Positions 1 to 64,000 of a stretch of DNA of 64,000 nt are shown piece after piece. Under the pieces are notes generated by a model. The model made no database searches. It worked only from the letters and a program-made list of their open reading frames with translations, and had not been told where the DNA came from. The stretch comes from an uncultured Bacilli bacterium (GTDB taxonomy: Bacteria; Bacillota_I; Bacilli_A; RF39; UBA660): positions 202-64,201 of the forward strand of contig CALVZC010000006.1 of NCBI GenBank assembly GCA_944372425.1, in the 5' to 3' direction. Numbering within the stretch: position 1 is the first letter of the stretch; every line of letters starts with the position of its first letter. The translations under genes were made by a program, and so were the position numbers.

Positions 1-5
1 GTTAT

Positions 6-425
6 ATGCAAAAAAAAGAAACAGTAGAACGCAAATGGTATGTAATTGATGCAGAGAATCAAGTTCTTGGACGTGTTGCAGCAAAAGCAGCACATATTCT
101 TCGTGGAAAACATAAATCAACTTACACTCCACATGTTGATTGTGGCGATAACATAATTATTATAAATGCAAATAAAGTTGTTTTAACTGGTAATAAACTT
201 GATGACAAAAAATATTATAATCATTCAATGTATCCAGGTGGACTAAGAATTAGAACTGCAAAAGTTATGAAAGAACAATATCCAGTAGAAATGGTTGAAA
301 GAGCTGTAAAAGGTATGTTGCCTCATACAAGGTTAGGACGTCAAATGTACAAGAAATTGTTTGTATATGCAGATAATAATCATCCACATATAGCACAAAA
401 GCCAGAAAAGTTGGAAATTAAATAG
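6..425 (+). CDS. rplM: 50S ribosomal protein L13
   Basis: 139-aa ORF with the KWYVIDA...LGR motif and length typical of L13. Confidence 0.97.
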
Positions 426-437
426 GGAGGTATAGGA

Positions 438-863
438 ATGGCAAAAAAAGAAAAAAACATTTATTACGGTACTGGTAGAAGAAAAGCTAGCATAGCTAAG
501 GTTAGATTAACTCCTGGTACTGGAAAAATTACAGTAAATGGAAGAGATGTTCATGAATATCTACCTTATGAGACTTTGATTATGAATTTGTCACAGCCAC
601 TTGAATTAACTAATACAAAAGAAATGTTCGATGTTGAAGTTAATGTTTATGGTGGTGGTTTTTCTGGGCAAACAGGTGCAATACGTTTAGGTATTTCCAA
701 AGCTTTGTTAGAATATGACTCAACAACTCCTAAAGATAGTGAAAATAGCTATCGTCGTATTTTAAAAGCTAATGGACTTATTACTAGAGATTCTAGAATA
801 AAGGAACGTAAAAAACCAGGATTGAAAAAAGCAAGACGTGCACCACAATTTTCAAAGCGTTAA
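438..863 (+). CDS. rpsI: 30S ribosomal protein S9
   Basis: 141 aa with a GGAGG RBS upstream. C-terminal [12 protein letters not shown] is the S9 signature. Confidence 0.97.
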
Positions 864-882
864 AATACTGTTTTACATTTCA

Positions 883-904
883 AACCCAATTTTGGGTTTT
901 TTTT
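883..904 (+). terminator. Intrinsic terminator after rpsI
   Basis: aaccca/tgggtt stem with a 4-nt loop, followed by a T-run. Confidence 0.6.
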
Positions 905-1166
905 AATATAAAAATGATAATTAAAAATTACGTTAAATTCTAAGTAAAGTGCACAATTATTAAAAAATAATTAGAAATGCTTAAATTACAATAGAAAATG
1001 CACAACTGAGCACAAGAAAAAGCAAGTAAATTCGATTAAATTATGACAATTTTAAGAAAAATATATTGTAAAACACATAACAAAAATAGGAATTTTTAAA
1101 ATTTACAAAAGTAATTGCACAATTCCTTTATTTATCTTTTTAATGCAATTTATTATATAATAAGTA

Positions 1167-1199
1167 AGCATTAAGTCAAGTTATCATTGACTTAATGCT
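1167..1199. repeat. Perfect 13-bp inverted repeat (agcattaagtcaa / ttgacttaatgct), 7-nt spacer
   Basis: Read directly. No T-run follows, so it is not a typical terminator. Confidence 0.8.
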
Positions 1200-1221
1200 A
1201 TGAAAATTGTAATAAGTGAAT

Positions 1222-1268
1222 AATTGTCAATGGTTAAAATAAACTCGCTTTGCTCGCCATTGACAATT
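1222..1268. repeat. Perfect 12-bp inverted repeat (aattgtcaatgg / ccattgacaatt), 23-nt spacer
   Basis: Read directly. Shares the TTGAC/GTCAA core with the neighbouring palindrome. Confidence 0.8.
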
Positions 1269-1359
1269 TAACAATTATAAGTCTTATTGCACAACTTCTG
1301 TGCACTTTCAAAAAAAATCAACGTTATATAAATAAATGATAAATTGTAATAAAAAAGGC

Positions 1360-1389
1360 TTGCTTTTATAATAAACTATATGATATAAT
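1360..1389 (+). promoter_or_regulatory. Sigma-A type promoter of the S10 operon
   Basis: -35 TTGCTT, 18-nt spacer, extended -10 TGaTATAAT. Confidence 0.6.
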
Positions 1390-1395
1390 TTAAAA

Positions 1396-1500
1396 CGTGT
1401 GGCTGCTTAGATGTGTGAGGTTGCTGATACGCCAGGCAAAGTTGCTAGGAATAATTCAGGTTATTTACACGGAGCAAGTCTATACGACGATATAGGCGAG
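1396..1500 (+). promoter_or_regulatory. Structured, GC-enriched 5' leader of rpsJ (candidate ribosomal-protein autoregulatory leader)
   Basis: About 105 nt, clearly GC-richer than the flanks, with complementary segments (ggctgc, gccagg, gttgct repeated). Lies between the promoter and the rpsJ RBS. Confidence 0.45.
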
Positions 1501-1513
1501 AGGAGGATTTAAT

Positions 1514-1819
1514 ATGTCAAATATTATTCGTATTAAATTAAAAGCATATGATCATAGAATTCTTGACAATGCTGCAACAAAAATAGTTGAAACTATTAAA
1601 AGAACTGGTGGAGTTATTAGTGGTCCAGTTCCACTTCCAACAGATGTTGAAAAATTTACTATTTTAAGAGCTGTTCATAAATATAAGGATTCGCGTGAAC
1701 AATTTGAAATGCGTACGCATAAGAGATTAATTGATGTTAAAAATCCAAGTAAGGAAGTTATTGATGCTTTAGCACATTTGGAACTTCCTAGTGGTGTTGA
1801 CATTCAAATTAAACAATAA
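1514..1819 (+). CDS. rpsJ: 30S ribosomal protein S10
   Basis: 101 aa. [10 protein letters not shown]...ISGPVPLPT is the S10 signature. Confidence 0.97.
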
Positions 1820-1839
1820 TTTTAGTGGGAGGAAATGAA

Positions 1840-2568
1840 ATGAAAGGAATCTTAGGTAGAAAAATTGGTATGACTCAAGTTTTTACTAAAAATGGAAAGC
1901 TTGTACCAGTAACAGTAATAGAAGTAGAACCTAATGTTGTAACACAGATTAAAACTAAAGAAAAAGATGGTTATGACGCAATTCAATTGGGTGCTATTAC
2001 TGTTAAAGAAAAAAATTCAAATAAAGCAAAAATTGGTCATACAAAAAAAGCAAATACTACTCCTAAGCGCTTCTTAAAGGAACTTAGAGGAGTAAACGTT
2101 AATGATTATACTTTAGGTCAAGTGATATCAGTAGATTTGTTCAAAGAAGGAGAAATCGTCGATGTCAGTGGTATAAGTAAAGGAAAAGGTTTCCAAGGAG
2201 TTATTAAACGTTATAATCAAAGTCGTGGACCTATGGGACATGGTTCACAATATCATAGAGGTGTAGGTTCTCTTGGAACACTATTACCAATGCATGTATT
2301 AAAGGGAAAAAAATTACCAGGGCATATGGGTAATGTTGCAACGACAATTCAAAATTTGGAAGTTGTATCTGTTGATTTAGAAAATAATGTTATCTTAATT
2401 AAAGGTAATGTTCCTGGTCCAAAAAAATCTTTAGTTATGATTAAAACTTCTATAAAAAATGGTGAAAAGTCTAATGAAGCTCTTGAATTAATTTCTTATG
2501 AATTAGTTGAAGACAAAAATGATGATGCTGTTTTAGAAGAATCTAAAGAAGAAAACGTTGGAGAATAG
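1840..2568 (+). CDS. rplC: 50S ribosomal protein L3 with an acidic C-terminal extension
   Basis: [15 protein letters not shown] start, 7 nt after GGAGG. The 1825 GTG of the track is inside the RBS. About 30 extra acidic residues at the C-terminus. Confidence 0.95.
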
Positions 2569-2621
2569 TCGTCATAGTTAATTTTTATTTCGATTAAATA
2601 TGATGAAGGGAGGAATTATAG

Positions 2622-3242
2622 ATGACAAAGGTTGCACTTTTAAATATAAAAGGTGAAAAGATTGAAGATATTAAATTAAACGAAGATATTTTTGGTATAG
2701 AACCAAATAAAAAAGTTTTATATGATGCTATTATTTTGTCTCGTGCATCATTAAGACAAGGTACTCATAGCACTAAAACTCGTTCAGAAGTTAGTGGTGG
2801 AGGAAGAAAGCCTTGGAGACAAAAAGGTACTGGGCATGCACGTCAAGGATCTATTAGAGCTGTTCAATGGAGAGGTGGAGGAATTGCTTTTGGACCTGTT
2901 CCTAGAGACTACAGCAAGAAAATGAATCGCAAAGAACGCCGTCTTGCTCTTAAGAGTGCTGTTGCTAGTAAAATTAAAGATTTTGTTGTGGTAGATGAAT
3001 TAATTGCTGCTACACCAAAAACAAAAGATATGGTTAAAATTTTAACTGCATTAAACTTAAACAATGTAAATACATTGATTATTGTTAAGGAACTTGATGA
3101 AAATTTGATACTTGCATCTAGAAATATTTCAAATGTTTTATTAATAGAAGCTAGTGAAATAAATGTTTTAGATTTAGTTGCTGCTAATAAAGTTTTGATT
3201 ACTAAAGATGCATTAAGTTCTATAGAGGAGGTGCTAAAATAA
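2622..3242 (+). CDS. rplD: 50S ribosomal protein L4
   Basis: 206 aa with the [16 protein letters not shown]-like motif. Confidence 0.96.
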
Positions 3243-3243
3243 T

Positions 3244-3528
3244 ATGGATACAAAGTATTTAGAAATTATAAAAGCACCAATAGTTACTGAAAAAAGTTCA
3301 AAAATTACTCAAGAAGATGGTAAATATGTGTTTAAAGTAGATTCAAAAGCTACTAAAACTGAAATTAAAAATGCTATTGAGAAAATTTTTAAAGTTAAAG
3401 TAGAAGAAATTTCTACAATGAATATTAAGCCTAAGAAAAGAAGAGTTGGACGTTATGCTGGTGTTAGCAATAGAGCTAAGAAAGCTATTGTTAAATTAGC
3501 TGATGGTCAGACTATTGATCTTGGCTAG
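3244..3528 (+). CDS. rplW: 50S ribosomal protein L23
   Basis: 94 aa. Operon position and the [10 protein letters not shown] motif. Confidence 0.95.
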
Positions 3529-3542
3529 AAGGAGGATTACTT

Positions 3543-4370
3543 ATGGCAATTAGAAATTATCAACCAACTACTAATGCAAGACGTAAGATGAGTTCTCTAG
3601 TTAATGAAGAAATTACTACAGATACTCCTGAAAAAAGTTTGTTAGTTAGTTTAAATAAAAATGGTGGTCGTAACAACCAAGGTAAAATTACTGTTAGACA
3701 TCATGGTGGCGGTGTTAAAAGAAAATATAGAATAATTGATTTTAAAAGAAATAAAAAGGATATTATTGGTAAAGTAGCTACTATTGAATACGATCCAAAT
3801 AGAAGTGCTAATATTGCTTTAATTAATTATGTTGATGGAGAAAAAAGATATATTATTGCACCAAAGGATTTAAAAGTTGGTATGGAAGTTATTTCATCTG
3901 ATAATGCTGATATTAAAGTTGGTAATGCACTTCCTTTAGTAAATATTCCGGTTGGTACAGTTGTTCACAATATTGAGCTTAAGCCTGGAAAAGGTGGAGA
4001 ACTTGCTAGAAGTGCAGGTTCTAGTGCTCAAATATTAGGTAGAGAAGGAAATTATGTTATGCTTCGTTTATCTAGTGGTGAGCAAAGAATGGTTTTAGGA
4101 ACTTGTTATGCGACTATTGGTGTTGTTGGAAACGAAGATTATGAATTAGTTAAGCTTGGTAAAGCTGGAAGAAAACGTCATTTAGGTATTAAACCTACAG
4201 TACGTGGTTCTGTTATGAATCCTAATGATCACCCACATGGTGGTGGAGAAGGTCGTGCTCCTGTTGGGCGTAAAGGTCCAGTTACACCTTGGGGTAAACC
4301 AGCTTTAGGTTATAAAACTAGAAAGAAAAAAGCATCAGATAAATTAATTGTGCGTCGTCGCAGTAAGTAG
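3543..4370 (+). CDS. rplB: 50S ribosomal protein L2
   Basis: 275 aa with the [13 protein letters not shown] motif. Confidence 0.98.
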
Positions 4371-4384
4371 GAAGGAGATTATTT

Positions 4385-4654
4385 ATGGCAAGAAGTCTTA
4401 AAAAAGGTCCTTATGTATTTGAAAGATTATTAAATAAAGTAAGAGAACTAAATAAAAGTGGAAAAAAAGAAGTTATTAAAACTTGGTCACGTCGTTCTAC
4501 AATATATCCTGACTTTATAGGGCATACATTTGCAGTTCATAATGGTAAAGAATTTATTCCAGTATATGTTACAGAAGATATGGTAGGACATAAACTTGGA
4601 GAATTTGCCTTAACTCGTAAATTCGGTGGTCATGGCGAAAATAAAAATAAATAA
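4385..4654 (+). CDS. rpsS: 30S ribosomal protein S19
   Basis: 89 aa. [10 protein letters not shown]...HNGK motif. Confidence 0.97.
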
Positions 4655-4672
4655 TGACTAGGAGGGAAAAAT

Positions 4673-5005
4673 ATGGAAGCTAAAGCAATTGCAAAATCTC
4701 TTAGAATATCACCTATTAAAGCAAGACTTGTTATTGACTTAATACGTGGTAAAGATGTTAATGTTGCATTAAATATATTGAATAATAGAAATAAAAAATC
4801 TAGTAAACTTATTCTTAAAGTTTTAAATTCGGCTATAGCAAATGCTGTTAACAATTTTAAATTGGATGAGAATAAGCTATACGTTAAAGAAGCTAGAGTA
4901 GATGCTGGTCCTGTTATGAAAAGACATATGTTTGATTCAAGAAGTCATATAGGACACAAAGATAGAAGAACTAGTCACATTGTTATAGTTGTGGCTGAAA
5001 AATAA
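4673..5005 (+). CDS. rplV: 50S ribosomal protein L22
   Basis: 110 aa. Operon position and the SPIKARLVIDLIRGK motif. Confidence 0.96.
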   Translation: MEAKAIAKSLRISPIKARLVIDLIRGKDVNVALNILNNRNKKSSKLILKVLNSAIANAVNNFKLDENKLYVKEARVDAGPVMKRHMFDSRSHIGHKDRRTSHIVIVVAEK

Positions 5006-5023
5006 TCTGATAAGGAGGTTAAT

Positions 5024-5677
5024 ATGGGACAAAAAGTTAGTCCAGTTGGACTTAGAATTGGAATTAACAGAAGTTGGGAAGCTAATTGGTATGCTAACAA
5101 AAAAGATTTTAGTAAGTATTTAGAGAATGATTTAAAAATTCGTAAGTTCCTAGAGAAAAAATTAAAAGATGCTGGTGTTAGTTCTATAGAAATTGAAAGA
5201 AATACAAAAAGATGCGAAGTTATAATTCATACTTCAAAGCCTGGTGTTATTATTGGAAAAGGTGGAGAAGAAATTGAAAATTTAAAAAGAGAGATTTCTA
5301 AATTAGTTAATGAAGATATTCAAATTTCAATCGTAGATATTAAAAAGCCTGATTTAGATGCTACTCTTGTTGCAAATAGTATTGCAGCTCAAATTGAAAA
5401 TCGTGCATCTTTTAGAATGGCTCAAAAGAAAGCTATTAGAAATGTTATGAAAGCTGGTGCTAAAGGAGTTAAAACTTTGGTTTCTGGTAGATTAAATGGT
5501 GCAGATATTGCACGTAGTGAAGGATATTCTGAGGGAACAATTCCATTACATACTTTGAGAGCTAATGTTGATTATGCTGTTAGTGAAGCTGATACTACTT
5601 TTGGTAAAATCGGTGTTAAAGTATGGATTTATAAAGGAGAAATTCTTCAAGATAAAAAGGCTAAAGGAGGTAATTAA
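5024..5677 (+). CDS. rpsC: 30S ribosomal protein S3
   Basis: 217 aa. [13 protein letters not shown] start with a KH domain. Confidence 0.97.
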
Positions 5678-5679
5678 TT

Positions 5680-6111
5680 ATGTTAATACCATCAAGAACT
5701 AAATATCGTCGTGTACATAGATTACCTTATGAAGGTCATTCAAAGGGTAATACTGAATTGCACAATGGTCAATATGGTTTAATGGCAGTAGAAGGTGCTT
5801 GGATTACTGCTAATCAAATTGAAGCAGCACGTGTTGCTATGACACGTTATATGAAACGTGGTGGAAAAGTATTTATTAATATTTTCCCACATATGCCTTT
5901 AACTAAAAAGCCACTTGGTACACGTCAAGGAAAAGGTAAAGGTAATGTAGAAGCTTGGGTAGCTGTAGTTAAGTCTGGTAAAATCATGTTTGAAGTATCA
6001 GATGTTACTGAAGAAGTTGCAAGAGAAGCATTACGTCTTGCATCACATAAACTACCAATCAAGACTAAGTTTGTGAGTAAAGAAAATGGTGGTGATATAA
6101 ATGAAGGTTAA
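5680..6111 (+). CDS. rplP: 50S ribosomal protein L16
   Basis: 143 aa. [11 protein letters not shown] start. Confidence 0.97.
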
Positions 6112-6301
6112 TGAAATTAGAAATCTAACCACTGAAGAAATTATTGCTAAAATCAAAGAAACAAAAGAAGAATTATTTAATTTACGTTTTCAACAAGCAA
6201 CTGGTAATTTAGAAAAACCTTCAAGAATCAGAGAATTAAGACATCTTGTTGCAAGACTTAAAACAGTACTTCGTGAAAGAGAATTAAATGAGACTGAATA
6301 G
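6101..6301 (+). CDS. rpmC: 50S ribosomal protein L29
   Basis: 66 aa. ELFNLRFQ motif, overlaps the rplP end. Confidence 0.95.
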
Positions 6302-6309
6302 GAGGGTAT

Positions 6310-6567
6310 ATGGAAAAGACAAATAGAGAATTAGTTGGAAAAGTTGTAAGTTCTGTAAATAATAAAACAATAACTGTATTAGTTGAGACTTATAAAAAAC
6401 ATCCATTATATGGTAAAAGAGTTAAGTCTTCAAAAAAATATGCAGTTCATGATGAAAGCAATAAAGCAAAAGTAGGAGACGTAGTTAGAATTGTTGAAAC
6501 TAAGCCAATTTCTAAAACTAAAAGATTCTACTTAAAAGAAATAGTAAAGGAAGCAGTTATTTTATAA
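6310..6567 (+). CDS. rpsQ: 30S ribosomal protein S17
   Basis: 85 aa. Operon position and the KTITVLVE...HPLYGK motif. Confidence 0.95.
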
Positions 6568-6591
6568 CTCTTAGGTGAAGGAGGATTAATT

Positions 6592-6960
6592 ATGATTCAA
6601 CAAGAAAGTCGTTTGAAAGTTGCTGACAATTCAGGTGCTAGAGAATTATTAGTAATTAGAGTACTTGGTGGAAGCAAAGTTAAAACTGGTAATATCGGTG
6701 ACATAGTTGTTGGTACGATTAAAAATGCCACACCTAATGGAACTGTAAAAAAAGGAAAAGTTGTTAAAGCTGTAATTGTTAGAACAACATTTGGATTAAG
6801 AAGAGAAGATGGTTCTTATATTAAATTTGATGATAATGCTTGTGTTATTATTAAAGATGATAAGAGTCCAGTAGGAACTCGTATTTTTGGCCCTGTAGCT
6901 AGAGAACTTCGTGATAAAGATTTTATGAAGATTGTATCACTAGCTAAGGAAGTACTATAG
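6592..6960 (+). CDS. rplN: 50S ribosomal protein L14
   Basis: 122 aa. [16 protein letters not shown] start. Confidence 0.98.
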
Positions 6961-6969
6961 GAGGATATT

Positions 6970-7275
6970 ATGAACTTAAAAGTAGGAGATAAAGTTATAG
7001 TAATTGCTGGATCTAGTAAGGGTAAAGAAGGTAAGATTACAAAAGTTTTAAGAGCTGAAAATAGAGTTATAGTTGAAGGATGCAATATAGTTAAAAAACA
7101 TAAAAAAGGTAATGGGCAAGAAACAGGAGGTATTCTTGAAACTGAAGCTCCAATTCATGCTTCTAACGTTATGATTATTGACCCTAAGACTAAAAAGAGA
7201 ACTAGAATAGGGCATACTATAGAAAAAGATAAGAAAGTTAGAGTAGCTAAGAAATCTAACGAAAAGATTGATTAG
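6970..7275 (+). CDS. rplX: 50S ribosomal protein L24
   Basis: 101 aa. KVGDKV...G.KGK KOW motif. Confidence 0.95.
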
Positions 7276-7294
7276 TGAAAGGAGGGATTAATTT

Positions 7295-7834
7295 ATGAAC
7301 CGCCTAAAAGAAAAATATTTAAATGAAATCATTCCAAGTTTAATGAAAAAACATAATTATAAAACTGTTATGGAAGTTCCTAAGTTAGAGAAAATCGTTA
7401 TTAATATGGGTGTTGGTGATGCTACTGGTAATTCTAAATTATTAGATGCAGCAGTAAAAGATCTTGAAGTTATTTCAGGACAAAAACCAGTTGTTACAAA
7501 AGCAAAAAAGTCTATTGCTGGATTTAAAGTAAGAGAAGGTCAATCAATCGGTTGTAAGGTTACTTTAAGAGGTGACAATATGTATAACTTTATGGATAAG
7601 TTAGTTTCAATTGGTTTACCTCGTGTTCGTGATTTTAGAGGTGTTTCACCTAAAGCTTTTGATGGTAGAGGTAATTACACTTTGGGAATTAAGGAACAAT
7701 TAATATTTTCAGAAATAGAATATGATAATGTTGTTAAAGTACGTGGAATGGATATTGTATTTGTAACAACTGCAAAATCTAATGAAGAAGCTTATGATTT
7801 ATTAAGTGAACTTGGAATTCCATTTAGAAAGTAA
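7295..7834 (+). CDS. rplE: 50S ribosomal protein L5
   Basis: 179 aa. MNRLKEKY start and operon position. Confidence 0.97.
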
Positions 7835-7848
7835 TTGGAGGGTAAATA

Positions 7849-8034
7849 ATGGCAAAAAAAAGTATGATTGTTAAAGCTAATAAAAAGCAAAAGTTTAAAG
7901 TTCGTGAATATACTCGTTGCAAAAGATGTGGTAGACCTCATGCAGTTATGAGTAAATTTGGAATATGCCGTATTTGCTTTAGAGAATTAGCTTATAAAGG
8001 ACAAATACCAGGAATTAAGAAATCAAGCTGGTAA
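7849..8034 (+). CDS. rpsN: 30S ribosomal protein S14, short zinc-binding (type Z) form
   Basis: 61 aa with CKRCGR...CRICF (CxxC...CxxC). Confidence 0.96.
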
Positions 8035-8054
8035 TTGGGAAGGAGGATTTTATT

Positions 8055-8456
8055 ATGGCTGTAGTAACTGATACAATTGCAGATATGTTAACACGTATTC
8101 GTAATGCAAATTCAATGGGTTATGCTGAAGTAACCATTCCTGCTTCTAAATTAAAAATAGAAATGGCAAAAATTTTAAAAGAAGAAGGATTTATTAAAGA
8201 CTATAAAGTTTCTAGTGAAAATGTTCAAAAGACTATTGAATTGACACTTAAATATGGAAATAAAAAAGAAAGAGTAATTACTGGATTGAAGCGTATTTCT
8301 AAACCAGGATTAAGAGTTTATGTTAAGAGTGATGAAGTGCCAAAAGTATTGAATGGATTAGGAATAGCAATTATTTCTACATCAAAAGGTATTATGACAG
8401 ACAAAGAAGCTCGTAAACAAAATCTTGGTGGAGAAGTTTTAGCTTATATTTGGTAA
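8055..8456 (+). CDS. rpsH: 30S ribosomal protein S8
   Basis: 133 aa. [13 protein letters not shown] motif. Confidence 0.97.
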
Positions 8457-8480
8457 TCTGTAAAGTAAGGAGGCCTTGAA

Positions 8481-9011
8481 ATGAGTCGTATAGGAAATAG
8501 AAAAATTGAAATACCTAGTGGTGTTACAATTACTGAAGAAAATGGAATAGTAAAAGTTATTGGACCTAAGGGTGAACTTACTACTAGTTTAGTAAATGGT
8601 ATTACTGTTAATATAGAGAATAATACTATAGAAGTTTTAAGAAATAATGATAATTTTAAACCAATGCATGGAACAATTAATGCTAATATCAATAATATGA
8701 TATTAGGTGTTACTAAAGGTTTTGAAAAAGCTTTAGAGATTGTTGGTGTAGGTTATCGTTTTTCTCAAAAAGGAAATGTACTAGTTATTAGTGCTGGATA
8801 TTCTCATCCAGTTGAAATGCAAATTCCTAATGGTATTACAATTGAGTTACCTAGTAATACAGAACTTACTATAAGAGGTATCGATAAAGAAAAAGTTGGA
8901 GAATTTGCAGCAAATGTTAGAAAAGTTAGACAACCTGAACCTTATAAAGGAAAAGGTATTCGTTATAAAGACGAACACATTATTCGTAAGGAAGGTAAAA
9001 AAGCTGCTTAA
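8481..9011 (+). CDS. rplF: 50S ribosomal protein L6
   Basis: 176 aa. MSRIGNRKIEIP start. Confidence 0.97.
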   Translation: MSRIGNRKIEIPSGVTITEENGIVKVIGPKGELTTSLVNGITVNIENNTIEVLRNNDNFKPMHGTINANINNMILGVTKGFEKALEIVGVGYRFSQKGNVLVISAGYSHPVEMQIPNGITIELPSNTELTIRGIDKEKVGEFAANVRKVRQPEPYKGKGIRYKDEHIIRKEGKKAA

Positions 9012-9036
9012 AATATAAGATAAGGAGAAGTTACTT

Positions 9037-9399
9037 ATGATTAAGAAAGAATCAAGAAATGCTATGCGTGTTGAAAGACACAAAAGAGTAAGAAAAGATG
9101 TACATGGTACAAGTGCTGTTCCAAGACTTAATGTGTTTAGATCAAATTCAAATATTTTTGCACAAATTATTGATGATGAATCTGGTACTACAATAGTTAG
9201 TGCTTCATCACTTGACAAAGATCTAAAATTAACTAATGGAAGTAATGTAGAAGCTGCAAGTAAAGTTGGTGCAAAAATTGCAGAAGAAGCAAAAAAAGCA
9301 AATATTAAAAAAATTGTGTTTGATAGAGGTGGATATCTTTATCATGGACGTGTTAAAGCTTTGGCAGAAGCAGCACGTGAAAATGGTTTAGAATTCTAG
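9037..9399 (+). CDS. rplR: 50S ribosomal protein L18
   Basis: 120 aa. PRLNVFRSN...[16 protein letters not shown] motif. Confidence 0.97.
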
Positions 9400-9413
9400 A
9401 AGGAGGGTAATTT

Positions 9414-9923
9414 ATGCAAAATAAAAATAATGACCCAAAAGCAAAAACTTTAGAAGAACAAGTTGTTGAAATTAAGAGTGTTGTTAAAGTTAATAAAGGT
9501 GGTAGGCAAAGAAGATTTTCTGCTACTGTTGTTGTTGGGGATAGACATGGTCAAGTTGGACTAGGAATGGGAAAAGCAAATGAAGTACCAGATGCTATAA
9601 AGAAAGCTATTCAAGATGCTAACAAAAATTTAATTAAAGTACCTTTAACTGAAGACAGAACAATTGCTTATGAAGTTGTAGGAACAAGAGGAGCTGCTAA
9701 AGTTTTATTAAGACCTGCTTCTGCTGGTACAGGTGTTATTGCTGGTGGAGCTGTAAGAGCTGTTCTTGAACTTGCTGGTATTCGTGATATTTTATCTAAA
9801 TCACTTGGAGCTAGAACTAAAAATAATATGGCTAATGCTACACTTGATGCTTTAAAGCAAATTAAAACACCTGAACATATTGCTAAACTAAGAGGAAAAA
9901 CAGTAGAGGAGATTTTAGGATAA
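9414..9923 (+). CDS. rpsE: 30S ribosomal protein S5
   Basis: 169 aa. [10 protein letters not shown]...[10 protein letters not shown] motif. Confidence 0.97.
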
Positions 9924-10366
9924 TGAAATTACATGAATTAGAAAAAAATATTGGAGCTACTCATAAAAGAAAAATAGTTGGTCGTGGTAGAGGTTCAGGT
10001 TTAGGTAAAACAAGTGGTAAAGGTCATAAAGGACAAAATGCTAGAAGTGGTGGAGGAGTAAGAGCTATATTTGAAGGTGGACAAACACCATTATATAGAC
10101 GCCTTCCAAAAAGAGGATTTAATAATTATGAATTTGCAATTAAATATGCAGTTATTAATGTTGGTGATTTAAATAGATTTGAAGATGGTACTGTTGTATC
10201 TCCTGCTTTATTGAAGGAAGTAGGGTTAGTAAAAAAACAACTTGATGGAATTAAAGTTTTAGGGAATGGAATTCTTGAAAAGAAATTAACTATTCAAGCT
10301 AATAAGTTTTCAAAGACAGCATTAGAAAAAATAGAAACGTCAGGAAGTAAATTCGAGGTGATGTAA
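9923..10366 (+). CDS. rplO: 50S ribosomal protein L15
   Basis: 147 aa. [19 protein letters not shown] motif. Its start overlaps the rpsE stop (TAATG), leaving no room for rpmD. Confidence 0.97.
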
Positions 10367-10367
10367 T

Positions 10368-11633
10368 ATGTTTCAAACTTTGAAACAATTATTTGCACCT
10401 ACTAACAAAGATTTAAGAACAAGAATATTATTTACATTAGGTGCGTTAGCATTGTTTATTATAGGAACATATATTCAAATACCAGGTACTCCTAATTTAG
10501 ATATGTCATCTACTGCTTTCGGTACATTAAATGCGTTTACCGGAGGTGCAATGCAAAAATTTTCAATATTTTCATTAGGTGTAATGCCATATATTACTGC
10601 TTCAATTATTATGCAGTTGTTACAAATGGACATTGTTCCATATTTTAGTGAATTAAAAGATGAAGGACCTATTGGTCGTCAAAAGATTAATAAAATAACT
10701 AGATATATGGGAATTATATTTGCATTTATTGAAGGTTTTGTTTTTGCTATAGCATTTTTAGGAGATGGTAAGAGTACTATAGATTATATGTATGTTGCTA
10801 CTGTTATAACAGCAGGTACAGCATTCTTGTTATGGTTGGGTGATCAAATAACTCAAAAAGGGTTAGGAAATGGTATGTCATTAATTATCATGGCTGGTAT
10901 TATTGCAACACTTCCAGCAATGTTTGTTACTGCATTTGAAGAACTTATATTGGCTGATACTTTTGCAAAAGGTATTGGTATTGCTATTTTTGTAGCTTTT
11001 GTAATAATATACTTCCTAGTTGTAATTGGAGTTATCTTTATGCAAGAAGCAGAAAGAAGAATTCAAATTCAATATGCAAATAAGTCTACAAGTGTATTTG
11101 GTGCTAATCAATCATATATGCCTATAAAAATTAATACAGCTGGAGTTGTACCAGTAATATTTGCATCAAGTTTACTTACAATACCAGCAGTTATTGCACA
11201 ATTTGTAAATAATAACGAATTTTCAAATTTTGTTAGTAATTATTTAACATATACAAAACCGATTGGGTTTGTAATATTTGTATTATTAATATATTTCTTT
11301 GCATATTTTTATACATTTATTCAATTAAGACCAGAAGAACTTGCAAAGAATTTAAAAAATAATGGTGGTTTTATTCCAGGAGTAAGACCTGGAAAAGACA
11401 CTGAAAATTATATTTCGAAAGTATTATCAAGATTAACTGTTTTTGGTGCATTATTCTTAGTTGTTATTTCTGCACTACCAATAATATTTTCTGCTTTGAC
11501 TGGACTTTCTTCATCTGTATCTGTTGGTGGTACTAGTTTACTTATCGTTGTTGGTGTTGCACTAGAAACATATAGACAACTAGAAGGAAGCTTACTTACA
11601 AGAAATTATAAAAAAGGATATAGTAGAAGATGA
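10368..11633 (+). CDS. secY: Preprotein translocase subunit SecY
   Basis: 421 aa, about 10 TM segments. Conserved position after rplO. Confidence 0.96.
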   Translation: MFQTLKQLFAPTNKDLRTRILFTLGALALFIIGTYIQIPGTPNLDMSSTAFGTLNAFTGGAMQKFSIFSLGVMPYITASIIMQLLQMDIVPYFSELKDEGPIGRQKINKITRYMGIIFAFIEGFVFAIAFLGDGKSTIDYMYVATVITAGTAFLLWLGDQITQKGLGNGMSLIIMAGIIATLPAMFVTAFEELILADTFAKGIGIAIFVAFVIIYFLVVIGVIFMQEAERRIQIQYANKSTSVFGANQSYMPIKINTAGVVPVIFASSLLTIPAVIAQFVNNNEFSNFVSNYLTYTKPIGFVIFVLLIYFFAYFYTFIQLRPEELAKNLKNNGGFIPGVRPGKDTENYISKVLSRLTVFGALFLVVISALPIIFSALTGLSSSVSVGGTSLLIVVGVALETYRQLEGSLLTRNYKKGYSRR

Positions 11634-12298
11634 AAAATTTAATATTATTAGCTGTACAAGGTGCAGGTAAAGGAACTTTAGCTAAAGCACTTAATGAGAA
11701 ATATGGTTATGTTCATATATCAACAGGTGATATTTTACGTGAAAGAGCTTCAATTGATGATGAGACTGGAAGAGAAATAAAAAAACTAATTGATAAAGGT
11801 TTATTTGTTTCTGATGATTTGATTTTTAAAGCAATTGAAGATAAAATTAAAAACATTGGCAATTCTAAAGCATATATTATGGATGGTTGTCCTAGAAATT
11901 TAGAACAAGCTAAAATGTATGATGCAATGGTAAAAAAATTAAATATAGATGGTGGTATTGTAATTAATATGACTATACCAGAAGAGTTATTATTAAAAAG
12001 AATTACTGGTAGAAGAATGTGTAAAAATTGCGGAACAATATACAATATATTTAATGAAAAATTAACACCAAAAGTCGATAATGTTTGTGATAAATGTGGT
12101 GGCCAATTATATCAAAGAGCAGATGATAATCCAGAAGCTCTTAAAACGAGAGTTGAAACTTATTTTAAAGTTACATCTCCAGTAATTGACTATTACAAGA
12201 ATAAAGGAATTTTGTATGAAGTAGACTCTACAAATTCTGAAGAGACGATTAAGTCTGTTGAAAATATATTAAAATCTCTAGGTGATAAAATTGATTAA
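11630..12298 (+). CDS. adk: Adenylate kinase (zinc-lid type)
   Basis: P-loop-like GAGKGT. Lid CKNCG...CDKCGG. Confidence 0.93.
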   Translation: MKNLILLAVQGAGKGTLAKALNEKYGYVHISTGDILRERASIDDETGREIKKLIDKGLFVSDDLIFKAIEDKIKNIGNSKAYIMDGCPRNLEQAKMYDAMVKKLNIDGGIVINMTIPEELLLKRITGRRMCKNCGTIYNIFNEKLTPKVDNVCDKCGGQLYQRADDNPEALKTRVETYFKVTSPVIDYYKNKGILYEVDSTNSEETIKSVENILKSLGDKID

Positions 12299-13037
12299 TA
12301 TTAAGAGCAATCGTGAAATAGAATTATTAAAGATTGCTGGTTCTATTGTTTATCAAACTCATCAATATTTGAAACCTTTTATTAAAGAGGGAATAACTAC
12401 TAAAGAACTTGATACGCTTGCTGAGAAGTTTATTAGAAGTAAAGGTGCTATTCCTTCTTGTAAAGGATACCATGGCTTTCCAGCAACTTTATGTACTAGT
12501 ATAAATCAAGAAGTAGTTCATGGTATTCCTAGTAATAGGAAACTAAAAAATGGTGATATAATATCAATTGATATTTGTGCTTGTTATAAAGGTTATCATG
12601 GCGATTCAGCTTGGACATATAAAGTAGGGAGCGTAACTGATGAAGTTGATAAGTTATTAAAGCATACTGAGGAAGCTTTATATGAAGGTTTAAAAATGGT
12701 TAAACCTGGTAATAGAATTGGTGATATTTCTAATGCAGTACAAAAAACTGCTGAAAAATATCATTTAGGAATTGTTAAGGAACTTTGTGGACATGGTGTA
12801 GGACATAATTTACATGAAGAACCTGATATTCCAAATTATGGTAAAGCACATACAGGAGCTTTAATTAAAGAAGGAATGGTATTTGCAGTTGAGCCAATGT
12901 TAAATATGGGCGATGCAGATATTTGTATATTAGATGATGGTTGGACAATAGAAAGTTATGATAATAGTCCATCTGCTCATTTTGAGCATACTGTTTTAGT
13001 TACAAAAGATGGATATCAAATTTTGACAGGAGAGTGA
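12282..13037 (+). CDS. map: Type I methionine aminopeptidase
   Basis: 251 aa. GTG start overlaps the adk end. Metal-ligand context DICA..GYHGD, GHGVG, EPM. Confidence 0.93.
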
Positions 13038-13041
13038 AAAG

Positions 13042-13385
<344 letters not shown>

Positions 13386-13403
13386 TAGAAAGGAGTGTAA
13401 TTT

Positions 13404-13769
13404 ATGGCTCGAATTAAGGGTGTAGATATTCCTAATGATAAGCAAGTTGAAACTTCAATAACTTATATTTATGGAATAGGTAGAAATTTAGCAAAAAAAA
13501 TAGTTACTAATGCAAAAGTTGAAGGTAGCAAAAGAGTTAAAGATTTAGATAATGATGAATTAACTAGATTGCGTGATGAAATATCTAAATATGTTGTTGA
13601 GGGAGATTTAAGACGTGATGTTAATATGAACATCAAGACTAAAATGGAAATCAATTCATATCAAGGTACACGTCATAAAAAAGGTTTACCAGTAAGAGGT
13701 CAAAGTACTAGAAGTAATGCTAGAACTCGTAAAGGAAAAGGTAAAACTATTGCTAATAAAAAGAAATAA
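13404..13769 (+). CDS. rpsM: 30S ribosomal protein S13
   Basis: 121 aa. [10 protein letters not shown] start. Confidence 0.97.
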
Positions 13770-13801
13770 TAATTAATATATGTTAAAAGGAGGAAAAAAA
13801 C

Positions 13802-14185
13802 ATGGCTTATAAGACAAGAAAGAAAAAAGTCAAGAAAAATGTTCCTGAAGGTGTAGCTCATATTCATTCAACATTTAATAATACAATTACTACAATAACA
13901 GATAAAGAAGGTCGTGCTGTTTCTTGGGCTAGTAGTGGTGCTTTAGGTTTTAAGGGAAGTAAAAAATCAACACCATTTGCTGCTGGTATGGCTGCAGAAG
14001 CTGCTGGAAAAGCTGCTTATGAACTTGGTATGAGAAAAATTGAAGTAAATGTTAAAGGGTTAGGACCAGGAAGAGAGACTGCTATTAGATCACTTCAAAC
14101 AGCAGGTTTGGAAATAACTTCAATTACTGATGTAACACCAATTCCACATAATGGATGTCGTCCACCAAAACGTCCACGTGGATAA
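13802..14185 (+). CDS. rpsK: 30S ribosomal protein S11
   Basis: 127 aa. [10 protein letters not shown]...[12 protein letters not shown] motif. Confidence 0.97.
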
Positions 14186-14216
14186 TTTGTTGTTAATAAA
14201 AAAAGGAGGTAGTTTC

Positions 14217-15167
14217 ATGTTAGAATTTGAAAAACCAAATTATAAAATAACTGATTATGTAGAAAGTAATTTTTATGGTAAATTTGAAATCGAACCACTT
14301 GAAAGAGGTTTCGGTACAACTTTAGGTAATGCGTTAAGACGTGTTATGTTGTCAAGTCTTCCAGGAAGTGCAATTAGTAGTGTTAAAATTGATGGTGTTT
14401 TGCATGAATTTCAAACTATTGAAGGTGTAGTTGAAGATGTTACAACAATTATTTTAAATTTAAAACAAGTAGTTATTAAAAATCATGCGAAAGAAATGAA
14501 AACAATTAGAATTAATGCTACTGAAGAAGGCCCTGTTACAGCAGGTGATATTGAGCACGATGCTGATATTGAAATAATTAATCCTAGCTTAGTAATAGCA
14601 AATGTTGCTAAAGGTGGAAAGTTAGTTATGGAAATGACAGTATCTAATGGTAGAGGTTATGTAAGAAGTGAAGAAAATAAAAGACTTTTAGATATTAAAA
14701 AAGTAGGAGTTATTGCAATTGATTCAATTTTTTCTCCAGTAGAAAGAATTTCTTATGATGTTGAAAGTGCTCGTGTTGGACAAGATGAAAGTTATGATAA
14801 ATTAATTCTAAATGTTTGGACAAAAGGGTCAATAAAGCCTGAAGAAGCAATAGCTTTAGCTTCAAGAATTTTGATTGAGCATTTCAGTATTCTTACTAAT
14901 TTAAGTAATATTGCTGATATGACTGGAATGATGATAGAAAAAACTGAAGATCCAAAAGTAAAAGCATTAGAAACTACAATTGAAGATTTAGATTTTTCTG
15001 TTAGAGCATATAATTGTTTGAAAAGAGCAAATATTCATACATTACAAGACTTAGTAAATAAGAGTGAGAATGATATGATGAAAATACGTAATTTGGGAAA
15101 GAAATCTTTAAAAGAAGTATTAGATAAAGTAAGGGATTTAGGTTTAATTTTACGTAGTGATGATTAG
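14217..15167 (+). CDS. rpoA: DNA-directed RNA polymerase alpha subunit
   Basis: MLEFEKPN start, 7 nt after AGGAGG. The track ORF's 14151 start lies inside rpsK. Confidence 0.96.
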   Translation: MLEFEKPNYKITDYVESNFYGKFEIEPLERGFGTTLGNALRRVMLSSLPGSAISSVKIDGVLHEFQTIEGVVEDVTTIILNLKQVVIKNHAKEMKTIRINATEEGPVTAGDIEHDADIEIINPSLVIANVAKGGKLVMEMTVSNGRGYVRSEENKRLLDIKKVGVIAIDSIFSPVERISYDVESARVGQDESYDKLILNVWTKGSIKPEEAIALASRILIEHFSILTNLSNIADMTGMMIEKTEDPKVKALETTIEDLDFSVRAYNCLKRANIHTLQDLVNKSENDMMKIRNLGKKSLKEVLDKVRDLGLILRSDD

Positions 15168-15181
15168 TAAGGAGGGAAATT

Positions 15182-15523
15182 ATGTCATATAGAAAATTAG
15201 GTGTTGATAATAAACATAGAAGAAGTATGCTTGCTAATTTAGTTAAAGATGTTATTATGAATGGTAAAGTTATTACAACAGAAACAAGAGCTAAAGAAGT
15301 TCGCAAATTTGTTGATAAAATGATTACTTATGGAAAAGATGGTAGTTTAGTATCTAGACGTAGTGCTTTAGCATTTCTTCATAATGATAATGAAGTAGTT
15401 AAAAAAATATTTGATGAGTTAGCCGTAAAATATGCTACTAGAAATGGTGGTTATACTAGAATATTAAAATTAGATGAAAGACGTGGAGATAACGCTTTAC
15501 TAGCTATTATTGAATTAGTATAA
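15182..15523 (+). CDS. rplQ: 50S ribosomal protein L17
   Basis: 113 aa. YRKLG...HRRSMLANL motif. Confidence 0.97.
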   Translation: MSYRKLGVDNKHRRSMLANLVKDVIMNGKVITTETRAKEVRKFVDKMITYGKDGSLVSRRSALAFLHNDNEVVKKIFDELAVKYATRNGGYTRILKLDERRGDNALLAIIELV

Positions 15524-15530
15524 TTTAAAT

Positions 15531-15560
15531 AATATTTACTGTAATAGGTAAATATTTTTT
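15531..15560 (+). terminator. Intrinsic terminator after rplQ
   Basis: aatatttac/gtaaatatt 9-bp stem, 8-nt loop, T-run. Confidence 0.6.
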
Positions 15561-15622
15561 AATTTTTATGGACTATTTTAAATAATTGTAATATACTATT
15601 TTATATAGTAGAGGAGATTGTT

Positions 15623-17038
15623 ATGGGTAGGAAAGTAAAAAAAATTTTGATTGGTTTATTTGTTATTATTGGTGTTATAGCAATATCAGTTGGTGTTGTT
15701 TTAATGTTACAACCAAGTGATAGAGAGATTTTTACTGAATCATTTAAGAAAAATTTTAATAGTATAAAAAATATTCAAAAAGATAACGATTTTGTTTTGG
15801 GTAGTATATCAGATTTAAAAGAAGATTTAAAAGTTAAGTTAAGTACTGATACTTCTATTGAATCATTATTAGATACAGCAAGTATTAAGGGAGATTTTTA
15901 TTTAGATAGTTCTGCTCAAAAATTATATACAACTTTCGATGTAGAATCAAATCTTGAAAAATATTCAATTGAAGCAGTTTTAAAAGATTCTAAACTTTAT
16001 CATATGATTAAAGATGTTTATTCAAAATATTATTATATAGAAGTTGATTTATTTAGTGATGATGATACTAATGATGAAGTAAATATTGACTTTACAGTTA
16101 TTCTTGATTATCTTGAAGAAGCAGTTATTGAACATGTTAATGATGATAATTTAACTATAGAAGATAAAAAGATTACTTTAGGTGATGAGAATTTTAATGC
16201 AAAGAAATATACGGTTAACTTTACACAAAAAGATGTAATTAGTATTTTAAAATCAATTGTTGATAAAGTAAAAGATAATAAAGAATTATATAATTATTTA
16301 TCTGAGTTATTTACTACAGCAACTAGTGGAGATAATTTAGATAGTTATATTTCAATGTTAGATGAAATGTTAGAAAATTCTGATGATACTGATACTTTTA
16401 TATCATATATTATGTATTCAGATGGCGATGATGTAATATCAAATGAAGTAGCTATTAGTATTGAATCAGAAGAAAGTACAGTTACTTTACGACTTACTAT
16501 TAATTCTTATGAAAATAAATCAGGTTATAATAATTTTGAGATATATTTATCTGCAATGGGTATTAAAGTATTTAGCTTTGAAATATTAGGAACTAGTGAT
16601 ACGAAATCTAATATTTCAATGAATATATTAAATTCACTTAATGTTGAAGGTACTCTTGAATCTTCTGATTCTAAGTTTAATCTTGTACTTAATGGAAGTA
16701 TTCCTGAAACTACAACAGATGATTTTTCGGCTTCAACGGAATTAAAAGAATTTTTAAGTTTGGATTTGTTAGTGGAAGAAGCTGTTGAAAATAAAGAATA
16801 TAATATAAATTTGATACTTGACTTATCAACTGATGAAAAAGTTAATATTAATTCAGTTAATAAACTTCTAATTGGTGAAGAAGTTCCAGATATTGATGTT
16901 TCTAATAGTGCCGATATGACAGAAATGACTGATGCAGAAATGGAAGTATTTAATAAATTATTTGGAAACTTTATAGATAATGGGTTAACAGATTTGGAAG
17001 GAAGTATAAACGATATAGGAAAAGACTTATTATTTTAA
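15623..17038 (+). CDS. Hypothetical N-terminally membrane-anchored acidic protein
   Basis: 471 aa. One N-terminal TM segment, then a D/E/S-rich region. I recognise no family motif. Confidence 0.6.
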   Translation: MGRKVKKILIGLFVIIGVIAISVGVVLMLQPSDREIFTESFKKNFNSIKNIQKDNDFVLGSISDLKEDLKVKLSTDTSIESLLDTASIKGDFYLDSSAQKLYTTFDVESNLEKYSIEAVLKDSKLYHMIKDVYSKYYYIEVDLFSDDDTNDEVNIDFTVILDYLEEAVIEHVNDDNLTIEDKKITLGDENFNAKKYTVNFTQKDVISILKSIVDKVKDNKELYNYLSELFTTATSGDNLDSYISMLDEMLENSDDTDTFISYIMYSDGDDVISNEVAISIESEESTVTLRLTINSYENKSGYNNFEIYLSAMGIKVFSFEILGTSDTKSNISMNILNSLNVEGTLESSDSKFNLVLNGSIPETTTDDFSASTELKEFLSLDLLVEEAVENKEYNINLILDLSTDEKVNINSVNKLLIGEEVPDIDVSNSADMTEMTDAEMEVFNKLFGNFIDNGLTDLEGSINDIGKDLLF

Positions 17039-17049
17039 GTCTTTTTTTT
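17021..17049 (+). terminator. Intrinsic terminator
   Basis: aaagactta/taagtcttt stem overlapping the stop codon, then a T-run. Confidence 0.6.
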
Positions 17050-17082
17050 GTTTTATGATATAATAAATTTGGAGTTGATATT

Positions 17083-17838
17083 ATGAAAGCATTAATAACT
17101 GGTGGCTCTTCTGGAATTGGTTATAGTATGGCTAAATATTTGAGTAGTCTTGGCTATGATTTAATTTTAGTCTCTCGCGACAAAGAAAAGTTGCAAAAAA
17201 TTCAAAAAGAATTACCAACTGAAGTAAAAATAGTAGTTGCAGATTTGACAAATGAAGCTAAATTGAAAGAGATTTATGTTTTATGTAAAAATGATAATAT
17301 TGATATACTTATAAATAATGCAGGTTTTGGTTTATTTGGTGATTTTTCTGATACTGATTTAAATAAGGAATTAGAAATGATTGACGTAAATATAAAAGCT
17401 GTTCATGTATTGACTAAATTATTTTTAAAAGATATGAGAAAAAGAAATAGTGGTTATATTCTTAATGTATCAAGTGCAGCTAGTTTTCAAGCAGGACCTT
17501 TGATGGCTACTTATTATGCAACCAAATCATATGTAACTAAATTAAGTCTTGCTATTTATGAAGAATTGAGAAAAGAAAAATCTAATGTTCATATTTCCTG
17601 TTTATGCCCTGGACCAGTTAATACTAATTTTAATAACGTTGCTAATGTTCAATTTGCTATGAAGTCACTTAATAGTGATGATGTTGCAAAATATGCAATA
17701 GATAAAATGTTTAAAAATAAATTAATTATTATTCCTGGATTAAAAATGAAAATGGCAATATTTTTTAACAGGTTTATTTCGTTAAAGTTTGCCTTGAAAA
17801 TAGTTTATAAATTTCAAAAAAAGAAAGAAAAAAAATAA
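17083..17838 (+). CDS. Short-chain dehydrogenase/reductase (SDR) family oxidoreductase
   Basis: TGGSSGIG cofactor motif, NNAG, YxxxK (YYATK). Confidence 0.85.
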   Translation: MKALITGGSSGIGYSMAKYLSSLGYDLILVSRDKEKLQKIQKELPTEVKIVVADLTNEAKLKEIYVLCKNDNIDILINNAGFGLFGDFSDTDLNKELEMIDVNIKAVHVLTKLFLKDMRKRNSGYILNVSSAASFQAGPLMATYYATKSYVTKLSLAIYEELRKEKSNVHISCLCPGPVNTNFNNVANVQFAMKSLNSDDVAKYAIDKMFKNKLIIIPGLKMKMAIFFNRFISLKFALKIVYKFQKKKEKK

Positions 17839-17893
17839 TTCTTTCTTTTTTTTAAAAATAAGATATAATAAACATTAATGAAAGAGTGATTGT

Positions 17894-18706
17894 ATGAATA
17901 ATTTATTAATTTTAAATAATTTATCAATTGGTTATAAAGATTTAATTATTTATAAAGATTTGTCTTTTAATATTACTGAAAATACAATTACTGCAATATT
18001 ATGTCCAAATAATGGTGGTAAAAGTACATTAATTAGAACATTAAGCGGTATTATTTATGGATTAGATGGAAATATAGTGCTAAATAACGTAAAATTAACT
18101 AGAAGAAATTTTAAAAAGTATATTCGTAATATAGGTGTTGTTTTAGAGGATTTAGATTATCAGTTTATTACAGATAATGTTAAAGAAGAAATAACATTTC
18201 CACTTGTTAATTTAGGATATAAAAAAAATATTATTAATAAGCATATTAAAGATGTTTCTAATATCTGTGAGATTGATAACATATTAAATAAAAAAATAAA
18301 AGTTCTTTCTAATTATGAAAAAATAAAGGTTTTAATTGCTACTAGTATTATTCATTTCCCTAAAATATTACTTTTAGATGATCCTTTTAGATTTATAAAT
18401 ATTAAAGAACAAAAAAAAATCTTGAATATTTTAAATAATATAAAAAATAATTATAATATTTCTATAGTTTTTACTACATCGCAAATTTCTTCAATAATCG
18501 ATTTGGAAAACATTATTGTTTTAGGAAATGGAAAAATTGTTATGCAAGGAAATTATAATGATATTATAAAAAGAGATAATGAGTTAAGTAAATTAGGAAT
18601 TGAAATACCTATTATGATAGATTTATCTTTAAAACTACAATTTTATAATTTATTAGACGATATATATTATAATGTTGAGGGGATGGTTGATAAATTATGG
18701 AAATAA
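17894..18706 (+). CDS. EcfA1-like ABC ATPase-fold protein with degenerate catalytic motifs
   Basis: Conserved locus position and an EcfA-type C-terminus (LSKLGIEIP...MVDKLW). Walker A is CPNNGGKST, signature LSNYE, Walker B LLLDD, and the H-loop is lost. Confidence 0.7.
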   Translation: MNNLLILNNLSIGYKDLIIYKDLSFNITENTITAILCPNNGGKSTLIRTLSGIIYGLDGNIVLNNVKLTRRNFKKYIRNIGVVLEDLDYQFITDNVKEEITFPLVNLGYKKNIINKHIKDVSNICEIDNILNKKIKVLSNYEKIKVLIATSIIHFPKILLLDDPFRFINIKEQKKILNILNNIKNNYNISIVFTTSQISSIIDLENIIVLGNGKIVMQGNYNDIIKRDNELSKLGIEIPIMIDLSLKLQFYNLLDDIYYNVEGMVDKLWK

Positions 18707-19386
18707 TTTTGCGAAATAATTATAATTGTAAAAAGAAAATTAATGTTGAAGAAGGCATTATTATATCTTTACAAGCAAGTAACCTTAATGCTATTGTTAA
18801 TAACTTATTAAATGATTATAAATTTATTAATATTAATAATAATCAAATGTATTTTGTAGGTGAAAATGTATATGAGGAGATAAATTTATATAATAAAATT
18901 TATAATTTAAGTTTAATTAATGATGTTCTTAATATTTTAGGATTAGATGATAGTTTTTTTAATAAAAAAATTGAAAATTTATCTTACACTGAAAAAATAT
19001 ATTTAAATATAATTAGAAATTTATCTTTGGATAATAAAAAAGTTTTATTTTATGATGTTTACAATTATTTGGATTATGCTAATCAGAAAAAAATTAAAAA
19101 TTTACTTTTATATTTAAAAGATAAAAAATATATTATTCTTATAACTAGCAATGATGTAAATGTTTTGTATAAACTTGCGGATTATTCAGTATTATGGAAT
19201 AAAAATAATTTTGAATATTCTAAAACAGATGATTTATATTCTGATGTTGAAAAACTATTAAAGTTTAAGTTAGAAGTACCAATTTTATCTAAAATTACAT
19301 ATAAAGCTCTAAAAGATAAAAATATTAAATTATTTTATAGTAAAGATGTAAGAGATATAATAAAGGATATTTATAAACATGTATAG
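18697..19386 (+). CDS. EcfA2-like protein lacking Walker A, all ATPase motifs degenerate
   Basis: 229 aa. The C-terminal KFKLEVPILSKI segment resembles the EcfA2 tail. Signature-like LSYTEK and Walker-B-like VLFYDV, with no P-loop. Confidence 0.55.
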   Translation: MEIILRNNYNCKKKINVEEGIIISLQASNLNAIVNNLLNDYKFININNNQMYFVGENVYEEINLYNKIYNLSLINDVLNILGLDDSFFNKKIENLSYTEKIYLNIIRNLSLDNKKVLFYDVYNYLDYANQKKIKNLLLYLKDKKYIILITSNDVNVLYKLADYSVLWNKNNFEYSKTDDLYSDVEKLLKFKLEVPILSKITYKALKDKNIKLFYSKDVRDIIKDIYKHV

Positions 19387-19966
19387 TGTGAATTGGAAGA
19401 TTAGAGCTTTAATAACAACTATTCTTATTATAATAACTTCTTTAATAAATAATTATTATTTGTTCTGGTTATTATTATTTTATTTATTATTAATTTCAAT
19501 TGTCGATAGAAATATTAAGTCTTTACTTTTAAATTTTTTAATAGTTTTAATTCTTTTGTTTTGTTTTTATACTTCTAAAATAAGATTGCTACTTAAAATA
19601 ATTTGTATTATAAATATTTTAGTTTTATTTTTCTATTCTTTTACTAAAAAAGAAAGAAAATTCTTAAAATTTAAAATATTATATAAATATAGAAAAAGTT
19701 CTCAAAAAAAATTATTTTATAAATATAACATCGATAAAATAAAAGTTTTCAATAAAGAAAAAGCATTAAAAACATATGATGAAAATGTTAATATAGATAA
19801 TAAAGTAAAAAAAGATATGGATTATTTATATCTTTGCAGTAGAATTAGATTTTATGGTTATAGTAATAGACTAGGTAATTATATGGAAAGAAAAATAGGA
19901 ATATATGATTTTGTTTTTTTAGTAGTGTTTATATTTTTTGTTATTCTTTGTGTTTGTTTATGGTAG
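19379..19966 (+). CDS. Short membrane protein in the EcfT position (possible EcfT relic)
   Basis: 195 aa, hydrophobic N-half and C-end, in the ecfT locus position. SRIRFYGY weakly resembles the EcfT coupling-helix xRG motif. Confidence 0.4.
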   Translation: MYSVNWKIRALITTILIIITSLINNYYLFWLLLFYLLLISIVDRNIKSLLLNFLIVLILLFCFYTSKIRLLLKIICIINILVLFFYSFTKKERKFLKFKILYKYRKSSQKKLFYKYNIDKIKVFNKEKALKTYDENVNIDNKVKKDMDYLYLCSRIRFYGYSNRLGNYMERKIGIYDFVFLVVFIFFVILCVCLW

Positions 19967-20713
19967 GTGATGTTTTTGCGTTATTTAATTTATTTTTCTT
20001 ATGATGGTAGTAATTTTAATGGCTTTCAAAAACAACCAAATAAAAGATGTGTTGAAAATATGCTTGAAGATGCTTTATATAGTATTAATAATTATACAAA
20101 AACAAAAGTTACTGGTGCTGGAAGAACTGATCATGGTGTTCATGCTTTTTGTCAATGTGCACATTTTGATTTAAATATCAATATTACTTTATATAAATTG
20201 AAATGTGCCTTAAATAGTTTATTACCTCCTGATATTCATATTTTTAAAGTTATTCAAGTAGATAGTAATTTTCATGCACGTTATATGGTTAAATATAAAA
20301 CTTATAAATATGTTTTAAATTGTGGCGAGTATAATCCAATAGAAAGAAACTATGTATATCAATATTGTAAAAAATTAGATGTTGATAAAATGAAATTAGC
20401 TATTAAAGATTTTATAGGTGCACATGATTTTAAATGCTTTGTTTCCGATTCTGTTGTGAAAGAAAACTATGTTAGAGAAATCTATGATGCATCTATAGAT
20501 GTTGATAATAATAAAATAGTTTTTAGTTTTACTGCAACTGGTTTTATGAAATATCAAGTTAGAAATATGGTTGGTACACTTGTAAAAATAGGTAATGGGA
20601 AACTTAATGTAGATTTTATTAAAAATGTTTTTTTAGATAATACATTAAAGAAATATATTACTACTATAAAACCAGAGGGACTATATTTAGTAGATATTGA
20701 ATATTTTAATTAA
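19967..20713 (+). CDS. truA: tRNA pseudouridine(38-40) synthase
   Basis: YDGSNFNGFQ and GAGRTDHGVHA motifs. The start may be the ATG at 19970. Confidence 0.93.
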   Translation: MMFLRYLIYFSYDGSNFNGFQKQPNKRCVENMLEDALYSINNYTKTKVTGAGRTDHGVHAFCQCAHFDLNINITLYKLKCALNSLLPPDIHIFKVIQVDSNFHARYMVKYKTYKYVLNCGEYNPIERNYVYQYCKKLDVDKMKLAIKDFIGAHDFKCFVSDSVVKENYVREIYDASIDVDNNKIVFSFTATGFMKYQVRNMVGTLVKIGNGKLNVDFIKNVFLDNTLKKYITTIKPEGLYLVDIEYFN

Positions 20714-20824
20714 TTTTTTGTATAGGAATTAAACTATTTTGATTATAATAAAATAATGTCAAAAATTGTTGAATTTTTTGTTTTTTATGTATAATAGAAA
20801 GCTAATGAGAAAGAGGGAGCAAAA

Positions 20825-20929
20825 ATGGAAAGATTTAATTTATTAAAATTATTAAAAAAATTACGAGAAGTTAATGTACCAAATGAAAAAATTGCAAATA
20901 TTATTTTGAATCAAGAAGAAAACTATTGA
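20825..20929 (+). CDS. 34-codon ORF with a good RBS, possibly the frameshifted 5' end of the downstream repeat-protein gene
   Basis: AGAGGGAG RBS plus ATG. The stop TGA overlaps the TTG start of the next ORF, and the downstream frame is open back to 20887. Confidence 0.35.
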   Translation: MERFNLLKLLKKLREVNVPNEKIANIILNQEENY

Positions 20930-21753
20930 ATTTATTAGCTAATTTAGATGAAGTAAAATTACAAATGTCAATTGAGATAATTGAAAAATATTCATCTACA
21001 GATTATGATGTTTTTGAAGCAGTTAGTTTATTGAATGACTCTAAATATTACCAAGAAACTTATAAAGTTTTAACAAATGAATATGCAATAAAAGCAGGAA
21101 TAGCACTAGAAGGTGCAAAAATAATAAATGAGTCCCAACACGATTTTAATGCTAAAAATGCAATGAAAGTTTTAACAAATGCGAATGCAATAGAAGCTGG
21201 AATAGTGCTAGATGGTGCAAAAATAGTAAATGAGTCTCAACACGACTTTAATGCTGAAAATGCAAGTATAGTTTTAACAAATGCGAATGCAATAAAAGTG
21301 GGAATAGCGTTAGAAGGAGCGAAAATAACAAATGAGTCCCAACACGATTTTAATGCTCTTTATGCAAGTAGAGTTTTAATAAATGCTAATACAATAAAAG
21401 CAGGAATAGCGCTAGATGGTGCAAAAATAGTAAATGAATCTAATAAAGGATTTAATGCCGAATATGCAAGCGCAACATTAACAACCTTTGAGTTAATAAT
21501 ATTTAGACAAATAGGAAACGAATTAATTTTAGAAACTGCTCGAGCAATTAGTAAATTGAAGGATGAAAATAGATCTAGATGGGCATATCATCATTTACTT
21601 GACGTCCCATTCTGTAAGTTAACCTCAACATGTAAGTTCACAATAGAAATGAGTAAAAAAGAAAATATTATTGATGAATTAATTTCAGAATTGGAAAGTG
21701 ATTCTTGTAAAAATGTTGAACCTAAAAGGTATATTAAAAAAATTATGTCCTAA
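20926..21753 (+). CDS. Tandem 34-aa repeat protein, unknown function
   Basis: 275 aa. Four full 34-aa repeats, consensus VLTNANAIKAGIALxGAKIVNESQHDFNAxNAxx. TTG start without a clear RBS. Confidence 0.6.
   Translation: MNLLANLDEVKLQMSIEIIEKYSSTDYDVFEAVSLLNDSKYYQETYKVLTNEYAIKAGIALEGAKIINESQHDFNAKNAMKVLTNANAIEAGIVLDGAKIVNESQHDFNAENASIVLTNANAIKVGIALEGAKITNESQHDFNALYASRVLINANTIKAGIALDGAKIVNESNKGFNAEYASATLTTFELIIFRQIGNELILETARAISKLKDENRSRWAYHHLLDVPFCKLTSTCKFTIEMSKKENIIDELISELESDSCKNVEPKRYIKKIMS
21067..21474 (+). repeat. 4 x 102-bp in-frame tandem repeats
   Basis: Units start at 21067, 21169, 21271 and 21373, each beginning gttttaa(c/t)aaatg. High nucleotide similarity. Confidence 0.9.
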
Positions 21754-21785
21754 AAATTAATAAATAGCTAAATTAGATTTGTGTG

Positions 21786-21817
21786 CTAGTTAATTTAAAA
21801 TATTAACTAGTTTTTTT
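21786..21817 (+). terminator. Intrinsic terminator
   Basis: ctagttaat/attaactag stem plus T7. Confidence 0.7.
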
Positions 21818-22044
21818 GTAAATATTATTTTAAAATTATTGCACATAAATAAAGAAAAATTATATTGAATTTAAAAATACACTGCCAAATAATAAAATTT
21901 ATAGTTTTCTTACATTAATATTTGCTAGTAAAAGATATTTAATTAAATGAACTATCACGTAATATTATAAAATTTAACATTAATTTGTATTCACAAACTA
22001 TAATATTTTTGGTAAAATAATAATATTGAAAAGAGGTATATATT

Positions 22045-23226
22045 ATGAAAATTATGTCAATAAATGCTGGAAGTAGTTCACTAAAATTTTCATTGTTTGA
22101 TATGGCTACAGAAGGAGTACTAATATCAGGATTATTTGAAAGAATCGGAATAGAAGGAAGTGGATACACTTTAAAATATAAGGGCGATAAGATAAAAGTT
22201 GAAACTGAATTACCAGATCATTCAGTAGCAGTTAAAATTTTACTTGAAAAGTTAATGGAACTTCAAGTTATTTCTACATTAGAAGAAATTGAAGGAGTAG
22301 GACATAGAATTGTTCATGGTGGAGATAAATATACTAAATCAGTTATGGTAACAGATGAAGTTATTGATGATATAATTAGATTTAGTGATTTTGCACCATT
22401 ACATAACCCAGCTCATGCAATTTGTATAAAAGCTTTTAAAGAAGTGTTGCCAAAAACACCTATGGTTGTCGTTTTTGATACGGCATTTCATCAAACAATA
22501 GAAAAAGCAAGATATTTATATCCAGTACCATATCATTGGTATGAAGAATATCATGTTAGAAAATATGGAGCTCATGGTACATCACATAGATATATTGCAA
22601 CTAAATTAGCAGAAGAATTAAAAAATGAAAATTTAAATATAATATCATGTCATTTAGGAAATGGTGGAAGTATTACGGCTATTTCAAATGGTAAATGTGT
22701 TGATACATCTATGGGATTTACTCCTCATGCAGGAATAATGATGGGAACGAGAAGTGGAGATATAGATGTTTCTATTGTTCCTTATGTTATGGAAAAAGAA
22801 GGAAAAAGTGCTAGTGAAATAATGAATGATTTAAATAAAAAATCAGGATTTTTAGGAGTAAGTGAATTCAGTAGTGATTCTCGTGATATTGAAGAAGGCA
22901 TTAAGCAAGGCAATGAAAAATGTATTTTAGCTGAAGAAATGTTTGTAAATTCAGTCGTAAAATATATAGCACAATATTATGTTCTACTTGGACATGTTGA
23001 TGCTATCTGTTTTACTGCTGGAATAGGAGAAAATAGTGTTGATACAAGGCTTCAAATCATCGAAAAGCTTGCACCATTAGGTATAAAAATTGATGTTGAA
23101 AAAAATAATGTTAGAGGAAAATTTGCTAAAATAAATAGTGATGATTCAACAGTAGAAATCTATGTAATACCAACTAACGAAGAATTAATGATAGCAAAAG
23201 ATACTATGGATATTATAAATAGATAG
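22045..23226 (+). CDS. ackA: Acetate kinase
   Basis: 393 aa. INAGSSSLKF start motif and FHRIVHGG-like motif. Confidence 0.95.
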   Translation: MKIMSINAGSSSLKFSLFDMATEGVLISGLFERIGIEGSGYTLKYKGDKIKVETELPDHSVAVKILLEKLMELQVISTLEEIEGVGHRIVHGGDKYTKSVMVTDEVIDDIIRFSDFAPLHNPAHAICIKAFKEVLPKTPMVVVFDTAFHQTIEKARYLYPVPYHWYEEYHVRKYGAHGTSHRYIATKLAEELKNENLNIISCHLGNGGSITAISNGKCVDTSMGFTPHAGIMMGTRSGDIDVSIVPYVMEKEGKSASEIMNDLNKKSGFLGVSEFSSDSRDIEEGIKQGNEKCILAEEMFVNSVVKYIAQYYVLLGHVDAICFTAGIGENSVDTRLQIIEKLAPLGIKIDVEKNNVRGKFAKINSDDSTVEIYVIPTNEELMIAKDTMDIINR

Positions 23227-23235
23227 GAAATTATA

Positions 23236-24186
23236 ATGTTAAAAAGTATATATGAAAAAATAAAAAAATTTAATACAATAGTTATTGCTAGGCACATTGG
23301 AGTAGATCCTGATGCTTTAGGAGCACAATTTGCTTTGAAAAAATCAATAGAAAAAACTTTTAAAGAAAAAAAAGTTTATGCCGTAGGAAGTAAAAGTTCT
23401 AAATATAATTATTTCCCTAAATTAGATAAATATGAAAACATTGATAAAAAAGCTTTACTTATAGTTGTAGACACTCCTGACAAGAAAAGAATAGATATAA
23501 CGGATATAGAGAATTATCAAGAGATATGTAAGATTGATCATCATCCTTTTATCGAACAATTTGGTGAATATGAATATATAAAAACAAATTCTAGTAGTGC
23601 ATCAGAGTTAGTACTTGATTTTATAAAAGAAAATAATATGTTTATTGATGAAGAAATAGCTAAATATATATTCTTAGGAATTGTTTCAGATACTAATCGT
23701 TTTTTATTTAATACAACAGCAAATACTTTTGAAATAATATCCAGTTTAATAAAAAAATATAATTTAGATATTGAAAAATTGTATCAAAATTTATATATGA
23801 GACCAATAGCAGAGATAAAATTTCAAGGTTATATTGCTCAGAATATGAAAATAACTGAAAATGGATTAGGGTATGTTATAATAACAAATGAAGTAATGAA
23901 CGAATATGGCGTTGATTCAAGTTCTGCTGGCAATATGATAAATAATTTTAATAATATAGAAGAAGTTATCGTCTGGGCAACTATATCTGAAGATATAAAG
24001 AATCATTTAATAAAGCTAAATATAAGATCAAGAGGACCAATTATAAATACGGTAGCTGAGAAATATAATGGTGGTGGTCATAAATTTGCAAGTGGTGCAA
24101 GAGTTCCTACGATGGAAATAGCTAACATGCTTATAAAAGATTTGGATAATGCTTGTAAAAATTATTTAGAACAAATGGAGGAATAG
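23236..24186 (+). CDS. nrnA: DHH/DHHA1 phosphoesterase (NrnA-type oligoribonuclease / pAp phosphatase)
   Basis: DHH motif (KIDHHPF) and GGGH motif (YNGGGHKFASGA). Confidence 0.85.
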   Translation: MLKSIYEKIKKFNTIVIARHIGVDPDALGAQFALKKSIEKTFKEKKVYAVGSKSSKYNYFPKLDKYENIDKKALLIVVDTPDKKRIDITDIENYQEICKIDHHPFIEQFGEYEYIKTNSSSASELVLDFIKENNMFIDEEIAKYIFLGIVSDTNRFLFNTTANTFEIISSLIKKYNLDIEKLYQNLYMRPIAEIKFQGYIAQNMKITENGLGYVIITNEVMNEYGVDSSSAGNMINNFNNIEEVIVWATISEDIKNHLIKLNIRSRGPIINTVAEKYNGGGHKFASGARVPTMEIANMLIKDLDNACKNYLEQMEE

Positions 24187-24189
24187 ACC

Positions 24190-24801
24190 ATGAAATTTAA
24201 CGATGTTAATTTAGAAATAAGTGCTGTCAGAAGAAGTCAGTATCCAGACGATGGACTTATCGAGTTTATAATGATTGGAAGAAGTAATGTCGGAAAAAGT
24301 AGTTTTATAAACACAATTGTTAATAAAAAAAATTTAGCAAGAATTTCTTCGAGGCCTGGAAAAACAAGTACCTTGAATTTTTACAATGTTGATAATAGTT
24401 TTTATCTAGTAGATGTTCCTGGTTATGGGTACGCTGATACTAGCAAAGAAGAAATAAGAAAATTTGGCCTTATGGTTGAAGAATACTTAGAAAAAAGAGA
24501 AGAGTTAAAAAGAGTTTTTTTACTAATTGATTTTAGACATAAACCAACTAGCGATGATGTATTAATGTATAATTTTTTAAAGTATTATCAAATACCAGTT
24601 ACAATAGTAGCAACTAAAGCTGATAAAGTAAGTGCAAAAGAAAAAGAAAAAAATTTAAAGGCTATTAAAGAAACTTTAGATATAGTAGTAGGAGATAATA
24701 TTGTATTATTTTCTAGTATAAGTAAATTAGGTAGAGAAGAAATAATTTCTATTATGGAAAATATTTTAAGTAATAAATTACTAGAAATTAAGGATAATTA
24801 A
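24190..24801 (+). CDS. engB: Ribosome biogenesis GTP-binding protein YsxC/EngB
   Basis: GRSNVGKSSFIN P-loop, DVPGYGYA, TKADK. Confidence 0.92.
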   Translation: MKFNDVNLEISAVRRSQYPDDGLIEFIMIGRSNVGKSSFINTIVNKKNLARISSRPGKTSTLNFYNVDNSFYLVDVPGYGYADTSKEEIRKFGLMVEEYLEKREELKRVFLLIDFRHKPTSDDVLMYNFLKYYQIPVTIVATKADKVSAKEKEKNLKAIKETLDIVVGDNIVLFSSISKLGREEIISIMENILSNKLLEIKDN

Positions 24802-24859
24802 TAAATAATTTTATAATTTGCAAAAATAAGAAAGAAACATACTATACAATAGGTGAAAT

Positions 24860-25294
24860 TTGGTGAAGTTTTCTATTGTAGACAATAATAAATTTAGTAT
24901 TTATGTTAACAATAAATATTTAGAATTCAAGAATGATAATGAAAGCAATCTATATAATTCATTAAAAAAAATTTTGATAAATGTCAGAAAAAAATACGGA
25001 ATAAATATTTATGGTTTTTTTGATGTAGATATTTATGAAATAAATAAAATAGGCACAATATTGAAATTTGAAAAAAAAGATGATGATGAATTTATTAACA
25101 AAACTGTTGATTTAAAAATTACAAATCATGATAATAATAATATATATTTGAAGTTCTCTGATTATTATTTAATAAATAAATATAAAAATATAAAATTTTT
25201 AAATAAAAGTTATTATCTGAATGTTAATGAAATAAAAGAAGAAGATATAGACAAACTTATAGAATTTTGTGATATTACAATTGGACTTTGTTGA
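24860..25294 (+). CDS. Hypothetical protein
   Basis: 144 aa, N/K-rich. Non-ATG start (TTG/GTG) after AGGTGA. No motif recognised. Confidence 0.45.
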   Translation: MVKFSIVDNNKFSIYVNNKYLEFKNDNESNLYNSLKKILINVRKKYGINIYGFFDVDIYEINKIGTILKFEKKDDDEFINKTVDLKITNHDNNNIYLKFSDYYLINKYKNIKFLNKSYYLNVNEIKEEDIDKLIEFCDITIGLC

Positions 25295-25341
25295 ATAAAG
25301 TCTTTTTCTTTGCTATAATATAGTGGAATTGAGGTGGTAAT

Positions 25342-26646
25342 ATGAAATTACCGACAGTAGCATTGGTAGGTAGACCAAATGTTGGAAAAAGTACAATTTT
25401 TAATAAATTAGTTGGGGAAAAAATATCTATTATTGAAGATACTCCAGGTGTAACTAGAGATAGAATTTATAGTGAAGCTAGTTATAAAAATTATAGATTT
25501 AATGTAATTGATACAGGTGGCATTGATTCTAGTAATGAAGAATTTAATGATAATATAAAAATTCAGGCTGAAATAGCTATTGATGAGGCAGATGTTGTTT
25601 TATTTGTTGTCGATGGAAAAGAAGGATTGACAAGTAATGACTATTTAGTTAGAGATATGTTACGAAATAGCGGAAAAAAAGTTATAGTAGTAATAAATAA
25701 AATCGATAACAAAAAAGCAGAGGAAAATATTTATGATTTTTATGAATTGGGTTTCGATAGTTATATACCAGTAAGTGGTGAACATGGAATAGGTTTTTTT
25801 GAATTATTTGACGAGATTGTTAGTAATTTTTCACCAAACGATAATGTTGTAGAAGATAAAAGATTAAAATTTTCTGTTATTGGAAGACCAAATGTTGGAA
25901 AAAGTAGTTTAATAAACGCTTTATTGAATGAAGAAAGAGTTATTGTAAGTAATGTTGCGGGGACAACAAGAGATGCTATAGATACGATATTGAAGTATAA
26001 TGGTGAAGAATTTATTATAATAGATACAGCCGGAATGAGAAAAAAGGGAAAAGTTTATGAAAATATTGAAAAGTATAGTCTCATGCGAAGCATGAAAGCA
26101 ATTGATAGAAGTGACTTATGTTTGCTGGTAATAAATGCTGAAGAAGGAATAATAGAACATGATAAACATATTGCAGGATATGTTTTAGAAAAAGGTAAAG
26201 GCTTAATAATCGTAGTAAATAAATGGGATAAATTAGAAAATCCTAGTATAAAGGAATACACACAAAAAATAAGAAATGAATTTCAATTCTTAAGTTATGC
26301 ACCGATTGTGTTTGTTTCAGCATTAACTAAAAAAAGAATTCATACGATAATGCCAGAAGTTTTAAAAGTAGGAGAAAATATAAATAGAGAAATAAGTACA
26401 AGCTTATTAAACGATGTAATAAGTGAAGCTTATCTTTTAAATATACCACCATCATATAAAGGAAAAAGACTAAAAATATATTTTACAAATCAATCAGGAA
26501 CAAAACCTCCAAAATTTACCTTTCATGTTAATAACAAAGGACTTGTGCATTTTTCTTATGAAAGATATTTAGAAAATAAATTAAGAGAAAATTTTGAATT
26601 AGAAGGAACACCAATTGTGTTACAATTTAAGAATAGAGGTGAATAA
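25342..26646 (+). CDS. der: Ribosome biogenesis GTPase Der (EngA)
   Basis: Two tandem GTPase domains (GRPNVGKST twice) plus a KH-like C-terminus. Confidence 0.96.
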   Translation: MKLPTVALVGRPNVGKSTIFNKLVGEKISIIEDTPGVTRDRIYSEASYKNYRFNVIDTGGIDSSNEEFNDNIKIQAEIAIDEADVVLFVVDGKEGLTSNDYLVRDMLRNSGKKVIVVINKIDNKKAEENIYDFYELGFDSYIPVSGEHGIGFFELFDEIVSNFSPNDNVVEDKRLKFSVIGRPNVGKSSLINALLNEERVIVSNVAGTTRDAIDTILKYNGEEFIIIDTAGMRKKGKVYENIEKYSLMRSMKAIDRSDLCLLVINAEEGIIEHDKHIAGYVLEKGKGLIIVVNKWDKLENPSIKEYTQKIRNEFQFLSYAPIVFVSALTKKRIHTIMPEVLKVGENINREISTSLLNDVISEAYLLNIPPSYKGKRLKIYFTNQSGTKPPKFTFHVNNKGLVHFSYERYLENKLRENFELEGTPIVLQFKNRGE

Positions 26647-26648
26647 TT

Positions 26649-26822
26649 ATGTGGTGGCCATTTAATAAAGAAACAAAAGAAAATAAAGAAGAAATTTTAA
26701 AAGGTTTATTAAAGGCTCAAGAATTATTAAATCAAAGATTTGCTATGAAACAAATGGATAATGAAACTTATTTAAAAAAAGCAGAAGAATTACGTAAAAA
26801 AATAGAAAAATATCAAAAATAA
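26649..26822 (+). CDS. Hypothetical small helical protein (57 aa)
   Basis: Untracked ORF MWWPFNKETKENKEE...KIEKYQK immediately after der. Coding status unproven. Confidence 0.35.
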   Translation: MWWPFNKETKENKEEILKGLLKAQELLNQRFAMKQMDNETYLKKAEELRKKIEKYQK

Positions 26823-26865
26823 CAAATAAAACGTCTTTACATATAATTATGTAGGAGGTTTTTTT

Positions 26866-27105
26866 ATGTTTGGAGATTCTTTTTTTAAGAAAGTAGAAGA
26901 TAAGACAAAAGTAGATAAAAATACAATTATATCTTTAGCCAATAAATTACAAAATTCTAATATGAAAGATGAAAATGTATTAAGTGAATTAATAGATGAT
27001 ATATCAAATTTAACTGGTAAAAAGGTAAGTGAAGAAAAAAAGAAAAAAATAATAGATACAATTGCCAAAGACAATGTACCAAAAGATATAGACAGTATGT
27101 TATAA
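26866..27105 (+). CDS. SpoVIF-like (stage VI sporulation protein F family) small protein
   Basis: 79 aa. The pattern FFKKVEDKT.V...I..LA..LQNSNMKDEN...LI..IS...GKKVS.E...KII..I matches my memory of B. subtilis YjcC/SpoVIF. Confidence 0.5.
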   Translation: MFGDSFFKKVEDKTKVDKNTIISLANKLQNSNMKDENVLSELIDDISNLTGKKVSEEKKKKIIDTIAKDNVPKDIDSML

Positions 27106-27134
27106 AATAATATTTGTTACTGACATAAAGTAGT

Positions 27135-27163
27135 TTGACAAAATTATTCATACATATTAAAAT
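27135..27163 (+). promoter_or_regulatory. Sigma-A type promoter of cassette 1
   Basis: -35 TTGACA, 17-nt spacer, -10 TAAAAT, 27 nt upstream of the ATG. Confidence 0.6.
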
Positions 27164-27189
27164 TTATTATAGGAGGAATAATAGATAAT

Positions 27190-27705
27190 ATGAGTAACAG
27201 AGATAAAAAAAATATTATGATTGTAGCTCTTTTAATAGCAGTTGTTTTTATGTCAGTAGGATATGCATTATTATCAACAAAATTAGACGTTCAGGGGACT
27301 TCAACAATAGTTGATCCAGTTTGGGATGTAGGAATTATATCAATAAGTGAAAATTCTACAGAAGGCTATGCTAATAGTTTAAATTCAACAGTTATTAATA
27401 AATTTTCAGCAAAATTTAATGTTGAATTGCAAATGCCAAATGATAAAGTCACATATACAATTAATGTCAAAAATGAGGGGACAATTGATGCTAAACTTAA
27501 TTCTATATCGATAATGCCAGAAGATTACAATGAGGGATTTATAAAATATGAAATAGAAGGAATAAAAGCAGGGGAAGTATTATCAGTAGGAGAAAGTAAA
27601 ACTTTCACTTTATCTGTTATGTATAACAGTGATGCAACTGGTCAGCCACAAGAAGAAGACTTAACTAAAGAAATTAGTTTAATACTTGATTATATCCAAA
27701 AATAA
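27190..27705 (+). CDS. Small secreted protein with a TasA/SipW-type signal region (cassette 1 cargo)
   Basis: 171 aa. N-terminal K-rich n-region, h-region, then GYALLSTKLDVQGTSTI. TasA-like PNDKVTYTINVKNEGTIDA strand motif. Confidence 0.75.
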   Translation: MSNRDKKNIMIVALLIAVVFMSVGYALLSTKLDVQGTSTIVDPVWDVGIISISENSTEGYANSLNSTVINKFSAKFNVELQMPNDKVTYTINVKNEGTIDAKLNSISIMPEDYNEGFIKYEIEGIKAGEVLSVGESKTFTLSVMYNSDATGQPQEEDLTKEISLILDYIQK

Positions 27706-27731
27706 GTAATTTATTATAAGTTACTTTTTTT
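27704..27731 (+). terminator. Weak hairpin plus T-run after the cassette 1 cargo gene (possible attenuator)
   Basis: aagtaa/ttactt 6-bp stem, 11-nt loop, T7. Confidence 0.3.
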
Positions 27732-27771
27732 ACTTTATTATTGTTTGTAATAAAAAAATAATGGAGGATTT

Positions 27772-28917
27772 ATGAAAAATAAAAGAATTATACTTTTATA
27801 TTTAATGTTATTTGTATATATTACAATAAACAATTTAATGATGCAGTCTAAATTTGTTTATTATAATTCAGTAATAATTTCTCCATTTTTATTGTTTGTA
27901 ATAACCATAATTGCATATTTCTTATTGCCAACAGCTCAAAAAAGAATTAAATATAAATATGAAAAAAATCAAAACGTTATTATAATAATTTTTTTATATC
28001 TAATTATTTATTTTATTTCTGGATTAATTTTCGGCTATTCATATTCTATATATAGTAAAGACTTATTGACTTTAATAAAAAATATATATAGTGTATCAAT
28101 TATTATAGTTTTAAGTGAATATATAAGAAATAAATTAGTAGTCAATAGTAGTGATAATTATATAAATAATGTACTAATTTCAATAGCTTTAATTTTGATT
28201 ACTTTTAATTTTTCTTATTTTTTTAGAAATATTTATCCTTTTTCAGTAGGATTTAAGTATATAGCATCACAAATTATTCCTAATTTGGTAATAAGCTTTA
28301 CTTTAACTTATCTTTCAAGAAAATGTGGATTGATTTCAACTTTAATTTGTAATTTATCTCTTGGTTTAATTGCAATAATTTTACCAATTTTACCTAATAT
28401 ATCTTGGATAATATTATCAATATTAAAAATAGTCTTAGCAATGTTTCTTTATTTTAACATTAATTATTTTGAATTAATGTATGATAGAAAATATCATCGA
28501 TATTTACTTAATAAGAATACGAAATCAACAACGATTTTGTTTATTATAGTAATAATATTAATTATGTTTATTTTAAAATTTTTTAAATATTATCCAATTT
28601 CTATCTTATCAGATAGTATGAAAAATACTTTTTCTCGTGGTGATATAGCAATTATCGAAAAATTAGATAGAGATTATATTGAAGAAATTCAAGTTAATGA
28701 TATAATTTATTATAAGAAAAATAATAAATTAATAATACATCGTATTGTAAATATTGAAATAATTAACAACAGAATAGTAATAACAACTAAAGGTGATAAT
28801 AATGATGATATTGATCCATGGAAAGTATATGAAGAAGAAATTGTCGGAATAGTTAAAGGGAAAATACCTTTTCTTGGATATCCAGCAGTATGGCTTAACG
28901 AAGCATTTAACGATTAG
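27772..28917 (+). CDS. Polytopic membrane domain fused to an ER/archaeal-type (SipW-like) signal peptidase I
   Basis: 381 aa. About 8 TM segments over the first ~270 aa, then the S26 motifs SDSM (Ser), IHRIV (His rather than Lys), GDNN..D. Confidence 0.8.
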   Translation: MKNKRIILLYLMLFVYITINNLMMQSKFVYYNSVIISPFLLFVITIIAYFLLPTAQKRIKYKYEKNQNVIIIIFLYLIIYFISGLIFGYSYSIYSKDLLTLIKNIYSVSIIIVLSEYIRNKLVVNSSDNYINNVLISIALILITFNFSYFFRNIYPFSVGFKYIASQIIPNLVISFTLTYLSRKCGLISTLICNLSLGLIAIILPILPNISWIILSILKIVLAMFLYFNINYFELMYDRKYHRYLLNKNTKSTTILFIIVIILIMFILKFFKYYPISILSDSMKNTFSRGDIAIIEKLDRDYIEEIQVNDIIYYKKNNKLIIHRIVNIEIINNRIVITTKGDNNDDIDPWKVYEEEIVGIVKGKIPFLGYPAVWLNEAFND

Positions 28918-28925
28918 GAGGAACT

Positions 28926-29999
28926 ATGAAAAATAAAGAGAAAGAAGTTTTAAAAAAGACAGTAATTAGAAGCTCTCTTTTATTAATATCCATTTTTTCT
29001 TTAATATTTGGAATATTAATAACTATTGAAGGAATAACAAACAACAAAGAAGAAAAAGAGGAATTAATTAGTTATGAATCAAACGGTAATATTGATTATC
29101 AGATAAGTTTAAAAGAAAATGATTTTTATAATATTGAAAATACAAATTACAAAAATATAATAGGAAAATATATTGATAATATAAATTTAAGATTTAACTA
29201 TGAATTTTCAGCATCAAATTTATTAAATTCTGAAGTTAAATATTCTTTAAAACTATATTTAGTAAGTGAATATACTGCAAATAATAAAAAAGAAGAAATA
29301 TGGAAACAAGAATATGAACTAATTCCTGAAACAGAAGAATTAAATATTAATAGTGGTATAGTTACGATATCTAAAGATATTACTTTTAATTATGACGAAT
29401 ATAATGAAATAGCTAAGAAGGTAAGATCAGAATCTGGTGTATTAACTGATTCTTACATAAAAGTAGAGTTTATTGTTAATAACAAGTTAGAATTGATAGA
29501 AAAAGATATGAATTTTAACGATAATCATACATTAGTAGCAAAAATATCACTACTAGATAATATTGTAACGTTTGAAAAGATAAATGAATACAATAATAAA
29601 GAAACATTGTATAATACTATTTCTGAAAATGCAAATTATCCATTATTAATAACAGGAATATGTTTATTACTAGTATCATTATTATTATTAATTCAGTCAT
29701 TAAAAATGTTTATAAACACTAGTGCAGAATCAAAATACATAATAGAACAAAATAAAATTTTAAAAAGATATGGTGATGTTATTGCAGAGACATCGACAAA
29801 GCCAAATTTAGAGGATACTAATATAATTGAGATAACTAATTTTATTGATATGATTAATATAGAAGATGAGCTTAGAATACCAATTTTATTTTATGAAAGC
29901 ATAAAAGGAAAAGAATCATGGTTTATTATTATTAACAATAATAAGGCATATAGATATATATTAAAAATAAAATTAAAACGAAAAAGTAATGTAAGTTAG
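28926..29999 (+). CDS. Bitopic membrane protein, cassette 1 third gene (possibly DUF5305-like)
   Basis: 357 aa. TM1 near residue 20, an ~200-aa external domain, TM2 near residue 245, and a ~95-aa cytoplasmic tail. Paralog of 50138..51244. Confidence 0.7.
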   Translation: MKNKEKEVLKKTVIRSSLLLISIFSLIFGILITIEGITNNKEEKEELISYESNGNIDYQISLKENDFYNIENTNYKNIIGKYIDNINLRFNYEFSASNLLNSEVKYSLKLYLVSEYTANNKKEEIWKQEYELIPETEELNINSGIVTISKDITFNYDEYNEIAKKVRSESGVLTDSYIKVEFIVNNKLELIEKDMNFNDNHTLVAKISLLDNIVTFEKINEYNNKETLYNTISENANYPLLITGICLLLVSLLLLIQSLKMFINTSAESKYIIEQNKILKRYGDVIAETSTKPNLEDTNIIEITNFIDMINIEDELRIPILFYESIKGKESWFIIINNNKAYRYILKIKLKRKSNVS

Positions 30000-30244
30000 A
30001 AATATAAAAAGGAAAAAAATAGCGTAAAAAAACAAAAGACAAAACAAATGCTCAAATATAAATATTTTAATTTTGTTTCATATTTTAGTAATAATGAATT
30101 ATTTATTGATAGTTTTTCATTTTATATGGTATTTTCATATTTTTCTTTTTATATATGGAAACCTTAATTTTGATCTTTGTTGTTTTATAATTAAACTAAG
30201 TACGTAAGTAAAAATATATTTAATAATAGGATATTTTGTTTATG

Positions 30245-30275
30245 CCAATTGCAAATATTTGTAATTGGATTTTTT
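30245..30275 (+). terminator. Intrinsic terminator
   Basis: ccaattgcaaa/tttgtaattgg stem (1 mismatch) plus a T-run. Confidence 0.5.
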
Positions 30276-30374
30276 ATAATAATTATTAATGTTTGCAAAA
30301 CACATTTATTTGATTTATTTCTTTTGATTTGATACAATTAACTTGTATTTATATACAATTAGAGGTGATTATTA

Positions 30375-31331
30375 TTGATAGAAGTTAGTATAATAGTTCC
30401 TGTTTATAATAAAGAAAAAGAACTGAGACGTTGTTTGGATTCATTAATAAGTCAAACTCTAAGCAATTTGGAGATTATAGTCATAGATGATAAGAGTACT
30501 GATGATAGTAAAAAAATTATAAAAGAATATCATGAAAAATATCCAAAGAAAGTAATTCCAATGTATAATGATAAAAACGAAGGAATTGGCTTTTGTAGAA
30601 ACAAAGGAATAAAAAAAGCAAAAGGAGAGTATCTTGGTTTTGTAGATGCTGATGATTATGTTGATTTTAAAATGTATGAAAAATATTTAGAATTTGCTAA
30701 AAATAATAGTTTAGAAATTGTAACAGGTTATTATATTAAATGTGGAATGATTAACGAACTATTTAAAAATGAATATTTTTCTATTGGTTCTTTAAAAGAA
30801 AACTCTGAATTATTATTAAAACTTGATTATGGACCTTGTAATAAACTTTTTAAAAAATCATTGATTATAGATAATAATATTTTATTTGAAGAAAAATTAA
30901 AATATGAAGATATGCCTTTTGTATTAAAAAGTCTTAAAAATGCTAATAAAATTGGTCATATAAATAAAGCTTATTATTATTATTATATTCATTCTAATAG
31001 TGAAACAACAACTGTAGATAAACGTGTATTTGATATATTTAAAATAATGAAAATTATAAATAAATATTATAGTGATTATGAAAATTTAGAGTGTCTAGAC
31101 GCATTAAATATTTTACAAATAACAAGATATATGGTACAACAGAGATATCAATGTAATCATAATATTGCAAATAGTTTTATTAATTATGGTTATCAATATT
31201 TGAATGCTATTAATAAAAATTGGAGGAAAAACAGATATTATCTTAAAGAAAATTTTCTTAAAAGAATAATTAAAAATAATAAATTTATTTTAAAAGTATA
31301 CTGTTTTTTTTACAAAATATTTAATAGATAG
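30375..31331 (+). CDS. Family 2 glycosyltransferase
   Basis: TTG start after GAGGTG. SIIVPVYNKEKEL...DD.S.D...DADD motifs. Confidence 0.85.
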   Translation: MIEVSIIVPVYNKEKELRRCLDSLISQTLSNLEIIVIDDKSTDDSKKIIKEYHEKYPKKVIPMYNDKNEGIGFCRNKGIKKAKGEYLGFVDADDYVDFKMYEKYLEFAKNNSLEIVTGYYIKCGMINELFKNEYFSIGSLKENSELLLKLDYGPCNKLFKKSLIIDNNILFEEKLKYEDMPFVLKSLKNANKIGHINKAYYYYYIHSNSETTTVDKRVFDIFKIMKIINKYYSDYENLECLDALNILQITRYMVQQRYQCNHNIANSFINYGYQYLNAINKNWRKNRYYLKENFLKRIIKNNKFILKVYCFFYKIFNR

Positions 31332-31369
31332 TATATTAGAAAAAAGCAAATAGAGGAAAGAGGTAAAAA

Positions 31370-32377
31370 ATGAAAAAAAGTATATTTAAAGATAAAATTT
31401 TATTAATAACAGGTGGAACGGGATCATTTGGTAATGCCGTTTTAAAACGTTTTTTGGATTCTGATTTAAAAGAAATTAGGATATTTTCAAGAGATGAAAA
31501 GAAACAAGAAGATATGCGTATTAAGTATAATAATGAAAAAATTAAATTTTATATTGGTGATGTAAGAGATTATCGAAGCGTTGAAGATGCTATGGATGGT
31601 GTTGATTATATCTTTCATGCTGCAGCTTTAAAACAAGTTCCTTCTTGTGAATTCTTCCCAATACAGGCTGTTGAAACAAATATTCTAGGAACAAATAATG
31701 TTTTAGAAGCAGCAATAAATAAAGGTGTTAAAAAGGTTATTGTATTAAGTACTGATAAGGCTGCATATCCAATTAATGCAATGGGAATGAGTAAAGCTCT
31801 TATGGAAAAGGTTGCAGTTGCTAAAGGAAGAAATTTAAAAGAAAATCAAACTGTTATTTGTAGAACTAGATATGGCAATGTTATGGCTTCACGTGGTAGT
31901 GTAATACCATTATTTTGCTCTCAAATAGAGGAAGGAAAGCCTTTGACAATTACTAATCCAGAAATGACTAGGTTTATGATGACTTTAGAAGATGCTGTTG
32001 ATTTAGTAATATATGCTTTTGAAAATGGAAAACAAGGAGATTTATTTGTTCAAAAAGCTCCTGCTGCAACGATAGATGTTCTGGCTCAGGCAGTAAAAGA
32101 ATTGAAGAAAAGTAATGCTCCTATTAAACATATCGGTTCACGTCATGGAGAAAAACTTTATGAGGTTTTAGTTACTAAAGAAGAAATGGTTAATGCTGAA
32201 GATTTGGGTGATTATTTTAGAATACCTGCTGATAATAGAAATTTAAATTATGCTAAATATGAGAATTTAGGAGATAAAGATTTAGATAAAATAGAAGAGT
32301 ATAATTCACATAATACTAAGAGACTAGATGTAGAAGGAATGAAGAAACTTTTGCTTAAACTAGATTTGTTTAAATAA
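31370..32377 (+). CDS. capE: UDP-GlcNAc 4,6-dehydratase/5-epimerase, CapE/FnlA type
   Basis: ILLITGGTGSFGNAVLKRFLDS..KEIRIFSRDEKKQ and STDKAAYPINAMGMSKA closely match my memory of S. aureus Cap5E. Confidence 0.88.
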   Translation: MKKSIFKDKILLITGGTGSFGNAVLKRFLDSDLKEIRIFSRDEKKQEDMRIKYNNEKIKFYIGDVRDYRSVEDAMDGVDYIFHAAALKQVPSCEFFPIQAVETNILGTNNVLEAAINKGVKKVIVLSTDKAAYPINAMGMSKALMEKVAVAKGRNLKENQTVICRTRYGNVMASRGSVIPLFCSQIEEGKPLTITNPEMTRFMMTLEDAVDLVIYAFENGKQGDLFVQKAPAATIDVLAQAVKELKKSNAPIKHIGSRHGEKLYEVLVTKEEMVNAEDLGDYFRIPADNRNLNYAKYENLGDKDLDKIEEYNSHNTKRLDVEGMKKLLLKLDLFK

Positions 32378-32403
32378 TATCTGTAATTATGTCAGGAGGT
32401 TTC

Positions 32404-33693
32404 ATGAAAAATATTTATAATATTTATTTAATGTTTGGTACTGTTCCAAGTTTATATGCTCAGATGAATATTTATATTGATGATAAACCAAGTGTTGTAT
32501 TTGTTAGGAGTAGTGGCTATTTTAATATTAAAAATAAACCTAGTAATTTAATCTTTTATGATGATTGTATTGGAAATGATTTAGTTTATTTATCTAAAGA
32601 TTATCAAAAAATAGTTGATAGTTTAAATAAAATAATTAGCAAAGATAAAAAAGCAAAATTTATAGTTTATATAGATGATAGTAGAGTCCAATTTTTATTA
32701 AAACCGTTTATTTTAGCAGATTGCTATGACAAAATAGAAAAAATCGTTATGATATCCGAGGGTAATATTACAGAGTATATGTATTCTGATATTGCGGAAA
32801 ATGATTTTGAATTTCAAGAAAAAAGATGGAATTTACTAATAAAAAGCATAAAAGATAATAATCAAGAATCTGAAAAAATGCTAGCAGAAATATCTAATTA
32901 TTGCTTTTATTTGTCTACAATTAACAATAATGAATTACTTTTACCATATTCAGAACTGTTAGAAAATAAAAATGTTTCTAAAGAATATAAGGAAAAAATG
33001 AATCTTAGAAATCTTGATTTACAAATGATGTTAGACAAAGTAGGAAAAAATATTTCTTTTGGAAAAGAAATAGAATCATTTAAGTTTGATGAAAAATCTA
33101 TTGTTATAATTGGTACTTATAATTTTTATGATAATAGTTTTTCAAAAGTCATTTACGAAAACTTAATTGATCAAGTTTTAGTTGATTATCCAGAATATAG
33201 CTTTTATTATAAAGCACATCCGTTGTATCCTGTCGAGAATAATGCCGAACTTTCTAGTTATTTTAAAAGTAGAAAAATTAAAGTTATACCTGAAAAAATT
33301 CCATTAGAAGTTTTATTATATAGGAATAAAAATGTTTCTATAGGAGGTTTTTGTAGTTCTATTCATTCTTTAATATCATTAAATAGAATTAAATTTATGT
33401 TTGGTGAATTTATTGGCTTTTCTAAGCTTTTGAAAAAGAATAATTTATTAAAAGTTAAAGTTTATAATGTTGAAATATCTCAAAAAATTGCTGACGCTTC
33501 TTTAAAAATTTATTATAATAGTCAGTCAAAATTTGGAATAGTTGATTATCATAGTATGCAGATTGAAAATTTAAATAATAAAGTTTATGAATTAACAGAT
33601 AAAATAAATTCCTTAGAAGAAAAATTAAATAAAATTGGTATAAAAAATAATTTAAGAAGAATAAAAAATAAATTTATAAAGAGGAGTAAATAA
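32404..33693 (+). CDS. Putative CMP-ulosonic-acid-dependent glycosyltransferase (sialyl/beta-Kdo-transferase-like) with a C-terminal coiled coil
   Basis: ATG 7 nt after AGGAGG. Has KAHPLYP (HP motif) and SEG (D/E-D/E-G-like). C-terminal heptad segment NLNNKVYELTDKINSLEEKLNKI. Lies in the same locus as a KdsB-type gene. Confidence 0.4.
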   Translation: MKNIYNIYLMFGTVPSLYAQMNIYIDDKPSVVFVRSSGYFNIKNKPSNLIFYDDCIGNDLVYLSKDYQKIVDSLNKIISKDKKAKFIVYIDDSRVQFLLKPFILADCYDKIEKIVMISEGNITEYMYSDIAENDFEFQEKRWNLLIKSIKDNNQESEKMLAEISNYCFYLSTINNNELLLPYSELLENKNVSKEYKEKMNLRNLDLQMMLDKVGKNISFGKEIESFKFDEKSIVIIGTYNFYDNSFSKVIYENLIDQVLVDYPEYSFYYKAHPLYPVENNAELSSYFKSRKIKVIPEKIPLEVLLYRNKNVSIGGFCSSIHSLISLNRIKFMFGEFIGFSKLLKKNNLLKVKVYNVEISQKIADASLKIYYNSQSKFGIVDYHSMQIENLNNKVYELTDKINSLEEKLNKIGIKNNLRRIKNKFIKRSK

Positions 33694-33694
33694 T

Positions 33695-34792
33695 ATGAAT
33701 GTTTTAGTTACTGGTTCAAAAGGGTTTATTGGTAAAAATTTATTAGTATATTTAAGAGAAAAAAAAGATGTTAGAATTTATGAATACGATATAGAAAATA
33801 ATTTTGATGATATTGTAAAAATTATTGATGATATTGATTTTATTTATCATTTTGCTGGTGTAAATAGACCAAAAGATGTTAAAGAGTTTTATGAAGGAAA
33901 TTCTGATTTAACAGTATCTATAGTTGATTTACTTAATAGTAGAAATAAAAATATTCCTTTGGTATATGCTTCTAGTATTCAAGCTGATTTAGATAACGAT
34001 TATGGTAAAAGTAAAAAGAAAGCTGAAGATTATATAAGAAATAATTATTCTAATGGTATTATTTATAGATTTCATAATGTTTTTGGAAAATGGTGCAAGC
34101 CAAATTATAATTCAGTAATAGCAACATTTTGTTATAATATTTCTCACGATTTGGAAATTAACATTACCGATAGAGAAAAAGAAATAGAATTAGTTTATAT
34201 AGATGATATATGTGAAACATTAGTTACACTATTAGATAATTGTGTCGATGTAAGCAAAGATATTAATTATGTATTTCCACGTTATAAAAAAACATTAGGT
34301 GAGTTGGCAGATACATTATATGTATTTAAAGAATGCATGAATTCAATCTATGTACCAAAAACAGGAGATCCTTTTATAAAAAAATTGTTTGCTACTTATG
34401 TTAGCTATGTTGAGCTTCATAACATGGTTACTGATATAAAGACAAATGTAGATAATCGTGGAAGTTTCAGCGAATTAGTTAGAACAAATGATAGTGGCCA
34501 ATTTTCAGTATCTTTTTCAAAACCTGGGATTGTAAGAGGAAATCATTATCACAATACAAAAATGGAAAGATTTATTGTTATAAAAGGAAAAGCTAAAATT
34601 AGTTTTAAGAAAGTTAATAGTGATGAACATATAGAATTTACTGTTAGTGAGGATAAATTGCAAGTTGTTACGATACCTGTTGGTTATACTCATAATATTG
34701 AAAATATTGGGGATAATGAAATGATTTTATTTATATGGTGTAATGAACTTTTTGATCAAAGTCATCCAGATACATATTTTATGGAGGTATAA
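33695..34792 (+). CDS. capF: CapF/FnlB-type bifunctional reductase (SDR N-domain plus cupin C-domain)
   Basis: VTGSKGFIGKNL, GKWCKPNYNSVIATFCYNI, GNHYHNTK...IPVGYTHNIEN and QSHPDTYFMEV match my memory of Cap5F. Confidence 0.88.
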   Translation: MNVLVTGSKGFIGKNLLVYLREKKDVRIYEYDIENNFDDIVKIIDDIDFIYHFAGVNRPKDVKEFYEGNSDLTVSIVDLLNSRNKNIPLVYASSIQADLDNDYGKSKKKAEDYIRNNYSNGIIYRFHNVFGKWCKPNYNSVIATFCYNISHDLEINITDREKEIELVYIDDICETLVTLLDNCVDVSKDINYVFPRYKKTLGELADTLYVFKECMNSIYVPKTGDPFIKKLFATYVSYVELHNMVTDIKTNVDNRGSFSELVRTNDSGQFSVSFSKPGIVRGNHYHNTKMERFIVIKGKAKISFKKVNSDEHIEFTVSEDKLQVVTIPVGYTHNIENIGDNEMILFIWCNELFDQSHPDTYFMEV

Positions 34793-34793
34793 C

Positions 34794-35915
34794 ATGAGTA
34801 AGTTAAAAGTCATGGTAGTTGTTGGAACAAGACCAGAAATAATTAGATTGAGTGAAACTATTAAAGCAATAGATAAATATTTTAATTTAGTTTTAGTCCA
34901 TACTGGGCAAAACTATGATTACACATTAAATGAAGTGTTTTTTGAAGAATTTGGACTAAGAAAGCCTGATTATTATTTATCAACGCCAGGAAAACATTTA
35001 GGAGAAACAGTTGGAAATATTATTTCTAAATCTTATGAAGTAATTAGTAAAGAAAAACCAGATGCTATGTTAGTTTTAGGAGATACTAACAGTTGTTTAG
35101 CTGCTTATTCCGCTAAAAGATTAAAAGTTCCTATTTTTCATATGGAAGCAGGAAATCGTTGTTTTGATTTTAATGTTCCAGAAGAGATTAATAGGAGAGT
35201 AGTAGACCATTTAAGTGATGTCAATCTTGCTTATACAGAAAATGCTAGAAGATATTTGATAAATGAAGGAATTAAAAATGATTTTCTATATGTTACTGGT
35301 TCTCCTATGAAGGAAGTAATTTTTAGCAATATGAAAAATATTGAAAAGTCTGATGTTTTAAAAAAATTAGGTTTAACTAAAAATAAATATTTTGTTGTTA
35401 GTGCTCATCGTGAAGAAAATGTTGATATTAAAGATAATTTTAATAGTTTAATGAATAGTCTTAATAAAGTTGCTGATACTTATAAGATTCCAATTATCTT
35501 TTCAACACATCCAAGAACAGCAAAAAGAATAAAAGAAAGTAATATTGTTTTAAATCCTTTAATAAAAAATATGGAACCATTAGGCTTTTTTGAATATGTA
35601 AAATTACAAATGAATGCTTTTTGTGTTTTGTCAGATAGTGGTACTATACCTGAAGAAAGTGATATTTTGAATTTTCCAGGTGTATCTTTAAGAACAAGTA
35701 CTGAAAGACCAGAAGCACTTGATGCTGGTAGTATAGTTTTAGGTGGGATAAATGAAAAAGATATTTTAAGCTCAATCGAATTAGCAATTAATTCTAGAAA
35801 AGATAGAGAAGAAAATTTAGTTAGAGATTATAAAGATACTAATGTATCATTAAAAGTAGTTAAAATAATTCAAAGTTATTATAATATTGTAAATATTAGA
35901 ACTTGGAAAAAATAA
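34794..35915 (+). CDS. capG: UDP-N-acetylglucosamine 2-epimerase (non-hydrolysing), CapG/FnlC type
   Basis: MSKLKVMVVVGTRPEIIRLS start. The track's 34743 start lies inside capF. Confidence 0.9.
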   Translation: MSKLKVMVVVGTRPEIIRLSETIKAIDKYFNLVLVHTGQNYDYTLNEVFFEEFGLRKPDYYLSTPGKHLGETVGNIISKSYEVISKEKPDAMLVLGDTNSCLAAYSAKRLKVPIFHMEAGNRCFDFNVPEEINRRVVDHLSDVNLAYTENARRYLINEGIKNDFLYVTGSPMKEVIFSNMKNIEKSDVLKKLGLTKNKYFVVSAHREENVDIKDNFNSLMNSLNKVADTYKIPIIFSTHPRTAKRIKESNIVLNPLIKNMEPLGFFEYVKLQMNAFCVLSDSGTIPEESDILNFPGVSLRTSTERPEALDAGSIVLGGINEKDILSSIELAINSRKDREENLVRDYKDTNVSLKVVKIIQSYYNIVNIRTWKK

Positions 35916-35933
35916 TTATAGTGAGGTGTTATT

Positions 35934-36668
35934 ATGAAGGTTATAGGAGTAATTCCAGCAAGATATAAATCAAGTAGATTAGAGGGTAAACCTTTAAAAG
36001 ATATTTGTGGAAAGCCAATGATTTGGTGGGTTTACCAAAAAGTTTTAAAAGTAAAGGAAATTGATGAAGTTTATGTAGCAACTGATGACGAAAGAATAAT
36101 GAACACTTGCAAAGAGTTAAATATAAATGCTATTATGACAAGAGACGATCATAAAATGATGCTTGAAAGAGTATGGGAAGTATCTGAAAAAATTCCTGGA
36201 GATATTTATGTTTCTGTAGCAGGTGATGAACCTTTGATTGAACCAGAAAACATTGCAAAAGTAATTAAACCTTTATTAAAAGATAAAAATTTACTTGTTT
36301 CAAACTTGAAGACTAAAATAACTAATCCAGTAGATTTAGTAAATTGGACAACAATGAAGGTTGTTTGTAATGAGCAAAATGATATTATCCTTGCATCACG
36401 TTCTCCAATCCCATATCCAAAGGCAACAACAGAAGTTATTTATTACAAACATATGGGAACTTATGCTTTAAGAAAAGAAGCTTTAAATTTTTTCTATAAT
36501 AAGGAAAAAGGAAATATTGAATCAATTGAAGACTTTGATTTATTAAGATTTTTAGAAAATCATATTACTGTTAGAGCTGTCGAAGTTAAATCACAAACAG
36601 TATCTGTTGATACTCCAAAAGATTTAGAAAGAGTCAGAGATATTATAAATAAAAACATGAATAGGTGA
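35934..36668 (+). CDS. kdsB: KdsB-family cytidylyltransferase (CMP-Kdo synthetase-like)
   Basis: IPARYKSSRLEGKPLKDICGKPMI, GDEPLIEP and VDTPKDLERVR align with E. coli KdsB as I recall it. The H.SGT.R segment is altered to HKMMLER. Confidence 0.65.
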   Translation: MKVIGVIPARYKSSRLEGKPLKDICGKPMIWWVYQKVLKVKEIDEVYVATDDERIMNTCKELNINAIMTRDDHKMMLERVWEVSEKIPGDIYVSVAGDEPLIEPENIAKVIKPLLKDKNLLVSNLKTKITNPVDLVNWTTMKVVCNEQNDIILASRSPIPYPKATTEVIYYKHMGTYALRKEALNFFYNKEKGNIESIEDFDLLRFLENHITVRAVEVKSQTVSVDTPKDLERVRDIINKNMNR

Positions 36669-36672
36669 TGTT

Positions 36673-39600
36673 ATGAAAGAAAAAATATTACTTTTAACTG
36701 ATATACCACCATGTACAAATTATACTGGTGGAATAATGCTTTCACAATTAGTTAGATTTTTAATAGAAGAAAAAATAGAAGTTGAATATTATTCTATTGA
36801 AGATCCGTATTTGAATGCTAAAATAGATACAACTGTAAGTGATGAGGTAAAGTTAATTAGAGTTAATAGGCCTAATGAGATTATTTCTAAAAAGAATACA
36901 TACAACAATTTTAGTAAAAAATTAAAAGCAGTTATAAAATCCGTAAAAAATTATATTAGTAGTAATAGTTTTTCTAAGATTTGGATTGTAATTCAAGGGG
37001 AGGTTATGACTGAAATAGCATACCATATTATGAATGATAAAAATTATAAATATATTGTTCAAATATGGGATCCAATAGAATGGTGGACTAAGGAGCATAA
37101 ATTCGATAAAGAAAGAGAAAAAAAAGTATTAAATAAGCATGACGAAGTGTTAAAAAATGCTGAATGTTGTATTACTACTTCAGAAGCAATGACTGAATAT
37201 TTTAATAAAAAATTAGGGATAAATTGTATAGAGGTTATGCCACCATTAAAAAAAGTTAATTTTGTATCATCTAAAACAAAAAAAGAAAAAGATAAATTTG
37301 TTATTGCTATGAGTGGACAAGTATATTCGCAAGATGAATTAGAAGCTTTATTTCTAGCTTTAGATAGTATGTCATGGAAGATTGGAGATAAGAACATCTA
37401 TTTTGAGCATTATGGTAGTTGGTATAATAGTCAAGATTTTATTAATGAAAGAGAGAAATATAAAGATAGAATAATTTGTCATGGATTTGTTCATCAGTCT
37501 ATGTTATTAAGTTATTTGAGCAATGCAGATTTGTTATATTGCCCATACTTTTTTTCTAAGGATAAAGCGTTAAAAAAAGTTTCAGAATTATCATTTCCAA
37601 GTAAATTAATTACTTATTTATCTTTAGATGTTCCAGTTTTGATGCATGGACCAAATTATGCAAGTCCAGTAAAATTTCTAGAAAAGTATAACGCTGGATA
37701 TGTAATAACTAGTGATAATCCTAATGATATAGCTAAAAAATTAACTAATATAGCTAGTTTAAATTCAAAAGAAATCTTAATTAATGCTAGAAAAGTTTTT
37801 GAATCTAATTTTACTTATGAAGTAGTAAAAAATAACTTTTTTAAAGCATTGAATATTGGCTATGATAATGAGAAAAAGTTACATATTTTAGAAGTAAATA
37901 ATGTTGATTTATCTGGTAGAAGATTTAATGGTTACGATTTGTCAGAAGAAATTAATACAACGACAAATAATCAAGCAAGACAAATAGTAGTATATAAATC
38001 TTCAGATAATGATGATGTTAAAACTTTTTATCCAAATAATAGGGGTATATCTTTAGATTGGTCTTTAATTGAGAATGAACAAAAAGAACTGTCTGTTCAT
38101 TCTCAATTGTCACTAACTTCTAATGTTCTAAAAAATAATGATTATTTTATAAATGCTGATTTAGTACATTACCATTTGATTCATAATACAAAATTATCTT
38201 TGTATCAAATGATAGAACTATGTTCTAATAAGCCATCTGTATTTACTTTTCATGATCAATGGAATTTTACCGGTAGATGTGTTAATCCACAAGAATGTGA
38301 AAAATGGAAAACAGGGTGTCACAATTGCCAATATTTAAATACATTATTTCCTTTTTTAGAAGATAATTGTCATTCGCTATGGAAATTAAAAAAATATGTA
38401 TATGAGAACTTAGATGTTGACATTGTAGTAAGCACTAAGTTTATGAAAGAAATGATTGAAACTTCACCTTTGACTAAGTGTTTTAAACATGTTCATGTTA
38501 TCCCATTTGGAATAGATTTGGAAAAATTTAAAAAAAAACTAACAAAAGAAGAAGCAAGAAAAAAATTAAAATTACCTGTTGATGATGTTGTAATTTTTTT
38601 CCGTTCACAAATGGCTGCTAAAGGAACAGAATATATAGTTGATGCGATGAAACAATTAAAAACTAATAAAAAGATAACATTATTAAGTTGTAGTGAAATT
38701 GGAAATTTAGACTCTTTAAAAGACAAATATAATGTCGTTGATTTAGGAAATATCGACAATGATAAAATGTTTCTTGCATACGATGCTTGTGATTTCTTTC
38801 TAATGCCATCACGAGGTGAAAGTTTTGGACTTATGGCAATAGAAGCAATGGCTTTTTCTAAAACTGTTGTTGTATTTAATAATACATCTTTACCAGAGGT
38901 TACTTTTGCCCCTGATTGTGGTGTTTTAGTTGAAAATAAAAACTCTAAAAAGTTAATGGAAGCTATAAAGATGTTAATTGATAATCCAGACGAATGTGAA
39001 AGACGTGGAAATTTAGGTAGAAAATTAGCAGAAGAACATTATGATATTAAGCTTTATAATGAACGCATTAAAAAAATGTATGATGAAGCCTATAAACGCC
39101 AGAAAGATAAACCTGTTAAGATACAAGATATGAAAATTGATTATAATTTAATTGATGTTAAAGTTTTAGCATATAAATTAAAAAAGATCTATAAAAATAT
39201 GTATCATATTGATATGAAAGATGATATATTTAAAAATATTAAGGAAATAAGTTTACCAAATTATAAAATAGATTATTCAAATATAAATGTTCAAAATCTT
39301 ATATATCAATTTAACTTAAGTATATATAAAAAGTATTTAGAAATCGAAGCAAGTAAAACTAATAAATATACAAAAGGCTTTTTCAACATGTTAAGGTATG
39401 ATAGAGAGCATCTTTTAGTAGCAATAGATAATAGATTGAAAAAAATTCCAGTTTTGTATCCAATTATAAAAATAATTGCTAATGTTTTGTACTTTGTTTA
39501 TAGAATATTTAGGAGATTAAAGCGTATTCTATTTAATGACTATGCAAATAAAGCTAAAAAAGATATTGAAGAATTAAATAAAGTTATAGATAATCTAAGT

Positions 39601-39687
39601 GAAGAAATAGCATCTTTAAAATATGAAAATGAATTACTTAATAATGAAATCTTGCAATTAAAGAAGAAAAGTAATAAGAAGGTGTAA
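36673..39687 (+). CDS. Large dual-domain glycosyltransferase (two GT-B/GT4-like modules) with a hydrophobic/coiled-coil C-terminal tail
   Basis: 1004 aa. GESFGLMAIEAMA EX7E-type motif in module 2. Hydrophobic segment IPVLYPIIKIIANVLYFVY and heptads near the C-terminus. Confidence 0.7.
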   Translation: MKEKILLLTDIPPCTNYTGGIMLSQLVRFLIEEKIEVEYYSIEDPYLNAKIDTTVSDEVKLIRVNRPNEIISKKNTYNNFSKKLKAVIKSVKNYISSNSFSKIWIVIQGEVMTEIAYHIMNDKNYKYIVQIWDPIEWWTKEHKFDKEREKKVLNKHDEVLKNAECCITTSEAMTEYFNKKLGINCIEVMPPLKKVNFVSSKTKKEKDKFVIAMSGQVYSQDELEALFLALDSMSWKIGDKNIYFEHYGSWYNSQDFINEREKYKDRIICHGFVHQSMLLSYLSNADLLYCPYFFSKDKALKKVSELSFPSKLITYLSLDVPVLMHGPNYASPVKFLEKYNAGYVITSDNPNDIAKKLTNIASLNSKEILINARKVFESNFTYEVVKNNFFKALNIGYDNEKKLHILEVNNVDLSGRRFNGYDLSEEINTTTNNQARQIVVYKSSDNDDVKTFYPNNRGISLDWSLIENEQKELSVHSQLSLTSNVLKNNDYFINADLVHYHLIHNTKLSLYQMIELCSNKPSVFTFHDQWNFTGRCVNPQECEKWKTGCHNCQYLNTLFPFLEDNCHSLWKLKKYVYENLDVDIVVSTKFMKEMIETSPLTKCFKHVHVIPFGIDLEKFKKKLTKEEARKKLKLPVDDVVIFFRSQMAAKGTEYIVDAMKQLKTNKKITLLSCSEIGNLDSLKDKYNVVDLGNIDNDKMFLAYDACDFFLMPSRGESFGLMAIEAMAFSKTVVVFNNTSLPEVTFAPDCGVLVENKNSKKLMEAIKMLIDNPDECERRGNLGRKLAEEHYDIKLYNERIKKMYDEAYKRQKDKPVKIQDMKIDYNLIDVKVLAYKLKKIYKNMYHIDMKDDIFKNIKEISLPNYKIDYSNINVQNLIYQFNLSIYKKYLEIEASKTNKYTKGFFNMLRYDREHLLVAIDNRLKKIPVLYPIIKIIANVLYFVYRIFRRLKRILFNDYANKAKKDIEELNKVIDNLSEEIASLKYENELLNNEILQLKKKSNKKV

Positions 39688-40692
39688 TTGATGAAAAAGC
39701 CAAAAGTATCAATAATAATACCTGTATATAATGGTTCATTATATTTAGAAGAAGCTATTGAATCAGCAATTAATCAAACTTATTGCAATATAGAGGTTAT
39801 TGTTGTTAATGATGGTAGCAATGATAATAATAAAACTAGATTAATTGCCGAAAAATATAAAAATAAAATTAAATATTTTGAGAAAGAAAATGGCGGTGTT
39901 TCAACAGCTTTAAATTTAGGTATTAAAAAGATGACAGGAAGTTATTTTTCTTGGCTAAGTCATGATGATAAATATAAGCCGGATAAAATAGAAAAGCAAA
40001 TTAAATATTTATTTGATAATAATTTATTAAATAGTAATGTTATATTATATGGTGATTTTGAGGCAATAGATAAAAAATCAAAGTATTTATGGACAGAAAG
40101 AAAAGATCATAATATTTCTATTGATAAACCTGAATATATTCTTTTAAGGGGACAAATAAATGGTATTACTTTATTGATACCAAAGAAGGCTTTTGATGAT
40201 TGTGGTTTATTTGATGAAAAACTTCGTTGCACTCAAGATTATGAGCTTTGGAATAAGATGTGTAGTAAATACAAATTTATTCATTTACCTTATATTGTTG
40301 CTGAGTCTAGATTTCATCCTAATCAAGTAACTAATAAAAGTCCGTTAGTCATTACTGAAGGAAATAAATTATGGTTAAAACTAATTAAAAATGTTCCTGA
40401 TAATAGAAAAAAAGAATTGGAAGGATCATTATATGCCTTCTATATGGAAATGCTAAATTTTATTAAAGATTCTGGATATGATGAAGTTATATCCTATTGT
40501 AGAAAACAAGTTGAAAAAATGGAAGATAATATTAAGTATAATGATGATGTAATTAATTATCAAAAAAGAAAAAAAAATGAAACTATTAGAAAAGACAATA
40601 AGAGCATAACAAAAAAAATAAAATTATCTATAAAGACTGTTGGAGTAAGAAAAACATTAAAAAAGATTATTGATAAATTTAATAAAAGTTAG
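39688..40692 (+). CDS. Family 2 glycosyltransferase
   Basis: VSIIIPVYNGSLYLEEAIES...NDGS.D motif. An ATG at 39691 is an alternative start. Confidence 0.85.
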   Translation: MMKKPKVSIIIPVYNGSLYLEEAIESAINQTYCNIEVIVVNDGSNDNNKTRLIAEKYKNKIKYFEKENGGVSTALNLGIKKMTGSYFSWLSHDDKYKPDKIEKQIKYLFDNNLLNSNVILYGDFEAIDKKSKYLWTERKDHNISIDKPEYILLRGQINGITLLIPKKAFDDCGLFDEKLRCTQDYELWNKMCSKYKFIHLPYIVAESRFHPNQVTNKSPLVITEGNKLWLKLIKNVPDNRKKELEGSLYAFYMEMLNFIKDSGYDEVISYCRKQVEKMEDNIKYNDDVINYQKRKKNETIRKDNKSITKKIKLSIKTVGVRKTLKKIIDKFNKS

Positions 40693-40750
40693 CTTCTTTT
40701 TTATTTGCTCATTTATAACTAACGTGATAAAATTTGTTTAGGGTGTTAGA

Positions 40751-43339
40751 ATGAAAAAGAAATATTTGTGGTTAAGTGTTTTTATATTGGGTGTTTTAAG
40801 TGTTATTTATATTATTAAAGGTATATTTCCTTTTGGTAATGAATCAGTTATTTGGAGTGATATGCATGAGCAAATAACAGCAATTTATTATCATTTTTAT
40901 GATGCAATAAGGGGTAATTCTTCTGTTTTGGTCGATTTTACTTCTGGTGGAGGAGTTAATTTTGTTGGTATATTAGCTTATTATATTTTAAGCCCATTTA
41001 CTTTACTTTTACTTTTATTTCCTCGTGATTTAGTGGAAAATGCTGTTTCTATTGTGGTGGCTTTAAAAATACTTGCTTCTGGAATTACTTGTTTATACTT
41101 TTTAAGTAAAACATTTAAAAAAGTTAATTCAAGTTATCAAGTATTATTATCTATTTTATATGCTTTTTCTAGTTACACTTTAGCTCTTTATATTATTACT
41201 CCATGGATGGATTTAGTTTATCTTTTTCCACTATTAATGTTCGGTTTAAGAAAGCTTCTTGATTTAGAAGATACTAAAGTATATATTATAGTTCTTAGTA
41301 TTTGTTTAATATGTTCTTTTTACGTTTCTTTTATGATTCTTTTATTTATTATTATTACGTCTTTAATATATTTATTAATTTATAATAAAAATAATAGAAA
41401 AAAAGCTATTTTTAATTTAGGTGTTTCAACAGTTATTTCTCTATTAATTTCTTCAATAGTTTTAATTCCAAGTTTTATTCAAATTTTTGATTCTCAAAGA
41501 GCAGGATTTGATTTAAATGTAATTTTAAATTCTAAATTTGGTCCACTTTCTGATAAAATTTCATTTTTATTTGGTAGTACTATATTATTTGCTTTTGCTT
41601 TATTATTAATTTTTAATTATAAAAAACATAAGAATTTCAGTTTATTTCTATTATTAAATTTATTTATATTAATGCTTCCATTAATTATAGAACCTCTTAA
41701 TAAAATGTGGCATTTTGGAAGTTATGTATATTTTTGTTATCGTTATGGGTTTATCTTAATTTTTATGTTAGTTGTAGGAGCAGCTTATTACTTAAATAAT
41801 ATCGATGTTAAAAAAGATTATTCATTTAAAATTAAAAGAATATTACCAATTTCTTTATTTGCTTTTTCTTTATTGATAATGATTTTTATATTTATTAAGT
41901 TTCGTATTAATATTTTAGAAGCAATTGACCAGTTAACTTTAACTAGAGATAAAAAAGCTTTATTTTCTCTTTTTATTGTTTCTTTATTTGTTTTTATTGT
42001 TACCTTTAGTTTAATCTTTACTAATAAAAAGAATGAAAGATTTACTATATATTTTATTTATTCTTTATCAATAGTTCAAATTTTATTTAATTGTTATTTT
42101 TATTTTAATAGAGAAGATAGCATTATTTTAGCTAAACAATACGATTGGATGTTAGAATTGAATAATGTTGATGAATTAAAGAGTAATTATTATGTTAAAG
42201 AAATTAATAGAGATTTAATTAGTAATTATGGAATGGTTTCTGGTGTTAAAACTTTTTCTAATTTTACATCTCTTACAGATAAAACTAATTTTTTTACTAT
42301 GCAGAGATTAGGATATGATTCATATTGGATGGATACAGAATCAATTGGTGGAAATCTGTTTACTGATATAGTATTAGCACAGAAGTATATAATTTCTAAA
42401 GCTAATTTTAATGATTCTTATTATTCATATGTAAATAATATTAGTGGCCTTAATTATTACAAATTTAATTCAAATATGTCTTACGGATATTTTATTAAAG
42501 AAAATAATTCATTAATTAATTCTAAAAATAGTTATGATGCTAGTAATATTATTTATAAGTCTATTACTGGTAATGATAATTTATTTGATATATATGATCT
42601 TTTTGTTAATAAGAATAATAAAATAAATTTTTATGAAAAAGGTATTTTAATTGATAAAGATATTGAGATTAAAGGAAGAAGAAGATTATATTTAGAGATA
42701 TTTACAGATTATGATAGCTATGTAAAAAACAATAATTATAATGGTTTTGATATTTATATTAATGATAAAATTTTTACAAAAAATTATCCTAATGATGATA
42801 GAAATGGTAGTATTTTTTTAGGTGAATATTCAAATAATACTGTTAATATTAAAATAGTTTCAGTAAAAAATACTAAAGTTAGAAATATTACAATCGGTAG
42901 TTTGGATTTAGATAAATTAGATAATTTTATAAACAATAATTATATTAATAATTTAAGTGTAAATTTTAATAGGAATTCTATTGATGTTAATGTTGATGGA
43001 AAAAAAGGTGATATTTTATTTCTTCCAATAACTTATTTAGATGGTTATAAATCTAATACTCACGAAATTTTTAGAGTGTTTGATAATTTCGTAGGTATAA
43101 GGCTTAAAAATGGTAGTAATTCTATTGAGATTACCTATACTCCTAAAGGAATTATTTTAGGTAGTATTCTTTCTCTTATTGGTATTTTAATGTTTATTGT
43201 TTGGGAAAAATATCTTAATAAGTTAAATTTTAATATATTATATACGTTGTTTTATTTCATTTATTTAATTATTTATATTTTTCTTGTTTTCATTTTTTAT
43301 ATTTTAATGCCTTTATTTTTTATTAAATCATTTTTTTGA
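40751..43339 (+). CDS. YfhO-family polytopic membrane protein (GT-C-like glycosyl transferase)
   Basis: 862 aa, more than 12 TM segments in the N-terminal two thirds. PFGNESVIWSDMHEQ N-terminal motif, a large extracytoplasmic C-domain and a terminal TM. Confidence 0.65.
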   Translation: MKKKYLWLSVFILGVLSVIYIIKGIFPFGNESVIWSDMHEQITAIYYHFYDAIRGNSSVLVDFTSGGGVNFVGILAYYILSPFTLLLLLFPRDLVENAVSIVVALKILASGITCLYFLSKTFKKVNSSYQVLLSILYAFSSYTLALYIITPWMDLVYLFPLLMFGLRKLLDLEDTKVYIIVLSICLICSFYVSFMILLFIIITSLIYLLIYNKNNRKKAIFNLGVSTVISLLISSIVLIPSFIQIFDSQRAGFDLNVILNSKFGPLSDKISFLFGSTILFAFALLLIFNYKKHKNFSLFLLLNLFILMLPLIIEPLNKMWHFGSYVYFCYRYGFILIFMLVVGAAYYLNNIDVKKDYSFKIKRILPISLFAFSLLIMIFIFIKFRINILEAIDQLTLTRDKKALFSLFIVSLFVFIVTFSLIFTNKKNERFTIYFIYSLSIVQILFNCYFYFNREDSIILAKQYDWMLELNNVDELKSNYYVKEINRDLISNYGMVSGVKTFSNFTSLTDKTNFFTMQRLGYDSYWMDTESIGGNLFTDIVLAQKYIISKANFNDSYYSYVNNISGLNYYKFNSNMSYGYFIKENNSLINSKNSYDASNIIYKSITGNDNLFDIYDLFVNKNNKINFYEKGILIDKDIEIKGRRRLYLEIFTDYDSYVKNNNYNGFDIYINDKIFTKNYPNDDRNGSIFLGEYSNNTVNIKIVSVKNTKVRNITIGSLDLDKLDNFINNNYINNLSVNFNRNSIDVNVDGKKGDILFLPITYLDGYKSNTHEIFRVFDNFVGIRLKNGSNSIEITYTPKGIILGSILSLIGILMFIVWEKYLNKLNFNILYTLFYFIYLIIYIFLVFIFYILMPLFFIKSFF

Positions 43340-43344
43340 TAAAA

Positions 43345-43373
43345 AAAATAATACTTTTTGGTATTATTTTTTT
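43345..43373. terminator. Bidirectional terminator between the convergent YfhO-family and FemAB-family genes
   Basis: aaaataatac/gtattatttt stem flanked by an A-run and a T-run. Confidence 0.6.
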
Positions 43374-44638
43374 AGCTTTTTATAAATTGTAAAACTCTTT
43401 TTATATATAAAATACATAAATTTATTAATTATTAAATCGAACTCTCCGATGTATTCTTCAACTTGACCACCAAATCCTTTTTTACATTCATATAATCCAT
43501 ATAACTCATCATTTTTGTTATTAAAGTCTCCACTTATACCATAGAAATTATATTTATTATAACCATTATGTAAAGCATGCTTTATTAATTCCCAATGCAA
43601 TGTATAAAATGAAGAGAACTCTTTATATTTATCATAATTTCCACCAAATAAAGCTAATATTTCTTTATTATAAATCATAAATATTATTCCACCCAAAATT
43701 ATTCTTTTTCCATCTGTATCGATTATTTTTTGATAATGAATAATTTTTTCTTCAAATGTTGCATTTAATTTTTTTAATTCTTCTATTTTTCTTTTTGCTT
43801 TATTAGTATTTACAATTTTTGTTTTGTCTTGTAGTTTTTCTTCTTCTTCTTTTAATTCTTTTTTGTTATCTTCTATTTCTTTTTTTGTTTTTTCAAGAAG
43901 ATTTTCAATATTTAATTCTGCAATATAAATTTTCGCATTTTCTTTTAAAACTTCAAGCATATTTTTGTAATATTCAAAAGGTCTATCAATAAAATCTCTA
44001 CGTTCTGAAGTATGATTCATAATATCTTTAAAGATTGCTAATTCTTCTTCTTTTATTTCTCTTACTTCAATATTATATCTTTCATTTTTACTTATTAATT
44101 GTCTTGTTTTTCTTTCCATATTATCAAGAATTTCTTGTTCAGTTTTTCCTTCGAGATTAAGTGTAAATGCCCATCTTGGTTGCATGTTTTCTTGTGATAA
44201 GTTAAATCCCGTATGATGATAATTTAATTTTTTTAAATTCTCTACAACATTTGAGTTATCAATTCCATTAGGAATAATATTTCCTTCTATATCACGTTCT
44301 TTATGAATTAAATATGGATCTATTTTTATGAAAATTCCTTTTTTGTTCTTGGCAAATTTTTTCAATTCATCTGTAAAAAACTCTAACAATTCTCTATTTT
44401 GATAATCCATTAGATATCCACGAGGTGCATAGAAAATACTATATTTTTTAAGTACTTTTTTCTCTAATAAAAGAGTTACTGCTATAATTTCTTTTTTCTT
44501 TTTAACACCTAAAAAATGTGGAATCCAACCATTTCTTTGTTTTAATTTTCCCCATTTTACTGTTTGATAAAAGTTTGAACACGGTAATTTTAATGCTGCT
44601 ACTTCAAATTCTTCTTCATTTAACTTAGAAAATTCCAT
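43364..44638 (-). CDS. FemAB-family peptidoglycan interpeptide-bridge aminoacyltransferase
   Basis: 424 aa. The FYQTVKWGKLK motif, a central charged coiled-coil arm, and the C-terminal YNFYGISG motif. Confidence 0.8.
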   Translation of the reverse strand: MEFSKLNEEEFEVAALKLPCSNFYQTVKWGKLKQRNGWIPHFLGVKKKKEIIAVTLLLEKKVLKKYSIFYAPRGYLMDYQNRELLEFFTDELKKFAKNKKGIFIKIDPYLIHKERDIEGNIIPNGIDNSNVVENLKKLNYHHTGFNLSQENMQPRWAFTLNLEGKTEQEILDNMERKTRQLISKNERYNIEVREIKEEELAIFKDIMNHTSERRDFIDRPFEYYKNMLEVLKENAKIYIAELNIENLLEKTKKEIEDNKKELKEEEEKLQDKTKIVNTNKAKRKIEELKKLNATFEEKIIHYQKIIDTDGKRIILGGIIFMIYNKEILALFGGNYDKYKEFSSFYTLHWELIKHALHNGYNKYNFYGISGDFNNKNDELYGLYECKKGFGGQVEEYIGEFDLIINKFMYFIYKKSFTIYKKLKK

Positions 44639-44701
44639 AAATTCTCTCTCCCTTTTATAGGAAATAGTATAATATTTATATTATTAAAAGTCAAATTAAT
44701 G

Positions 44702-44723
44702 AAAAAAAGATGTTTCCATCTTT
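44702..44723 (-). terminator. Intrinsic terminator (minus strand)
   Basis: aaagatg/catcttt stem, 4-nt loop, U7 on the minus strand. Confidence 0.6.
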
Positions 44724-44967
44724 ATATCATATAGTTATTTGATAATTGGTCATTGTTTGGTACATTAGAAATAGGCATTGGTCTAGGATATGGATAGTTA
44801 TTATTTTCTAGAGTATTGACTCTTCTTTCTAATCTTCTTAATTGACGTTCTAAATTGTCTATTCTGTCGTTTACTCTTCTAAGTTCCATTGTGCATTTGC
44901 ATTGTTGGTTATTAGGATTTTGGGGTGGCATTGGTGGTATAAAACCATAAGGCATTTGATTATTCAT
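44722..44967 (-). CDS. Small P/N-rich protein with a central R/L heptad helix
   Basis: 81 aa with an AAAGGAGGAAAT RBS. PPMPPQNPNN...RRVNDRIDNLERQLRRLERRVNTLENN...YPYPRPMP. Confidence 0.6.
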   Translation of the reverse strand: MNNQMPYGFIPPMPPQNPNNQQCKCTMELRRVNDRIDNLERQLRRLERRVNTLENNNYPYPRPMPISNVPNNDQLSNNYMI

Positions 44968-45028
44968 ATTTCCTCCTTTATTCGTTTTATTATATGCAAT
45001 ATTGCAATAGTGTGTTATAATTAAGTAG

Positions 45029-45673
45029 GTGATTTTGGTGAGGTTACGAAATGTAAAAAATAAAGATCAGATTATTAATAATTCAAATTATTTAGTAAAT
45101 AATCCAAAAGAATATAAAGGAAAATGGCAAGTTTTTTTTGCTAATGACAATCCTATTTATTTAGAAATTGGGATGGGAAAAGGTGATTTTATAATTGAAA
45201 ATGCTAAGAGATATCCTAATGTCAATTTTATTGGAATTGAAAAATATGATAGTGTTATAGTTAGAGCACTTCAAAAACTAGAAAATGAAAATTTAAATAA
45301 TTTAAAACTAATCAGAATAGATGCAAAAATGTTAGGAAATTTATTTTTTCAAGAAATTGACAGGATTTATTTGAATTTTTCAGATCCATGGCCTAAAAAA
45401 AGACATAGTGAAAGAAGACTTACTAGTTATACTTTTTTAAATAAATATGATGATATCTTTAAGAAAGATAAAGTTATATGTATTAAAACAGATAATACTT
45501 CTTTATTTGAATTTTCTCTGGAATCATTAACTCAATATGGTTATTTTATCGATAAAGTATCACTAGATTTACATAATAGTGATGTAAAAGATAATATAAT
45601 GACTGAATATGAAAAAAAATTTGTTGAAAATAATATTAAAATATATTTTTTAGTTTGTAAAAAAAATGATTAA
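45029..45673 (+). CDS. trmB: tRNA (guanine-N7)-methyltransferase
   Basis: LEIGMGKGDF SAM motif and NFSDPWPKKRH motif. GTG start is uncertain. Confidence 0.9.
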   Translation: MILVRLRNVKNKDQIINNSNYLVNNPKEYKGKWQVFFANDNPIYLEIGMGKGDFIIENAKRYPNVNFIGIEKYDSVIVRALQKLENENLNNLKLIRIDAKMLGNLFFQEIDRIYLNFSDPWPKKRHSERRLTSYTFLNKYDDIFKKDKVICIKTDNTSLFEFSLESLTQYGYFIDKVSLDLHNSDVKDNIMTEYEKKFVENNIKIYFLVCKKND

Positions 45674-45746
45674 TTTAAAAAAAAAGTGTTAAAATTATAT
45701 TAATATATTAATTTATTTGATATAATTAAAATAGAGTAGGTGTAAT

Positions 45747-46409
45747 ATGAAAAAAATTATGTTTTTAGTTACCTTGCTTGTGCTTTTCACAGGTTGTTCT
45801 ATAAAAGATATAAATAAATATGATATTAATGATGTTATAGATGATGCATTAAGTAATAATATTAATGTTACTAATGTTAATTTTGATGGTTATAAATATT
45901 ATCTGCCACGTGGTATGAAGATAGTTGATAAAAAAGATTATAATTCAAAATTATTATCTAACGGAAATTATTATTATTTATACGTCGATGTTATTTCTTA
46001 TTATTATAAGAGTAGTTTAGATTATAAAGTAAATAATGATATTTATTTTTCTAAAAAAATTTCTTATGATGATAAAGAAGGATATATTGAGATAGAAAAA
46101 AAAGATGATGATAAATATTTCTTAAAGATAGTGTACAATTATTCAAAGATTGAAGTTTACGTAGACATTAATTCATTAAATAGTGCTATAAGTGATTCTA
46201 TTAAATTATTATCATCAGTTACGTACAACGATATAGTTTTAGCTACTATTATTGGTGAAAATACTTTGAATTATCAAGAAGAACAATTTAGTCTTTTTGA
46301 TTCTAAAAGAGAAGATGGAACTTTTCTTGATTATATCGAAGAATATGATGTTTATGATGAAAAAGATAATGAGCTAAAAGATGAAGATATTCTAGATTCT
46401 GAAAGTTAA
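45747..46409 (+). CDS. Lipoprotein, unknown function
   Basis: Signal peptide with lipobox LFTGC. Confidence 0.75.
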   Translation: MKKIMFLVTLLVLFTGCSIKDINKYDINDVIDDALSNNINVTNVNFDGYKYYLPRGMKIVDKKDYNSKLLSNGNYYYLYVDVISYYYKSSLDYKVNNDIYFSKKISYDDKEGYIEIEKKDDDKYFLKIVYNYSKIEVYVDINSLNSAISDSIKLLSSVTYNDIVLATIIGENTLNYQEEQFSLFDSKREDGTFLDYIEEYDVYDEKDNELKDEDILDSES

Positions 46410-46426
46410 TAAGTGAGGTGCTTTTA

Positions 46427-47374
46427 ATGGGATTATTTGATAAATTAAAAAATGTTTTTTTCGAAGAAGAATATGTTGAAGTAGAGGAACCTGTAAAGAA
46501 AGAAAAGGTTACTGTAGCTAAAAAAATTGAAAACCCTGAAATTAAAGAAATAAAAAAGATAAAAGAGGAAATAAAGCCTAAAGTTGAAAAGGAACCTGTT
46601 AGTGAAGAAAAAAAGGAATTTCCAAAGCAACCAGAGCATGATTTTAAATTTCCAATGGATTTTGATGATAAGGATTTTGAAGTAGAAGAAAAGAAAGTAA
46701 TACCACCTAAAGAAGTTGTTGTTGAAGCTGAAAGTGTTTATGTTCGTGATAAAGTTATGTATGAAGAACCAATAGTAGATTATCACAATACCAATTATCA
46801 AGGATTATATGAAGGTAGTGAAAAAAAAGATAAAAAAGTTGGGTTTTCTCCATCACCTATAATATCACCTATATATGGTATTTTAGACAAAAACTATAAA
46901 AAAGAACAAATCGTTACAAAAAAAGAAATACGTCTTTCAGTTACTCCTAAAAAAGTTGATTTAGATTATGTTAGAGAAAAAGCATATGGTGATTTAGCTA
47001 ATGATATTACTGCATCAATTCATGAAGAAGTTAAAAGCAATAATGATAAAAAAGTCAATAATGATGATTTACTTTATGATTTAAGCGAAGAAGATTCTCC
47101 AGCTGTTAAAGTAGTGACAGTAGGTGACGCTGAGGAATATTTTAATGATTTGGGGTTAGAATATAATGTAGATTATAAAGTTGAACAAGAAAAGAGGGAT
47201 GATAAGGAGAAATCTAAAGAGAATATTACTAGAAGAACACAGAAAAAGCATGATATTGATATTAAAGATGAATATGATTCAGACAATTCAGATGTAACTG
47301 TCGAAAATAAAAAAGATGACGATGATTGTAATTTATTTGATTTAATCGATTCAATGTATGAAGATAAGGAGTGA
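46427..47374 (+). CDS. K/E/D-rich hypothetical protein with an N-terminal amphipathic helix
   Basis: MGLFDKLKNVFF start after a GTGAGG RBS. Low-complexity charged body. Confidence 0.55.
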   Translation: MGLFDKLKNVFFEEEYVEVEEPVKKEKVTVAKKIENPEIKEIKKIKEEIKPKVEKEPVSEEKKEFPKQPEHDFKFPMDFDDKDFEVEEKKVIPPKEVVVEAESVYVRDKVMYEEPIVDYHNTNYQGLYEGSEKKDKKVGFSPSPIISPIYGILDKNYKKEQIVTKKEIRLSVTPKKVDLDYVREKAYGDLANDITASIHEEVKSNNDKKVNNDDLLYDLSEEDSPAVKVVTVGDAEEYFNDLGLEYNVDYKVEQEKRDDKEKSKENITRRTQKKHDIDIKDEYDSDNSDVTVENKKDDDDCNLFDLIDSMYEDKE

Positions 47375-47378
47375 TAAT

Positions 47379-47681
47379 GTGGAAGTTTTAAATGAACTAT
47401 TTCCTGTAGTATTGTATTTTTTAGGAGTTATTTTACTAATATTATTAATAATTTTAGTTGTTAAATTGATAAATACTGTTGAAAAAACTAATGTTCTTTT
47501 AGATGATTTGACTGAAAAATCAAAATCGTTAAATAGTTTGTTTGATGCGATTGAATCAGTTAGTGATACAATAACCTCGGTTAATATGAAAATTATCAGT
47601 ACATTTACAAGTATTATAAGTAAGTTGTTTAGAAAAAAGAAAAATAAAAAAATTAAAAAGGAGAATGATGAATATGAGTAA
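47379..47681 (+). CDS. DUF948-like small membrane protein
   Basis: GTG start 9 nt after AAGGAG. One N-terminal TM then a helical region. Lies adjacent to a YtxH-like gene, as in Bacillus ytxG-ytxH. Confidence 0.55.
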   Translation: MEVLNELFPVVLYFLGVILLILLIILVVKLINTVEKTNVLLDDLTEKSKSLNSLFDAIESVSDTITSVNMKIISTFTSIISKLFRKKKNKKIKKENDEYE

Positions 47682-48078
47682 AGAAAAAAAACGCGGTTTA
47701 GGTAAATTTTTTGCAGGTCTTGCAGTAGGGGCAGGACTAGGAATTTTGTTTGCACCTAAAAAAGGTAGTGAGACAAGAGAGGATTTAAAAAATTTGTTTG
47801 ACGAGATGATAAAAAAAGTAAAAAGTATTAAGCCTGAAGAAGTTAAAGAAACGATTGAAAAAAAAATTGAGGAGATTAAAACAAGTTTAGCGGAGTTAGA
47901 TAAAGAAAAAGTACTTGCTATTGCAAAAGAAAAAGGAATTCAAATAAAAGAAAAATGTGAATCTTTAGTAGCTTATGCAAAGGAAAAAGGGACTCCTGTT
48001 ATAGAAAAAACTGCTAGAGATTTAAAAGTAAAAGCAGCAGATGTTGTTCGTGATGTGTTGGAAAAATTAGAAAAATAA
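47674..48078 (+). CDS. YtxH-domain protein
   Basis: GKFFAGLAVGAGLGILFAPKKGSETREDLK is the YtxH signature. Confidence 0.8.
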   Translation: MSKEKKRGLGKFFAGLAVGAGLGILFAPKKGSETREDLKNLFDEMIKKVKSIKPEEVKETIEKKIEEIKTSLAELDKEKVLAIAKEKGIQIKEKCESLVAYAKEKGTPVIEKTARDLKVKAADVVRDVLEKLEK

Positions 48079-48331
48079 AAAAACTAATGGCAAAAATGTC
48101 AAGAAGTATTGTGAAAATTTAATTTTATCTTTACAATTCTTCTTTTTTGTTTTAAAATAAAACTGTGAATAATACAGAGTGTGTGATTTTAATTTAAGCT
48201 TTTCTATTAGAAAAAAGATTTATTATAAGTTTATTTACAATATAAAAAATGATTTCTACAATAGTAATTTTTTTTAAAAGTTAGTTTAAATTAAAGCTAC
48301 CACATTTATTTATTCAAATAGGAGGAAAAAA

Positions 48332-48922
48332 ATGGAAAAAGATCGAAAAACAAAAGTTTTGGCTGTAATAGCAATAATCATAGCAGTAGTTAGTTTAACT
48401 ATTGGTTTTGCAGCATTTAGTACCACATTGTCAATTGATGGTACAGGAGATGTTAAGTCATCTTCATGGAAGGTAAGGTTTGAAAATTTACAACCTGTTC
48501 AAAGGGTAGGTACGGCAGTAGAAACAACTGCACCAACAATTAATACTAATGATACAACTATTAGTAATTTTGATGTAAGTTTCACAACTCCAGGAGACTC
48601 AGTTAGTTATACATTTGATATAGCTAATAAAGGAACATTTGATGCTGAGATTACTAGTATAAATATTCCAACACCTACATGTCAAGGAACAGGTACAAAC
48701 GCTGAACAAGATGCTACTAATGTATGTAATAATTTAGAGTATAAGCTAACTTATACTGATGGTGGAGCACCTTTAGCACAAACTGATACTTTAAACAAAG
48801 GTGAAAAAAAGAATGTTACACTTACTTTAACGTATAAAGATACTATTGGTGAAGCAGAACTTCCACAAGATAATGTTGACATTAATACTTTAGGAATTAG
48901 CATTGTTTATTCACAAAGATAG
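48332..48922 (+). CDS. Small secreted protein with a TasA/SipW-type signal region (cassette 2 cargo)
   Basis: 196 aa. IGFAAFSTTLSIDGTGDV after the h-region, and PGDSVSYTFDIANKGTFDA. Paralog of 27190..27705, with a Cys-flanked insert. Confidence 0.75.
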   Translation: MEKDRKTKVLAVIAIIIAVVSLTIGFAAFSTTLSIDGTGDVKSSSWKVRFENLQPVQRVGTAVETTAPTINTNDTTISNFDVSFTTPGDSVSYTFDIANKGTFDAEITSINIPTPTCQGTGTNAEQDATNVCNNLEYKLTYTDGGAPLAQTDTLNKGEKKNVTLTLTYKDTIGEAELPQDNVDINTLGISIVYSQR

Positions 48923-48935
48923 ATAATTGTAATAA

Positions 48936-48966
48936 AAAAGTACAGTTATTTTATAACTGTACTTTT
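48936..48966 (+). terminator. Strong hairpin after the cargo gene (terminator/attenuator)
   Basis: aaaagtacagttat/ataactgtactttt, a perfect 14-bp stem. Confidence 0.6.
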
Positions 48967-48996
48967 AAATATATAAGGCATTTATTGGGGTAAAAT

Positions 48997-50130
48997 ATGA
49001 AACAAAGTGAAAAAAATATATTAATTATTGAATTTATTTTTATGGCAATACTTATTTTAAATGCTTTCTTATTTAGAATTGAAAATACTATTCTGATAAG
49101 TATTTTTCTGTTGATTTTTTTAATAATATCTATTGAAGTTTTGGGTTATGAAAAAGATAGACATCGCTATAAAAAAGATGGTATTTTACTTGGGATTATT
49201 TTTGCATCAGGTTTTCAAATATTTATATATTTATTAGGGCTTATAACAGGATTCTTAGAAAATGGATATAGCTTAAAACTAATTAATATTTTTAGAAATA
49301 CTTTACCAAATTTAATACTAATAATAATAACAGAATTATTTCGTTACCAACTTATAACAAAAAGTCAGAAAAGAAAATCATTAAAACTATTAACTACAAT
49401 ATTATTTATTGTGTTAGATATTGTTATTATGATTCCTTTGTATAACTTATATGATTCTAGAAATTTTATTGAGTTTTTATCTATTATTGTTATTCCAAGT
49501 ATCTCAAAAAATATATTATTTACTTATTTTATATTAAAATTTGGATATTTAACTAATATATGCTATAGAGTAATAATGGAACTAACAATTTATATAGTTC
49601 CTATTTTACCGAATATTAATATTTATTTAGATTCAGTTTTTAAGTTTACTTTTCCAATTATTATATTAATGTGTTTACAAAAAATATTAAACGAAAAAAA
49701 GGATATAGAAGTAAGAAAACCTAAAATTTTAAAAATAGTTGATGTCTTTGTTACTTTATTTTTGTTAATTGTTGTATTTTTAACTAGTGGTATTTTTAGT
49801 CATTATGCACTAGTAATAGGATCAGATTCAATGAATCCAAACATAAATAAAGGAGATATAGTTATTGTTAAAAAAATTAAATCTGAGCAAATTGAAAATA
49901 TTGAAGTTGGAGATATTTTAGTATTCAACATGAGAAACAAAGTAGTAGTACACAGAGTACAGAAAATAAATGATAATAATAACAGGATATCGTTTATAAC
50001 AAAAGGTGATAACAATATTGATGTAGATAATTGGGTTGTTAACGAAAATGATGTTATAGGTATAGTAACTGCAAAAATACCAATAGTTGGTTATCCTACT
50101 GTATGGTTAAATGAAATGATAGGAGGATGA
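48997..50130 (+). CDS. Polytopic membrane domain fused to an ER/archaeal-type (SipW-like) signal peptidase I
   Basis: 377 aa. About 8 TM segments, then GSDSMNP, VVHRVQ, TKGDNNIDVDNW. Paralog of 27772..28917. Confidence 0.8.
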   Translation: MKQSEKNILIIEFIFMAILILNAFLFRIENTILISIFLLIFLIISIEVLGYEKDRHRYKKDGILLGIIFASGFQIFIYLLGLITGFLENGYSLKLINIFRNTLPNLILIIITELFRYQLITKSQKRKSLKLLTTILFIVLDIVIMIPLYNLYDSRNFIEFLSIIVIPSISKNILFTYFILKFGYLTNICYRVIMELTIYIVPILPNINIYLDSVFKFTFPIIILMCLQKILNEKKDIEVRKPKILKIVDVFVTLFLLIVVFLTSGIFSHYALVIGSDSMNPNINKGDIVIVKKIKSEQIENIEVGDILVFNMRNKVVVHRVQKINDNNNRISFITKGDNNIDVDNWVVNENDVIGIVTAKIPIVGYPTVWLNEMIGG

Positions 50131-50137
50131 AAATAGA

Positions 50138-51244
50138 ATGAGTGATGAGAAGAACATAAAAAATAGTAATCTTTACCAATCTTTTACAAAGAGAAAAAAA
50201 AGAAGTCGCGCAATAATGTTAATTCTTTTATTAATATCTTTGTTCTTAATTATATTATCTTCTGTATTTTTAAAATCATCAATGAATTTTAAAGATAACT
50301 TTATCAATTATAATGAAAAAGGAGATATTAATTATAAAGTATATTTAAAAGATAATGATTATTATGATGAACCATTTTTAGATAAGGGCATGCAATACAT
50401 TGCAAGTTTAATTAATACTATAAATGTTGACTTTAAATATGAAATTAATTCTTCTGATGAATTATCTTATAAATATAAATATAAAATAACTGGTGATTTA
50501 GTAATAACTGAAAAAAATAATCCTAGCAAGGTTTTGTACAAGAATACGGAAATTTTATTAGAAGAAACTGCAAAAGAGATAACTGATAGTTCATTTGTTA
50601 TTAACGAAGATTTAGATATTAATTATGATAAATATAATGAATATGTTGTTGCATTTCAAAAGGATTATTCTTTGAGTGTCGACAGTAATTTAGTGTTGAC
50701 TTTAGCAGTTGAAACTGTTGGAGAGAACAATATATTAGTTAATAATTTTAATAAAAATAGTAATTTAATTGTTTCTGTTCCTTTATCAGAACATACAATA
50801 AGTATTACAACTGATTTAAATTCACTTAATGGATCAGGAATAATTAGAAGCACTGAAATTGTTAAAATAGATAATGTAATGTTATTCGTTTTAAGTATAT
50901 CTTTAGGATTAATTGGTTTAATAATTCTTATATCTATTGTTTATCTTTATCTATCAAAAAATAATAATAACAATCTTTATGAAAAAGAAATAAAGAATAT
51001 TCTTAAAAACTATGATCGTTTAATTGTTAGTAGTAAAGTATTAGATATAGATGAAAATAAATTTCAAAATAAAGTTCGTGTTACAAGTATTGAAGAACTT
51101 ATTGATGTATATGAAACTACAAAGCAACCGATTATTTATTATGAAGTTATTCCAAATGAAAAAAGTTATTTTATAATTATAAATGATGATACATTATATA
51201 AATTAACAATATCAAAAGAATGGTTAGAAGAAAATAAAAAATAA
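50138..51244 (+). CDS. Bitopic membrane protein, cassette 2 third gene (possibly DUF5305-like)
   Basis: 368 aa. Same architecture and shared motifs as 28926..29999. Confidence 0.7.
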   Translation: MSDEKNIKNSNLYQSFTKRKKRSRAIMLILLLISLFLIILSSVFLKSSMNFKDNFINYNEKGDINYKVYLKDNDYYDEPFLDKGMQYIASLINTINVDFKYEINSSDELSYKYKYKITGDLVITEKNNPSKVLYKNTEILLEETAKEITDSSFVINEDLDINYDKYNEYVVAFQKDYSLSVDSNLVLTLAVETVGENNILVNNFNKNSNLIVSVPLSEHTISITTDLNSLNGSGIIRSTEIVKIDNVMLFVLSISLGLIGLIILISIVYLYLSKNNNNNLYEKEIKNILKNYDRLIVSSKVLDIDENKFQNKVRVTSIEELIDVYETTKQPIIYYEVIPNEKSYFIIINDDTLYKLTISKEWLEENKK

Positions 51245-51263
51245 TAATTATTTAGATTGTAGG

Positions 51264-51292
51264 AAAACTCTGGAAAAACTGGAGTTTTTTTT
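51264..51292 (+). terminator. Intrinsic terminator after cassette 2
   Basis: aaaactc/gagtttt stem plus T-run. Confidence 0.45.
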
Positions 51293-51426
51293 CAATAGTA
51301 AATCCTATCATACAATAAAATGACATGTGTATATAAAATACTCATGCTTTTAAATTTTCTAATATAGCTTGCTATAAATATTAGAATATAGTAAAATTTA
51401 ACTATAAAATAGAAAGAAGGTAAAAA

Positions 51427-51483
51427 ATGGGATTTAGGAATACAAACAAATATTCGAGTGGGGGGGGGGGGACACTTTACTAA
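51427..51483 (+). other. 18-codon upstream ORF containing the G12 tract
   Basis: AGAAGG RBS plus ATG. MGFRNTNKYSSGGGGTLY, then a stop. Confidence 0.35.
51460..51471 (+). repeat. Homopolymeric G12 tract
   Basis: 12 consecutive G by hand count, in an otherwise very AT-rich intergenic region. Confidence 0.95.
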
Positions 51484-51603
51484 ATTAGAAGCCTTTACCT
51501 TAAAAGATAAAATAGGTTTAATCATAATATTAAAAGAAATAATGACAATATTCATATATGAAATAAGAAATAAATTGATATATGAAAGGCGTGAAGTAAT
51601 ATT

Positions 51604-52986
51604 ATGATAAAACCAAAAATAATGTTTTTAATAACAATAACAATTTTAGGATTATCAATAGGATATGGAGCTTTTAATGCTGAATTATCGATAAGTGGAG
51701 AAGCAACAGTTAATGGTCAGAGATATAAAGAAGAAATATTAAATGGAACAGAACCGAAGTTAGAAGAACCATTAATAGCAGTAACAATAGAAGATGATGG
51801 AACAGTAAAGAAAGCAGATTTAACAAGTAAGTGGTATAGTTATGAAGAAAAAAGATGGGCAAATGCAGTAATATTAAAAAATGAAAATAAAGAATATGTT
51901 AGTGGAGAAATAATACCAGAAGAAGAAATAGAGAGTTATTTTGTATGGATACCGAAGTATAGTTATAAGTTATGGGATTTAGGAAATTATACAGATTGGA
52001 CAGAAATAGATGAAAATAAAGTACATGCAATAGAAATAAGATTTGGGACAACAAATACTACTGATAGTGTTTCTGGAGAATGTACAACACCAGGAATATC
52101 AGGAGAGAGTGGAAACTGTGAAGTAGGAGATTACATGACCCATCCAGCTTTTTTAGCATTTAATACAACAGGGATGTGGGTAGGAAAGTTTGAAACAGGA
52201 TATAGTGGAGCAACAAGTGTAAGTGAAGCAGAAAAGAACACAACAGAAGTAGATAAAGTAATAGTAAAACCGAATGTATATAGTTGGAGAAGTATACAAT
52301 TATCCAATGCCTTTACAGTAAGTTATAATTATAAAAGAGAGTTAGAATCCCATATGATGAAGAATACTGAATGGGGAGCAGTAGCCTATTTATCACATTC
52401 TATATATGGAATAAATTATGAAATAAGAATAAATAATAATTCTAATTTTTTAACAGGATATGCAGCAACAACAGAAAACGGAAGTGGAAGTACAACAGAT
52501 GTAGCAATGTGGAACACACCTACAGGTTATTTAGCGAGTACAACAGGAAATATAACAGGGATATATGATATGTCAGGAGGATCAGAAGAACATGTAATGG
52601 GAGTAATGAAAGATGCAAATGGGAATTTAATGTCAGGTTATGATTCTACTTCTAATTCAGGATTTAATGGAACATTATATGATGGAAGTAGTATAACAAA
52701 TGGAATAGATTTTCCAGATAGTAAATATTATGATGTTTATAATTACAATAAAAGCCATACTAATTATTCACGAAGAATATTAGGGGATGCAACAGGAGAG
52801 ATGGGACCATTTGATTATGTATCATCATGGTATAATGATAATGCATCTTTCGTTTATCCTTTATCCCCTTGGTTCGACCGTGGGGGCCACTATTTCGATC
52901 GTTCTGGAGCTGGTGCGTTCTTTTTCGACTACTACTACGGGCATGCTTACAGAACCATTTCTTTCCGTTTGGTTTTGTGCATATAG
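51604..52986 (+). CDS. Secreted protein with a SipW-type signal region and a C-terminal FGE/C-type-lectin-like domain
   Basis: 460 aa. IGYGAFNAELSISGEATV after the h-region. GIYDMSGG, RGG and SFRLV motifs, typical of the FGE-sulfatase / CLec fold. Confidence 0.75.
   Translation: MIKPKIMFLITITILGLSIGYGAFNAELSISGEATVNGQRYKEEILNGTEPKLEEPLIAVTIEDDGTVKKADLTSKWYSYEEKRWANAVILKNENKEYVSGEIIPEEEIESYFVWIPKYSYKLWDLGNYTDWTEIDENKVHAIEIRFGTTNTTDSVSGECTTPGISGESGNCEVGDYMTHPAFLAFNTTGMWVGKFETGYSGATSVSEAEKNTTEVDKVIVKPNVYSWRSIQLSNAFTVSYNYKRELESHMMKNTEWGAVAYLSHSIYGINYEIRINNNSNFLTGYAATTENGSGSTTDVAMWNTPTGYLASTTGNITGIYDMSGGSEEHVMGVMKDANGNLMSGYDSTSNSGFNGTLYDGSSITNGIDFPDSKYYDVYNYNKSHTNYSRRILGDATGEMGPFDYVSSWYNDNASFVYPLSPWFDRGGHYFDRSGAGAFFFDYYYGHAYRTISFRLVLCI
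52848..52980 (+). other. Adenine-depleted, GC-rich 3' coding tract (candidate DGR variable region)
   Basis: Over 52861-52980 I count 16 A of 120 nt and about 59 G+C, against roughly 45-50% A just upstream. Encodes HYFD...FFFDYYYGHAY. Confidence 0.45.
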
Positions 52987-53006
52987 TTTTTCCACTTGTG
53001 GAAAAA
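52987..53006 (+). other. Hairpin immediately after the stop codon
   Basis: tttttcca(c)/(g)tggaaaaa, an 8-9 bp stem with a 2-4 nt loop. Confidence 0.6.
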
Positions 53007-53086
53007 CTTAACCCTGATCTTTGTGGTTTAATGAATAAACAAAGTATATAGATAGACAGATTTAATAGTAGAAGAATATTTTAATT

Positions 53087-53121
53087 ATGCCGATTGCGTG
53101 CGTTTGCAATCGGCATTTTTA
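53087..53121. terminator. GC-rich terminator between convergent genes
   Basis: atgccgattgc/gcaatcggcat 11-bp stem plus T-run. Confidence 0.75.
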
Positions 53122-54576
53122 TTTTATTTTTTTAATACTAGTTTCTTTAGTATTTTCTTTTTCATATCCTGTTATATCTTCTAACATTTTGTACTGAAAT
53201 GCTAAATCAATACATTTATGAATTATTTCATCTCTATCCCATGCATATCTAGTAGAATCAATCATTTTTTTACCATTAGGTAATATTATACTTTTTTGTT
53301 TTCCGTTAGTGATTATTCTTTCTTTTTGATTACTATCTATAAATGTCATTCTATTATGACTTCTATTACTTAATAATGAAAAATTAATATTATTTATTGG
53401 GTCTACAGTTAATTGTGTTCCACTCCATCCAGCTATTGCAAAACTTTTACCGCTTAGTGAATGATGCACTTCACCACTATTAGGCAGTGGGTGTTTTGAA
53501 TAACATAACATTGCTAAATATTGTGAATACTTATCTTTTCCATCATCAGTTACATAGTGAAAACCACATCTATTTTTTGCCATGTAATCTCTTGTGTTAA
53601 AATTTATAATTTTGTTATCTATTAATGCTCTTGCAAGTTTTGTCATATCACTTGAATTAGAAAATAGACCAGCATGACCACTTAGTATTCCTTGTGGTTG
53701 ACCTAATATTCTTGCTTTATCATCAGTTGATACTCCAACAGGTGATGTTGTTCTTATTAGGTAATTTCCATCTTTATAGTATCTTCCGTCATAATTTGAA
53801 TTTGCAACATTTTCTAAATTTTCCTCTGGTATTTTAACAAATGTATTATACATTCCTAAATTATTTAGAATATTTTTAGAAAGATATTCGTAATAAGACA
53901 TTCCACTTGCACTTTCAATTACGTATTTTAATACCATAGGTGCAAAGTCGTTGTATTTATTTGCTCCATATGGTATTTCTTTTTTTGAAGTAGTAAATAA
54001 AATTTCTTCTGCTTCTTTTACATCTTTTGCTTTATCAATTCTTGTTTTTGTTTCAAGTGGTTCAAATGTTAATAAATCAAAAATAGTAATACCTTTTAGG
54101 TTTTCAAATTGTGGTGCATATTCTGTTACGTCTTCTGATAAATCTATTTTTCCTTCTTCAACTAATTTAAGTATAGTAATTGCTGTAAATAGTTTTGTAC
54201 ATGATGCTAAGTCAAAGATAGTATCATGATTCATTTCTTTTTGACTAGGAATAAAAGTCCCTTCATCTAGAATAGTTTCTTCACGATTTCCAATAACTAA
54301 TTGTTCTTGAAATGTTTTAGTACCATAGGAAATTACAGCACCTGGAGCCATTTTTTTTATATAAAAAAAATCTTTTAATAAATCTTCTATTCCAGACTTT
54401 TTATAAAGTTCATTACGTAATTCATCAATATTTGCATCTTTATGTTTATTAAGTACTTCCAAAACATCTTTTAATAGTCTTTCATATTGTTCTTTTGGAT
54501 ATAGATTCTTTTGTGTTTCATCTGCTCCAATATTTTGATTTTTTATTAATTGATTAAGATAATCATTATAACTCAT
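53119..54576 (-). CDS. Beta-lactamase-fold serine hydrolase (class C / esterase family VIII-like), apparently cytoplasmic
   Basis: 485 aa. SxxK motif SCTK and a YxN-like KYND. No signal peptide. Confidence 0.7.
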   Translation of the reverse strand: MSYNDYLNQLIKNQNIGADETQKNLYPKEQYERLLKDVLEVLNKHKDANIDELRNELYKKSGIEDLLKDFFYIKKMAPGAVISYGTKTFQEQLVIGNREETILDEGTFIPSQKEMNHDTIFDLASCTKLFTAITILKLVEEGKIDLSEDVTEYAPQFENLKGITIFDLLTFEPLETKTRIDKAKDVKEAEEILFTTSKKEIPYGANKYNDFAPMVLKYVIESASGMSYYEYLSKNILNNLGMYNTFVKIPEENLENVANSNYDGRYYKDGNYLIRTTSPVGVSTDDKARILGQPQGILSGHAGLFSNSSDMTKLARALIDNKIINFNTRDYMAKNRCGFHYVTDDGKDKYSQYLAMLCYSKHPLPNSGEVHHSLSGKSFAIAGWSGTQLTVDPINNINFSLLSNRSHNRMTFIDSNQKERIITNGKQKSIILPNGKKMIDSTRYAWDRDEIIHKCIDLAFQYKMLEDITGYEKENTKETSIKKIK

Positions 54577-54638
54577 ATTTAATCTCCTTTTATAAATGTA
54601 ATATATTATAACATATTATTTAAATTTTATAAAATTTC

Positions 54639-54666
54639 TTGATTTATATTATTTTTATGATAAAAT
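54639..54666 (+). promoter_or_regulatory. Promoter of the tyrS leader
   Basis: -35 TTGATT, 16-nt spacer, extended -10 TGaTAAAAT. Confidence 0.55.
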
Positions 54667-54672
54667 TATATT

Positions 54673-54876
54673 AATTATTTGACAGTGATAAATGATTTAG
54701 TTACATTTTATTTTTTAGAGAAGTTATGTTTGGTGAAAATAACTAATAATTGTAATGAAGTTACACATTTTGAGTCAAATCGTATTCCTTGCGTTAAAAG
54801 TAAAGTGTATAACATTTTCGTTATAAAGTAAGATGGTACCACGATATTTCGTTCTTACGTTATAACGATTTTTTTA
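54673..54876 (+). promoter_or_regulatory. T-box riboswitch (tyrosine specifier UAC) with terminator
   Basis: AGAGA element, gaagtTACa specifier context, and T-box sequence agatGGTACCAcg. Long terminator helix tcgttataa..gtaaga/tcttac..ttataacga plus T7. Confidence 0.85.
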
Positions 54877-54907
54877 TTTAAGGAATATGTTTATTAGGAG
54901 GATTAAT

Positions 54908-56137
54908 ATGAAATTTTTTGATGAATTAAAGTGGCGTGGACTTATTAAAGATATTTCAAGTCCAGATTTAGAAAAAAAGTTAAATGAAGAGTCAATTACT
55001 TTTTATTGGGGAACAGATCCAACAGCAGATAGTCTTCATTTAGGTCATTATTCTTCGCTTGTTACTGCTAAGCGTTTAGCTAAAAAAGGGCATAAACCAA
55101 TATTGTTAGTTGGAGGTGCTACAGGGTTAATTGGTGATCCAAGACCAACTGCTGAGCGTGAAATTATCTCTTATGAGACAGTAGAAAAGAATTTAAAAGG
55201 AATATCTAATCAGGTATCAAAACTTTTTGATGGAAACGTAACAATCGTTAATAACTATGACTGGACTAAAGATTGTTCTTTTATTGATTTTTTACGTGAT
55301 ACTGGTAAATATATTAATATTAATTATATGTTAGATAAAGATATAATAAGAAGAAGACTTGATTCTGGAATAACTTATGCTGAATTTTCTTATACTTTGT
55401 TACAAGGAAATGATTTTGTTCATTTATTTCAAAATAATAATTGTATTTTACAAGCTGCTGGTAGTGATCAATGGGGAAATATTACTACAGGAATTGAGCT
55501 TATTAAGAAAAAACTTGGAAAAGATGCTTATGGTTTTACTATGCCTTTAATTTTAGATAAAATGGGAAATAAGTTTGGAAAAAGTGAAGGTAATGCTTTG
55601 TGGTTAGATATAAATAAAACGTCTTCTTATGAATTGTATCAATATTTAATTAATACTGATGATGATATGGTTATTCATTATTTAAAGGTATTTACTTTTT
55701 TATCAGTAGAAGAAATAGAAGAATTAGAAAAAGAGCATAAAGAACATCCTGAATTAAGAAAAGCACAGAATGCTTTAGCTCATGAAATTATTAAGGATTT
55801 ACACGGTGAAGAAGAATATCAAAAAGCATTTACTATGAGTAAGGCATTATTTAGTGGTGATGTTTCTAATTTTTCTTCTAAAGATATAGAGACTGTTTTT
55901 AAAGATTTGCCTAAAAATAAATTGGATGGTGATATTAATATAGTTGATATGCTTGTTAATAATAATGTATGTAGTAGTAAAAGAGAAGCAAGAGAATTTA
56001 TTACTTCTGGTACTATAAGTGTAAATGGTGAAAAAGTTGTCGATGTAAATATGATTATAAATAAAGATTTAGCAATAGAAAATAAATATATTATTGTAAG
56101 AAGAGGTAAGAAAAAATATTATATTTTTGAATTTTAA
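54908..56137 (+). CDS. tyrS: Tyrosine--tRNA ligase
   Basis: ATG 6 nt after AGGAGG. HLGH (HIGH) motif, KFGKS (KMSKS) motif and a C-terminal S4 domain. Confidence 0.96.
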   Translation: MKFFDELKWRGLIKDISSPDLEKKLNEESITFYWGTDPTADSLHLGHYSSLVTAKRLAKKGHKPILLVGGATGLIGDPRPTAEREIISYETVEKNLKGISNQVSKLFDGNVTIVNNYDWTKDCSFIDFLRDTGKYININYMLDKDIIRRRLDSGITYAEFSYTLLQGNDFVHLFQNNNCILQAAGSDQWGNITTGIELIKKKLGKDAYGFTMPLILDKMGNKFGKSEGNALWLDINKTSSYELYQYLINTDDDMVIHYLKVFTFLSVEEIEELEKEHKEHPELRKAQNALAHEIIKDLHGEEEYQKAFTMSKALFSGDVSNFSSKDIETVFKDLPKNKLDGDINIVDMLVNNNVCSSKREAREFITSGTISVNGEKVVDVNMIINKDLAIENKYIIVRRGKKKYYIFEF

Positions 56138-56163
56138 AAAGTAACGTTGTTGTTACTTTTTTT
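56136..56163. terminator. Bidirectional terminator
   Basis: aaaaagtaac/gttacttttt stem between convergent genes. Confidence 0.65.
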
Positions 56164-56659
56164 AATCTAAAATAGATGATACGTGTAATGGTATTATCTT
56201 TTTATTATTAATTAATTCTTTTAATACTTGATGATCATCATCTATGTGGATATTTATTTCTTCGTTGTTAGTATTTTCTTCTAAATACTTGCTTTTAATA
56301 ATTTTTGGATGTACAAAATTATATTCTTCTCGTGAAAAAATATGAATGTTATTTGTATTAATAAATGGTAGATATTTTTCTAGCCATTTTATTTTTCCTT
56401 CTATTTGATTTTTATATCTTGTTATAGATAAAATATGAATTCTTATATTTTCTTTATTTTGTAAATTGTTTAATATTTCTATAACAGTATATATTGGTCT
56501 TTTATTTAGAAAAGTATTTTCTTCATTTTGTGTTAGCCTGTGATTGATTAAATCATAATCGACAATAACTCCATCCATATCAAAATAAATATTAATTGGT
56601 TTATTAATTTTTAATTGCTCTATATAATTTAAAAAATAGTTTTTCATTTTTTCCTCCAA
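56162..56659 (-). CDS. HAD-superfamily 5'(3')-deoxyribonucleotidase-like protein
   Basis: 165 aa with the DMDGV (DxDxV) motif. Confidence 0.6.
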   Translation of the reverse strand: MEEKMKNYFLNYIEQLKINKPINIYFDMDGVIVDYDLINHRLTQNEENTFLNKRPIYTVIEILNNLQNKENIRIHILSITRYKNQIEGKIKWLEKYLPFINTNNIHIFSREEYNFVHPKIIKSKYLEENTNNEEINIHIDDDHQVLKELINNKKIIPLHVSSILD

Positions 56660-56685
56660 ATATTATTATAGATTATTTTTATAAA

Positions 56686-56709
56686 TAAAAAAAGCTTACT
56701 TTTGTAAGC
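56686..56709 (-). terminator. Intrinsic terminator of rpsD
   Basis: gcttac/gtaagc stem, then a U-run on the minus strand. Confidence 0.6.
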
Positions 56710-57306
56710 CTATCTATTATAGAATTCAACGATTAATGATTCATCAATATCAGCATTTAATTCTTGTCTTTCAGGTAATCTTACGAATACACCTTCAAGT
56801 TTGTTTTCATCAAATGTAACAAATTCTACTCTTGATACTATTTTTTCTAGAGATTCTTTTACAACTTTTAAATCTTTATCTTTTAAGGAAATAGTTGAAC
56901 CAACTTTTACTCTATATGATGGAATATCAACTTTTTGTCCATTTACTAAGATGTGACCATGATTTACAAGTTGTCTAGCACCTCTTCTAGTTGTTGCAAA
57001 ACCTAAACGATAAACTAAGTTATCCAATCTAGATTCAAGTAATTTTAGAAAGTTTTCACCATGAATACCTTTCATTTTTCCTGCTTCTAAGAAAGTCTTC
57101 TTAAATTGTTTTTCGTTTAAACCATACATAAATCTAACCTTTTGTTTTTCTTTTAATTGTACACCATAGTTAGAAAGTTTTCCTTTACGGTCTGCACCAT
57201 GTTGTCCTGGACCATAAGGACGTCTTGCAATTTCTTTTCCATTTTCTAATAAGCTTAAACCAACTCTACGAGCTTGCTTATAACTAGAACCTGTGTATCT
57301 TGCCAT
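56710..57306 (-). CDS. rpsD: 30S ribosomal protein S4
   Basis: 198 aa. [14 protein letters not shown] start. Confidence 0.97.
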
Positions 57307-57496
57307 TTTTTAAATCCTCCTTTATTTATTTACATAAACAAAAGACTTTTGATATTTCTATTCTTAGGGAGTTTATTTTAATATTTTCACTTAAACAGCC
57401 AAGTTACTAATAAACTTAATAAACACATTAAAAACTAAAATATCAGCTGTTTTGAATATGCATAAGTATTATACAAAAAAATATAGTATTAGTCAA
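57307..57496 (-). promoter_or_regulatory. rpsD promoter and ~150-nt 5' leader
   Basis: Minus strand has -35 TTGACT (57491-57496), a 17-nt spacer and -10 TATAAT (57468-57473). A long leader like this is the site of S4 autoregulation in Bacillus. Confidence 0.55.
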
Positions 57497-57590
57497 ACAT
57501 TTCTTTTTTAAGTTTGTTTAAAAAAAATAGCAAAATCTATTATTTTTGTGTTAATATATTATTATAAGTATTATTATAGGAAAATTTGAG

Positions 57591-59318
57591 GTGATTATTT
57601 TGGATAATCTTTCTTTAATTATTATATCTTATGTAATTATTGCTTTAGTACTTATTTTTGTTGTACTTGGCTTAATAAAGAAAAGAAGAATTAATTCTTT
57701 TAAAGTTGAATTAGAAGAATTAGATAGAAGAAAAAATGAAATTGAAAGTGCACCAGTAATTTCTGAGCTTGCTAAAATAGAGACAATTGTTAAAAATGAT
57801 AAAATGGAAGAAAAGTATAAGTCTTGGCTTAATTCGTTTGAGCATATTAAGAATGAAATAATTCCTAAAATTAACGATATGATTATTGACCTTGATATTT
57901 ATTTGGATAAAAAAAAATATAGAGAGTATATATCTCAAGTTGCTAAGACAGAACTTGCTATTTATAAGGCAAAAGAAGTAATAGATAAAATATTAGAAGA
58001 AATAAAAGAGATAAATTCTAGTGAAGAGAAATATAGAAATATTATTATTAAGTTAAAAGCTAAATATCGTGAATTGCAAGCTAGTTTTGAGGATAAAAAA
58101 TCTAATTATGAGGATATTGCTAATGTAATAGAATTACAATTTGAGAATATTGAAAAAAGATTTCAAGATTTTGAAGATTGTATGGAAGTAAGTGATTATC
58201 AAGAAGTATTTCATATTGTTAAAGGAATTGATGTAATGATAGATCATATGGGGATTGTTATTAAAGAAGTTCCAGATCTTGTATTGCTTGCTAACAAATT
58301 GATTCCTAAAAAAATAGAACAAATTACTGAAATATATGATGATATGAAAGCAAAAAAATATCCTTTAAAGCATTTGAAAATCGAATATAATGTCGAAGAA
58401 TCATTAAAAAATGTTAATCAGATTATTGATAGAATAAAAGTTTTAAATTTAGAGAATTGTATGTTTGAGCTTAAGACTATGCTTGAATATTTAGAATCTT
58501 TATTTAATGAGTTTGAATATGAAAAGAAAGCTAAAAGAGAGTATGATGATAATAAAGAGATTTTTGACAAACGTCTTGATAAAATGGTTAATGTTGTAAG
58601 TGATATCTATGCTCAATTAGATGATATTAAAAATATGTATGATCTTACTGATAATGATGTTAAAACAATCGATTTGGTAAATACAAAATTAAATGATTTA
58701 AATGATAAATATAAATTGATGGTTAAGAGTTTGGGTAAGAAAAAAATACCTTATTCAGAGGCTTATGAATCATTGAGTGATTATTTGACTGAATTAAAAA
58801 TAATTGAAGATGAACTGGATGAATCTTTGAAAAATCTTGGTAACATGTATGATGATGAAGTAAGAGCAAGAGAACAATTAGATGAAATTCAAGAATTGTT
58901 AAAGCAATCAAAAGTTAAGATTAGAAGCTATAAATTACCAATAATTTCTAATAATTATTTCGTAGAATTACAAGAAGCAAACGAAGCTATTTTGGAAATT
59001 ATAAAGGAATTAGAAAAAAAACCTATTGTTATAAAAATTCTAAATACAAGAGTTGATACTGCTCGTGATTTAGTTTTAAAGCTTTATAATACTACTAATG
59101 ATATGATAAAGACAGCTAAACTTGCTGAATATTCTATAGTTTATGGTAATCGTTATCGAAGTCAAGATATTAATATTAATAGTGGATTAAACCAAGCGCA
59201 AATTTTATTTTATAAGGGTAATTATAAAAAATCTTTGGATGTCACCATATCGACTATATCTCGTATTGATAAAAATATAAGAGAGAAAGTAATGGAATTA
59301 TATGAAAAGAAAGATTAA
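57591..59318 (+). CDS. ezrA: Septation ring formation regulator EzrA
   Basis: 575 aa. Single N-terminal TM plus long coiled-coil repeats. Lies in an rpsD/tyrS neighbourhood, as in Bacillus. Confidence 0.8.
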   Translation: MIILDNLSLIIISYVIIALVLIFVVLGLIKKRRINSFKVELEELDRRKNEIESAPVISELAKIETIVKNDKMEEKYKSWLNSFEHIKNEIIPKINDMIIDLDIYLDKKKYREYISQVAKTELAIYKAKEVIDKILEEIKEINSSEEKYRNIIIKLKAKYRELQASFEDKKSNYEDIANVIELQFENIEKRFQDFEDCMEVSDYQEVFHIVKGIDVMIDHMGIVIKEVPDLVLLANKLIPKKIEQITEIYDDMKAKKYPLKHLKIEYNVEESLKNVNQIIDRIKVLNLENCMFELKTMLEYLESLFNEFEYEKKAKREYDDNKEIFDKRLDKMVNVVSDIYAQLDDIKNMYDLTDNDVKTIDLVNTKLNDLNDKYKLMVKSLGKKKIPYSEAYESLSDYLTELKIIEDELDESLKNLGNMYDDEVRAREQLDEIQELLKQSKVKIRSYKLPIISNNYFVELQEANEAILEIIKELEKKPIVIKILNTRVDTARDLVLKLYNTTNDMIKTAKLAEYSIVYGNRYRSQDININSGLNQAQILFYKGNYKKSLDVTISTISRIDKNIREKVMELYEKKD

Positions 59319-59931
59319 TAAAAAAGGATTTGGGAGATCTGAAATAATTATTTGTTTGTGTGCTTTGTTAGTTTTTATGGCTATAGGTATTAAATCTTTA
59401 ATTGAAAACAATGATAATAGTAAGTTTTCTCTTTTAAAAAAGCAAGCTGAAAATTTTGCATACAAAGTTATGCTATATAAAGATAAGTATACAAGAAATG
59501 ACAATATATATTATCTTGATTATTTGCTTGATTCTGAATATTCCGTTGATATTGTTAATCCTTTTAATGGAAGTGAATTTTGCGATAGATATGAATCCTT
59601 TGTTAAAATTGATGGTAATGAAAAAATAATAGAATTAAAATGTGGCAACTATTTAATTGTCGGTGTTTTGGAAGGTAACTTTACAGTTTATCGTATATCA
59701 CAATGGCAGGAGAATGCTACTAATGGTGAAATGGCAATTTTATATAATTATTCTAAAAACAATAAAATAGTTAATAGTAATTATTTATTAGAAAATGAAT
59801 TCATTGACACTTTTAATTTTAACGAAGATGAGAATATTAAAAATTTAGCAGATATTTCTTTTCCTAATATTGAACTTTTAAGTAAAGCGTTATATAGGGA
59901 GAAAACTGTAGTTAAAGAATTTAAAAAATAA
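59302..59931 (+). CDS. Hypothetical protein with a prepilin-like (class III) N-terminus
   Basis: 209 aa. KKG/FGRSEIIICLCALLVFMAIGI has Gly at -1, Glu at +5 and a hydrophobic helix. Overlaps the ezrA end by 17 nt. Confidence 0.4.
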   Translation: MKRKINKKGFGRSEIIICLCALLVFMAIGIKSLIENNDNSKFSLLKKQAENFAYKVMLYKDKYTRNDNIYYLDYLLDSEYSVDIVNPFNGSEFCDRYESFVKIDGNEKIIELKCGNYLIVGVLEGNFTVYRISQWQENATNGEMAILYNYSKNNKIVNSNYLLENEFIDTFNFNEDENIKNLADISFPNIELLSKALYREKTVVKEFKK

Positions 59932-59953
59932 GATGAATTATCATCTTTTTTTT
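59930..59953 (+). terminator. Intrinsic terminator
   Basis: aagatga/tcatctt stem plus T-run. Confidence 0.6.
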
Positions 59954-59976
59954 GATATACTTATTTTGGTGATGTT

Positions 59977-61032
59977 ATGGGAATTTTTAATAAATTAAAA
60001 AATATTTTTAAAAAAGAAGAAAATTATAAAGAAAAAGATAATTTCATCGACAATGAAAATAATATAGAACTAGATAATAAAGAGGATAAAATAGTTATTG
60101 AGAAAGAAAACGTAAAAGTCTATGAAAGGGGTCTATCAAAAACTAGAGATAATTTTGTTTCAAAACTTATTAATCTTACTAACAAATATAGTAAAATAAC
60201 TGATGAATATTTTGATGAACTAGAAGAGATACTTATTATGGCTGATATCGGTGTAAATACAGTAATGGATTTTATGGATAGACTTAGAAAAAGAGTTAAA
60301 AATGAAAAAATTGAGGATTTAGAATATTTAAAAGAAGTTATTGTAGATGAATTGTTTATTATTTATGTTAATGATGAAGTTATTGTTAATAAAATAAATT
60401 TTAGTAGTGATGGACCAACAGTTATTCTTTTTGTTGGTGTTAATGGGGTTGGAAAGACAACAACTATTGCTAAAATTGCTGCTAAGTTTAAAGATGAGCA
60501 TAAAAAAGTTATGATGATTGCTGGAGATACTTTTAGAGCTGGAGCTACAAAACAATTAGAGGAATGGTCTATAAAAACTGATTCTTTATTTGTTGGAAAA
60601 GAAGAAGGAGTTGATCCATCAAGTGTTATTTATGATGGACTAGAAAAAGCAAAAAAAGAAAATGTTGATGTTGTTTTAATCGATACAGCTGGAAGGTTAC
60701 AAAATAAAGTTAATTTAATGAAAGAATTAGAAAAAATAAATAAAGTAATAGGTAAAGTTATCCCTAATGCTCCCCATGAGACTTTGTTGATAATTGATGC
60801 TACTACTGGCCAAAATGGTATTTCGCAAGCTAAAGCTTTTAAAGAAATTACAAATATAACTGGTATTGTTCTTACAAAACTTGATGGTACTGCTAAAGGT
60901 GGTATTGTCTTAGCGATTAAGGAAAGCATTGGAATACCTGTTAAGTTTATTGGCTTGGGAGAAAGAAAAGAAGATTTACAGGTATTTGATATTGAAAAAT
61001 ATATATATGGACTATTTAAGGATATGATGTAG
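59977..61032 (+). CDS. ftsY: Signal recognition particle receptor FtsY
   Basis: GVNGVGKTTT, DTAGR, TKLDG. Confidence 0.95.
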   Translation: MGIFNKLKNIFKKEENYKEKDNFIDNENNIELDNKEDKIVIEKENVKVYERGLSKTRDNFVSKLINLTNKYSKITDEYFDELEEILIMADIGVNTVMDFMDRLRKRVKNEKIEDLEYLKEVIVDELFIIYVNDEVIVNKINFSSDGPTVILFVGVNGVGKTTTIAKIAAKFKDEHKKVMMIAGDTFRAGATKQLEEWSIKTDSLFVGKEEGVDPSSVIYDGLEKAKKENVDVVLIDTAGRLQNKVNLMKELEKINKVIGKVIPNAPHETLLIIDATTGQNGISQAKAFKEITNITGIVLTKLDGTAKGGIVLAIKESIGIPVKFIGLGERKEDLQVFDIEKYIYGLFKDMM

Positions 61033-61036
61033 AGTT

Positions 61037-61330
61037 ATGGATAAAGTTATTTATTTAAATGATTTATATGATTGCTATAAAGAATTATTTACTGATAAGC
61101 AAAGAATGTATTTTGAGGATTATTATTTTAATAATTTATCTCTTAGTGAAATTGCAGAAAATTATAAAGTTAGTAGAAATGCAGTACATAATCAATTGAA
61201 AATTATCGTTGATAAGTTAGAAGAGTTCGAATGTAAGTTGCAATTACTTAATAAGAAAAAAATGATTATTAAAATACTTGATGGAAAAATAAAAGATGAT
61301 CTTTTAGAAAATATTAAGGGGTTATTATAA
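61037..61330 (+). CDS. ylxM: YlxM-family (UPF0122) putative DNA-binding protein
   Basis: 97 aa. Sigma-70 region-4-like HTH (LSLSEIAENYKVSRNAV). Conserved position upstream of ffh. Confidence 0.85.
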   Translation: MDKVIYLNDLYDCYKELFTDKQRMYFEDYYFNNLSLSEIAENYKVSRNAVHNQLKIIVDKLEEFECKLQLLNKKKMIIKILDGKIKDDLLENIKGLL

Positions 61331-61356
61331 ATATTTATAAGTAAGGGATGATAAAT

Positions 61357-62664
61357 ATGTTTGAGAGTTTAGGGGAAAGATTACAAAATGCTTTGCATAA
61401 AATAAAAGGCTATGGAAAAATTAATGAAGATAATATAAGTGATATGATGCGCGAGATACGTCTTGCTCTTTTAGAAGCAGATGTTAATTATACAGTGGTT
61501 AAAGAGTTTACTAATAATGTTAAAGAAAAAGCTTTAGGGGAAGAAGTACAGCGAAGTTTAAAACCTGGTGATTTGTTTGTTAAAATTGTAAAAGATGAGC
61601 TTACTGCACTTTTAGGTGGAGAACAAAAACCACTAAATTTAGTTGGTAATCCTGCAATATTGATGCTTGTAGGACTTCAAGGTAGCGGTAAAACAACTGC
61701 TATTGGAAAATTATCTAATCTATTGCGCAAAAAACATAGTAAAAAGCCACTTTTAGTAGCTTGTGATGTTTATAGACCAGCTGCTATAGATCAATTAAAA
61801 CAAATTGGTAAGCAATTAAATATTGAAGTGTATGAAGAAGGAAAGAAAGATCCTGTTGAAATTGCTAAAAATGCTATAGAATATGCAAAAGAAAATAAAT
61901 TTGATTATGCTTTAATAGATACAGCGGGAAGGCTTCATATTGATGACAATTTAATGGATGAATTAGAAAATATTAGAATCAATATTAATCCTCAAGAAAT
62001 ACTTTTAGTTATTGATTCAATGATGGGACAAGATGCTATTAATGTTATAGAAGGTTTTAATAATAAATTACCGCTTACTGGCGTAATTTTAACTAAACTT
62101 GATGGTGATACTAGAGGGGGTGTTGCACTTTCTGTAAGACATCTTACTAACGTTCCTATTAAGTTTATTGGCACTTCTGAAAAAATGGATGGTATTGATT
62201 ATTTTGATCCAGAACGAATGGCAGGAAGAATTTTAGGAATGGGTGATATTGTATCCCTTGTTGAAAAAGTTCAGTCAGAAATAGATGAGAAAGAAGCTAA
62301 AAATGCGGCTAAAAAATTACAAAGTGGAAAATTTGATTTAGAAGATTTTTTAACACAAATGAAACAAATAAAAAAATTAGGTCCATTAGAAAACCTTTTA
62401 AAACTTATTCCAGGAGCTTCTAAATTAGGTCTTAATAATATAAATATTGATCCAAAGCAATTAGGACATATTGAAGCAATTATTTTATCGATGACACCTA
62501 AAGAAAGACATAATCCTGATATTATTAAAGCTAGTAGAAAAACAAGAATTGCAAAAGGTTGTGGTCTTTCTGTTCAAGAAGTTAATAAACTTTTAACACA
62601 ATTTGAGCAAATGAAAAAAATGATGAAACAGTTTAGTAATGGCAATATGAAACTTCCATTTTAA
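61357..62664 (+). CDS. ffh: Signal recognition particle protein Ffh
   Basis: MFESLGERLQ start. GLQGSGKTT, DTAGR, TKLDGD and a Met-rich M-domain. Confidence 0.96.
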   Translation: MFESLGERLQNALHKIKGYGKINEDNISDMMREIRLALLEADVNYTVVKEFTNNVKEKALGEEVQRSLKPGDLFVKIVKDELTALLGGEQKPLNLVGNPAILMLVGLQGSGKTTAIGKLSNLLRKKHSKKPLLVACDVYRPAAIDQLKQIGKQLNIEVYEEGKKDPVEIAKNAIEYAKENKFDYALIDTAGRLHIDDNLMDELENIRININPQEILLVIDSMMGQDAINVIEGFNNKLPLTGVILTKLDGDTRGGVALSVRHLTNVPIKFIGTSEKMDGIDYFDPERMAGRILGMGDIVSLVEKVQSEIDEKEAKNAAKKLQSGKFDLEDFLTQMKQIKKLGPLENLLKLIPGASKLGLNNINIDPKQLGHIEAIILSMTPKERHNPDIIKASRKTRIAKGCGLSVQEVNKLLTQFEQMKKMMKQFSNGNMKLPF

Positions 62665-62697
62665 AAAAATAGTATTAAATATACTATTATTTTTTGT

Positions 62698-63228
62698 TTA
62701 ATTTTCTTTTTTTAAAATTCCATAACTGTTTTTTTGTGTATCGTAAAATAAGTCTATTTTAGGAGGAAAATATGTTAATGTTAGGAAAACTAAATAGGTT
62801 ATTATAATTAAGACTATACTTATTATTTTACTATTTTTAATTTCTTTTCTTATAATTAATTTGTAACTTAGTAATTCAATAAATAAATAAACTATTATTA
62901 AAATTATTATAGAAATTATTAAGTTATGTCCAATAGTATAATGAATTGGTAAATATATCATTAAGTAAATTATTATTCCTAAAATAATAGAAATAATATA
63001 AGAAAGCGATAAATTATTATATTTAATATTTTTTTTCTTATAAAATAGATATTCAAAAAGCATAAAAATTAATGTAGGTGTTATTATTAATTTCATATGT
63101 TCCCATATACTTTCATTTACTGGGAAAAAAATACTAAAGATAATATTAGGAAAAAAGTCATATATGAAATGACTAAAAATAGATAATAATAAAATTATAA
63201 AAATACCAATAAATTTAAATTTTTTCAT
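62698..63228 (-). CDS. Hypothetical polytopic membrane protein
   Basis: 176 aa, about 5 TM segments. No motif recognised. Confidence 0.55.
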   Translation of the reverse strand: MKKFKFIGIFIILLLSIFSHFIYDFFPNIIFSIFFPVNESIWEHMKLIITPTLIFMLFEYLFYKKKNIKYNNLSLSYIISIILGIIIYLMIYLPIHYTIGHNLIISIIILIIVYLFIELLSYKLIIRKEIKNSKIISIVLIIITYLVFLTLTYFPPKIDLFYDTQKNSYGILKKEN

Positions 63229-63304
63229 ATTAAATATTATGTTATATGTTTTGAAGTTTATACTATATTTATGTTATAATATTTTATATAAAATAAGGAG
63301 TACT

Positions 63305-64000
63305 ATGATGAAAAAAATAGCTATTTTCGGTAATATTTATGGTAATTATCAAGCATTGGATAGTATTTTAAAAGATATTGATAAATATTCTTTTGATAAT
63401 GTGATTTGTCTTGGTAATTTAATTGGTAAGGGGCCTAACTCGATAGATTGTATAAATGCTGTTATAGATTCAAAAGTAATTTTATTAATGGGGAATGAGG
63501 AGTATTTTATTACTAGAGATGATGTAGAACTTAATAAAAAAAGTTTTACTTCATTTTTGAAAAGTCTTTTAGATGATAATCAGAAAAATTATTTAAAGTC
63601 ATTAAAATTTAGTTATGAAATACTAGATAATGGACATTTATTTACGTTTTCTAATTTTTTTATAGATAATAATTCTAAAAATAAATATCCATTTGTAAAC
63701 TATAATTTTTTATATGGTAATGATTTTTATAATTTGTTGGAAAAATCTGATTATGAATATTTGTTTTGTGTTAATAATGGTGAAAGTGTTAATACTTATA
63801 TTGGAAAAAGACTATTTTCTTTTATAAGGGGAAGCGGATGTACTGATAGTGAATATACTTCATATACTATTTTGGAATTTAATAAGAGTATTATTAATGT
63901 TAGAACTAAGATTATTAAATATGATAGAAAAGAATTTATAAAATCTTTTGACAAAAGTAATGCTTTTAAAGAATATATAGAAGATATGAAATCCTTTTTT
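63305..64000 (+). CDS. Metallophosphoesterase-fold protein with substituted metal ligands (partial, runs off the window)
   Basis: Open frame to the window end. FGNIYGN, GNLIGKGP and GNEE stand where calcineurin-like enzymes have DxHG, GDxxDRG and GNHE. Confidence 0.6.
   Translation, partial: MMKKIAIFGNIYGNYQALDSILKDIDKYSFDNVICLGNLIGKGPNSIDCINAVIDSKVILLMGNEEYFITRDDVELNKKSFTSFLKSLLDDNQKNYLKSLKFSYEILDNGHLFTFSNFFIDNNSKNKYPFVNYNFLYGNDFYNLLEKSDYEYLFCVNNGESVNTYIGKRLFSFIRGSGCTDSEYTSYTILEFNKSIINVRTKIIKYDRKEFIKSFDKSNAFKEYIEDMKSFF

Follow-up and report, generated by a model that had tools for sequence, protein, structure and literature searches.

The close grouping of a small secreted protein, a signal peptidase fused to a polytopic membrane domain and a further membrane protein raises the question as to whether these genes form a dedicated export and assembly module and whether such a module belongs to a system already described. 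We addressed this in a 64-kb window, the whole stretch of DNA analysed here, whose nearest genome is a MAG of 1.31 Mb. The open reading frames of the window place the cassette (cassette 1) at 27190-29999 with three co-directional and closely packed genes, as had been claimed, encoding a cargo protein of 171 aa (27190-27705), a fusion peptidase of 381 aa (27772-28917) and a DUF5305 protein of 357 aa (28926-29999), all on the forward strand and separated by 66 bp and 8 bp respectively. The preliminary description placed a good sigma-A promoter in front of them. A SigA/sigma-70-like sequence, TTGACA-17-TAAAAT with 11/12 matches, is indeed present in the intergenic region on the forward strand (27135-27163), 27 bp upstream of the cargo ATG, however promoter-like sites in the AT-rich region around the cassette are no commoner than in shuffled sequences (38 observed against 40.9) and this plausible promoter is therefore treated as a candidate only. 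A predicted ribosome-binding site (tAGGAGGaa, 27172-27180, forward strand) lies ~9 bp upstream of the cargo start codon (27190), and a hairpin with a T-run downstream of the cassette (30245-30277, forward strand) is the sole terminator-like site in 26600-30450, where shuffles predict 0.2.

The 381-aa protein joins a polytopic membrane domain of ~250 aa to a C-terminal Sec11/SipW-type catalytic domain, which together with its anchor TM segment (aa 251-271) is encoded at 28522-28917 on the forward strand. Its assignment to the S26 peptidases of the ER/archaeal Ser/His type was borne out by the motifs SDSM (280-283), IHRIV (322-326) and GDNN (341-344), all of which are present, and by a TIGR02228 match of 76.4 bits (cutoff 51.85), with Pfam Peptidase_S26 matching the C-terminus at 30 bits (cutoff 22.9). 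The protein aligns with human SEC11A/C at E 1e-21 and with E. coli LepB at E 3e-3, and Foldseek matches the catalytic domain to SEC11A (E 9e-5). Sec11 enzymes use a Ser and a His, with no catalytic Lys, together with the two Asp of GDNN...D. The equivalent residues S282, H323, D342 and D348 are invariant among 29 homologues of the window peptidase and align to SGSMEP, VHRV and KGDNN..D of SEC11A/C. Judged by sequence the enzyme belongs to the ER/archaeal-type signal peptidase I (S26B), and it scores well below the cutoff of the SipW equivalog NF046067 (57.7 bits against 190).

The polytopic N-terminal domain (aa 1-250; 27772-28521, forward strand) has eight predicted TM helices in a model of high quality (AF2 pLDDT 87.5), and for the whole peptidase nine TM helices and one short helix at the C-terminus were counted. 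Foldseek aligned this domain with essentially the whole chain of the eight-TM protease Rce1 (4cad; 260-269 columns, E 7e-3, TM 0.41-0.50 normalised by target length). The CPBP/Rce1 family is characterised by the motifs E-E-x-x-x-R, F-x-x-x-H and H-x-x-x-N/D, the first of which reportedly sits on TM4 in the Rce1 structure. Across the 29 homologues the polytopic domain likewise has a Glu and an Arg on TM4 that never vary (E116 and R119), along with an invariant P205 and near-invariant G84, N104, Y180, I206 and P208, but the spacing is E-x-x-R, no His is conserved, and the His and Asn of F-x-x-x-H and H-x-x-x-N have no conserved counterpart. Membership of the CPBP/Rce1 proteases was rejected on the grounds that none of the 29 members matches PF02517 at E<=10, that only E116 and R119 are kept and that there is no invariant His; the domain also has no sequence match to any PDB chain. 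The model thus suggests an Rce1/CAAX-protease-like fold lacking the catalytic histidines and, unlike Rce1 itself, fused to a signal peptidase. This appears to be a new point. The preprint on the AbpX loci discussed below draws no relation to Rce1.

The guess that the third gene encodes a DUF5305 protein proved right (PF17231, 53.4 bits, cutoff 29, with profile positions 1-217 fully covered), and the two TM segments attributed to it correspond to hydrophobic stretches at 16-34 and 238-256, giving a predicted layout in which these flank an extracytoplasmic domain of ~200 aa and are followed by a cytoplasmic tail of ~100 aa. By analogy with the accessory role proposed for DUF5305 elsewhere (PMC11821415, PMC12337348, bioRxiv 10.64898/2026.01.04.697558) we regard it as a putative signal-peptidase accessory subunit.

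The cargo carries the signal-region sequence GYALLSTKLDVQGTSTI at residues 24-40 and the TasA-like strand motif P83-N-D-K-V-T-Y-T-I-N-V-K-N-E-G-T-I-D-A, with the core P-x-D...N-x-G-T-x-D-A, both as first described. Its AF2 model (pLDDT 81) consists of an N-terminal helix and eight strands, consistent with a secreted beta-sandwich protein, and the mature part is acidic (pI 4.3, 15.2% D+E). Cleavage is predicted after residue 26, at G-Y-A/L-L-S-T (the slash marks the cut), immediately ahead of an amphipathic strand. In 144 members of the cargo family this cleavage and strand motif is the most conserved N-terminal stretch, with G (90%), Y (88%) and A (90%) before the cut and the series A, Phe or Leu (96%), S, T/S/Q, x, L (90%), x, I (83%), x and G (88%) after it. 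At mature position 2 cargo 1 has Leu and its paralogue in cassette 2 has Phe (F 49% and L 47% in the family), and position 4 is T, S or Q in 84% of members, acidic residues being absent from the five most frequent there. Cargo 1 has no match at E<=1 to Peptidase_M73, and TIGR04088 (SipW-cognate signal) has none at E<=1 in cargo 1, cargo 2 or the 460-aa protein described below. Matches of cargo 1 to DUF11 (20.6 bits, cutoff 24.6) and CARDB (15.6 bits, cutoff 22.7) are below threshold and are explained by a P-G-D...N-x-G strand motif. Foldseek against the PDB gave weak generic Ig-like matches (best E 4e-3), with no TasA or AbpX chain among the 50 matches listed. The cargo profile retrieved 328 clusters (50% identity) at E<=1e-30 and 9,476 at E<=1e-3, some of the weaker matches in the latter set being DUF11-repeat proteins, and many family members bear adhesin-type C-terminal domains (LRR_5/BspA, Flg_new, DUF6273). 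On these searches the family appears to be very large, often adhesin-fused and without a Pfam or NCBIfam entry, which is apparently a new point.

The window also contains an old paralogous copy of the cassette (48332-52986, forward strand). It encodes a 196-aa cargo paralogue (48332-48922; 27% identity to cargo 1, E 5e-13) with the motif G-F-A/A-F-S-T-T-L-S-I-D-G, a pI of 4.26, 12.4% D+E and a sub-threshold Peptidase_M73 match (17.2 bits, cutoff 22.5), a 377-aa fusion peptidase (48997-50130; 30% full-length identity, E 4e-45) and a 368-aa DUF5305 paralogue (50138-51244; 28% identity, E 1e-16). As the paralogues within the window are just 27-30% identical, the three genes have remained a set for a long period. 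A fourth gene (51604-52986) encodes a 460-aa protein matched by cargo profile positions 8-52 only, being cargo-like in its signal, cleavage site (G-Y-G/A-F-N-A-E-L-S-I-S-G) and N-terminal strand and continuing into an unrelated domain for which no Pfam family was found; from its sequence it is a candidate for the tip, or for a minor subunit, in cassette 2. The trio is conserved as a neighbourhood: cargo, fusion peptidase and DUF5305 genes recur at 13 independent loci, 12 of which share the gene order, with the DUF5305 gene immediately 3' of the peptidase gene in 12/13, at peptidase identities of 27-82%. Such an arrangement is far beyond chance. A typical locus encodes a small protein together with at least one large protein that has just the N-terminal cargo module in common with it, and large cargo genes analogous to that of the 460-aa protein are found in L007, L011, L014 and L015.

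The resemblance to the tapA-sipW-tasA operon drawn in the preliminary description stood in so far as a dedicated SipW/ER-type peptidase adjoins its own cargo with a TasA-like N-terminus, whereas the assignment of that cargo to TasA (Peptidase_M73) is sub-threshold. As in B. subtilis tapA-sipW-tasA and B. cereus sipW-calY, a gene for an ER-type Ser/His signal peptidase stands next to a predicted fibre-subunit substrate, and the cleavage context is of the form G-x-aromatic-A before the cut and x-aromatic/Leu-S/N after it, paralleling T-W-A/A-F-N-D of TasA, the mature end of which is confirmed by PDB 8aur. The P-G-D...N-x-G strand motif is common to both proteins and the likeness of the cargo to TasA is confined to it. 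Placing the cargo in the TasA/camelysin family was rejected, as cargo 1 and cargo 2 both fail the Peptidase_M73 threshold. Unlike the Bacillus operon cassette 1 has no TapA, its peptidase has an eight-TM N-terminal domain that SipW lacks, its cargo is ~90 residues shorter than mature TasA and it includes a DUF5305 gene, which is absent there, SipW and TapA alone being present (bioRxiv 10.64898/2026.01.04.697558). E. coli LepB reportedly processes substrates inefficiently if an aromatic residue occupies P2' (PMC10269814), which provides a rationale for a dedicated SipW-type enzyme. A second parallel is the haloarchaeal Tafi pilus (tafA-G), in which the signal peptidase I TafD and the DUF5305 protein TafG adjoin donor-strand pilins and TafD is genetically required for TafA processing and pilus formation (PMC11821415, PMC12337348). 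The Tafi locus differs in comprising seven genes including a regulator, in exporting its pilins by the Tat pathway and in the architecture of TafD, which has four TM segments and an N-terminal catalytic domain where the window peptidase has eight TM helices, an anchor and a C-terminal one.

The earlier statement that no characterised system has such an architecture did not hold, since the Tafi papers and a preprint of January 2026 already describe the families together. The preprint places AbpX of Pyrodictium abyssi, which has homologues in Thermoproteota, Bacillota and Chloroflexota, in the TasA superfamily as a donor-strand fibre subunit, demonstrates its polymerisation, and describes loci in archaea and Bacillota in which a DUF5305 accessory protein accompanies a dedicated signal peptidase I with many TM segments; mature AbpX family proteins are acidic (pI about 4, about 15% Asp+Glu) and the acidic mature position 4 of AbpX takes part in Ca2+-mediated strand complementation (bioRxiv 10.64898/2026.01.04.697558). 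The AbpX chains 9sj2 and 9rhp are present in the PDB sequence set.

Cassette 1 fits this layout, with a gene for a small acidic secreted beta-sandwich subunit predicted to begin with an amphipathic strand adjoining genes for a dedicated TIGR02228-type signal peptidase I with many TM helices and a two-TM DUF5305 protein, and additional genes with the donor-strand module (minor or tip subunits) are likewise common to both. The cleavage motif parallels T-Y-A/Q-W-S-E-T-L-S-L of AbpX. An intermediate link is provided by locus L009, where P0090, homologous to the window peptidase over its full length (27% identity, 99% coverage, E 3e-20), is accompanied by DUF5305 and two small proteins detected by BLAST with P. 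abyssi AbpX (1e-7 and 2e-8). One of these AbpX-like proteins, of 239 aa, passes TIGR04088 (22.1 bits, cutoff 19) and is matched by the window cargo profile at about 1e-8 to 1e-10. The similarity of the window cargo itself to AbpX is at profile level only: pairwise BLAST of cargo 1 or cargo 2 was not significant, hhalign gave a colinear alignment of 143 columns with 78-85% probability when the signal peptide was included, and the mature region aligned to the AbpX-like alignment over 114 columns (probability 73%, P 3e-5) but not significantly to AbpX alone (16.9 against 11.5 +/- 1.9 in shuffles with a maximum of 17.6, z ~2.8). With this limit on the cargo the three families largely belong to a system already described, and cassette 1 is most likely a divergent gut-bacterial member of the AbpX-type fibre system and not a new kind of system. 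It departs from the AbpX loci in the TM count of its peptidase, nine and a short helix at the C-terminus where ten are reported, in the absence beside it of LPXTG or SLH anchors and of sortase, histidine kinase or c-di-GMP genes, and in its host, a low-GC gut-type Bacilli MAG lineage and not a thermophile. As the cargo has T/S/Q in place of an acidic residue at mature position 4, apparently a new point for the family, and Leu at position 2 in cargo 1, Ca2+-triggered assembly is not predicted.

Taken at this level of similarity cassette 1 is probably a minimal secreted-fibre module, biomatrix or pilus-like, of the AbpX/TasA type. The 171-aa precursor would be exported by Sec and cut after the conserved G-Y-A by the neighbouring signal peptidase, on which its processing would depend, with the DUF5305 protein probably assisting. 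The cut would expose the N-terminal strand x-[F/L]-S-T-x-L-x-I-x-G-T, which could then enter the beta-sandwich of the next subunit by donor-strand complementation to build an extracellular fibre. The Rce1-like domain most likely recognises or positions the unusual signal and donor-strand segment of the cargo in the membrane; as it lacks the catalytic histidines, it is unlikely to work as another protease.

Whether the cargo polymerises at all is the point on which an alternative deserves most weight. It could be a monomeric secreted or cell-surface beta-sandwich, such as a CARDB/DUF11-like Ig adhesin or wall module, whose atypical signal peptide is what calls for a specialised peptidase. The weak Pfam matches over the core motif (DUF11, DUF7507 and CARDB), the generic character of the Foldseek matches, the adhesin-type domains of many relatives and the missing acidic position 4 would all suit a monomer. 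Against this the best-conserved N-terminal feature is the amphipathic strand after the cut, which has no obvious role in a monomer, small and large proteins sharing only their N-terminal module resemble major plus minor or tip subunits, and the chain of homology leads to AbpX, a polymer-former, so that we consider a monomer unlikely. Still lower is the probability of a type IV pilin-like cargo retaining its hydrophobic helix in a pilus core assembled by Tad/T4P machinery with no signal peptidase I cleavage, a reading we regard as very improbable. AF2 does draw residues 3-36 as a single helix, Foldseek ranks an archaeal type IV pilin, AAP (8q30, E 4e-3), first and also lists 8fk7, and for one family member (P0126, L018) there are ParA/T2SSE/T2SSF genes 2-5 kb upstream. 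These structural matches are however weak (TM 0.23) and expected of any signal helix followed by a beta-sandwich, a conserved class III motif, Gly(-1)/Glu(+5), was not seen where the hydrophobic segment starts in the inspected N-termini, and conservation peaks at the C-terminal end of that segment. Type IV pilin machinery genes are absent from 14-53 kb of the window, and no prepilin peptidase, ATPase or platform genes occur near either cassette or in the 12 other peptidase loci.

The dedication of the peptidase can be questioned in turn, as the fusion enzymes might be the housekeeping signal peptidases of a reduced genome of ~1.3 Mb, their adjacency to the cargo being incidental or regulatory. 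The size of the closest MAG would agree with this, no P-type signal peptidase was seen within the 64-kb window, and some proteins with the cargo module are encoded at a distance from any peptidase/DUF5305 pair (L017, L018), so that the peptidase must act in trans on several substrates. Set against these points are the company of DUF5305 and cargo-module genes kept by the peptidase in 13/13 loci in spite of its divergence, the two diverged copies in one window each with its own cargo, the polytopic domain, which is found exclusively fused to S26, and the precedents of SipW and TafD as dedicated enzymes, all of which make a housekeeping role improbable.

If the favoured reading as a fibre module is correct, low-GC gut Bacilli of very small genome size carry at least one compact three- or four-gene module for TasA/AbpX-type extracellular fibres, the same N-terminal module also being attached to many adhesin-like proteins, and a system studied experimentally in Bacillus and in hyperthermophilic and halophilic archaea extends to uncultured gut commensals. 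The cassette would also offer a compact gene set for heterologous reconstitution. A bolder and rather doubtful extension is that the Rce1-fold domain has a function of its own, as a second site, instead of anchoring the enzyme passively. As an intramembrane receptor it could pick cargo with G-Y-A before the cut and x-F/L after it and pass the released donor strand on to the fibre as it grows, or as a histidine-independent hydrolase it could remove the cleaved signal peptide. The fusion and DUF5305 would in either case be a self-contained 'cleave-and-assemble' platform serving a very large uncatalogued fibre/adhesin family in gut Bacilli, and the Rce1-like fold provides a concrete testable lead on substrate recognition by dedicated signal peptidases.

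Among the fibre systems of AbpX/TasA type that have a dedicated signal peptidase I and a DUF5305 protein, cassette 1 is a new and divergent member. The preliminary description had placed three co-directional and tightly spaced genes here and the ORFs lie exactly where it put them, all on the forward strand: gene 1 encodes the cargo, a small secreted protein of 171 aa (27190-27705), gene 2 a fusion peptidase of 381 aa (27772-28917) and gene 3 a DUF5305 protein of 357 aa (28926-29999), with intergenic spacings of 66 and 8 bp. The good sigma-A promoter proposed for them held in part, in that a TTGACA-17-TAAAAT site (27135-27163) is present ahead of gene 1, followed by AGGAGG and the ATG, but in the DNA of this region (GC ~22%) promoter-like sites are no commoner than in shuffles and the site is therefore a candidate only. 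A terminator-like hairpin at 30245-30268 is the sole such site in the region around the cassette. Upstream lie der (25342-26646) and, directly upstream of the cassette, a SpoVIF-family sporulation gene (26866-27105), whose score exceeds the Pfam cutoff (62 bits vs 27) and falls below that of the NCBIfam equivalog (62.5 bits vs 130); the closest genome of the lineage is only 1.31 Mb.

The C-terminal part of gene 2 had been described as an S26 peptidase of the ER/archaeal Ser/His type and our analysis confirms this: it passes TIGR02228 (archaeal/ER-type signal peptidase I) with 76.4 bits against a cutoff of 51.85 and also passes Pfam S26, a profile of 29 homologues matches human SEC11A/C at 1e-21 and E. 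coli LepB at merely 3e-3, and S282, H323, D342 and D348 are invariant across those homologues. In the AF2 model (pLDDT 87.5) eight TM helices (residues 4-246) are followed by a ninth, the anchor helix (251-267), beyond which come the catalytic domain, rich in beta structure, and a short helix at the C-terminus; the positive-inside loops would fit a topology with the N-terminus inside and the catalytic domain outside. Foldseek aligned the eight-helix polytopic domain with the four chains of the Rce1 CAAX protease 4cad over 260-269 columns, essentially the whole of Rce1 (TM 0.41-0.50 normalised by target, E ~7e-3, probability 1.0), and no other polytopic protein appears among the hits of the model. 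Because this fold match is found, yet profile searches gave no CPBP signal at the sequence level and there are no conserved histidines, the conserved features being limited to a Glu-x-x-Arg on TM4 and an L-P-I-x-P loop, we take the modelled domain for a scaffold of Rce1-like fold rather than a protease. Membership of the CPBP proteases was rejected as the motifs are absent. The predicted Rce1-like fold appears to be a new, unreported structural lead; Rce1, CAAX and CPBP are not mentioned in the AbpX preprint (bioRxiv 10.64898/2026.01.04.697558). Gene 3 passes Pfam DUF5305 and has two TM segments; searched against PDB sequences, the DUF5305 protein, the polytopic-domain profile and the cargo profile all gave nothing meaningful.

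A census of gene neighbourhoods shows that the trio is conserved, with fusion peptidase, DUF5305 and one to three cargo-module genes in 13/13 independent loci and the order cargo, peptidase, DUF5305 kept in 12 of the 13, with peptidase identities between 82% and 27%. The loci counted were the window (twice), L001, L003-L007, L009, L011 and L013-L016, from a search for contigs encoding the proteins, the narrower peptidase alignment alone having given 6 genome loci. The closest genome is a circular MAG of 1.31 Mb labelled 'uncultured Bacilli bacterium'; others, from gut samples, carry the labels Erysipelotrichaceae or Bacilli. The fusion peptidase forms 92 full-length clusters, each of ~380 aa. 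A search with the polytopic-domain profile found at least 28 proteins; among the 28 matches listed 27 are 341-386 aa long, i.e. of whole-fusion length, and the lone shorter one, of 153 aa and from a contig of 4.5 kb, is probably fragmentary.

Several loci combine a small subunit (170-205 aa) with larger module-bearing proteins (270-828 aa). In L013 (4176-4988) and L016 (4080-4982) the peptidase gene is immediately preceded by one for a 270-300-aa protein that has the signal and strand of the cargo, and the presence of a CBM_2/CBM49-like carbohydrate-binding domain behind this strand suggests that some fibres may have a glycan-binding subunit. The 674-aa protein P0187 (L017, 1665-3689) joins the cargo module to BspA-type LRR_5 repeats and its gene adjoins gyrB; no peptidase or DUF5305 gene lies near it on the 7.4-kb contig, and thus cargo-module proteins are not always cassette-encoded and may be processed in trans.

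Cargo 1 consists of a signal peptide and an eight-strand beta-sandwich (AF2, pLDDT 81), is acidic in its mature form (pI 4.3) and has only sub-threshold Pfam matches (DUF11, CARDB). Three N-x-S/T sequons (NST, NSL, NST) lie at residues 55-67. An exhaustive profile search, clustered at 50% identity, gave 9,476 clusters at E<=1e-3, a number that fell to 5,062 at E<=1e-10 and to 328 at E<=1e-30; among members with a recorded source, most come from gut metagenome samples. The module is covered by no Pfam or NCBIfam model, and the existence of so large and uncatalogued a family appears to be a new point. Most of the best 150 members carry the module at the extreme N-terminus and long extensions at the C-terminus occur in many (LRR_5/BspA, Flg_new, DUF6273), while a minority of the profile matches are giant DUF11-repeat proteins matching the core motif only. 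Across 144 members the best-conserved feature of the N-terminus is a motif that reads M-x-V-G(90%)-Y(88%)-A(90%) before the cleavage point and A-[F 49% / L 47%]-S-[T/S/Q]-x-L(90%)-x-I(83%)-x-G(88%)-T ... W(93%)-D-V after it; judged from its sequence, this motif pairs a -3/-1 signal-peptidase site with an alternating, amphipathic strand behind it.

In the mechanism we propose, the cargo precursor would be exported via Sec and cut after Ala26 by the adjacent peptidase, assisted by the DUF5305 protein; the freed strand would complete the sandwich of the next subunit, and strand-only proteins such as the 460-aa protein of cassette 2 would serve as caps or decorations on the fibre. An ER-type enzyme dedicated to the cargo would make sense because LepB-type enzymes are described as cleaving poorly when P2' is aromatic (PMC10269814), a rationale that covers cargo 2 and half of the family, with cargo 1 (P2' Leu) outside it. 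That the cargo is a monomeric surface protein served by its own peptidase strikes us as rather unlikely, and that the fusion peptidases are the housekeeping signal peptidases of a reduced genome as quite improbable.

A type IV pilin-like cargo could draw on a weak Foldseek match to archaeal pilins, within a search of the full-length cargo 1 model, signal helix included, that otherwise gave weak generic Ig-like matches only, and on one family member, P0126, encoded near Tad-like genes; such genes are however absent near both cassettes and, with the machinery missing and the conservation pattern wrong, we rejected this reading as highly improbable. P0126 (874 aa; L018, 1-8625, ena:ERZ14864795 NODE_3330) has the cargo N-terminal module and a Flg_new repeat, its gene lying 2-5 kb downstream of ParA/MipZ-like, T2SSE ATPase and two T2SSF genes, with no peptidase or DUF5305 gene within 6 kb. 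This isolated case could be fortuitous, or it could hint at another route for some members.

Dedicated peptidases of this sort have precedents. Homologues of AbpX, the Pyrodictium abyssi fibre subunit of the TasA superfamily, are encoded in archaea and Bacillota with a dedicated ten-TM-helix signal peptidase I, their loci also carry DUF5305, named 'SPase I accessory protein', and the systems include minor and tip subunits with the donor strand in common (bioRxiv 10.64898/2026.01.04.697558). The haloarchaeal Tafi pilus has a TafD peptidase/TafG DUF5305 pair and its pilin processing requires TafD (PMC11821415, PMC12337348). The preliminary description knew of no characterised system with this architecture, which these two contradict; its functional interpretation was largely right. 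What the sequences themselves show is an ER-type Ser/His peptidase whose catalytic residues are intact, a conserved trio and a conserved cleavage-plus-strand motif. Membership of the cargo in the TasA (Peptidase_M73) family fell below threshold and was rejected, the match to TasA (whose query sequence agrees exactly with PDB 8aur across mature residues 28-261) being confined to a P-G-D...N-x-G motif of 32-58 columns.

Neither cargo 1 nor cargo 2 has a significant BLAST match to AbpX (sequence from the preprint supplement, checked against PDB 9sj2/9rhp). The cargo profile aligns with it colinearly over 143 columns (probability 78-85%, P ~1e-5); against AbpX alone with signal peptides removed the score of 16.9 is not significant (shuffles 11.5 +/- 1.9), and setting the mature regions against an AbpX-like alignment of four sequences gave a probability of 73% (P 3e-5, 114 columns). 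Whereas AbpX uses an acidic residue at donor-strand position 4 for Ca2+, the cargo family lacks it, which appears to be a further new point. The strongest link is genomic context at L009, where a histidine kinase and response regulator are followed by the peptidase P0090, 218-aa and 239-aa genes and DUF5305. P0090 is homologous to the window peptidase (27% identity, 99% coverage) and keeps E116, R119 and P205, and the 218-aa and 239-aa proteins match AbpX by BLAST at 1e-7 and 2e-8, the latter also passing the SipW-cognate signal model and being matched by the window cargo profile. Because L009 joins these elements, cassette 1 is the same kind of system as the AbpX loci with a divergent cargo subfamily, a link that rests on L009, the AbpX-locus peptidases WP_338249487.1 and A0A1M6GRN4 lying outside the comparison.

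Cassette 2, a whole-cassette copy that diverged anciently, repeats the trio at 48332-51244 (cargo 196 aa, fusion peptidase 377 aa, DUF5305 368 aa) with identities to cassette 1 of 27%, 30% and 28% respectively. After it comes a 460-aa protein (51604-52986) without a Pfam family, which resembles the cargo only in its signal, its cleavage site and its first strand (G-Y-G|A-F-N-A-E-L-S-I-S-G) and is a candidate for a tip or minor subunit. Between the cassettes lies a cell-envelope glycopolymer cluster (30375-43339, +) with two GT2 genes, a Polysacc_synt_2 (CapE/FnlA-like) dehydratase, Polysacc_synt_C, UDP-GlcNAc 2-epimerase, a cytidylyltransferase, a 1004-aa GT4/GT1 protein and an 862-aa YfhO protein, followed on the opposite strand by a FemAB-family gene (43364-44638, -). 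Elsewhere, a stretch of very low GC (18001-20000; 17.8% vs ~25% window-wide) is covered by the gene for an ABC ATPase (17894-18706) and by two ORFs (18697-19386 and 19379-19966) that match no Pfam family, and an 81-aa ORF (44722-44967, -) has Pro/Asn-rich ends around a coiled-coil-like RRVNDRIDNLERQLRRLERRVNTLE segment.

Follow-up and report, generated by a model that had tools for sequence, protein, structure and literature searches.

A conserved, predicted eight-helix membrane domain fused to an archaeal/ER-type signal peptidase in a duplicated fibre-subunit cassette of a gut-type Bacilli bacterium

A duplicated cassette with two fusion genes

The window analysed here, that is, the whole stretch of 64,000 nucleotides from contig CALVZC010000006.1 of an uncultured Bacilli bacterium, contains two copies of a three-gene cassette encoding a TasA-like fibre subunit, a fusion protein and a DUF5305 protein, and both copies fit, on the forward strand, within approximately 24 kb (27190..51244) of a 1.3-Mb gut-type Bacilli genome. 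The first cassette is preceded by a promoter-like site (27135..27163, + strand; TTGACA-17-TAAAAT, 11/12), a consensus match of a kind that occurs no more often here than in shuffled sequence, and begins with a 171-aa secreted subunit (cargo 1, 27190..27705) which carries a basic n-region, a hydrophobic stretch of about 18 aa and the motif GYA/LLSTKLDVQGT, corresponding to the TasA-like cleavage and donor-strand region; its only Pfam matches are weak, Ig-like and below the cut-off (DUF11, CARDB). The fusion gene follows (copy 1, 27772..28917, 381 aa), with a GGAGG Shine-Dalgarno sequence 5 nt upstream of its ATG at 27772, and then the DUF5305 gene (28926..29999; PF17231, 53.4 bits) and a terminator-like hairpin with a T-run (30245..30268, + strand), one such structure having been found against 0.2 expected from shuffles. 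In the second cassette a 196-aa subunit (cargo 2, 48332..48922), with the motif GFA/AFSTTLSIDGT and a weak, below-cut-off match to Camelysin (PF12389, E 0.0047), is followed by fusion copy 2 (48997..50130, 377 aa) and by a second DUF5305 gene (50138..51244; PF17231, 57 bits). The order cargo-fusion-DUF5305 also occurs in three unrelated loci (L017, L018, L019), PF17231 lying directly downstream of the fusion gene in all of these as in both window cassettes. Sequence comparison of the window cargo with solved structures gave no match, and an AbpX-like identity is not shown by sequence. The duplication of the cassette suggests that this system matters for the surface biology of the organism.

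Each fusion ORF joins a polytopic N-terminal domain of about 245 aa to a C-terminal archaeal/ER-type signal peptidase I (TIGR02228, Ser/His/Asp). Both ORFs exist as the initial annotation described them, and the two proteins align from end to end (30% identity, E 4e-45), with SEYIRNKL of copy 1 facing TELFRYQL of copy 2 and ILPILPNIS facing IVPILPNIN, the same motif pairs that had been singled out there. The extent of the extra domain, which had been drawn at 27772..28581 (about residues 1-270), needs to be shortened: the domain proper covers approximately residues 1-248, because the helix that follows is the anchor of the peptidase and belongs to the TIGR02228 match, which starts at residue 254. 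Thus, in copy 1 the eight-helix membrane domain occupies 27772..28515, and the peptidase module, consisting of the anchor helix (251-267) and the catalytic domain (S282, H323, D342 and D348), occupies 28516..28917; the corresponding regions of copy 2 are 48997..49725 (about residues 1-243) and 49726..50130.

The C-terminal half of approximately 125 aa is an archaeal/ER-type signal peptidase I (TIGR02228, MEROPS S26B), scoring 76.4 bits in copy 1 and 93.6 bits in copy 2 against a curated cut-off of 51.85. The general base in the family to which both copies belong is His rather than Lys, and every one of the 168 representatives described below has S282 (in SDSM), H323-R324 and G341-D342-N-N...D348. 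In structure searches with Foldseek the peptidase fold matched human SEC11A best (7p2p_A, E 8.4e-5), and SipA and SpsB at 2e-3 to 8e-3. The designation SipW-type used in the initial annotation therefore holds as a description of type and not of orthology, as the SipW equivalog model (NF046067) gives 57.7 and 59.1 bits for the two copies against a cut-off of 190.

A large family with invariant intramembrane residues

Neither Pfam nor NCBIfam nor the PDB yields a sequence match for the N-terminal domain (first ~250 aa), in agreement with its earlier description as unassigned. SLATT_6 matched helices 1 and 2 of copy 2 with 20 bits, far under its cut-off of 100, and this match was taken as a reflection of transmembrane composition. 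The domain belongs to a large unnamed family that was found solely in front of a TIGR02228-type peptidase: a profile built from the N-domain only retrieved 1,567 representative proteins (E<=1e-3), nearly all of 360-400 aa, a length also shared by all 49 homologues found through a word index and, with few exceptions, by the 150 best profile matches; some profile matches are shorter (170-310 aa) and may be either fragments or stand-alone forms. A full-length homologue from the archaeal order Desulfurococcales carries AEMFR and FPVLPN, and when the N-domain of this archaeal protein was used as the query, the matches were four Desulfurococcales clusters and nothing else. A plasmid search with copy 2 yielded matches to the peptidase half and none to the N-domain. 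In the BFVD, a single strong match was observed, to an unnamed viral protein.

These data also settle whether the fusion could be an artefact, with two separate genes run together through a frameshift or at an assembly join, an outcome that the initial annotation had named as refuting its view. No point in favour of such a reading was found, and the uninterrupted architecture is present twice in the window, in an 82%-identical orthologue on a closed 1.31-Mb MAG chromosome, in an archaeon and in 168 of the 199 sequences examined. With this recurrence across Bacilli, the archaeon and the MAG chromosome an artefact is ruled out for practical purposes, and the fusion is genuine, with a wide distribution that reaches from archaea to gut Bacilli.

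Conservation was counted in 168 diverse full-length representatives of clusters at 50% identity or less. Invariant or nearly invariant N-domain positions are E116 (166 sequences), R119 (167), P205 (165), P208 (165), N104 (166) and G84 (167), and G88 and Y180 are conserved as well, G84-x-x-x-G88 forming a nearly invariant GxxxG helix-packing motif. The conservation of E116, R119, P205, P208, N104 and G84 matches that of the peptidase catalytic residues Ser282 and His323 and lies far above chance. Hence the two motifs recognized between the copies are family signatures (165-167/168), kept from Bacilli to a crenarchaeon, and the other outcome named as refuting in the initial annotation, a lack of these motifs in orthologues, is excluded as well. 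A second tier of polar intramembrane positions is less strictly kept, namely D/E/N144 (134 of 168), N175 (122), Y193 (139) and R/K194 (105). Substitution rates indicate purifying selection on both parts of the protein (dN/dS 0.28 in the N-domain, 0.20 in the peptidase half).

The N-domain is predicted with confidence by AlphaFold2 (pLDDT 89.1 for the domain alone and 85.6 for full-length copy 1) to be an eight-helix bundle, so that the polytopic module of about eight TM helices proposed from the sequence is recovered in the model. The helices span residues 4-24, 29-51, 62-87, 98-124, 130-154 (kinked), 157-184, 187-203 and 212-237, and are followed by the anchor helix of the peptidase itself (251-267), which gives a count of 8+1, or 10 when the kinked TM5 is taken as two helices. 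The only beta elements of the domain, 89-91 and 206-208, are paired on the outer face. With these helix boundaries, approximately 17 positive charges fall in loops on the cytoplasmic side versus 4 outside. On this predicted topology both ends of the bundle lie in the cytoplasm, the ExxR motif occupies the inner half of TM4, and PIxP is at the outer side. Accordingly, the topology assigned to copy 1 has E116-Y-I-R119 (28117..28128) in the cytoplasmic half of TM4 and P205-I-L-P208-N209 (28384..28398) in the TM7-TM8 loop at the outer face; the equivalent motifs of copy 2 are ELFR (49333..49344) and PILPN (49600..49614).

Relationship to CPBP proteins and to other signal peptidase systems

A Foldseek search of the PDB with the predicted structure, a route already indicated in the initial annotation, returned Rce1 (4cad, four chains) as the sole credible match of the N-domain, with probability 0.98-1.0. 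The match is moderate (TM-score 0.42-0.47, rmsd ~7 A, E 0.009-0.06, 264-272 aligned columns), and all other PDB matches, channels and transporters included, had a probability of at most 0.12. The N-domain as predicted resembles Rce1 and the CPBP family in being an eight-helix bundle with both termini inside and a conserved Glu...Arg pair in TM4, but it differs from them in every sequence hallmark. In CPBP proteins motif 1 is EExxxR and is carried on TM4 (PMC11980579). This motif is absent here, the family having x-E116-x-x-R119 with a spacing one residue shorter and Glu at position 115 in 16/168; likewise, FxxxH (TM5) and HxxxN/D (TM7) are absent, as no N-domain His is conserved at >=85% (n=168).

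Sequence-based comparisons with CPBP proteins, for which sequences were taken from annotated plasmids, gave a variable picture. PF02517 had no match at E<=10 in 16 family members, and HMM-against-sequence searches between the N-domain and CPBP found nothing in either direction; in a positive control, the CPBP profile found 4cad at 3.8e-7, while the N-domain profile found nothing in the PDB. Approximate queries against the PDB (a CPBP consensus and human RCE1) gave nothing useful. A first profile-profile alignment with hhalign reached a local P of 0.0021 and a global P of 2.7e-5, with controls scoring <=15.6, but the signal was weaker with a larger CPBP alignment (P 0.057) and with an archaeal-only alignment (P 0.29), jackknife values ranged from 0.0018 to 0.22 with differing registers, and the tool's own hhalign probability was 7.5% in yet another register; overall, P lies between 2.7e-5 and 0.48 according to the mode and the CPBP alignment used, and the register shifts between runs. 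One collinear alignment places CPBP FxxxH on F140xxx[D/E/N]144 and HxxxN on R194xxxE198, and this motif map is regarded as a lead and not as a result, because the alignment is not reproducible. Given the absence of the histidine motifs and the lack of robustness of the profile-profile signal, the N-domain is not filed as a CPBP member; on the Pfam, HMM and hhalign evidence, membership by sequence is not established. The exosortase/archaeosortase family, 8-TM sorting enzymes marked by conserved Cys, Arg and His, was considered and rejected as well, since no Cys or His is conserved and no NCBIfam match was obtained at E<=0.1.

Among signal peptidases, the fusions share the Ser/His/Asp catalytic domain with the stand-alone archaeal/ER-type enzymes SipW, SEC11 and TafD and, with the SipW and TafD systems, the dedicated processing of TasA-like subunits, an aromatic P2' residue and operon linkage with the cargo. 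SipW of Bacillus subtilis has about 190 aa and one or two TM helices, whereas the window fusions possess an extra N-terminal bundle and fall far under the NF046067 cut-off. It has been reported that a dedicated signal peptidase is needed to process the TasA-like TafA and that DUF5305 pairs with it; the peptidase TafD has 4 TM helices, and its extra domain is C-terminal and not an N-terminal bundle (PMC11821415). Ten-TM signal peptidases I in AbpX loci have already been described in a preprint, which devotes one sentence to the extra helices and gives no fold, motif or function (bioRxiv 10.64898/2026.01.04.697558). Like those proteins, the window fusions combine a TIGR02228-type peptidase with many extra TM helices, occur in bacteria and archaea and adjoin genes for small donor-strand fibre subunits and for a DUF5305 protein, a protein already proposed as a signal peptidase accessory subunit (bioRxiv 10.64898/2026.01.04.697558; PMC11821415). 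The helix count differs, being 8+1 here (10 with TM5 split) against ten in the preprint, which includes a Pyrodictium abyssi protein. The architecture is thus already on record, and the N-domain is without a family name, an assigned fold or an assigned function. With regard to the eukaryotic signal peptidase complex (7p2p), its catalytic subunit is the best match of the C-terminal half of the fusion, while SPC12/SPC25 offer a functional analogy only, as non-catalytic helices shaping substrate access, no sequence or fold relation between them and the N-domain having been detected. A similar functional analogy may be drawn with CPBP-fold pseudo-proteases that act as scaffolds for another hydrolase, namely SpdC with SagB and APH-1 in gamma-secretase.

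Possible roles of the N-terminal domain

TasA-superfamily fibres build biofilm matrices in bacteria and archaea, and their subunits cannot assemble until the donor strand has been exposed by a dedicated signal peptidase. In this context, it is tentatively proposed, with a little less than even confidence, that the N-domain is a substrate-handling part which holds the signal anchor and acts as a built-in counterpart of the eukaryotic accessory subunits. Each gene would then specify one polypeptide with two working halves. The peptidase active site (Ser282/His323/Asp), on the outer membrane face, would remove the long signal anchor of the TasA-like subunits encoded just upstream, and the new N-terminus would serve as donor strand for fibre assembly. 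Meanwhile, the N-domain may hold the transmembrane signal anchor of the precursor against or inside the bundle, the invariant Glu116/Arg119 pair lying in a polar pocket on the inner-leaflet side, where the charged n-region of the signal would be close by, and the invariant P-I-x-P loop, together with a Y-x-x-S-P-Y loop, may form a two-stranded outer-face sheet beside the peptidase that brings the cleavage region into the active site. The third partner would be DUF5305. Such a docking role is consistent with the size of the family and its archaeal member, the invariant and second-tier residues of the N-domain, the predicted fold and topology, the Rce1 match, the cassette organization, the purifying selection, the always-intact peptidase, the co-divergence of the system and the published accounts of TafA processing and of ten-TM peptidases; the substrate contact and the roles of the motifs are inferred. 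All three cassette components have diverged together to 27-30% identity (cargo 27%, DUF5305 28%), and within the fusion the paralogues are 21.8% identical in the N-domain versus 39.8% in the peptidase half, as expected for a part tracking its own substrate or partner; alternatively, a looser constraint on the N-domain may be all that lies behind its greater divergence. One argument against docking is that membrane-embedded Glu and Arg residues as invariant as the catalytic Ser and His are more usual where residues take part in chemistry than in passive scaffolds, and known CPBP pseudo-proteases such as SpdC have lost the motif-1 Glu.

It is this invariance that gives weight to a second enzyme, a doubtful alternative in which the N-domain would be a histidine-less Rce1-like intramembrane hydrolase or transferase, using Glu116 and polar partners on TM5-TM7 on the same precursor, either as a built-in signal-peptide peptidase degrading the leftover anchor or for modification of the subunit. 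ExxR lies on TM4, the helix bearing EExxxR in CPBP enzymes (PMC11980579), the sole fold match is a glutamic intramembrane protease, one collinear hhalign maps FxxxH and HxxxN onto polar positions, and the CPBP fold has acquired new sorting and acyl-transfer roles in myxosortase and LnsB. On the other hand, all CPBP histidines are missing, the spacing is that of ExxR and not EExxxR, PF02517 is not matched, the motif alignment is not reproducible, the putative partner positions are only 57-83% conserved (copy 1 has T144 and C193-N194), and the pocket would open towards the cytoplasmic leaflet, on the far side from the new N-terminus. The fuller version of this proposal, a two-active-site processing machine in which the N-domain would be the first example of a histidine-less Rce1-like intramembrane enzyme, built around Glu116/Arg119 and acting on the same precursor as the peptidase, is rather unlikely; if true, it would couple export, cleavage and clean-up or modification in one polypeptide, from Crenarchaeota to gut Bacilli. 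In another alternative, the domain might be a membrane platform that makes no contact with the signal peptide and instead anchors and orients the peptidase, docks the two DUF5305 helices or oligomerises, marking the site at which fibre subunits are released and polymerise. The nearly invariant G84-x-x-x-G88, the co-occurrence of DUF5305 in every locus readable past the fusion gene and its proposed partnership with the peptidase in the literature agree with such a platform, but DUF5305-linked peptidases such as TafD (4 TM) work without an N-domain and packing alone does not explain the invariant buried Glu/Arg pair and Asn, so that this option is considered unlikely. Of the roles put forward in the initial annotation, docking and catalysis thus both fit an Rce1-like fold, whereas a channel or translocon for the cargo is highly improbable: only the polytopic nature of the domain and its polar residues within the membrane speak for it, while the structure shows no likeness to channels or transporters, the cargo has an ordinary Sec-type N-terminal signal and a monomer of eight helices that buries a single Glu/Arg pair does not resemble a channel.

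Whichever of these roles applies, a large branch of signal peptidases (at least 1,567 sequence clusters in both domains of life) carries this eight-helix domain as an obligatory part, and knowing its role would reveal the way in which a special class of long signal anchors is recognised by a prokaryotic signal peptidase. The fusion may also be a simple analogue, in a single polypeptide, of the eukaryotic signal peptidase complex with its several subunits. A further substrate of the system is probably encoded beyond the second cassette, where a 460-aa protein (51604..52986, + strand), for which no Pfam or NCBIfam match was found, carries the same type of signal and cleavage motif (GYG/AFNAELSISGEA) and may be, for example, a large or tip subunit.

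Two paralogous cassettes and their surroundings

The window carries two three-gene cassettes that run in the same direction, each encoding a TasA-like secreted fibre subunit, a fusion of a membrane module (hereafter N-domain) to a signal peptidase, and a DUF5305 (PF17231) protein. In cassette 1 these are found at 27190..27705 (+; subunit, 171 aa), 27772..28917 (+; fusion, 381 aa) and 28926..29999 (+), and in cassette 2 at 48332..48922 (+; subunit, 196 aa), 48997..50130 (+; fusion, 377 aa) and 50138..51244 (+), with intergenic gaps of 7-75 nt. Cassette 1 also possesses a promoter-like site near consensus (27135-27163, +), a GGAGG located 5 nt 5' of the ATG at 27772, and the sole terminator-like hairpin of the region (30245-30268, +). 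Each cassette component has its paralogue in the other cassette (identity of 27% for the subunit, 30% for the middle protein and 28% for DUF5305), so the cassette was duplicated long ago as one unit. This parallel divergence fits a pairing of each peptidase with a subunit and a DUF5305 protein of its own. The same gene order, subunit(s) then fusion then DUF5305, is found in three further, unrelated metagenomic loci, and a fusion orthologue with 82% identity resides on the closed chromosome (1.31 Mb) of a MAG from an uncultured Bacilli bacterium.

Cassette 1 is directly followed by a cluster of sugar-nucleotide and glycosylation genes (30375..43339, +); it resembles a CMP-sugar (nonulosonic-acid-type) pathway and includes a GT2 gene, a Polysacc_synt_2 dehydratase, an epimerase with Polysacc_synt_C, a UDP-GlcNAc 2-epimerase, a CTP_transf_3 cytidylyltransferase, a 1004-aa GT4/GT1 protein, a second GT2 and an 862-aa YfhO protein, followed on the opposite strand by a FemAB gene (43364..44638, -).

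The N-domain as an obligate part of the signal peptidase

The observation of the initial annotation that an unassigned, polytopic domain with shared ExxR and PILPNI motifs precedes both peptidases is correct and statistically solid, and the possible roles it suggests for this domain are reasonable. Residues ~250-381 (copy 1 numbering throughout) score over the cut-off of TIGR02228, the archaeal/ER-type signal peptidase I model, and the C-terminal halves score far under the SipW equivalog cut-off; structurally, the full-length model comes closest to human SEC11A (7p2p_A, E 8.4e-5). The S282 nucleophile (in SDSM), His323-Arg324 and the GDNN...D block are kept in 168/168 diverse full-length relatives. 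Since helix 251-267 is, in the model, the anchor of the peptidase itself, the interval 1-270 originally assigned to the extra domain is about 20 residues too long.

Searching with residues 1-270 matched 49 clusters, nearly all of 376-395 aa, and a profile of residues 1-250 built from 16 sequences retrieved 1,567 representatives with E<=1e-3, of which 314 reached E<=1e-30; among the 150 top-scoring ones, most are 360-400 aa long. A 394-aa homologue from a Desulfurococcales archaeon aligns over its full length to copy 2 (26% identity, E 9e-32), has AEMFR and FPVLPNTNW, and is encoded downstream of three TasA-like subunit genes. Among 168 full-length representatives, both shared motifs proved to be true family signatures (E116 kept in 166, R119 in 167, P205 and P208 in 165 each), together with G84 (167), N104 (166), G88 and Y180 (157 each); no histidine is conserved in the N-domain of this set. 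Conservation is looser at second-tier polar positions in TM5-TM7 (D/E/N144, N175, Y193, R/K194), where copy 1 has T144 and C193-N194. The two copies share 21.8% identity in the N-domain and 39.8% in the peptidase half, and dN/dS against a close orthologue is 0.28 and 0.20, respectively. A frameshift or assembly join, under which the N-domain would be a separate protein, is ruled out by the family-wide fusion length and the archaeal homologue. The N-domain falls outside all Pfam and NCBIfam models, as previously proposed, and this family of considerable size is still without a name.

One 812-aa protein from the representative search, P0164, contains the N-domain and the first part of the peptidase domain, after which ~500 C-terminal residues resemble a metallophosphatase or 5'-nucleotidase. 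This is probably a chimera of gene calling, or else a genuine though aberrant fusion.

Predicted topology and comparison with Rce1

Confident AlphaFold2 models of the full-length protein (pLDDT 85.6, pTM 0.73) and of the N-domain alone (pLDDT 89.1, pTM 0.85) were obtained, the latter with eight helices and two short strands (89-91 and 206-208) which, as the only ones present, must in this model pair with each other. Loops on one side hold ~17 positive charges versus 4 on the other, and therefore the N-terminus, the 52-61 and 184-187 loops and the 238-250 linker are predicted to be cytoplasmic, a placement required anyway for the peptidase domain to lie outside. In this predicted topology ExxR sits in the inner-leaflet half of TM4, at a depth near that of N175 and Y193/R194, and the PIxP(N/D) loop points toward the outer face along with the GxxxG-Y...S-P-Y loop and N104, a cluster adjoining the place where the peptidase has to act.

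When the N-domain model was compared with the PDB, its matches were confined to the CAAX protease Rce1 of Methanococcus (4cad, all four chains; probability 0.98-1.0, TM-score 0.42-0.47, E 0.03-0.06, 264-269 aligned columns), and no other structure exceeded a probability of 0.12; the full-length model also matches 4cad, and the N-domain profile had no match among PDB sequences at E<=10. With moderate confidence, we consider the modelled bundle to be Rce1-like in its architecture. The motifs of CPBP enzymes include EExxxR in TM4 and HxxxN in TM7 (PMC11980579), so the Glu...Arg of N-domain TM4 is suggestive. With a CPBP alignment made from 12 annotated plasmid genes, which as positive control matches 4cad at 3.8e-7, E116/R119 fell on the CPBP motif in one run of hhalign (local P 0.0021, global P 2.7e-5), with far lower scores for the reversed and shuffled controls. 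This signal was lost with a larger CPBP alignment, with an archaeal subfamily alone or upon jackknifing, a second hhalign implementation gave a different register, and HMM-against-sequence searches between N-domain and CPBP matched in neither direction. Given these results and the lack of a conserved histidine, CPBP membership is not demonstrable, and the canonical CPBP catalytic set is, judged by sequence, certainly absent. In BFVD, the sole match was A0A8S5VSK5, an unnamed 280-aa viral protein (probability 1.0, TM-score 0.58/0.53) which fits the N-domain model better than Rce1 does and could be a phage CPBP/Abi protein or an N-domain relative.

Possible roles, related systems and substrates

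The reading we favour, tentatively and at somewhat under even odds, is that the N-domain handles the substrate for the dedicated signal peptidase to which it is fused. It would bind the unusually long signal anchor of the precursor inside the membrane. At the inner face the Glu/Arg pocket would adjoin the charged n-region, and at the outer face the sheet and loops would present the cleavage region to Ser282; DUF5305 would be the third partner. Such a role fits three observations: the N-domain is obligately fused to a peptidase that is always active, each membrane face carries one of the two conserved clusters, and the N-domain has diverged faster between the paralogous cassettes. The main rival, considered rather unlikely, would make the N-domain an enzyme in its own right, an Rce1-like hydrolase or transferase without histidines. 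It draws on the invariant buried Glu and Arg; the absence of the histidines and the weak conservation of the second-tier positions, with T144 and C193-N194 in copy 1, count against it. A pure anchoring or DUF5305-docking platform is hypothetical and less probable still, and an equally hypothetical channel is very improbable.

This architecture is already in the literature (10.64898/2026.01.04.697558) and hence does not represent a new kind of system. In haloarchaeal tafi, TafA remains unprocessed once the dedicated signal peptidase TafD is deleted, and DUF5305 (TafG) genes are duplicated along with peptidase genes (PMC11821415). It has also been reported that in bacterial and archaeal AbpX loci signal peptidase I possesses ten TM helices, not two, and DUF5305 was proposed to be an accessory subunit, in a way that recalls the eukaryotic complex; neither fold nor function was given for the extra helices (10.64898/2026.01.04.697558). 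No paper connecting SipW-type peptidases with either CPBP or CAAX proteases emerged from a literature search. The possible Rce1-like fold and the mapped invariant residues offer concrete starting points for experiments.

The subunits have in common a basic n-region, an 18-20-residue hydrophobic stretch and the motif [G/A]-[Y/F]-[A/G] | x-[F/L]-x-x-x-L-x-[I/V]-x-G-T, which is similar to the cleavage site of TasA, where P2' is aromatic (PMC10269814), and to the donor strand. The same signal and cleavage motif occur in a 460-aa protein (51604..52986, +; N-terminus MIKPKIMFLITITILGLSIGYG|AFNAELSISGEATV) without Pfam or NCBIfam match, which may be a large or tip subunit and substrate of the cassette 2 peptidase. 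In the Desulfurococcales MAG locus L003, whose contig ends ~1 kb past the fusion gene, the three consecutive subunit genes 5' of it (3328..5350; 197, 239 and 198 aa) encode proteins in which the hydrophobic stretch is followed by ...A(L/M)W(W/Y)... motifs. Larger subunits directly 5' of the fusion gene in the metagenomic loci L017 (300 aa) and L019 (266 aa) have precomputed CBM_2 matches, weak in L017, which hint at carbohydrate binding by some fibre subunits of such loci.

Follow-up and report, generated by a model that had tools for sequence, protein, structure and literature searches.

Two cassettes with the same gene order lie in the window, i.e., in the 64,000-nucleotide stretch of an uncultured Bacilli contig analyzed here, which raises the question of what the second of them (cassette 2) makes and how it is related to the first (cassette 1). 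According to our analysis, cassette 2, together with the gene that follows it, is likely an AbpX-type extracellular fibre module of the TasA superfamily, operating by the assembly steps proposed below. The features of the locus are as follows.

48079..48331, + strand: upstream intergenic region, candidate promoter; sigma-70-like hexamer pairs at 48130-48158 and 48234-48262 (consensus scan)
48332-48922, + strand: cargo 2 ORF, 196 aa, secreted
48332-48412, + strand: signal peptide of cargo 2 (aa 1-27), predicted cleavage GFA↓AF
48413-48454, + strand: predicted donor strand of cargo 2, AFSTTLSIDGTGDV, ahead of the beta-sandwich core
48680-48727, + strand: Cys117-Cys132 loop of cargo 2
48936..48966, + strand: hairpin in the gap between the cargo and peptidase genes, 14 bp, then a U run
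48997-50130, + strand: peptidase 2 ORF, 377 aa, 8-helix membrane domain and signal peptidase I
48997..49701, + strand: N-terminal 8-helix membrane domain of peptidase 2 (aa 1-235), predicted CPBP/Rce1/SpdC-like fold, no Pfam family
49702..50130, + strand: linker, ninth TM helix (aa 243-263) and archaeal/ER-type signal peptidase I domain of peptidase 2, extracytoplasmic
50138-51244, + strand: DUF5305 ORF of cassette 2, 368 aa
51245..51603, no strand assigned: spacer before the 460-aa gene, 359 bp (only 33 bp in the related locus L001)
51604..52986, + strand: 460-aa protein with a cassette-type signal peptide and donor strand (GYG↓AFNAELSISGEATV), then a large unrelated domain
53087..53116, + strand: strong intrinsic terminator, the sole one called by a scan of 47900-53200

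The peptide strings quoted in the preliminary description of this locus, including the Cys-flanked TPTCQGTGTNAEQDATNVCNN, are all present in the cassette 2 translations, and the three-gene order given there holds. Its boundary was set too early, leaving out the gene at 51604-52986, whose 460-aa product shares the signal and donor-strand motif; in its strict form this motif occurs in only three ORFs within the window, this gene among them. The number of sigma-70-like sites at 48079..48331 is no higher than in shuffled sequences, giving weak support for a promoter. The hairpin at 48936..48966 folds with -18.3 kcal/mol (z -4.3) and is kept in L001, and the cassette 1 cargo gene has its own hairpin and U7 downstream; the former is probably a partial terminator or attenuator. 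The terminator at 53087..53116 is likely the end of the transcription unit.

Cargo 2 is a predicted TasA-superfamily fibre subunit of the AbpX type. Its AF2 model (pLDDT 87) is a beta-sandwich with residues 30-47 unstructured in the monomer, and so has the modelled jelly-roll core of the TasA superfamily. The best Foldseek matches were the AbpA pilus 7ueg (E 7.6e-4, probability 0.99) and the TasA fibre 8aur (E 9.9e-4, probability 1.00), with E values of about 1e-3 being marginal and TM-scores of 0.30-0.35 lowered partly by the signal helix in the model; Fim subunits and Saci_0406 (7pnb, rank 6) were the other leading matches. In hhalign, the cargo profile (A4) matched Pyrodictium abyssi AbpX end to end (93.2% probability, E 3e-7, 166 columns), with TYA↓QWSETLSL paired to GFA↓AFSTTLSI and the predicted cleavage sites coinciding, whereas the match to TasA covered only 26 columns with 6.3% probability; the profile is thus more similar to AbpX than to TasA, as in the AbpX clade. 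The putative donor strand AFSTTLSIDG aligns to AbpX QWSETLSLSA, with L33 invariant and I35 nearly invariant. This relationship was detected by profiles only: BLASTP of cargo 1 or cargo 2 against AbpX was not significant, a PDB sequence search with the cargo gave only a spurious PorV match and a PDB profile search nothing, and the NCBIfam search returned no relevant family for either cargo. The sub-threshold Pfam matches of the cargos (PorV, CBM_2, DUF11, CARDB, HYDIN-like Ig) were set aside as generic beta-sandwich noise.

The AbpX family, with homologs in archaea and in Bacillota/Chloroflexota, has a low pI, near 4, with acidic residues making up about 15% of the sequence, and the acidic residue at donor-strand position 4 has been tied to Ca2+-dependent assembly (bioRxiv 10.64898/2026.01.04.697558). 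Both window cargos have the acidity of this clade, mature cargo 2 having a pI of 4.26 with 12.4% D+E and cargo 1 a pI of 4.30 with 15.2%. An aromatic residue occupies donor-strand position 2 in cargo 2 (F29) and in the 460-aa protein (F), and cargo 1 has Leu there. At position 4 both cargos carry Thr (Thr31 in cargo 2), related cargos of another locus, L003, carry Glu, and AbpX D18 aligns to Ser in the window cargo (hhalign). Because neither the acidic position 4 nor D18 is conserved, the Ca2+ dependence of cargo 2 assembly is uncertain. The extra loop with two Cys that had been noticed in cargo 2 proved to be a mark of its lineage, the Cys pair being nearly invariant among cassette-2 cargos and absent from the cassette-1 cargo.

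It could be argued that cargo 2 is instead secreted in soluble form or associated with the wall, for example as an adhesin, a carbohydrate-binding protein or a protease of the camelysin/M73 type, and that it forms no fibre, the dedicated peptidase only maturing and releasing it. Weak sub-threshold Pfam matches to Peptidase_M73 (E 0.0047), CBM_2 and DUF11/CARDB-type Ig domains speak for this, but all of them fall under the curated cutoffs, and the Peptidase_M73 family is the TasA/camelysin family itself. Furthermore, the end-to-end AbpX match takes in the donor strand, and the strand after the cleavage site is kept across many paralogs as well as on unrelated large proteins, which suits a shared assembly tag better than it does a simple signal peptide. 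We consider a soluble product quite unlikely.

The 460-aa protein is such a large protein. In hhalign it matched the cargo profile over 45 N-terminal columns only (89% probability); it had no Pfam, NCBIfam or PDB sequence match, and an exact-sequence look-up gave no record. It is conserved in L001 as a 471-aa protein, L003 encodes an analogous 798-aa protein, and we regard it as probably a cap, tip or anchor (minor) subunit. The spacer ahead of its gene holds a G12 tract (51460-51471) in which the poly-G length is variable. Further on in the spacer begins an inverted repeat of 18 nt (51515-51532 / 51597-51614), which pairs with the region of the gene's start codon.

Loci encoding AbpX, some of them in Bacillota, carry a multi-TM (ten-TM) signal peptidase I together with an accessory protein of DUF5305 (bioRxiv 10.64898/2026.01.04.697558), and both have counterparts in cassette 2. 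Peptidase 2 is a multi-TM signal peptidase I whose AF2 model has nine helices (8 in the membrane domain plus the ninth TM) versus the ten reported. Its catalytic residues Ser278 (GSDSM), His319 (VVHRV) and Asp338/Asp344 (TKGDNN..D) are invariant in 16 sequences. The archaeal/ER-type profile TIGR02228 (S26B) scored 93.6 bits for peptidase 2 and 76.4 bits for peptidase 1, above the curated cutoff of 51.85, and the best solved relatives of the catalytic domain are SEC11A and SEC11C, with the motifs aligned (E 2e-5 by fold, 1.6e-10 to 3e-17 by sequence). Against the SipW equivalog NF046067 (cutoff 190 bits), the window peptidases scored 59.1 and 57.7 bits; they are relatives of SipW and not SipW orthologs.

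These results bear on the possibility that the locus encodes a sortase-type Gram-positive pilus, in which the signal-peptidase-like protein would be a non-catalytic chaperone resembling SipA/LepA of Streptococcus pyogenes. The peptidase model does match S. pyogenes SipA (4n31, E 7e-4), but SEC11 matches far better, the catalytic Ser/His/Asp are invariant, none of the genes called on either side of the modules, in the window or in the relative loci, had a sortase Pfam match, and the one C-terminus read, that of the 460-aa protein (...FRLVLCI), is without LPXTG. With an intact catalytic triad and no sortase or LPXTG near the modules, we treat a sortase pilus as ruled out for practical purposes. 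A type IV pilin with a class III signal was rejected as well, the peptidase belonging to S26 and not being a prepilin peptidase.

The membrane domain fused to the catalytic part has invariant G81, Y91, N101, E113, R116, P202 and P205 and nearly invariant F137, D141, N172 and Y177. In Foldseek, its model matched SpdC (6u0o_A, TMt 0.60) and Rce1 (4cad, TMt 0.47-0.49). CPBP/Abi proteases (PF02517) are recognized by the motifs EExxxR, FxxxH and HxxxN; the Glu-Arg spacing in the membrane domain differs from that of EExxxR, no His is invariant or conserved, and Pfam searches at E<=10 on 10 N-terminal membrane domains returned neither PF02517 nor any other consistent family. As modelled, the domain resembles CPBP/Abi proteases in fold only, lacking their catalytic histidines and without membership in the family; it superposes on Rce1 and the catalytically inactive SpdC and has conserved intramembrane polar residues (E113, R116, D141, N172). 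The membrane domain is represented by 753 cluster representatives, nearly all of about 375-385 aa, which indicates that it is essentially always fused to the peptidase. One 812-aa entry (P0351), in which the N-terminal domain is joined to a metallophosphatase, appears to be a chimeric gene call rather than a genuine fusion.

The third protein belongs to DUF5305 in both cassettes (PF17231, cutoff 29; 57.0 bits and E 2.5e-15 in cassette 2, 53.4 bits and E 3.1e-14 in cassette 1). Hydropathy gives the cassette 2 protein a cytoplasmic N-terminus, a TM segment at 21-51, an extracellular domain, a second TM segment at 241-275 and a cytoplasmic C-terminal domain. Its gene lies directly downstream of the peptidase gene in every relative locus examined, and the order of cargo gene(s), peptidase and DUF5305 is kept in relatives whose peptidase is 39-82% identical to peptidase 2. 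It is a putative signal-peptidase accessory or assembly subunit.

Taken as an AbpX-type fibre module, the locus suggests the following scenario. The 196-aa precursor would enter the membrane via its N-terminal signal peptide, and the dedicated signal peptidase would cut after Gly-Phe-Ala, freeing a new N-terminus, AFSTTLSID...; the Ser278/His319/Asp triad is supported by homology to SEC11 and SipW, and the GFA↓AF site is proposed from the alignment to the predicted AbpX site, which defined the recombinant mature AbpX (bioRxiv 10.64898/2026.01.04.697558). By homology, the amphipathic N-terminal strand would then fill the open beta-sandwich groove of a neighbouring subunit (donor-strand complementation), and repetition of this step would give a fibre. 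Since the membrane domain is near-universally fused to the peptidase and DUF5305 is its constant neighbour, the 8-helix CPBP-like domain, the DUF5305 protein and the catalytic domain probably form a single membrane complex, which would retain the subunit until it is cut and so link its cleavage with assembly. The 460-aa protein has just the signal and donor strand, attached to a large domain unrelated to the cargo, and for this reason may join the fibre only at one of its ends, where it would be a cap, an adhesin or a TapA-like nucleator/anchor. The hairpin after the cargo gene probably keeps the level of subunit mRNA above that of the machinery.

The components of cassette 1 are arranged in the same way.

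27190..27705, + strand: cargo 1, 171 aa, GYA↓LLSTKLDVQGT, without the Cys loop
27772..28917, + strand: peptidase 1, 381 aa, 8-helix domain and signal peptidase I fused as in cassette 2
28926..29999, + strand: DUF5305 protein of cassette 1, 357 aa

The preliminary description took the two cassettes for one architecture duplicated long ago, a view that would fall if their similarity merely reflected AT-rich composition. Gene by gene, they are full-length paralogs of 28-30% identity. By pairwise BLASTP with composition-based statistics, the cargos share 28% identity (E 4e-18), the peptidases 30% across all 377 residues (E 5e-40) and the DUF5305 proteins 28% over 336 residues (E 2e-18). Smith-Waterman z values against 300 shuffles were 28 for the cargo, 37 for the peptidase and 20 for DUF5305, and still 13 for the peptidase membrane domain alone and 15 for the mature cargo alone; this range of 13-37 places the similarity far beyond an effect of AT-rich composition. 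The duplication is indeed ancient: in all three components identity is 55-86% inside a lineage versus 24-35% across lineages, both cassettes are represented in other genomes by orthologs of their own, and peptidases 1 and 2 fall on opposite sides of the midpoint root in a tree of 40 sequences. In eight modules, cargo, peptidase and DUF5305 all fall into the same two deep lineages, from which it follows that the module diverged as a unit. Relatives about 82-90% identical also carry both cassettes, a co-occurrence that rests on the equal size (1,322,312 bp) of the two contigs bearing the respective orthologs.

The residues after the predicted cut differ by lineage (GFA↓AF in type 2, GYA↓LL in type 1). 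The earlier suggestion that each peptidase and partner is dedicated to its own cargo fits with the congruent divergence and these lineage-specific residues, as far as sequence can tell. Cassette 1 is an anciently diverged paralogous module that would make a fibre distinct from that of cassette 2, using a peptidase and partner of its own.

The surroundings of cassette 1 raise the further possibility that the products of the modules are associated with spores, as components of the coat or of appendages, instead of being vegetative biofilm or matrix fibres. The gene immediately preceding cassette 1 encodes a SpoVIF homolog (PF14069, E 4e-17), relatives have a cassette-1-type module between der/spoVIF and spoIVA, and the solved TasA entry 5of1 is titled "Spore coat-associated protein N." However, der...spoIVA-hbs is an old conserved gene neighbourhood of Bacillota, and the adjacency may not be functional. 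The context of cassette 2 is unrelated to that of cassette 1, the window holds no spoIVA, and the closest genome in the collection has only 1.31 Mb. We consider a spore role improbable; it is a question of when and where the structures are made, and it would agree with the assembly mechanism proposed above.

Cassette 2 is a new example of an already known kind of system, whose first description appeared as a preprint in January 2026. As in the AbpX loci, its subunit is acidic, measures about 170-200 aa and has a long signal peptide, an amphipathic N-terminal donor strand and a position-2 aromatic, and it is encoded next to a many-TM signal peptidase I, a DUF5305 protein and an extra donor-strand-tagged subunit. 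Cassette 2 differs from these loci in the placement of the Cys pair (C117/C132 of cargo 2 flank a 14-residue insert), in having 9 predicted TM helices instead of 10, in the lack of an LPXTG/SLH anchor, histidine kinase or c-di-GMP genes nearby, and in its host, an uncultured member of Bacilli with a genome of about 1.3 Mb, 26% GC and two diverged modules.

The tapA-sipW-tasA operon of B. subtilis likewise combines a secreted fibre subunit with a dedicated archaeal/ER-type signal peptidase; mature TasA begins with the same A-F-x (AFNDIK) and shares a PGD...N.G motif, and TapA is comparable to the 460-aa protein as an accessory protein sharing the donor strand. However, SipW is without the 8-helix N-terminal domain, the operon has no DUF5305 gene, the profile match of the cargo to TasA is confined to the 26 columns mentioned, and the B. 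subtilis order is tapA, sipW, tasA, whereas here it is subunit, peptidase, DUF5305, large subunit. The haloarchaeal Tat-fimbriae locus tafi (subunits TafA/C/E, peptidase TafD, DUF5305 protein TafG) also places a dedicated signal peptidase and DUF5305 beside donor-strand subunits, deletion of TafD in Haloarcula blocks subunit processing and fibre formation, and some genomes have duplicated peptidase/DUF5305 pairs; it differs in using Tat signals, in a TafD with 4 TM helices and an N-terminal catalytic domain, and in subunits from a different TasA-superfamily clade (PMC11821415).

The eukaryotic signal peptidase complex (SEC11A/C; 7p2p, 7p2q), the closest solved relative of the catalytic domain, resembles the predicted machinery in that a catalytic subunit works with membrane accessory subunits, whereas in peptidase 2 additional membrane helices and the catalytic part form one polypeptide and the enzyme appears dedicated to few co-encoded substrates; a PDB profile search found no sequence kinship of these helices with any solved chain, SPC accessory subunits included. 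Chaperone-usher pili (Fim, Pap) share the N-terminal donor-strand logic and the capping of the fibre by one-ended subunits, but here there is neither periplasmic chaperone nor outer-membrane usher, the setting is Gram-positive, and the proposed trigger of assembly is signal-peptide removal.

A bolder reading would take the 8-helix domain for a degenerate CPBP/Rce1-type intramembrane protease fold that forms, with DUF5305, the fibre assembly platform: the membrane-anchored pre-subunit would dock at the conserved intramembrane polar site E113/R116/D141/N172, cleavage would be coupled directly to donor-strand insertion, the two paralogous machines would prevent cross-polymerisation, and the poly-G tract would make the cap/adhesin subunit phase-variable. 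All these claims jointly we regard as speculative and rather unlikely; if true, they would describe a chaperone- and usher-free "cleave-and-polymerise" machine.

Overall, an extracellular protein fibre is the most likely product of the cassette 2 module, which encodes a secreted subunit along with a signal peptidase and a membrane helper of its own. TasA/AbpX-type fibres are an emerging cross-domain route to extracellular matrices in bacteria and archaea, and our literature search turned up no experiments on a bacterial AbpX-type system that has a multi-TM peptidase and DUF5305 partner. The two cassettes offer a natural experiment on peptidase/subunit specificity, and the fused membrane domain, with its CPBP-like fold, gives a concrete lead on the coupling of cleavage and assembly. 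In this uncultured Bacilli lineage both modules, complete and anciently diverged, have been kept along with a further protein tagged with the donor strand, and their retention where the closest genome in the collection is so small argues that the fibres are important to its lifestyle.

The three-gene order that the preliminary description had seen recurring is borne out by the open reading frames at 48332-51244 (cassette 2, tightly packed) and 27190-29999 (cassette 1, same gene order), and all the peptide strings quoted there are found in the cassette 2 frames. The genes are as follows:

48332-48922, + strand: cassette 2 cargo (small secreted protein, putative fibre subunit), 196 aa
48997-50130, + strand: cassette 2 peptidase, 377 aa
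50138-51244, + strand: cassette 2 DUF5305 protein, 368 aa
27190-27705, + strand: cassette 1 cargo, 171 aa
27772-28917, + strand: cassette 1 peptidase, 381 aa
28926-29999, + strand: cassette 1 DUF5305 protein, 357 aa
51604-52986, + strand: 460-aa protein, outside the boundaries first drawn for cassette 2

According to BLASTP with composition-based statistics, the two cassettes share 28% identity between the cargos (E 4e-18), 30% over the full length of the peptidases (E 5e-40) and 28% between the third proteins (E 2e-18). Smith-Waterman scores lay 13 to 37 SD above the mean of 300 shuffles, and the excess persisted for the peptidase membrane domain alone and the mature cargo alone; therefore, the explanation by composition only, which had been named as the alternative, fails.

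Both middle proteins match the archaeal/ER type of signal peptidase I: the TIGR02228 scores are 93.6 and 76.4 bits (cutoff 51.85), and in either protein the match is limited to about the last 130 residues. Among solved structures, human SEC11A and SEC11C are the closest relatives; GSDSM, VVHRV and TKGDNN of peptidase 2 line up with the SEC11A motifs, and S278, H319, D338 and D344 are invariant among 16 family members. The third proteins belong to DUF5305 (PF17231; 57 and 53 bits, cutoff 29), each with two hydrophobic segments around a domain of ~190 residues. A sortase-type pilus appears extremely improbable. In Haloarcula, the signal peptidase TafD is required for processing of the fibre subunit TafA and is accompanied by the DUF5305 protein TafG (PMC11821415).

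Neither cargo matched a curated family. The AlphaFold2 model of cargo 2, built from 23 homologs, is confident (pLDDT 87) and comprises a signal helix, unstructured residues 30-47 and a beta-sandwich. The PDB structures that matched it best were, without exception, subunits of donor-strand-complemented fibres: AbpA (bundling pilus of Pyrobaculum, 7ueg), TasA (Bacillus fibre, 8aur), Fim and the Sulfolobus thread (7pnb). A secreted protein that does not polymerise is an unlikely reading of the cargo.

AbpX of Pyrodictium abyssi has been described as a Ca2+-dependent donor-strand fibre (preprint, January 2026, 10.64898/2026.01.04.697558). According to that work, its homologs occur in archaea, Bacillota and Chloroflexota, where neighbouring genes encode a signal peptidase I of distinct structure, with ten TM helices, and a DUF5305 accessory protein; minor, tip or anchor subunits are often encoded as well. 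The system is already known as a kind: AbpX-type loci of the TasA superfamily with a multi-TM signal peptidase and DUF5305 were described in 2026. We aligned AbpX, taken from the supplement of the preprint, with a profile of 21 diverse cargos of both cassette types using hhalign; the match extended from signal peptide to C-terminus (166 columns) at 93% probability (E 3e-7), and the predicted AbpX cleavage site TYA|QWSETLSL fell exactly on GFA|AFSTTLSI of cargo 2. Like the AbpX family as reported in the preprint, both cargos are acidic in mature form (pI 4.26 and 4.30; Asp+Glu 12-15%). The same profile met B. subtilis TasA (sequence validated against 8aur) in only 26 columns around the PGD...N.G motif, with 6% probability. 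Because of the AbpX profile match, the coincident predicted cleavage sites, the AbpX-like acidity and the minimal TasA match, we file the cargos as AbpX-type members of the TasA superfamily. Pairwise BLASTP between either cargo and AbpX gave nothing significant. There are also differences: donor-strand position 4 is Thr in the cargos here, whereas it is acidic in AbpX, where the preprint ties it to Ca2+, and D18 of AbpX aligns with Ser.

We regard the locus as probably an AbpX-type fibre module. Precursors would be exported by Sec and cut after G-[FY]-A by the SEC11-like peptidase of their cassette, which would work as part of a complex comprising the eight-helix domain fused to it and the DUF5305 protein; the freed N-terminal strand would then complement the sandwich of a neighbouring subunit, giving a fibre, one end of which would be capped or anchored by the 460-aa protein.

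The nearest genome in the reference collection, a circular 1.31-Mb MAG of an uncultured Bacilli bacterium, carries all four genes in unchanged order. Peptidases of more distant relatives are 39-42% identical, always with a DUF5305 gene directly 3' and with two to five small genes 5' that share the signal and the donor-strand motif. In one such locus (L003, 759-8918), five donor-strand-tagged genes (204, 198, 798, 194 and 205 aa) precede a single peptidase (42% identity) and a DUF5305 protein that is longer, at 593 aa; Glu occupies donor-strand position 4 in several of these subunits, as in AbpX. Orthologs of the cassette 1 peptidase (82-85%, 60%, 55% and 48% identity) lie in loci with a 171-172-aa cargo, a peptidase and DUF5305. 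Orthologs of both cassettes were found on contigs of equal length, 1,322,312 bp, and so a close relative retains both.

Amino acid identity among eight modules compared all against all (type 1, cassette-1-like; type 2, cassette-2-like)
Component: within type 1; within type 2; between types
Peptidase: 55-62%; 37-82%; 28-35%
DUF5305 protein: 58-60%; 35-86%; 24-31%
Cargo: 68-76%; 23-90% (including paralogous subunits); 24-32%

In a neighbour-joining tree of 40 peptidases, the midpoint root separates the two from the window, and each belongs to a populated clade. Lineage-specific residues accompany this split: the predicted cut is followed by A-F in type 2 but by L-L in type 1, and only in type 2 cargos are Cys117 and Cys132 nearly invariant. 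The identity values, tree and residues support the earlier view that the whole module diverged anciently as a unit, and in the alignments and phylogeny that had been proposed (eight modules; 40 peptidases) the three components diverge congruently. This is consistent with, rather than proof of, dedicated peptidase-cargo pairs.

The N-terminal 235 residues of the peptidase matched no Pfam family. A library-wide phmmer search returned 753 cluster representatives. Since nearly all of them are as long as the full fusion, the domain hardly ever stands alone; likewise, more than 550 peptidase homologs in metagenomic data are almost all 375-385 aa, which makes the fused architecture the rule. In the AlphaFold2 model of the peptidase (pLDDT 82), the domain is an eight-helix bundle, and the membrane helices number nine in all, compared with ten in the AbpX-locus preprint. 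With Foldseek, the domain matched two CPBP/Abi-fold proteins, SpdC as bound to SagB (6u0o_A; 257 columns, target TM-score 0.60) and the CAAX protease Rce1 (4cad; 0.47-0.49). Intramembrane polar residues are conserved (E113 and R116 invariant, D141 and N172 nearly so). The family alignment contains no conserved histidine in this domain; therefore, it resembles the CPBP family in fold only and is not a member. The preprint makes no mention of CAAX, CPBP or Rce1, and we offer this apparently unreported fold as a lead rather than a result. By docking the signal helix of the precursor, or by thinning the membrane, the domain may couple cleavage to assembly.

The strict motif G-[YF]-[AG]-x-[FL]-[SN]-x-x-L-x-[IV]-x-G occurs in only three open reading frames of the 64-kb window, those of the two cargos and the 460-aa protein. 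The 460-aa protein aligned with the cargo profile over its first 45 aligned residues only, signal and donor strand (89% probability), and Pfam, NCBIfam and PDB sequence searches detected no relative of the rest. It is kept in the closest relative (L001) as a 471-aa protein, and its 798-aa analogue in L003 has only the N-terminal tag in common with it. Since it has a donor strand without an AbpX-like acceptor domain, it would join the fibre at one end only and is a candidate cap, adhesin or TapA-like nucleator/anchor.

The spacer before this gene measures 359 bp, compared with 33 bp in L001. It contains a G12 homopolymer (51460-51471, 133 bp upstream of the gene), the only G or C run of at least 7 in the window (25.7% GC). 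The tract is G9 and G11 in other samples. Of 10 contigs taken from independent assemblies, 8 stop at the tract or close to it (51432-51572); phase variation of a contingency tract is one possible explanation, and an error of homopolymer sequencing or assembly is the other. An 18-nt inverted repeat (51515-51532 and 51597-51614, 17/18 complementary), whose second arm spans the start codon, is predicted to fold as RNA at -21.9 kcal/mol (z -5.7), sequestering the AUG; equally, the repeat could delimit a short stretch of invertible DNA.

In both cassettes, a stable, AT-rich hairpin with a U run lies directly 3' of the cargo gene (48936-48966 and 27706-27771), and that of cassette 2 is conserved in L001. 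A consensus terminator scan of 47900-53200 did not call the cassette 2 hairpin; the sole terminator called follows the 460-aa gene. This arrangement points to a single transcription unit that would be attenuated downstream of the major subunit gene.

Elsewhere, the window carries core chromosomal genes (the ribosomal protein operon with its S10 leader, ackA, der, ezrA, ftsY and ffh), and a FemAB protein is also encoded. The leader (1400-1499; S10-Clostridia, RF03136, 35.4 bits, barely over the gathering score) heads a run of short + strand frames taken as the ribosomal protein operon, so that the window belongs to a core part of the chromosome in a Bacillota genome. Between the cassettes lies a 13-kb glycosylation cluster (30375-43339) with GT2 and GT4 glycosyltransferases, a cytidylyltransferase, an 862-aa YfhO protein and, read from translations only, putative nucleotide-sugar dehydratase and epimerase genes; the FemAB gene follows on the opposite strand. 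The cluster might serve to glycosylate fibre subunits or wall polymers.

A SpoVIF homolog (PF14069, E 4e-17; 26866-27105) lies directly upstream of cassette 1. In the relatives L007 and L008, the cassette-1-type module stands between der/spoVIF and spoIVA-hbs, whereas in the window the glycosylation cluster follows instead and spoIVA is absent. A spore-associated role of the modules, which would be compatible with the same mechanism, seems to us quite unlikely. In L007, a reverse-transcriptase gene (951-2438; RVT_1, 495 aa), possibly of a group II intron, lies immediately 5' of the cargo gene.

Overall, the locus is of interest because two ancient paralogous modules of this kind are retained by an uncultured Bacilli lineage with a nearest collection genome of only 1.31 Mb, together with a putative extra one-ended subunit, a possible contingency switch 5' of its gene and a predicted CPBP-like fold in the membrane domain of the peptidase.

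Follow-up and report, generated by a model that had tools for sequence, protein, structure and literature searches.

Homopolymer phase variation and hypermutation by diversity-generating retroelements (DGRs) are two classic routes to pre-programmed variation of the bacterial surface. To our knowledge, they have not been described on the same genes. In the vlp, vsa and similar families of Mycoplasma, which has small, low-GC genomes, multi-copy surface proteins each carry their own homopolymer switch and are turned ON and OFF in combination; each switch is a poly-A or other repeat within a promoter spacer, and the proteins are diversified through their repeat number. In translational coupling of the iraD, mgtA-type and RNA-phage kind, upstream translation opens a structure that hides a downstream start. 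Examples are the leader ORF of E. coli iraD, mgtA-type leaders of Salmonella and the ATGA of RNA-phage coat and lysis genes (PMC5574718, PMC8092293, PMC9955659). Neisseria pilC and similar pilus- or surface-associated genes carry poly-G tracts of 9-20 near the 5' end and are switched ON and OFF by slipped-strand frameshifting (PMC5953494, citing Jonsson et al. 1991). The tlpB-hp0102 leader of Helicobacter pylori contains a G repeat (6-16 G) that is read by RepG, resulting in post-transcriptional control of a surface-related operon (PMC8295292). Haemophilus influenzae lex2A/lex2B was also considered as a coupled phase-variable precedent and was set aside, as the literature found supports only a tetranucleotide repeat in lex2A.

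We analysed a 64-kb stretch of DNA (64,000 nucleotides, 25.7% GC; hereafter the window) from an uncultured gut member of the Bacilli, in which a homopolymer of 12 G (G12) lies in a short upstream reading frame (uORF) ahead of a gene for a 460-aa protein. In our judgement G12 is probably the switch of a self-contained phase-variable module that precedes a DGR-diversified surface-protein gene and acts on it via translational coupling. The features of the locus are listed in Table 1. As in the G tracts of Neisseria pilC, pglA and lgtA, the pilin-type paralogues carry the tract in the prepilin leader. Unlike in Neisseria, the tract of the window is outside the gene it would control, in a separate uORF whose ON frame ends on the start codon of that gene, and the host is a low-GC member of the Bacilli rather than a proteobacterium. 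With the coupled systems the locus shares a stop/start overlap, and folding predicts a sequestered downstream start that upstream translation would open; those systems respond to a regulator, a metabolite or stalled ribosomes, whereas the signal proposed here is DNA length, which would change heritably and reversibly and so choose the uORF frame. The variable G repeat is located in the mRNA leader, as in tlpB. RepG control is graded, sRNA-dependent and frame-independent, in contrast to a translated uORF, for which ON/OFF behaviour with a period of 3 would be expected. In contrast to the Mycoplasma switches, the tract here is poly-G, placed in a uORF, a signal peptide or a promoter, and a retroelement is the source of diversity. 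Like the DGR targets Mtd of Bordetella phage, TvpA of Treponema, LdtA of Legionella and those of gut bacteria, the 460-aa gene has a C-terminal variable region with adenine-specific differences and a hairpin after it, and a related genome encodes bAvd together with a reverse transcriptase. Unlike those targets it is a remote one, since the window holds neither a template repeat nor a reverse transcriptase.

Table 1. Features of the module and of the 460-aa gene, in coordinates of the window.
Feature	Position	Strand	Remarks
Intrinsic terminator, stem AGGAAAACUCUGG / CUGGAGUUUUUUU then U run	51261..51292	+	RNA fold -14.6 kcal/mol
Module promoter TTGCTA, 17 nt, TAAAAT	51369..51397	+	Promoter scan; by itself a consensus match only
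uORF Shine-Dalgarno (SD) site AGAAAGAAGGT	51411..51421	+	Strong; 5 nt before ATG 51427
uORF at G12, OFF register: MGFRNTNKYSSGGGGTLY, then stop	51427..51483	+	As written in the assembly
Poly-G tract, G12	51460..51471	+	
Latent ON-frame uORF continuation HFTKLEAFTLKDKIGLIIILKEIMTIFIYEIRNKLIYERREVIL, then stop	51473..51607	+	Ends at TGA overlapping main ATG (ATGA)
Predicted stem, 5' arm GGUUUAAUCAUAAUAUUA	51515..51532	+	In ON-frame uORF, 3' of both OFF-frame stops
SD-like GAAAGG of 460-aa gene	51584..51589	+	-20 to -15; 14 nt from ATG
Predicted stem, 3' arm UAAUAUUAUGAUAAAACC	51597..51614	+	Holds main AUG 51604-51606 and uORF stop
460-aa secreted protein, SipW-type N-terminal signal (beginning MIKPKIMFLITITILGLSIGYGAFNAELS)	51604..52986	+	
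DGR variable region, 3' end of gene	52852..52982	+	Compared with template repeat L032 5583-5700
Hairpin GTTTTTCCAC-TT-GTGGAAAAAC	52986..53007	+	Directly 3' of stop codon

A preliminary description of this DNA had reported the run of 12 G and considered it improbable by chance. Sequence reading and a script returned exactly the coordinates it gave, and the run was the sole G/C homopolymer of 6 or more within the window, where composition predicts about 2e-5 such runs. G12 is above the length of about 8-9 from which homopolymers are hypermutable, and phase-variable G tracts of G9-G21 are known in Neisseria (PMC5953494). The tract had also been described as a slipped-strand phase-variation substrate whose length should be compared among strains, and its length did differ, both among assemblies of the locus and among paralogues. 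At the syntenic locus, with an identical upstream DUF5305 protein, the assembly consensus lengths were G12+A in the window (OFF register), G11+A in L001 (ON), G9 in L002 and L010 (ON) and T+G8 or more in L009. Paralogous copies, likewise read as assembly consensus, had G6, G10 and G12, with both ON and OFF registers represented. Copies found without a uORF peptide query were split between three ON and three OFF, the latter being the window, L091 (G10) and L093 (G6); L094-L102 were found via peptides of the ON frame, so that their ON state follows from the way they were retrieved. Because Illumina and nanopore homopolymer lengths are error-prone, the ON/OFF call for any one assembly, including the G12 of the window, is uncertain. 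The tract was short, interrupted or lost in some copies (G6 in L093 and L101, GGGAGGAGGGAG in L098, and L097). Homologues in other species also had poly-G tracts, either in the promoter or at the 5' end, and the gene strand of L011-L090 held 17 G runs versus 0 C runs. Contig breaks near the tract were considered as a sign of heterogeneity and were dropped as specific evidence, because the module itself is a multi-copy repeat and this explains the breaks at least equally well.

The SD site of the uORF forms a duplex of -10.7 kcal/mol with the anti-SD. It is near-invariant over 12 module copies, with single-base variants in L098 and L099, and is also conserved in the pilin-type L032. The short ORF had been described as having its own RBS, starting at ATG 51427 and closing at G12 after 18 codons at 51481-51483, all of which proved correct; the stop is TAA. 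It had further been claimed that 11 or 14 G would leave a frame open to an ATGA overlap with the 460-aa gene, and simulation of G6 to G17 reproduced this: with n = 8, 11, 14 or 17 the frame was open to TGA 51605-51607, which overlaps ATG 51604-51606 of the 460-aa ORF. In both other frames the uORF stopped 115-120 nt ahead of the main ATG, at 51481-51488. The simulation thus yielded one ON register and two OFF registers, with a presumed consequence for the 460-aa gene. In L001 (G11) the uORF is read through and was annotated as a gene of 59 aa that overlaps the following one. Public data contained 25 clusters of 50-59-aa ON-frame uORF peptides, which differ by 2-4 Gly, equal to 3-nt steps of the tract. 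In alignment A4 (12 copies), the ATGA overlap was kept by all ON-frame copies, and the OFF copies retain it in their latent ON frame. The stretch from ATG to tract is read in two frames among copies (TNKYSS versus QTNIRV), and the variable sites of the uORF are distributed 11/9/11 over the three codon positions. Therefore, the peptide sequence of the uORF is not what has been conserved; mean column identity in the C-terminal two thirds of the peptide was 75%. The stop-free ON frame was rejected as evidence of selection, with 0.9 stops expected from the observed substitutions and P(0) = 0.41.

The 460-aa gene had been described as lacking a convincing RBS. This was borne out in part: an SD-like GAAAGG is present, and it is distant, with anti-SD pairing within the usual distance of only -3.5 kcal/mol, a value at which just 22% of 59 genes are equally weak or weaker. 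The pairing of GAAAGG itself to the anti-SD was -9.8 kcal/mol, which is close to the median of the window's genes. GAAAGG is homologous to GAAAGAGGTG, the stronger SD of the module-less orthologue L011. Some independent initiation is possible, because the element sits 14 nt upstream of the start.

An 18-nt segment of the uORF was found to pair at 17 of 18 positions with the start-codon region of the 460-aa gene, and the main AUG had a pairing probability of about 1.0 in the predicted stem. The stem duplex was calculated at -17.7 kcal/mol compared to -8.5 +/- 1.9 in shuffles, none of which (0/2000) reached -17.7, and the leader fold at -40.1 kcal/mol (z = -3.06). We do not call the stem unique, as its energy ranks second among the 59 gene starts of the window (mean -11.4, sd 2.7). 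The 5' arm is the most conserved stretch of the uORF, with LIII invariant in alignment A3. Compared with the corresponding pilin codons of L032, all four differences in the 5' arm convert a mismatch into a Watson-Crick pair, raising pairing from 13 to 17 of 18. The flanking uORF is only 53% identical to L032, and under random placement a four-of-four gain in pairing has a probability of ~2e-5. No compensatory covariation was seen in the stem in alignment A4, where none could be expected given 91% identity among the copies and a 3' arm that lies in coding sequence. Folding predicts that the start codon is held in a stem by a part of the uORF that ribosomes would traverse in the ON frame alone.

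We propose that slipped-strand mispairing in replication alters the number of G. With 8, 11 or 14 G, ribosomes loaded at the strong uORF SD would proceed through a uORF of roughly 60 codons to the TGA and melt the 18-bp stem (51515-51532 / 51597-51614) that otherwise buries the main AUG. Termination on top of this AUG would then allow the 460-aa gene to be translated, whether through termination-reinitiation, through exposure of its start site or in both ways. With other numbers of G, 12 included, the uORF would end at 51481-51488 and ribosomes would never reach the stem; the gene would be OFF or low, because it is left with a distant, weak SD and a sequestered AUG. The layout of the module, the differences in tract length, the homologies, the retained overlap and the DGR status of the gene are shown by the sequences; we infer the dependence of the 460-aa gene on uORF translation, the formation of the modelled stem in vivo, and the rate of switching.

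The pilin-type paralogues L032, P0067 and P0087, in which poly-G lies in frame inside the prepilin leader, have a leader and an N_methyl region homologous to the ON-frame uORF. By this homology, the uORF is a decayed prepilin leader, with the poly-G and N-methyl helix of a pilin-type paralogue, and not a de novo or designed leader peptide. The uORF peptide had no match in Pfam at E <= 10, N_methyl (PF07963) included. It reads A-FTLKD, in which the invariant Gly-1 is Ala and Glu5 is Asp, and its hydrophobic helix is broken by Lys and Glu. Judged by its sequence, the peptide is homologous to true N_methyl paralogues and no longer a member of that family. In the pilin-type paralogues, the same tract would act by ordinary in-frame frameshifting.

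This ancestry is also what would be expected if the tract and uORF were a relic of a pilin-type 5' end without regulatory effect, with the module providing a promoter alone, GAAAGG driving translation and length variation being neutral. The uORF is demonstrably a decayed prepilin N-terminus, the SD-like element 14 nt upstream of the ATG is of median strength, tracts are short, interrupted or lost in L093, L101, L098 and L097, and the open ON frame is statistically uninformative. Against this, long unbroken tracts of G9-G12 persist in most copies despite a genome of 25% GC, the ATGA overlap is present in all copies, each of the four changes in the 5' arm adds a pair with the start-codon region, and the SD is weaker than that of L011. 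We consider a relic unlikely, though it deserves to be kept in mind. We regard as improbable a control in which tract length acts on the RNA regardless of frame, through pairing with a C/U-rich sRNA, leader structure or stability, or RNA polymerase slippage, with a graded outcome. The tract does lie within a ~200-nt 5' leader, and there is precedent for gradual control by a variable leader G repeat read by an sRNA (PMC8295292). On the other side, the 64-kb window has no C run >=5 and so no obvious nearby sRNA partner, and the leader has no Rfam match. The tract lies 33 nt downstream of a start codon that has a near-consensus SD, so it will be translated; the lengths of ON-frame alleles are spaced in multiples of 3, and in L032, P0087 and P0067 the tract is in frame within coding sequence.

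The coupled switch that we favor must also be weighed against the 59-aa peptide being itself the phase-variable product, as a small pilin-like or membrane peptide, with the downstream gene independent. Gene calls in the 25 clusters and the fairly conserved C-terminal two thirds would suit such a product. The loss of N_methyl character and of any other Pfam match, the broken helix, the even distribution of variable sites over codon positions and the use of two different frames for the N-terminal part among copies all argue against it, and we find it very improbable. We give next to no credence to G12 as a sequencing or assembly artefact. Poly-G artefacts are known from two-colour Illumina chemistry, and many contigs end at or near the tract; but the tract is internal to its contig with unique flanks, recurs at this position in paralogues and in assemblies made independently by several studies, and corresponds to the Gly codons of the homologous in-frame pilin leader.

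The gene that the proposed coupled switch would control belongs to a very large, multi-copy family with >7900 homologues. Its 3' variable region was compared to a template repeat in L032, a MAG of a related genome, and differed from it at 16 of the 32 template adenines, as against only 9 of the 99 remaining positions; the region itself is poor in A and rich in GC. The hairpin is kept after every variable region and is missing after the template repeat, which in L032 is adjoined by RVT_1 and bAvd. The evidence was drawn from this related MAG because a blastn-short search of the 64-kb window found no template repeat or reverse transcriptase. On these sequence comparisons, the 460-aa gene is a DGR target. 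An exact database look-up of the protein returned no record, as expected for a DGR-variable protein, and searches against Pfam and NCBIfam gave no match. The AlphaFold model had a pLDDT of 36. The paralogue P0087 had a sub-threshold FGE-sulfatase match (E = 0.0034), and a weak PDB profile match was obtained to 5vf4_A (E = 0.61). We take the C-terminal ...RGG...SFRLV motif of the 460-aa protein to fit a C-type-lectin/FGE-like fold.

Upstream, the terminator ends a tasA-like/sipW/DUF5305 operon; a consensus scan did not flag it, since its stem is short of G-C pairs. L011, where the gene directly follows DUF5305, lacks this terminator. The -35 and -10 hexamers are kept with equal spacing in module copies elsewhere in the genomes (alignment A4), and a TG precedes the -10 in most copies from other contexts. 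The unit of promoter, SD, ATG, poly-G, uORF and ATGA overlap was found at >=7 genomic contexts, and TATT-ATGA-T is retained in all copies. Two genomes or samples contained two copies each (L001 and L095 in ERZ28614680; L094 and L100 in GCA_949292255.1). Module scans of JGI metagenomes (two) and of viral contigs (one) gave 0 matches, and the organism seems to be absent from the scanned collections. The leader had no match in Rfam.

If the proposal is correct, the uncultured, reduced-genome gut Bacilli would hold a large DGR-diversified family, present several times in each genome, with a stochastic switch for each member. Proteins that are already hypervariable would thereby gain an on/off layer. 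It would also be a natural DNA-length switch that is read via uORF-dependent translational coupling and not by a frameshift within the gene. A literature search for DGR targets individually gated by simple-sequence-repeat switches found no report. Under this proposal the ON/OFF state of these loci and the gene calls (truncated MIIAIPAV... proteins, 59-aa "genes") hinge on homopolymer lengths that are unreliable in assemblies.

We suggest, more tentatively, that a portable phase-variable cassette may have been copied to many loci of small gut Bacilli genomes, each copy gating one DGR-diversified paralogue, which would provide variation at two levels. Slippage would set which paralogues are expressed, in combinatorial ON/OFF fashion, and retroelement mutagenesis of the C-terminal domain would set binding. 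The parts of such a cassette would be the promoter, the SD, the poly-G leader uORF derived from a prepilin signal, the evolved anti-start stem and the ATGA overlap. In related species, poly-G placed in signal peptides or in promoter spacers seems to serve the same purpose.

The preliminary description placed a run of 12 G at 51460-51471 and considered it unlikely to be a chance event. The run is present there and is the sole G or C run of at least 6 nt in the window (25.7% GC), with about 2e-5 such runs expected from base composition. The surrounding upstream reading frame (uORF) was likewise as described: it has its own ribosome binding site (Shine-Dalgarno [SD] site AGAAAGAAGGT, 51411-51421; ATG at 51427), and at 12 G it comprises 18 codons and stops at TAA 51481-51483. 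When tract length was varied, 8, 11, 14 or 17 G extended the uORF to the TGA at 51605-51607, within an ATGA shared with the ATG (51604) of the 460-aa ORF (ON register), and the two remaining registers (OFF) both terminated 115-120 nt upstream of that ATG. The statement that the 460-aa gene lacks a convincing site of its own was correct in that SD-like pairing is weak at the usual distance, but overstated, as a GAAAGG exists 14 nt from the AUG. Pairing within the usual SD distance window was -3.5 kcal/mol, a value as weak or weaker in only 22% of 59 genes, compared with -10.7 kcal/mol for the uORF SD.

Phase variation of the tract was supported by comparing its length among strains, which revealed polymorphism between assemblies, the lengths being assembly consensus values for an error-prone homopolymer. 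Look-up of the identical DUF5305 protein yielded this locus on ten independent contigs. Compared with G12+A in the window, the syntenic tract was G11+A (ON register) in L001, where the uORF is annotated as a gene of 59 aa that overlaps its downstream neighbour; G9 with the A missing (net -4, likewise ON) in L002 and L010; and, at the contig end of L009, a T plus 8 or more G. At other chromosomal sites, paralogues of the 460-aa gene had the same module (promoter, SD, ATG, poly-G, uORF and ATGA overlap) with G10 (L091) and G6 (L093), both OFF. Copies found without a uORF-peptide search were thus divided into three ON and three OFF. Searching with the ON-frame peptide returned 25 clusters of 50-59 aa that differed by 2-4 glycines. 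In their loci (L094-L102), the tract was G10, G12 or G6, was interrupted in L098 (GGGAGGAGGGAG) and had been lost in L097. The module occurred twice in one sample (L001, L095) and twice in one MAG (L094, L100). Many contigs end close to the tract, which can be put down to the module being a repeat. In L101 (2671-2780; G6, ON register), the main ORF behind the module is interrupted in its signal-peptide region by a premature TGA, which points to a pseudogene or else a sequencing error.

Because a hairpin closes the upstream operon and is followed by a promoter, the tract lies about 55 nt into a leader of about 200 nt belonging to a separate transcription unit. The module was absent from the syntenic position in L011 (3600-4010), a more distant orthologue from a related species. 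There, the orthologue of the 460-aa gene starts about 45 nt after the DUF5305 gene; its SD (GAAAGAGGTG) is stronger, and poly-G, uORF, promoter and terminator are all missing. Measured against the L011-type order, the module is thus an insertion. Elsewhere in the window, an Rfam match to the S10-Clostridia ribosomal-protein leader (1400-1499) barely exceeded threshold (35.4 bits; gathering score, 35.1) and is consistent with a Firmicutes-type chromosome.

Coordinates of features around the module and of promoter-like poly-G tracts in other species
Feature	Location	Remark
Operon: weakly TasA/camelysin-like protein, SipW-type signal peptidase, DUF5305 protein	48332-51244	Upstream of module
A-tract/U-tract hairpin ending upstream operon	51261-51292	-14.6 kcal/mol
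Promoter TTGCTA-17-TAAAAT	51369-51397	3' of operon hairpin
DGR variable region	52852-52982	Last ~130 nt of 460-aa gene; A-poor, GC-rich
Hairpin GTTTTTCCAC-TT-GTGGAAAAAC	52986-53007	After every variable region; missing after template repeat
Poly-G (G10-G13) between TTGACA and -10-like hexamers	L022 3587-3640	Upstream of family member
Same	L029 3065-3110	Upstream of family member
Same	L030 3371-3420	Upstream of family member
Same	L077 3381-3430	Upstream of family member
Same	L079 19-70	Upstream of family member
Same	L068 3912-3950	Upstream of family member

The ON-frame peptide (MGFRNTNKYSSGGGGHFTKLEAFTLKDKIGLIIIL...) was homologous, in DNA and protein, to the 5' start of pilin-type paralogues. 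These (L032, 654 aa, MNNINTNKYSSWGGGHFTKVKG followed by FTLIELLAVIIILG...; also P0087 and P0067) carry the tract as an in-frame part of their prepilin leader, and a genuine N_methyl motif comes after it. The uORF and pilin versions have promoter, SD and leader in common, and similarity fades afterwards (alignment A2). The uORF peptide lacks the pilin hallmarks (Gly-1 to Ala, Glu+5 to Asp, charged helix), and a Pfam search with it gave no match. The pilin homology and the module-less L011 together indicate that a pilin-type 5' end was set before SipW-type genes and then spread; the module was present in seven or more contexts.

Every module copy retained the ATGA overlap. The pre-tract part of the uORF is read in two frames among copies (TNKYSS and QTNIRV), and variable sites were spread 11/9/11 over the three codon positions; judged from these alignments, the peptide sequence is not the conserved feature. 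ON-frame stops were absent, but this absence carries no statistical weight. Folding of the leader gave a minimum free energy of -40.1 kcal/mol (z = -3.06), dominated by a predicted stem of 18 bp, 17 of them Watson-Crick pairs. Its 5' arm (51515-51532) falls within the ON-frame uORF, and its 3' arm (51597-51614) covers both the uORF stop and the main AUG, whose pairing probability was approximately 1 in the predicted fold. None of 2000 dinucleotide shuffles (-8.5 +/- 1.9) reached the energy of the duplex (-17.7 kcal/mol); against this, the stem came second rather than first when the window's 59 gene starts were compared. The 5' arm, GGTTTAATCATAATATTA, differs from the homologous pilin codons, GCAGTAATAATAATATTA, at four positions, and the flanking uORF is only 53% identical. 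All four differences convert a mismatch to a Watson-Crick pair with the start region (from 13 to 17 of 18), a change expected in 5 of 247,860 equally likely outcomes. Counting against the stem, its arms showed no covariation among module copies. Ribosomes in the OFF register would end at 51481-51488, more than 25 nt short of the 5' arm, and those in the ON register would have to traverse this arm and terminate on the main AUG. We consider translational coupling the best reading, a coherent and reasonably probable one backed by the anatomy and the evolved predicted stem. The predicted minimum-energy fold also pairs the uORF SD (AAGGTAAA, 51416-51423) with CTTTACCTT (51494-51502), the complementary Phe-Thr-Leu codons that derive from the pilin motif; this may add a further layer of structure to the leader.

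A SipW-type signal (MIKPKIMFLITITILGLSIGYGAFNAELS) opens the 460-aa protein, which has more than 7900 homologues. Uncultured gut Bacilli or "Tenericutes" MAGs, recovered from chicken, rabbit, mouse and human samples, carry several of these per genome. A lectin fold was not confirmed: the AlphaFold model had a pLDDT of 36, and the matches obtained, an FGE-sulfatase match in a paralogue and a weak PDB profile match, were sub-threshold. By its substitution pattern, the gene is a target of a diversity-generating retroelement (DGR). Against the template repeat of L032, from a related complete MAG (OZ006981.1), the window's variable region differed at 16 of 32 template adenines and 9 of 99 other positions; the L032 variable region itself differed at 16 of 32 and 2 of 99. 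Neither template repeat nor reverse transcriptase was found anywhere in the 64-kb window, and the gene would therefore be targeted remotely, by an element located in another part of the genome. In L032 (5583-7644), a paralogue of the 460-aa gene is the target and comes first in the cassette, followed in order by its variable region, a template repeat that is a second copy of this stretch, a small ORF of 127 aa, bAvd and reverse transcriptase. The 127-aa ORF matches MutS domain I (E = 1.4e-8), which is unusual within a DGR cassette.

uORF-dependent coupling is known for leaders under the control of regulators or metabolites. The window copy would combine such coupling with a pilC-type switch. 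Pilin-type copies would work like Neisseria pilC, whose G tract (G9-20) also lies within the gene (PMC5953494). The window copy is unlike H. pylori tlpB, in which the G repeat is read by an sRNA independently of frame (PMC8295292). Our literature searches on this point turned up no account of DGR targets gated by simple-sequence-repeat switches.

Across 80 loci from other species (L011-L090), the gene strand carried 17 G runs of at least 7 nt and no such C run, a bias that may reflect Gly-over-Pro codon preference or shared ancestry. These G runs occupied three positions: the signal peptide or leader, a promoter-like setting, and the uORF arrangement. Within signal peptides or leaders of paralogues, the tract was in frame in L017, L021, L032 and L060 and out of frame in L024, L037 and L074. 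Promoter-like tracts read TTGACAt-G10 to G13-TATCATGATAAAAT in L022, L029, L030, L077 and L079, and TTGACA-N9-G10-TATGAT in L068, which suggests promoter-spacer phase variation, with ambiguous hexamer spacing. Downstream of these tracts are the palindromes ATGATAAAATTATCAT and CATAGGAAACTATG, together with a stretch of T. Eight clusters of homologues of 589-622 aa (P0030, P0037, P0039, P0040, P0042, P0043, P0049 and P0081) start with MIIAIPAV..., just inside the prepilin helix, and they are candidates for poly-G pilin-type genes called in truncated form from OFF-register alleles.
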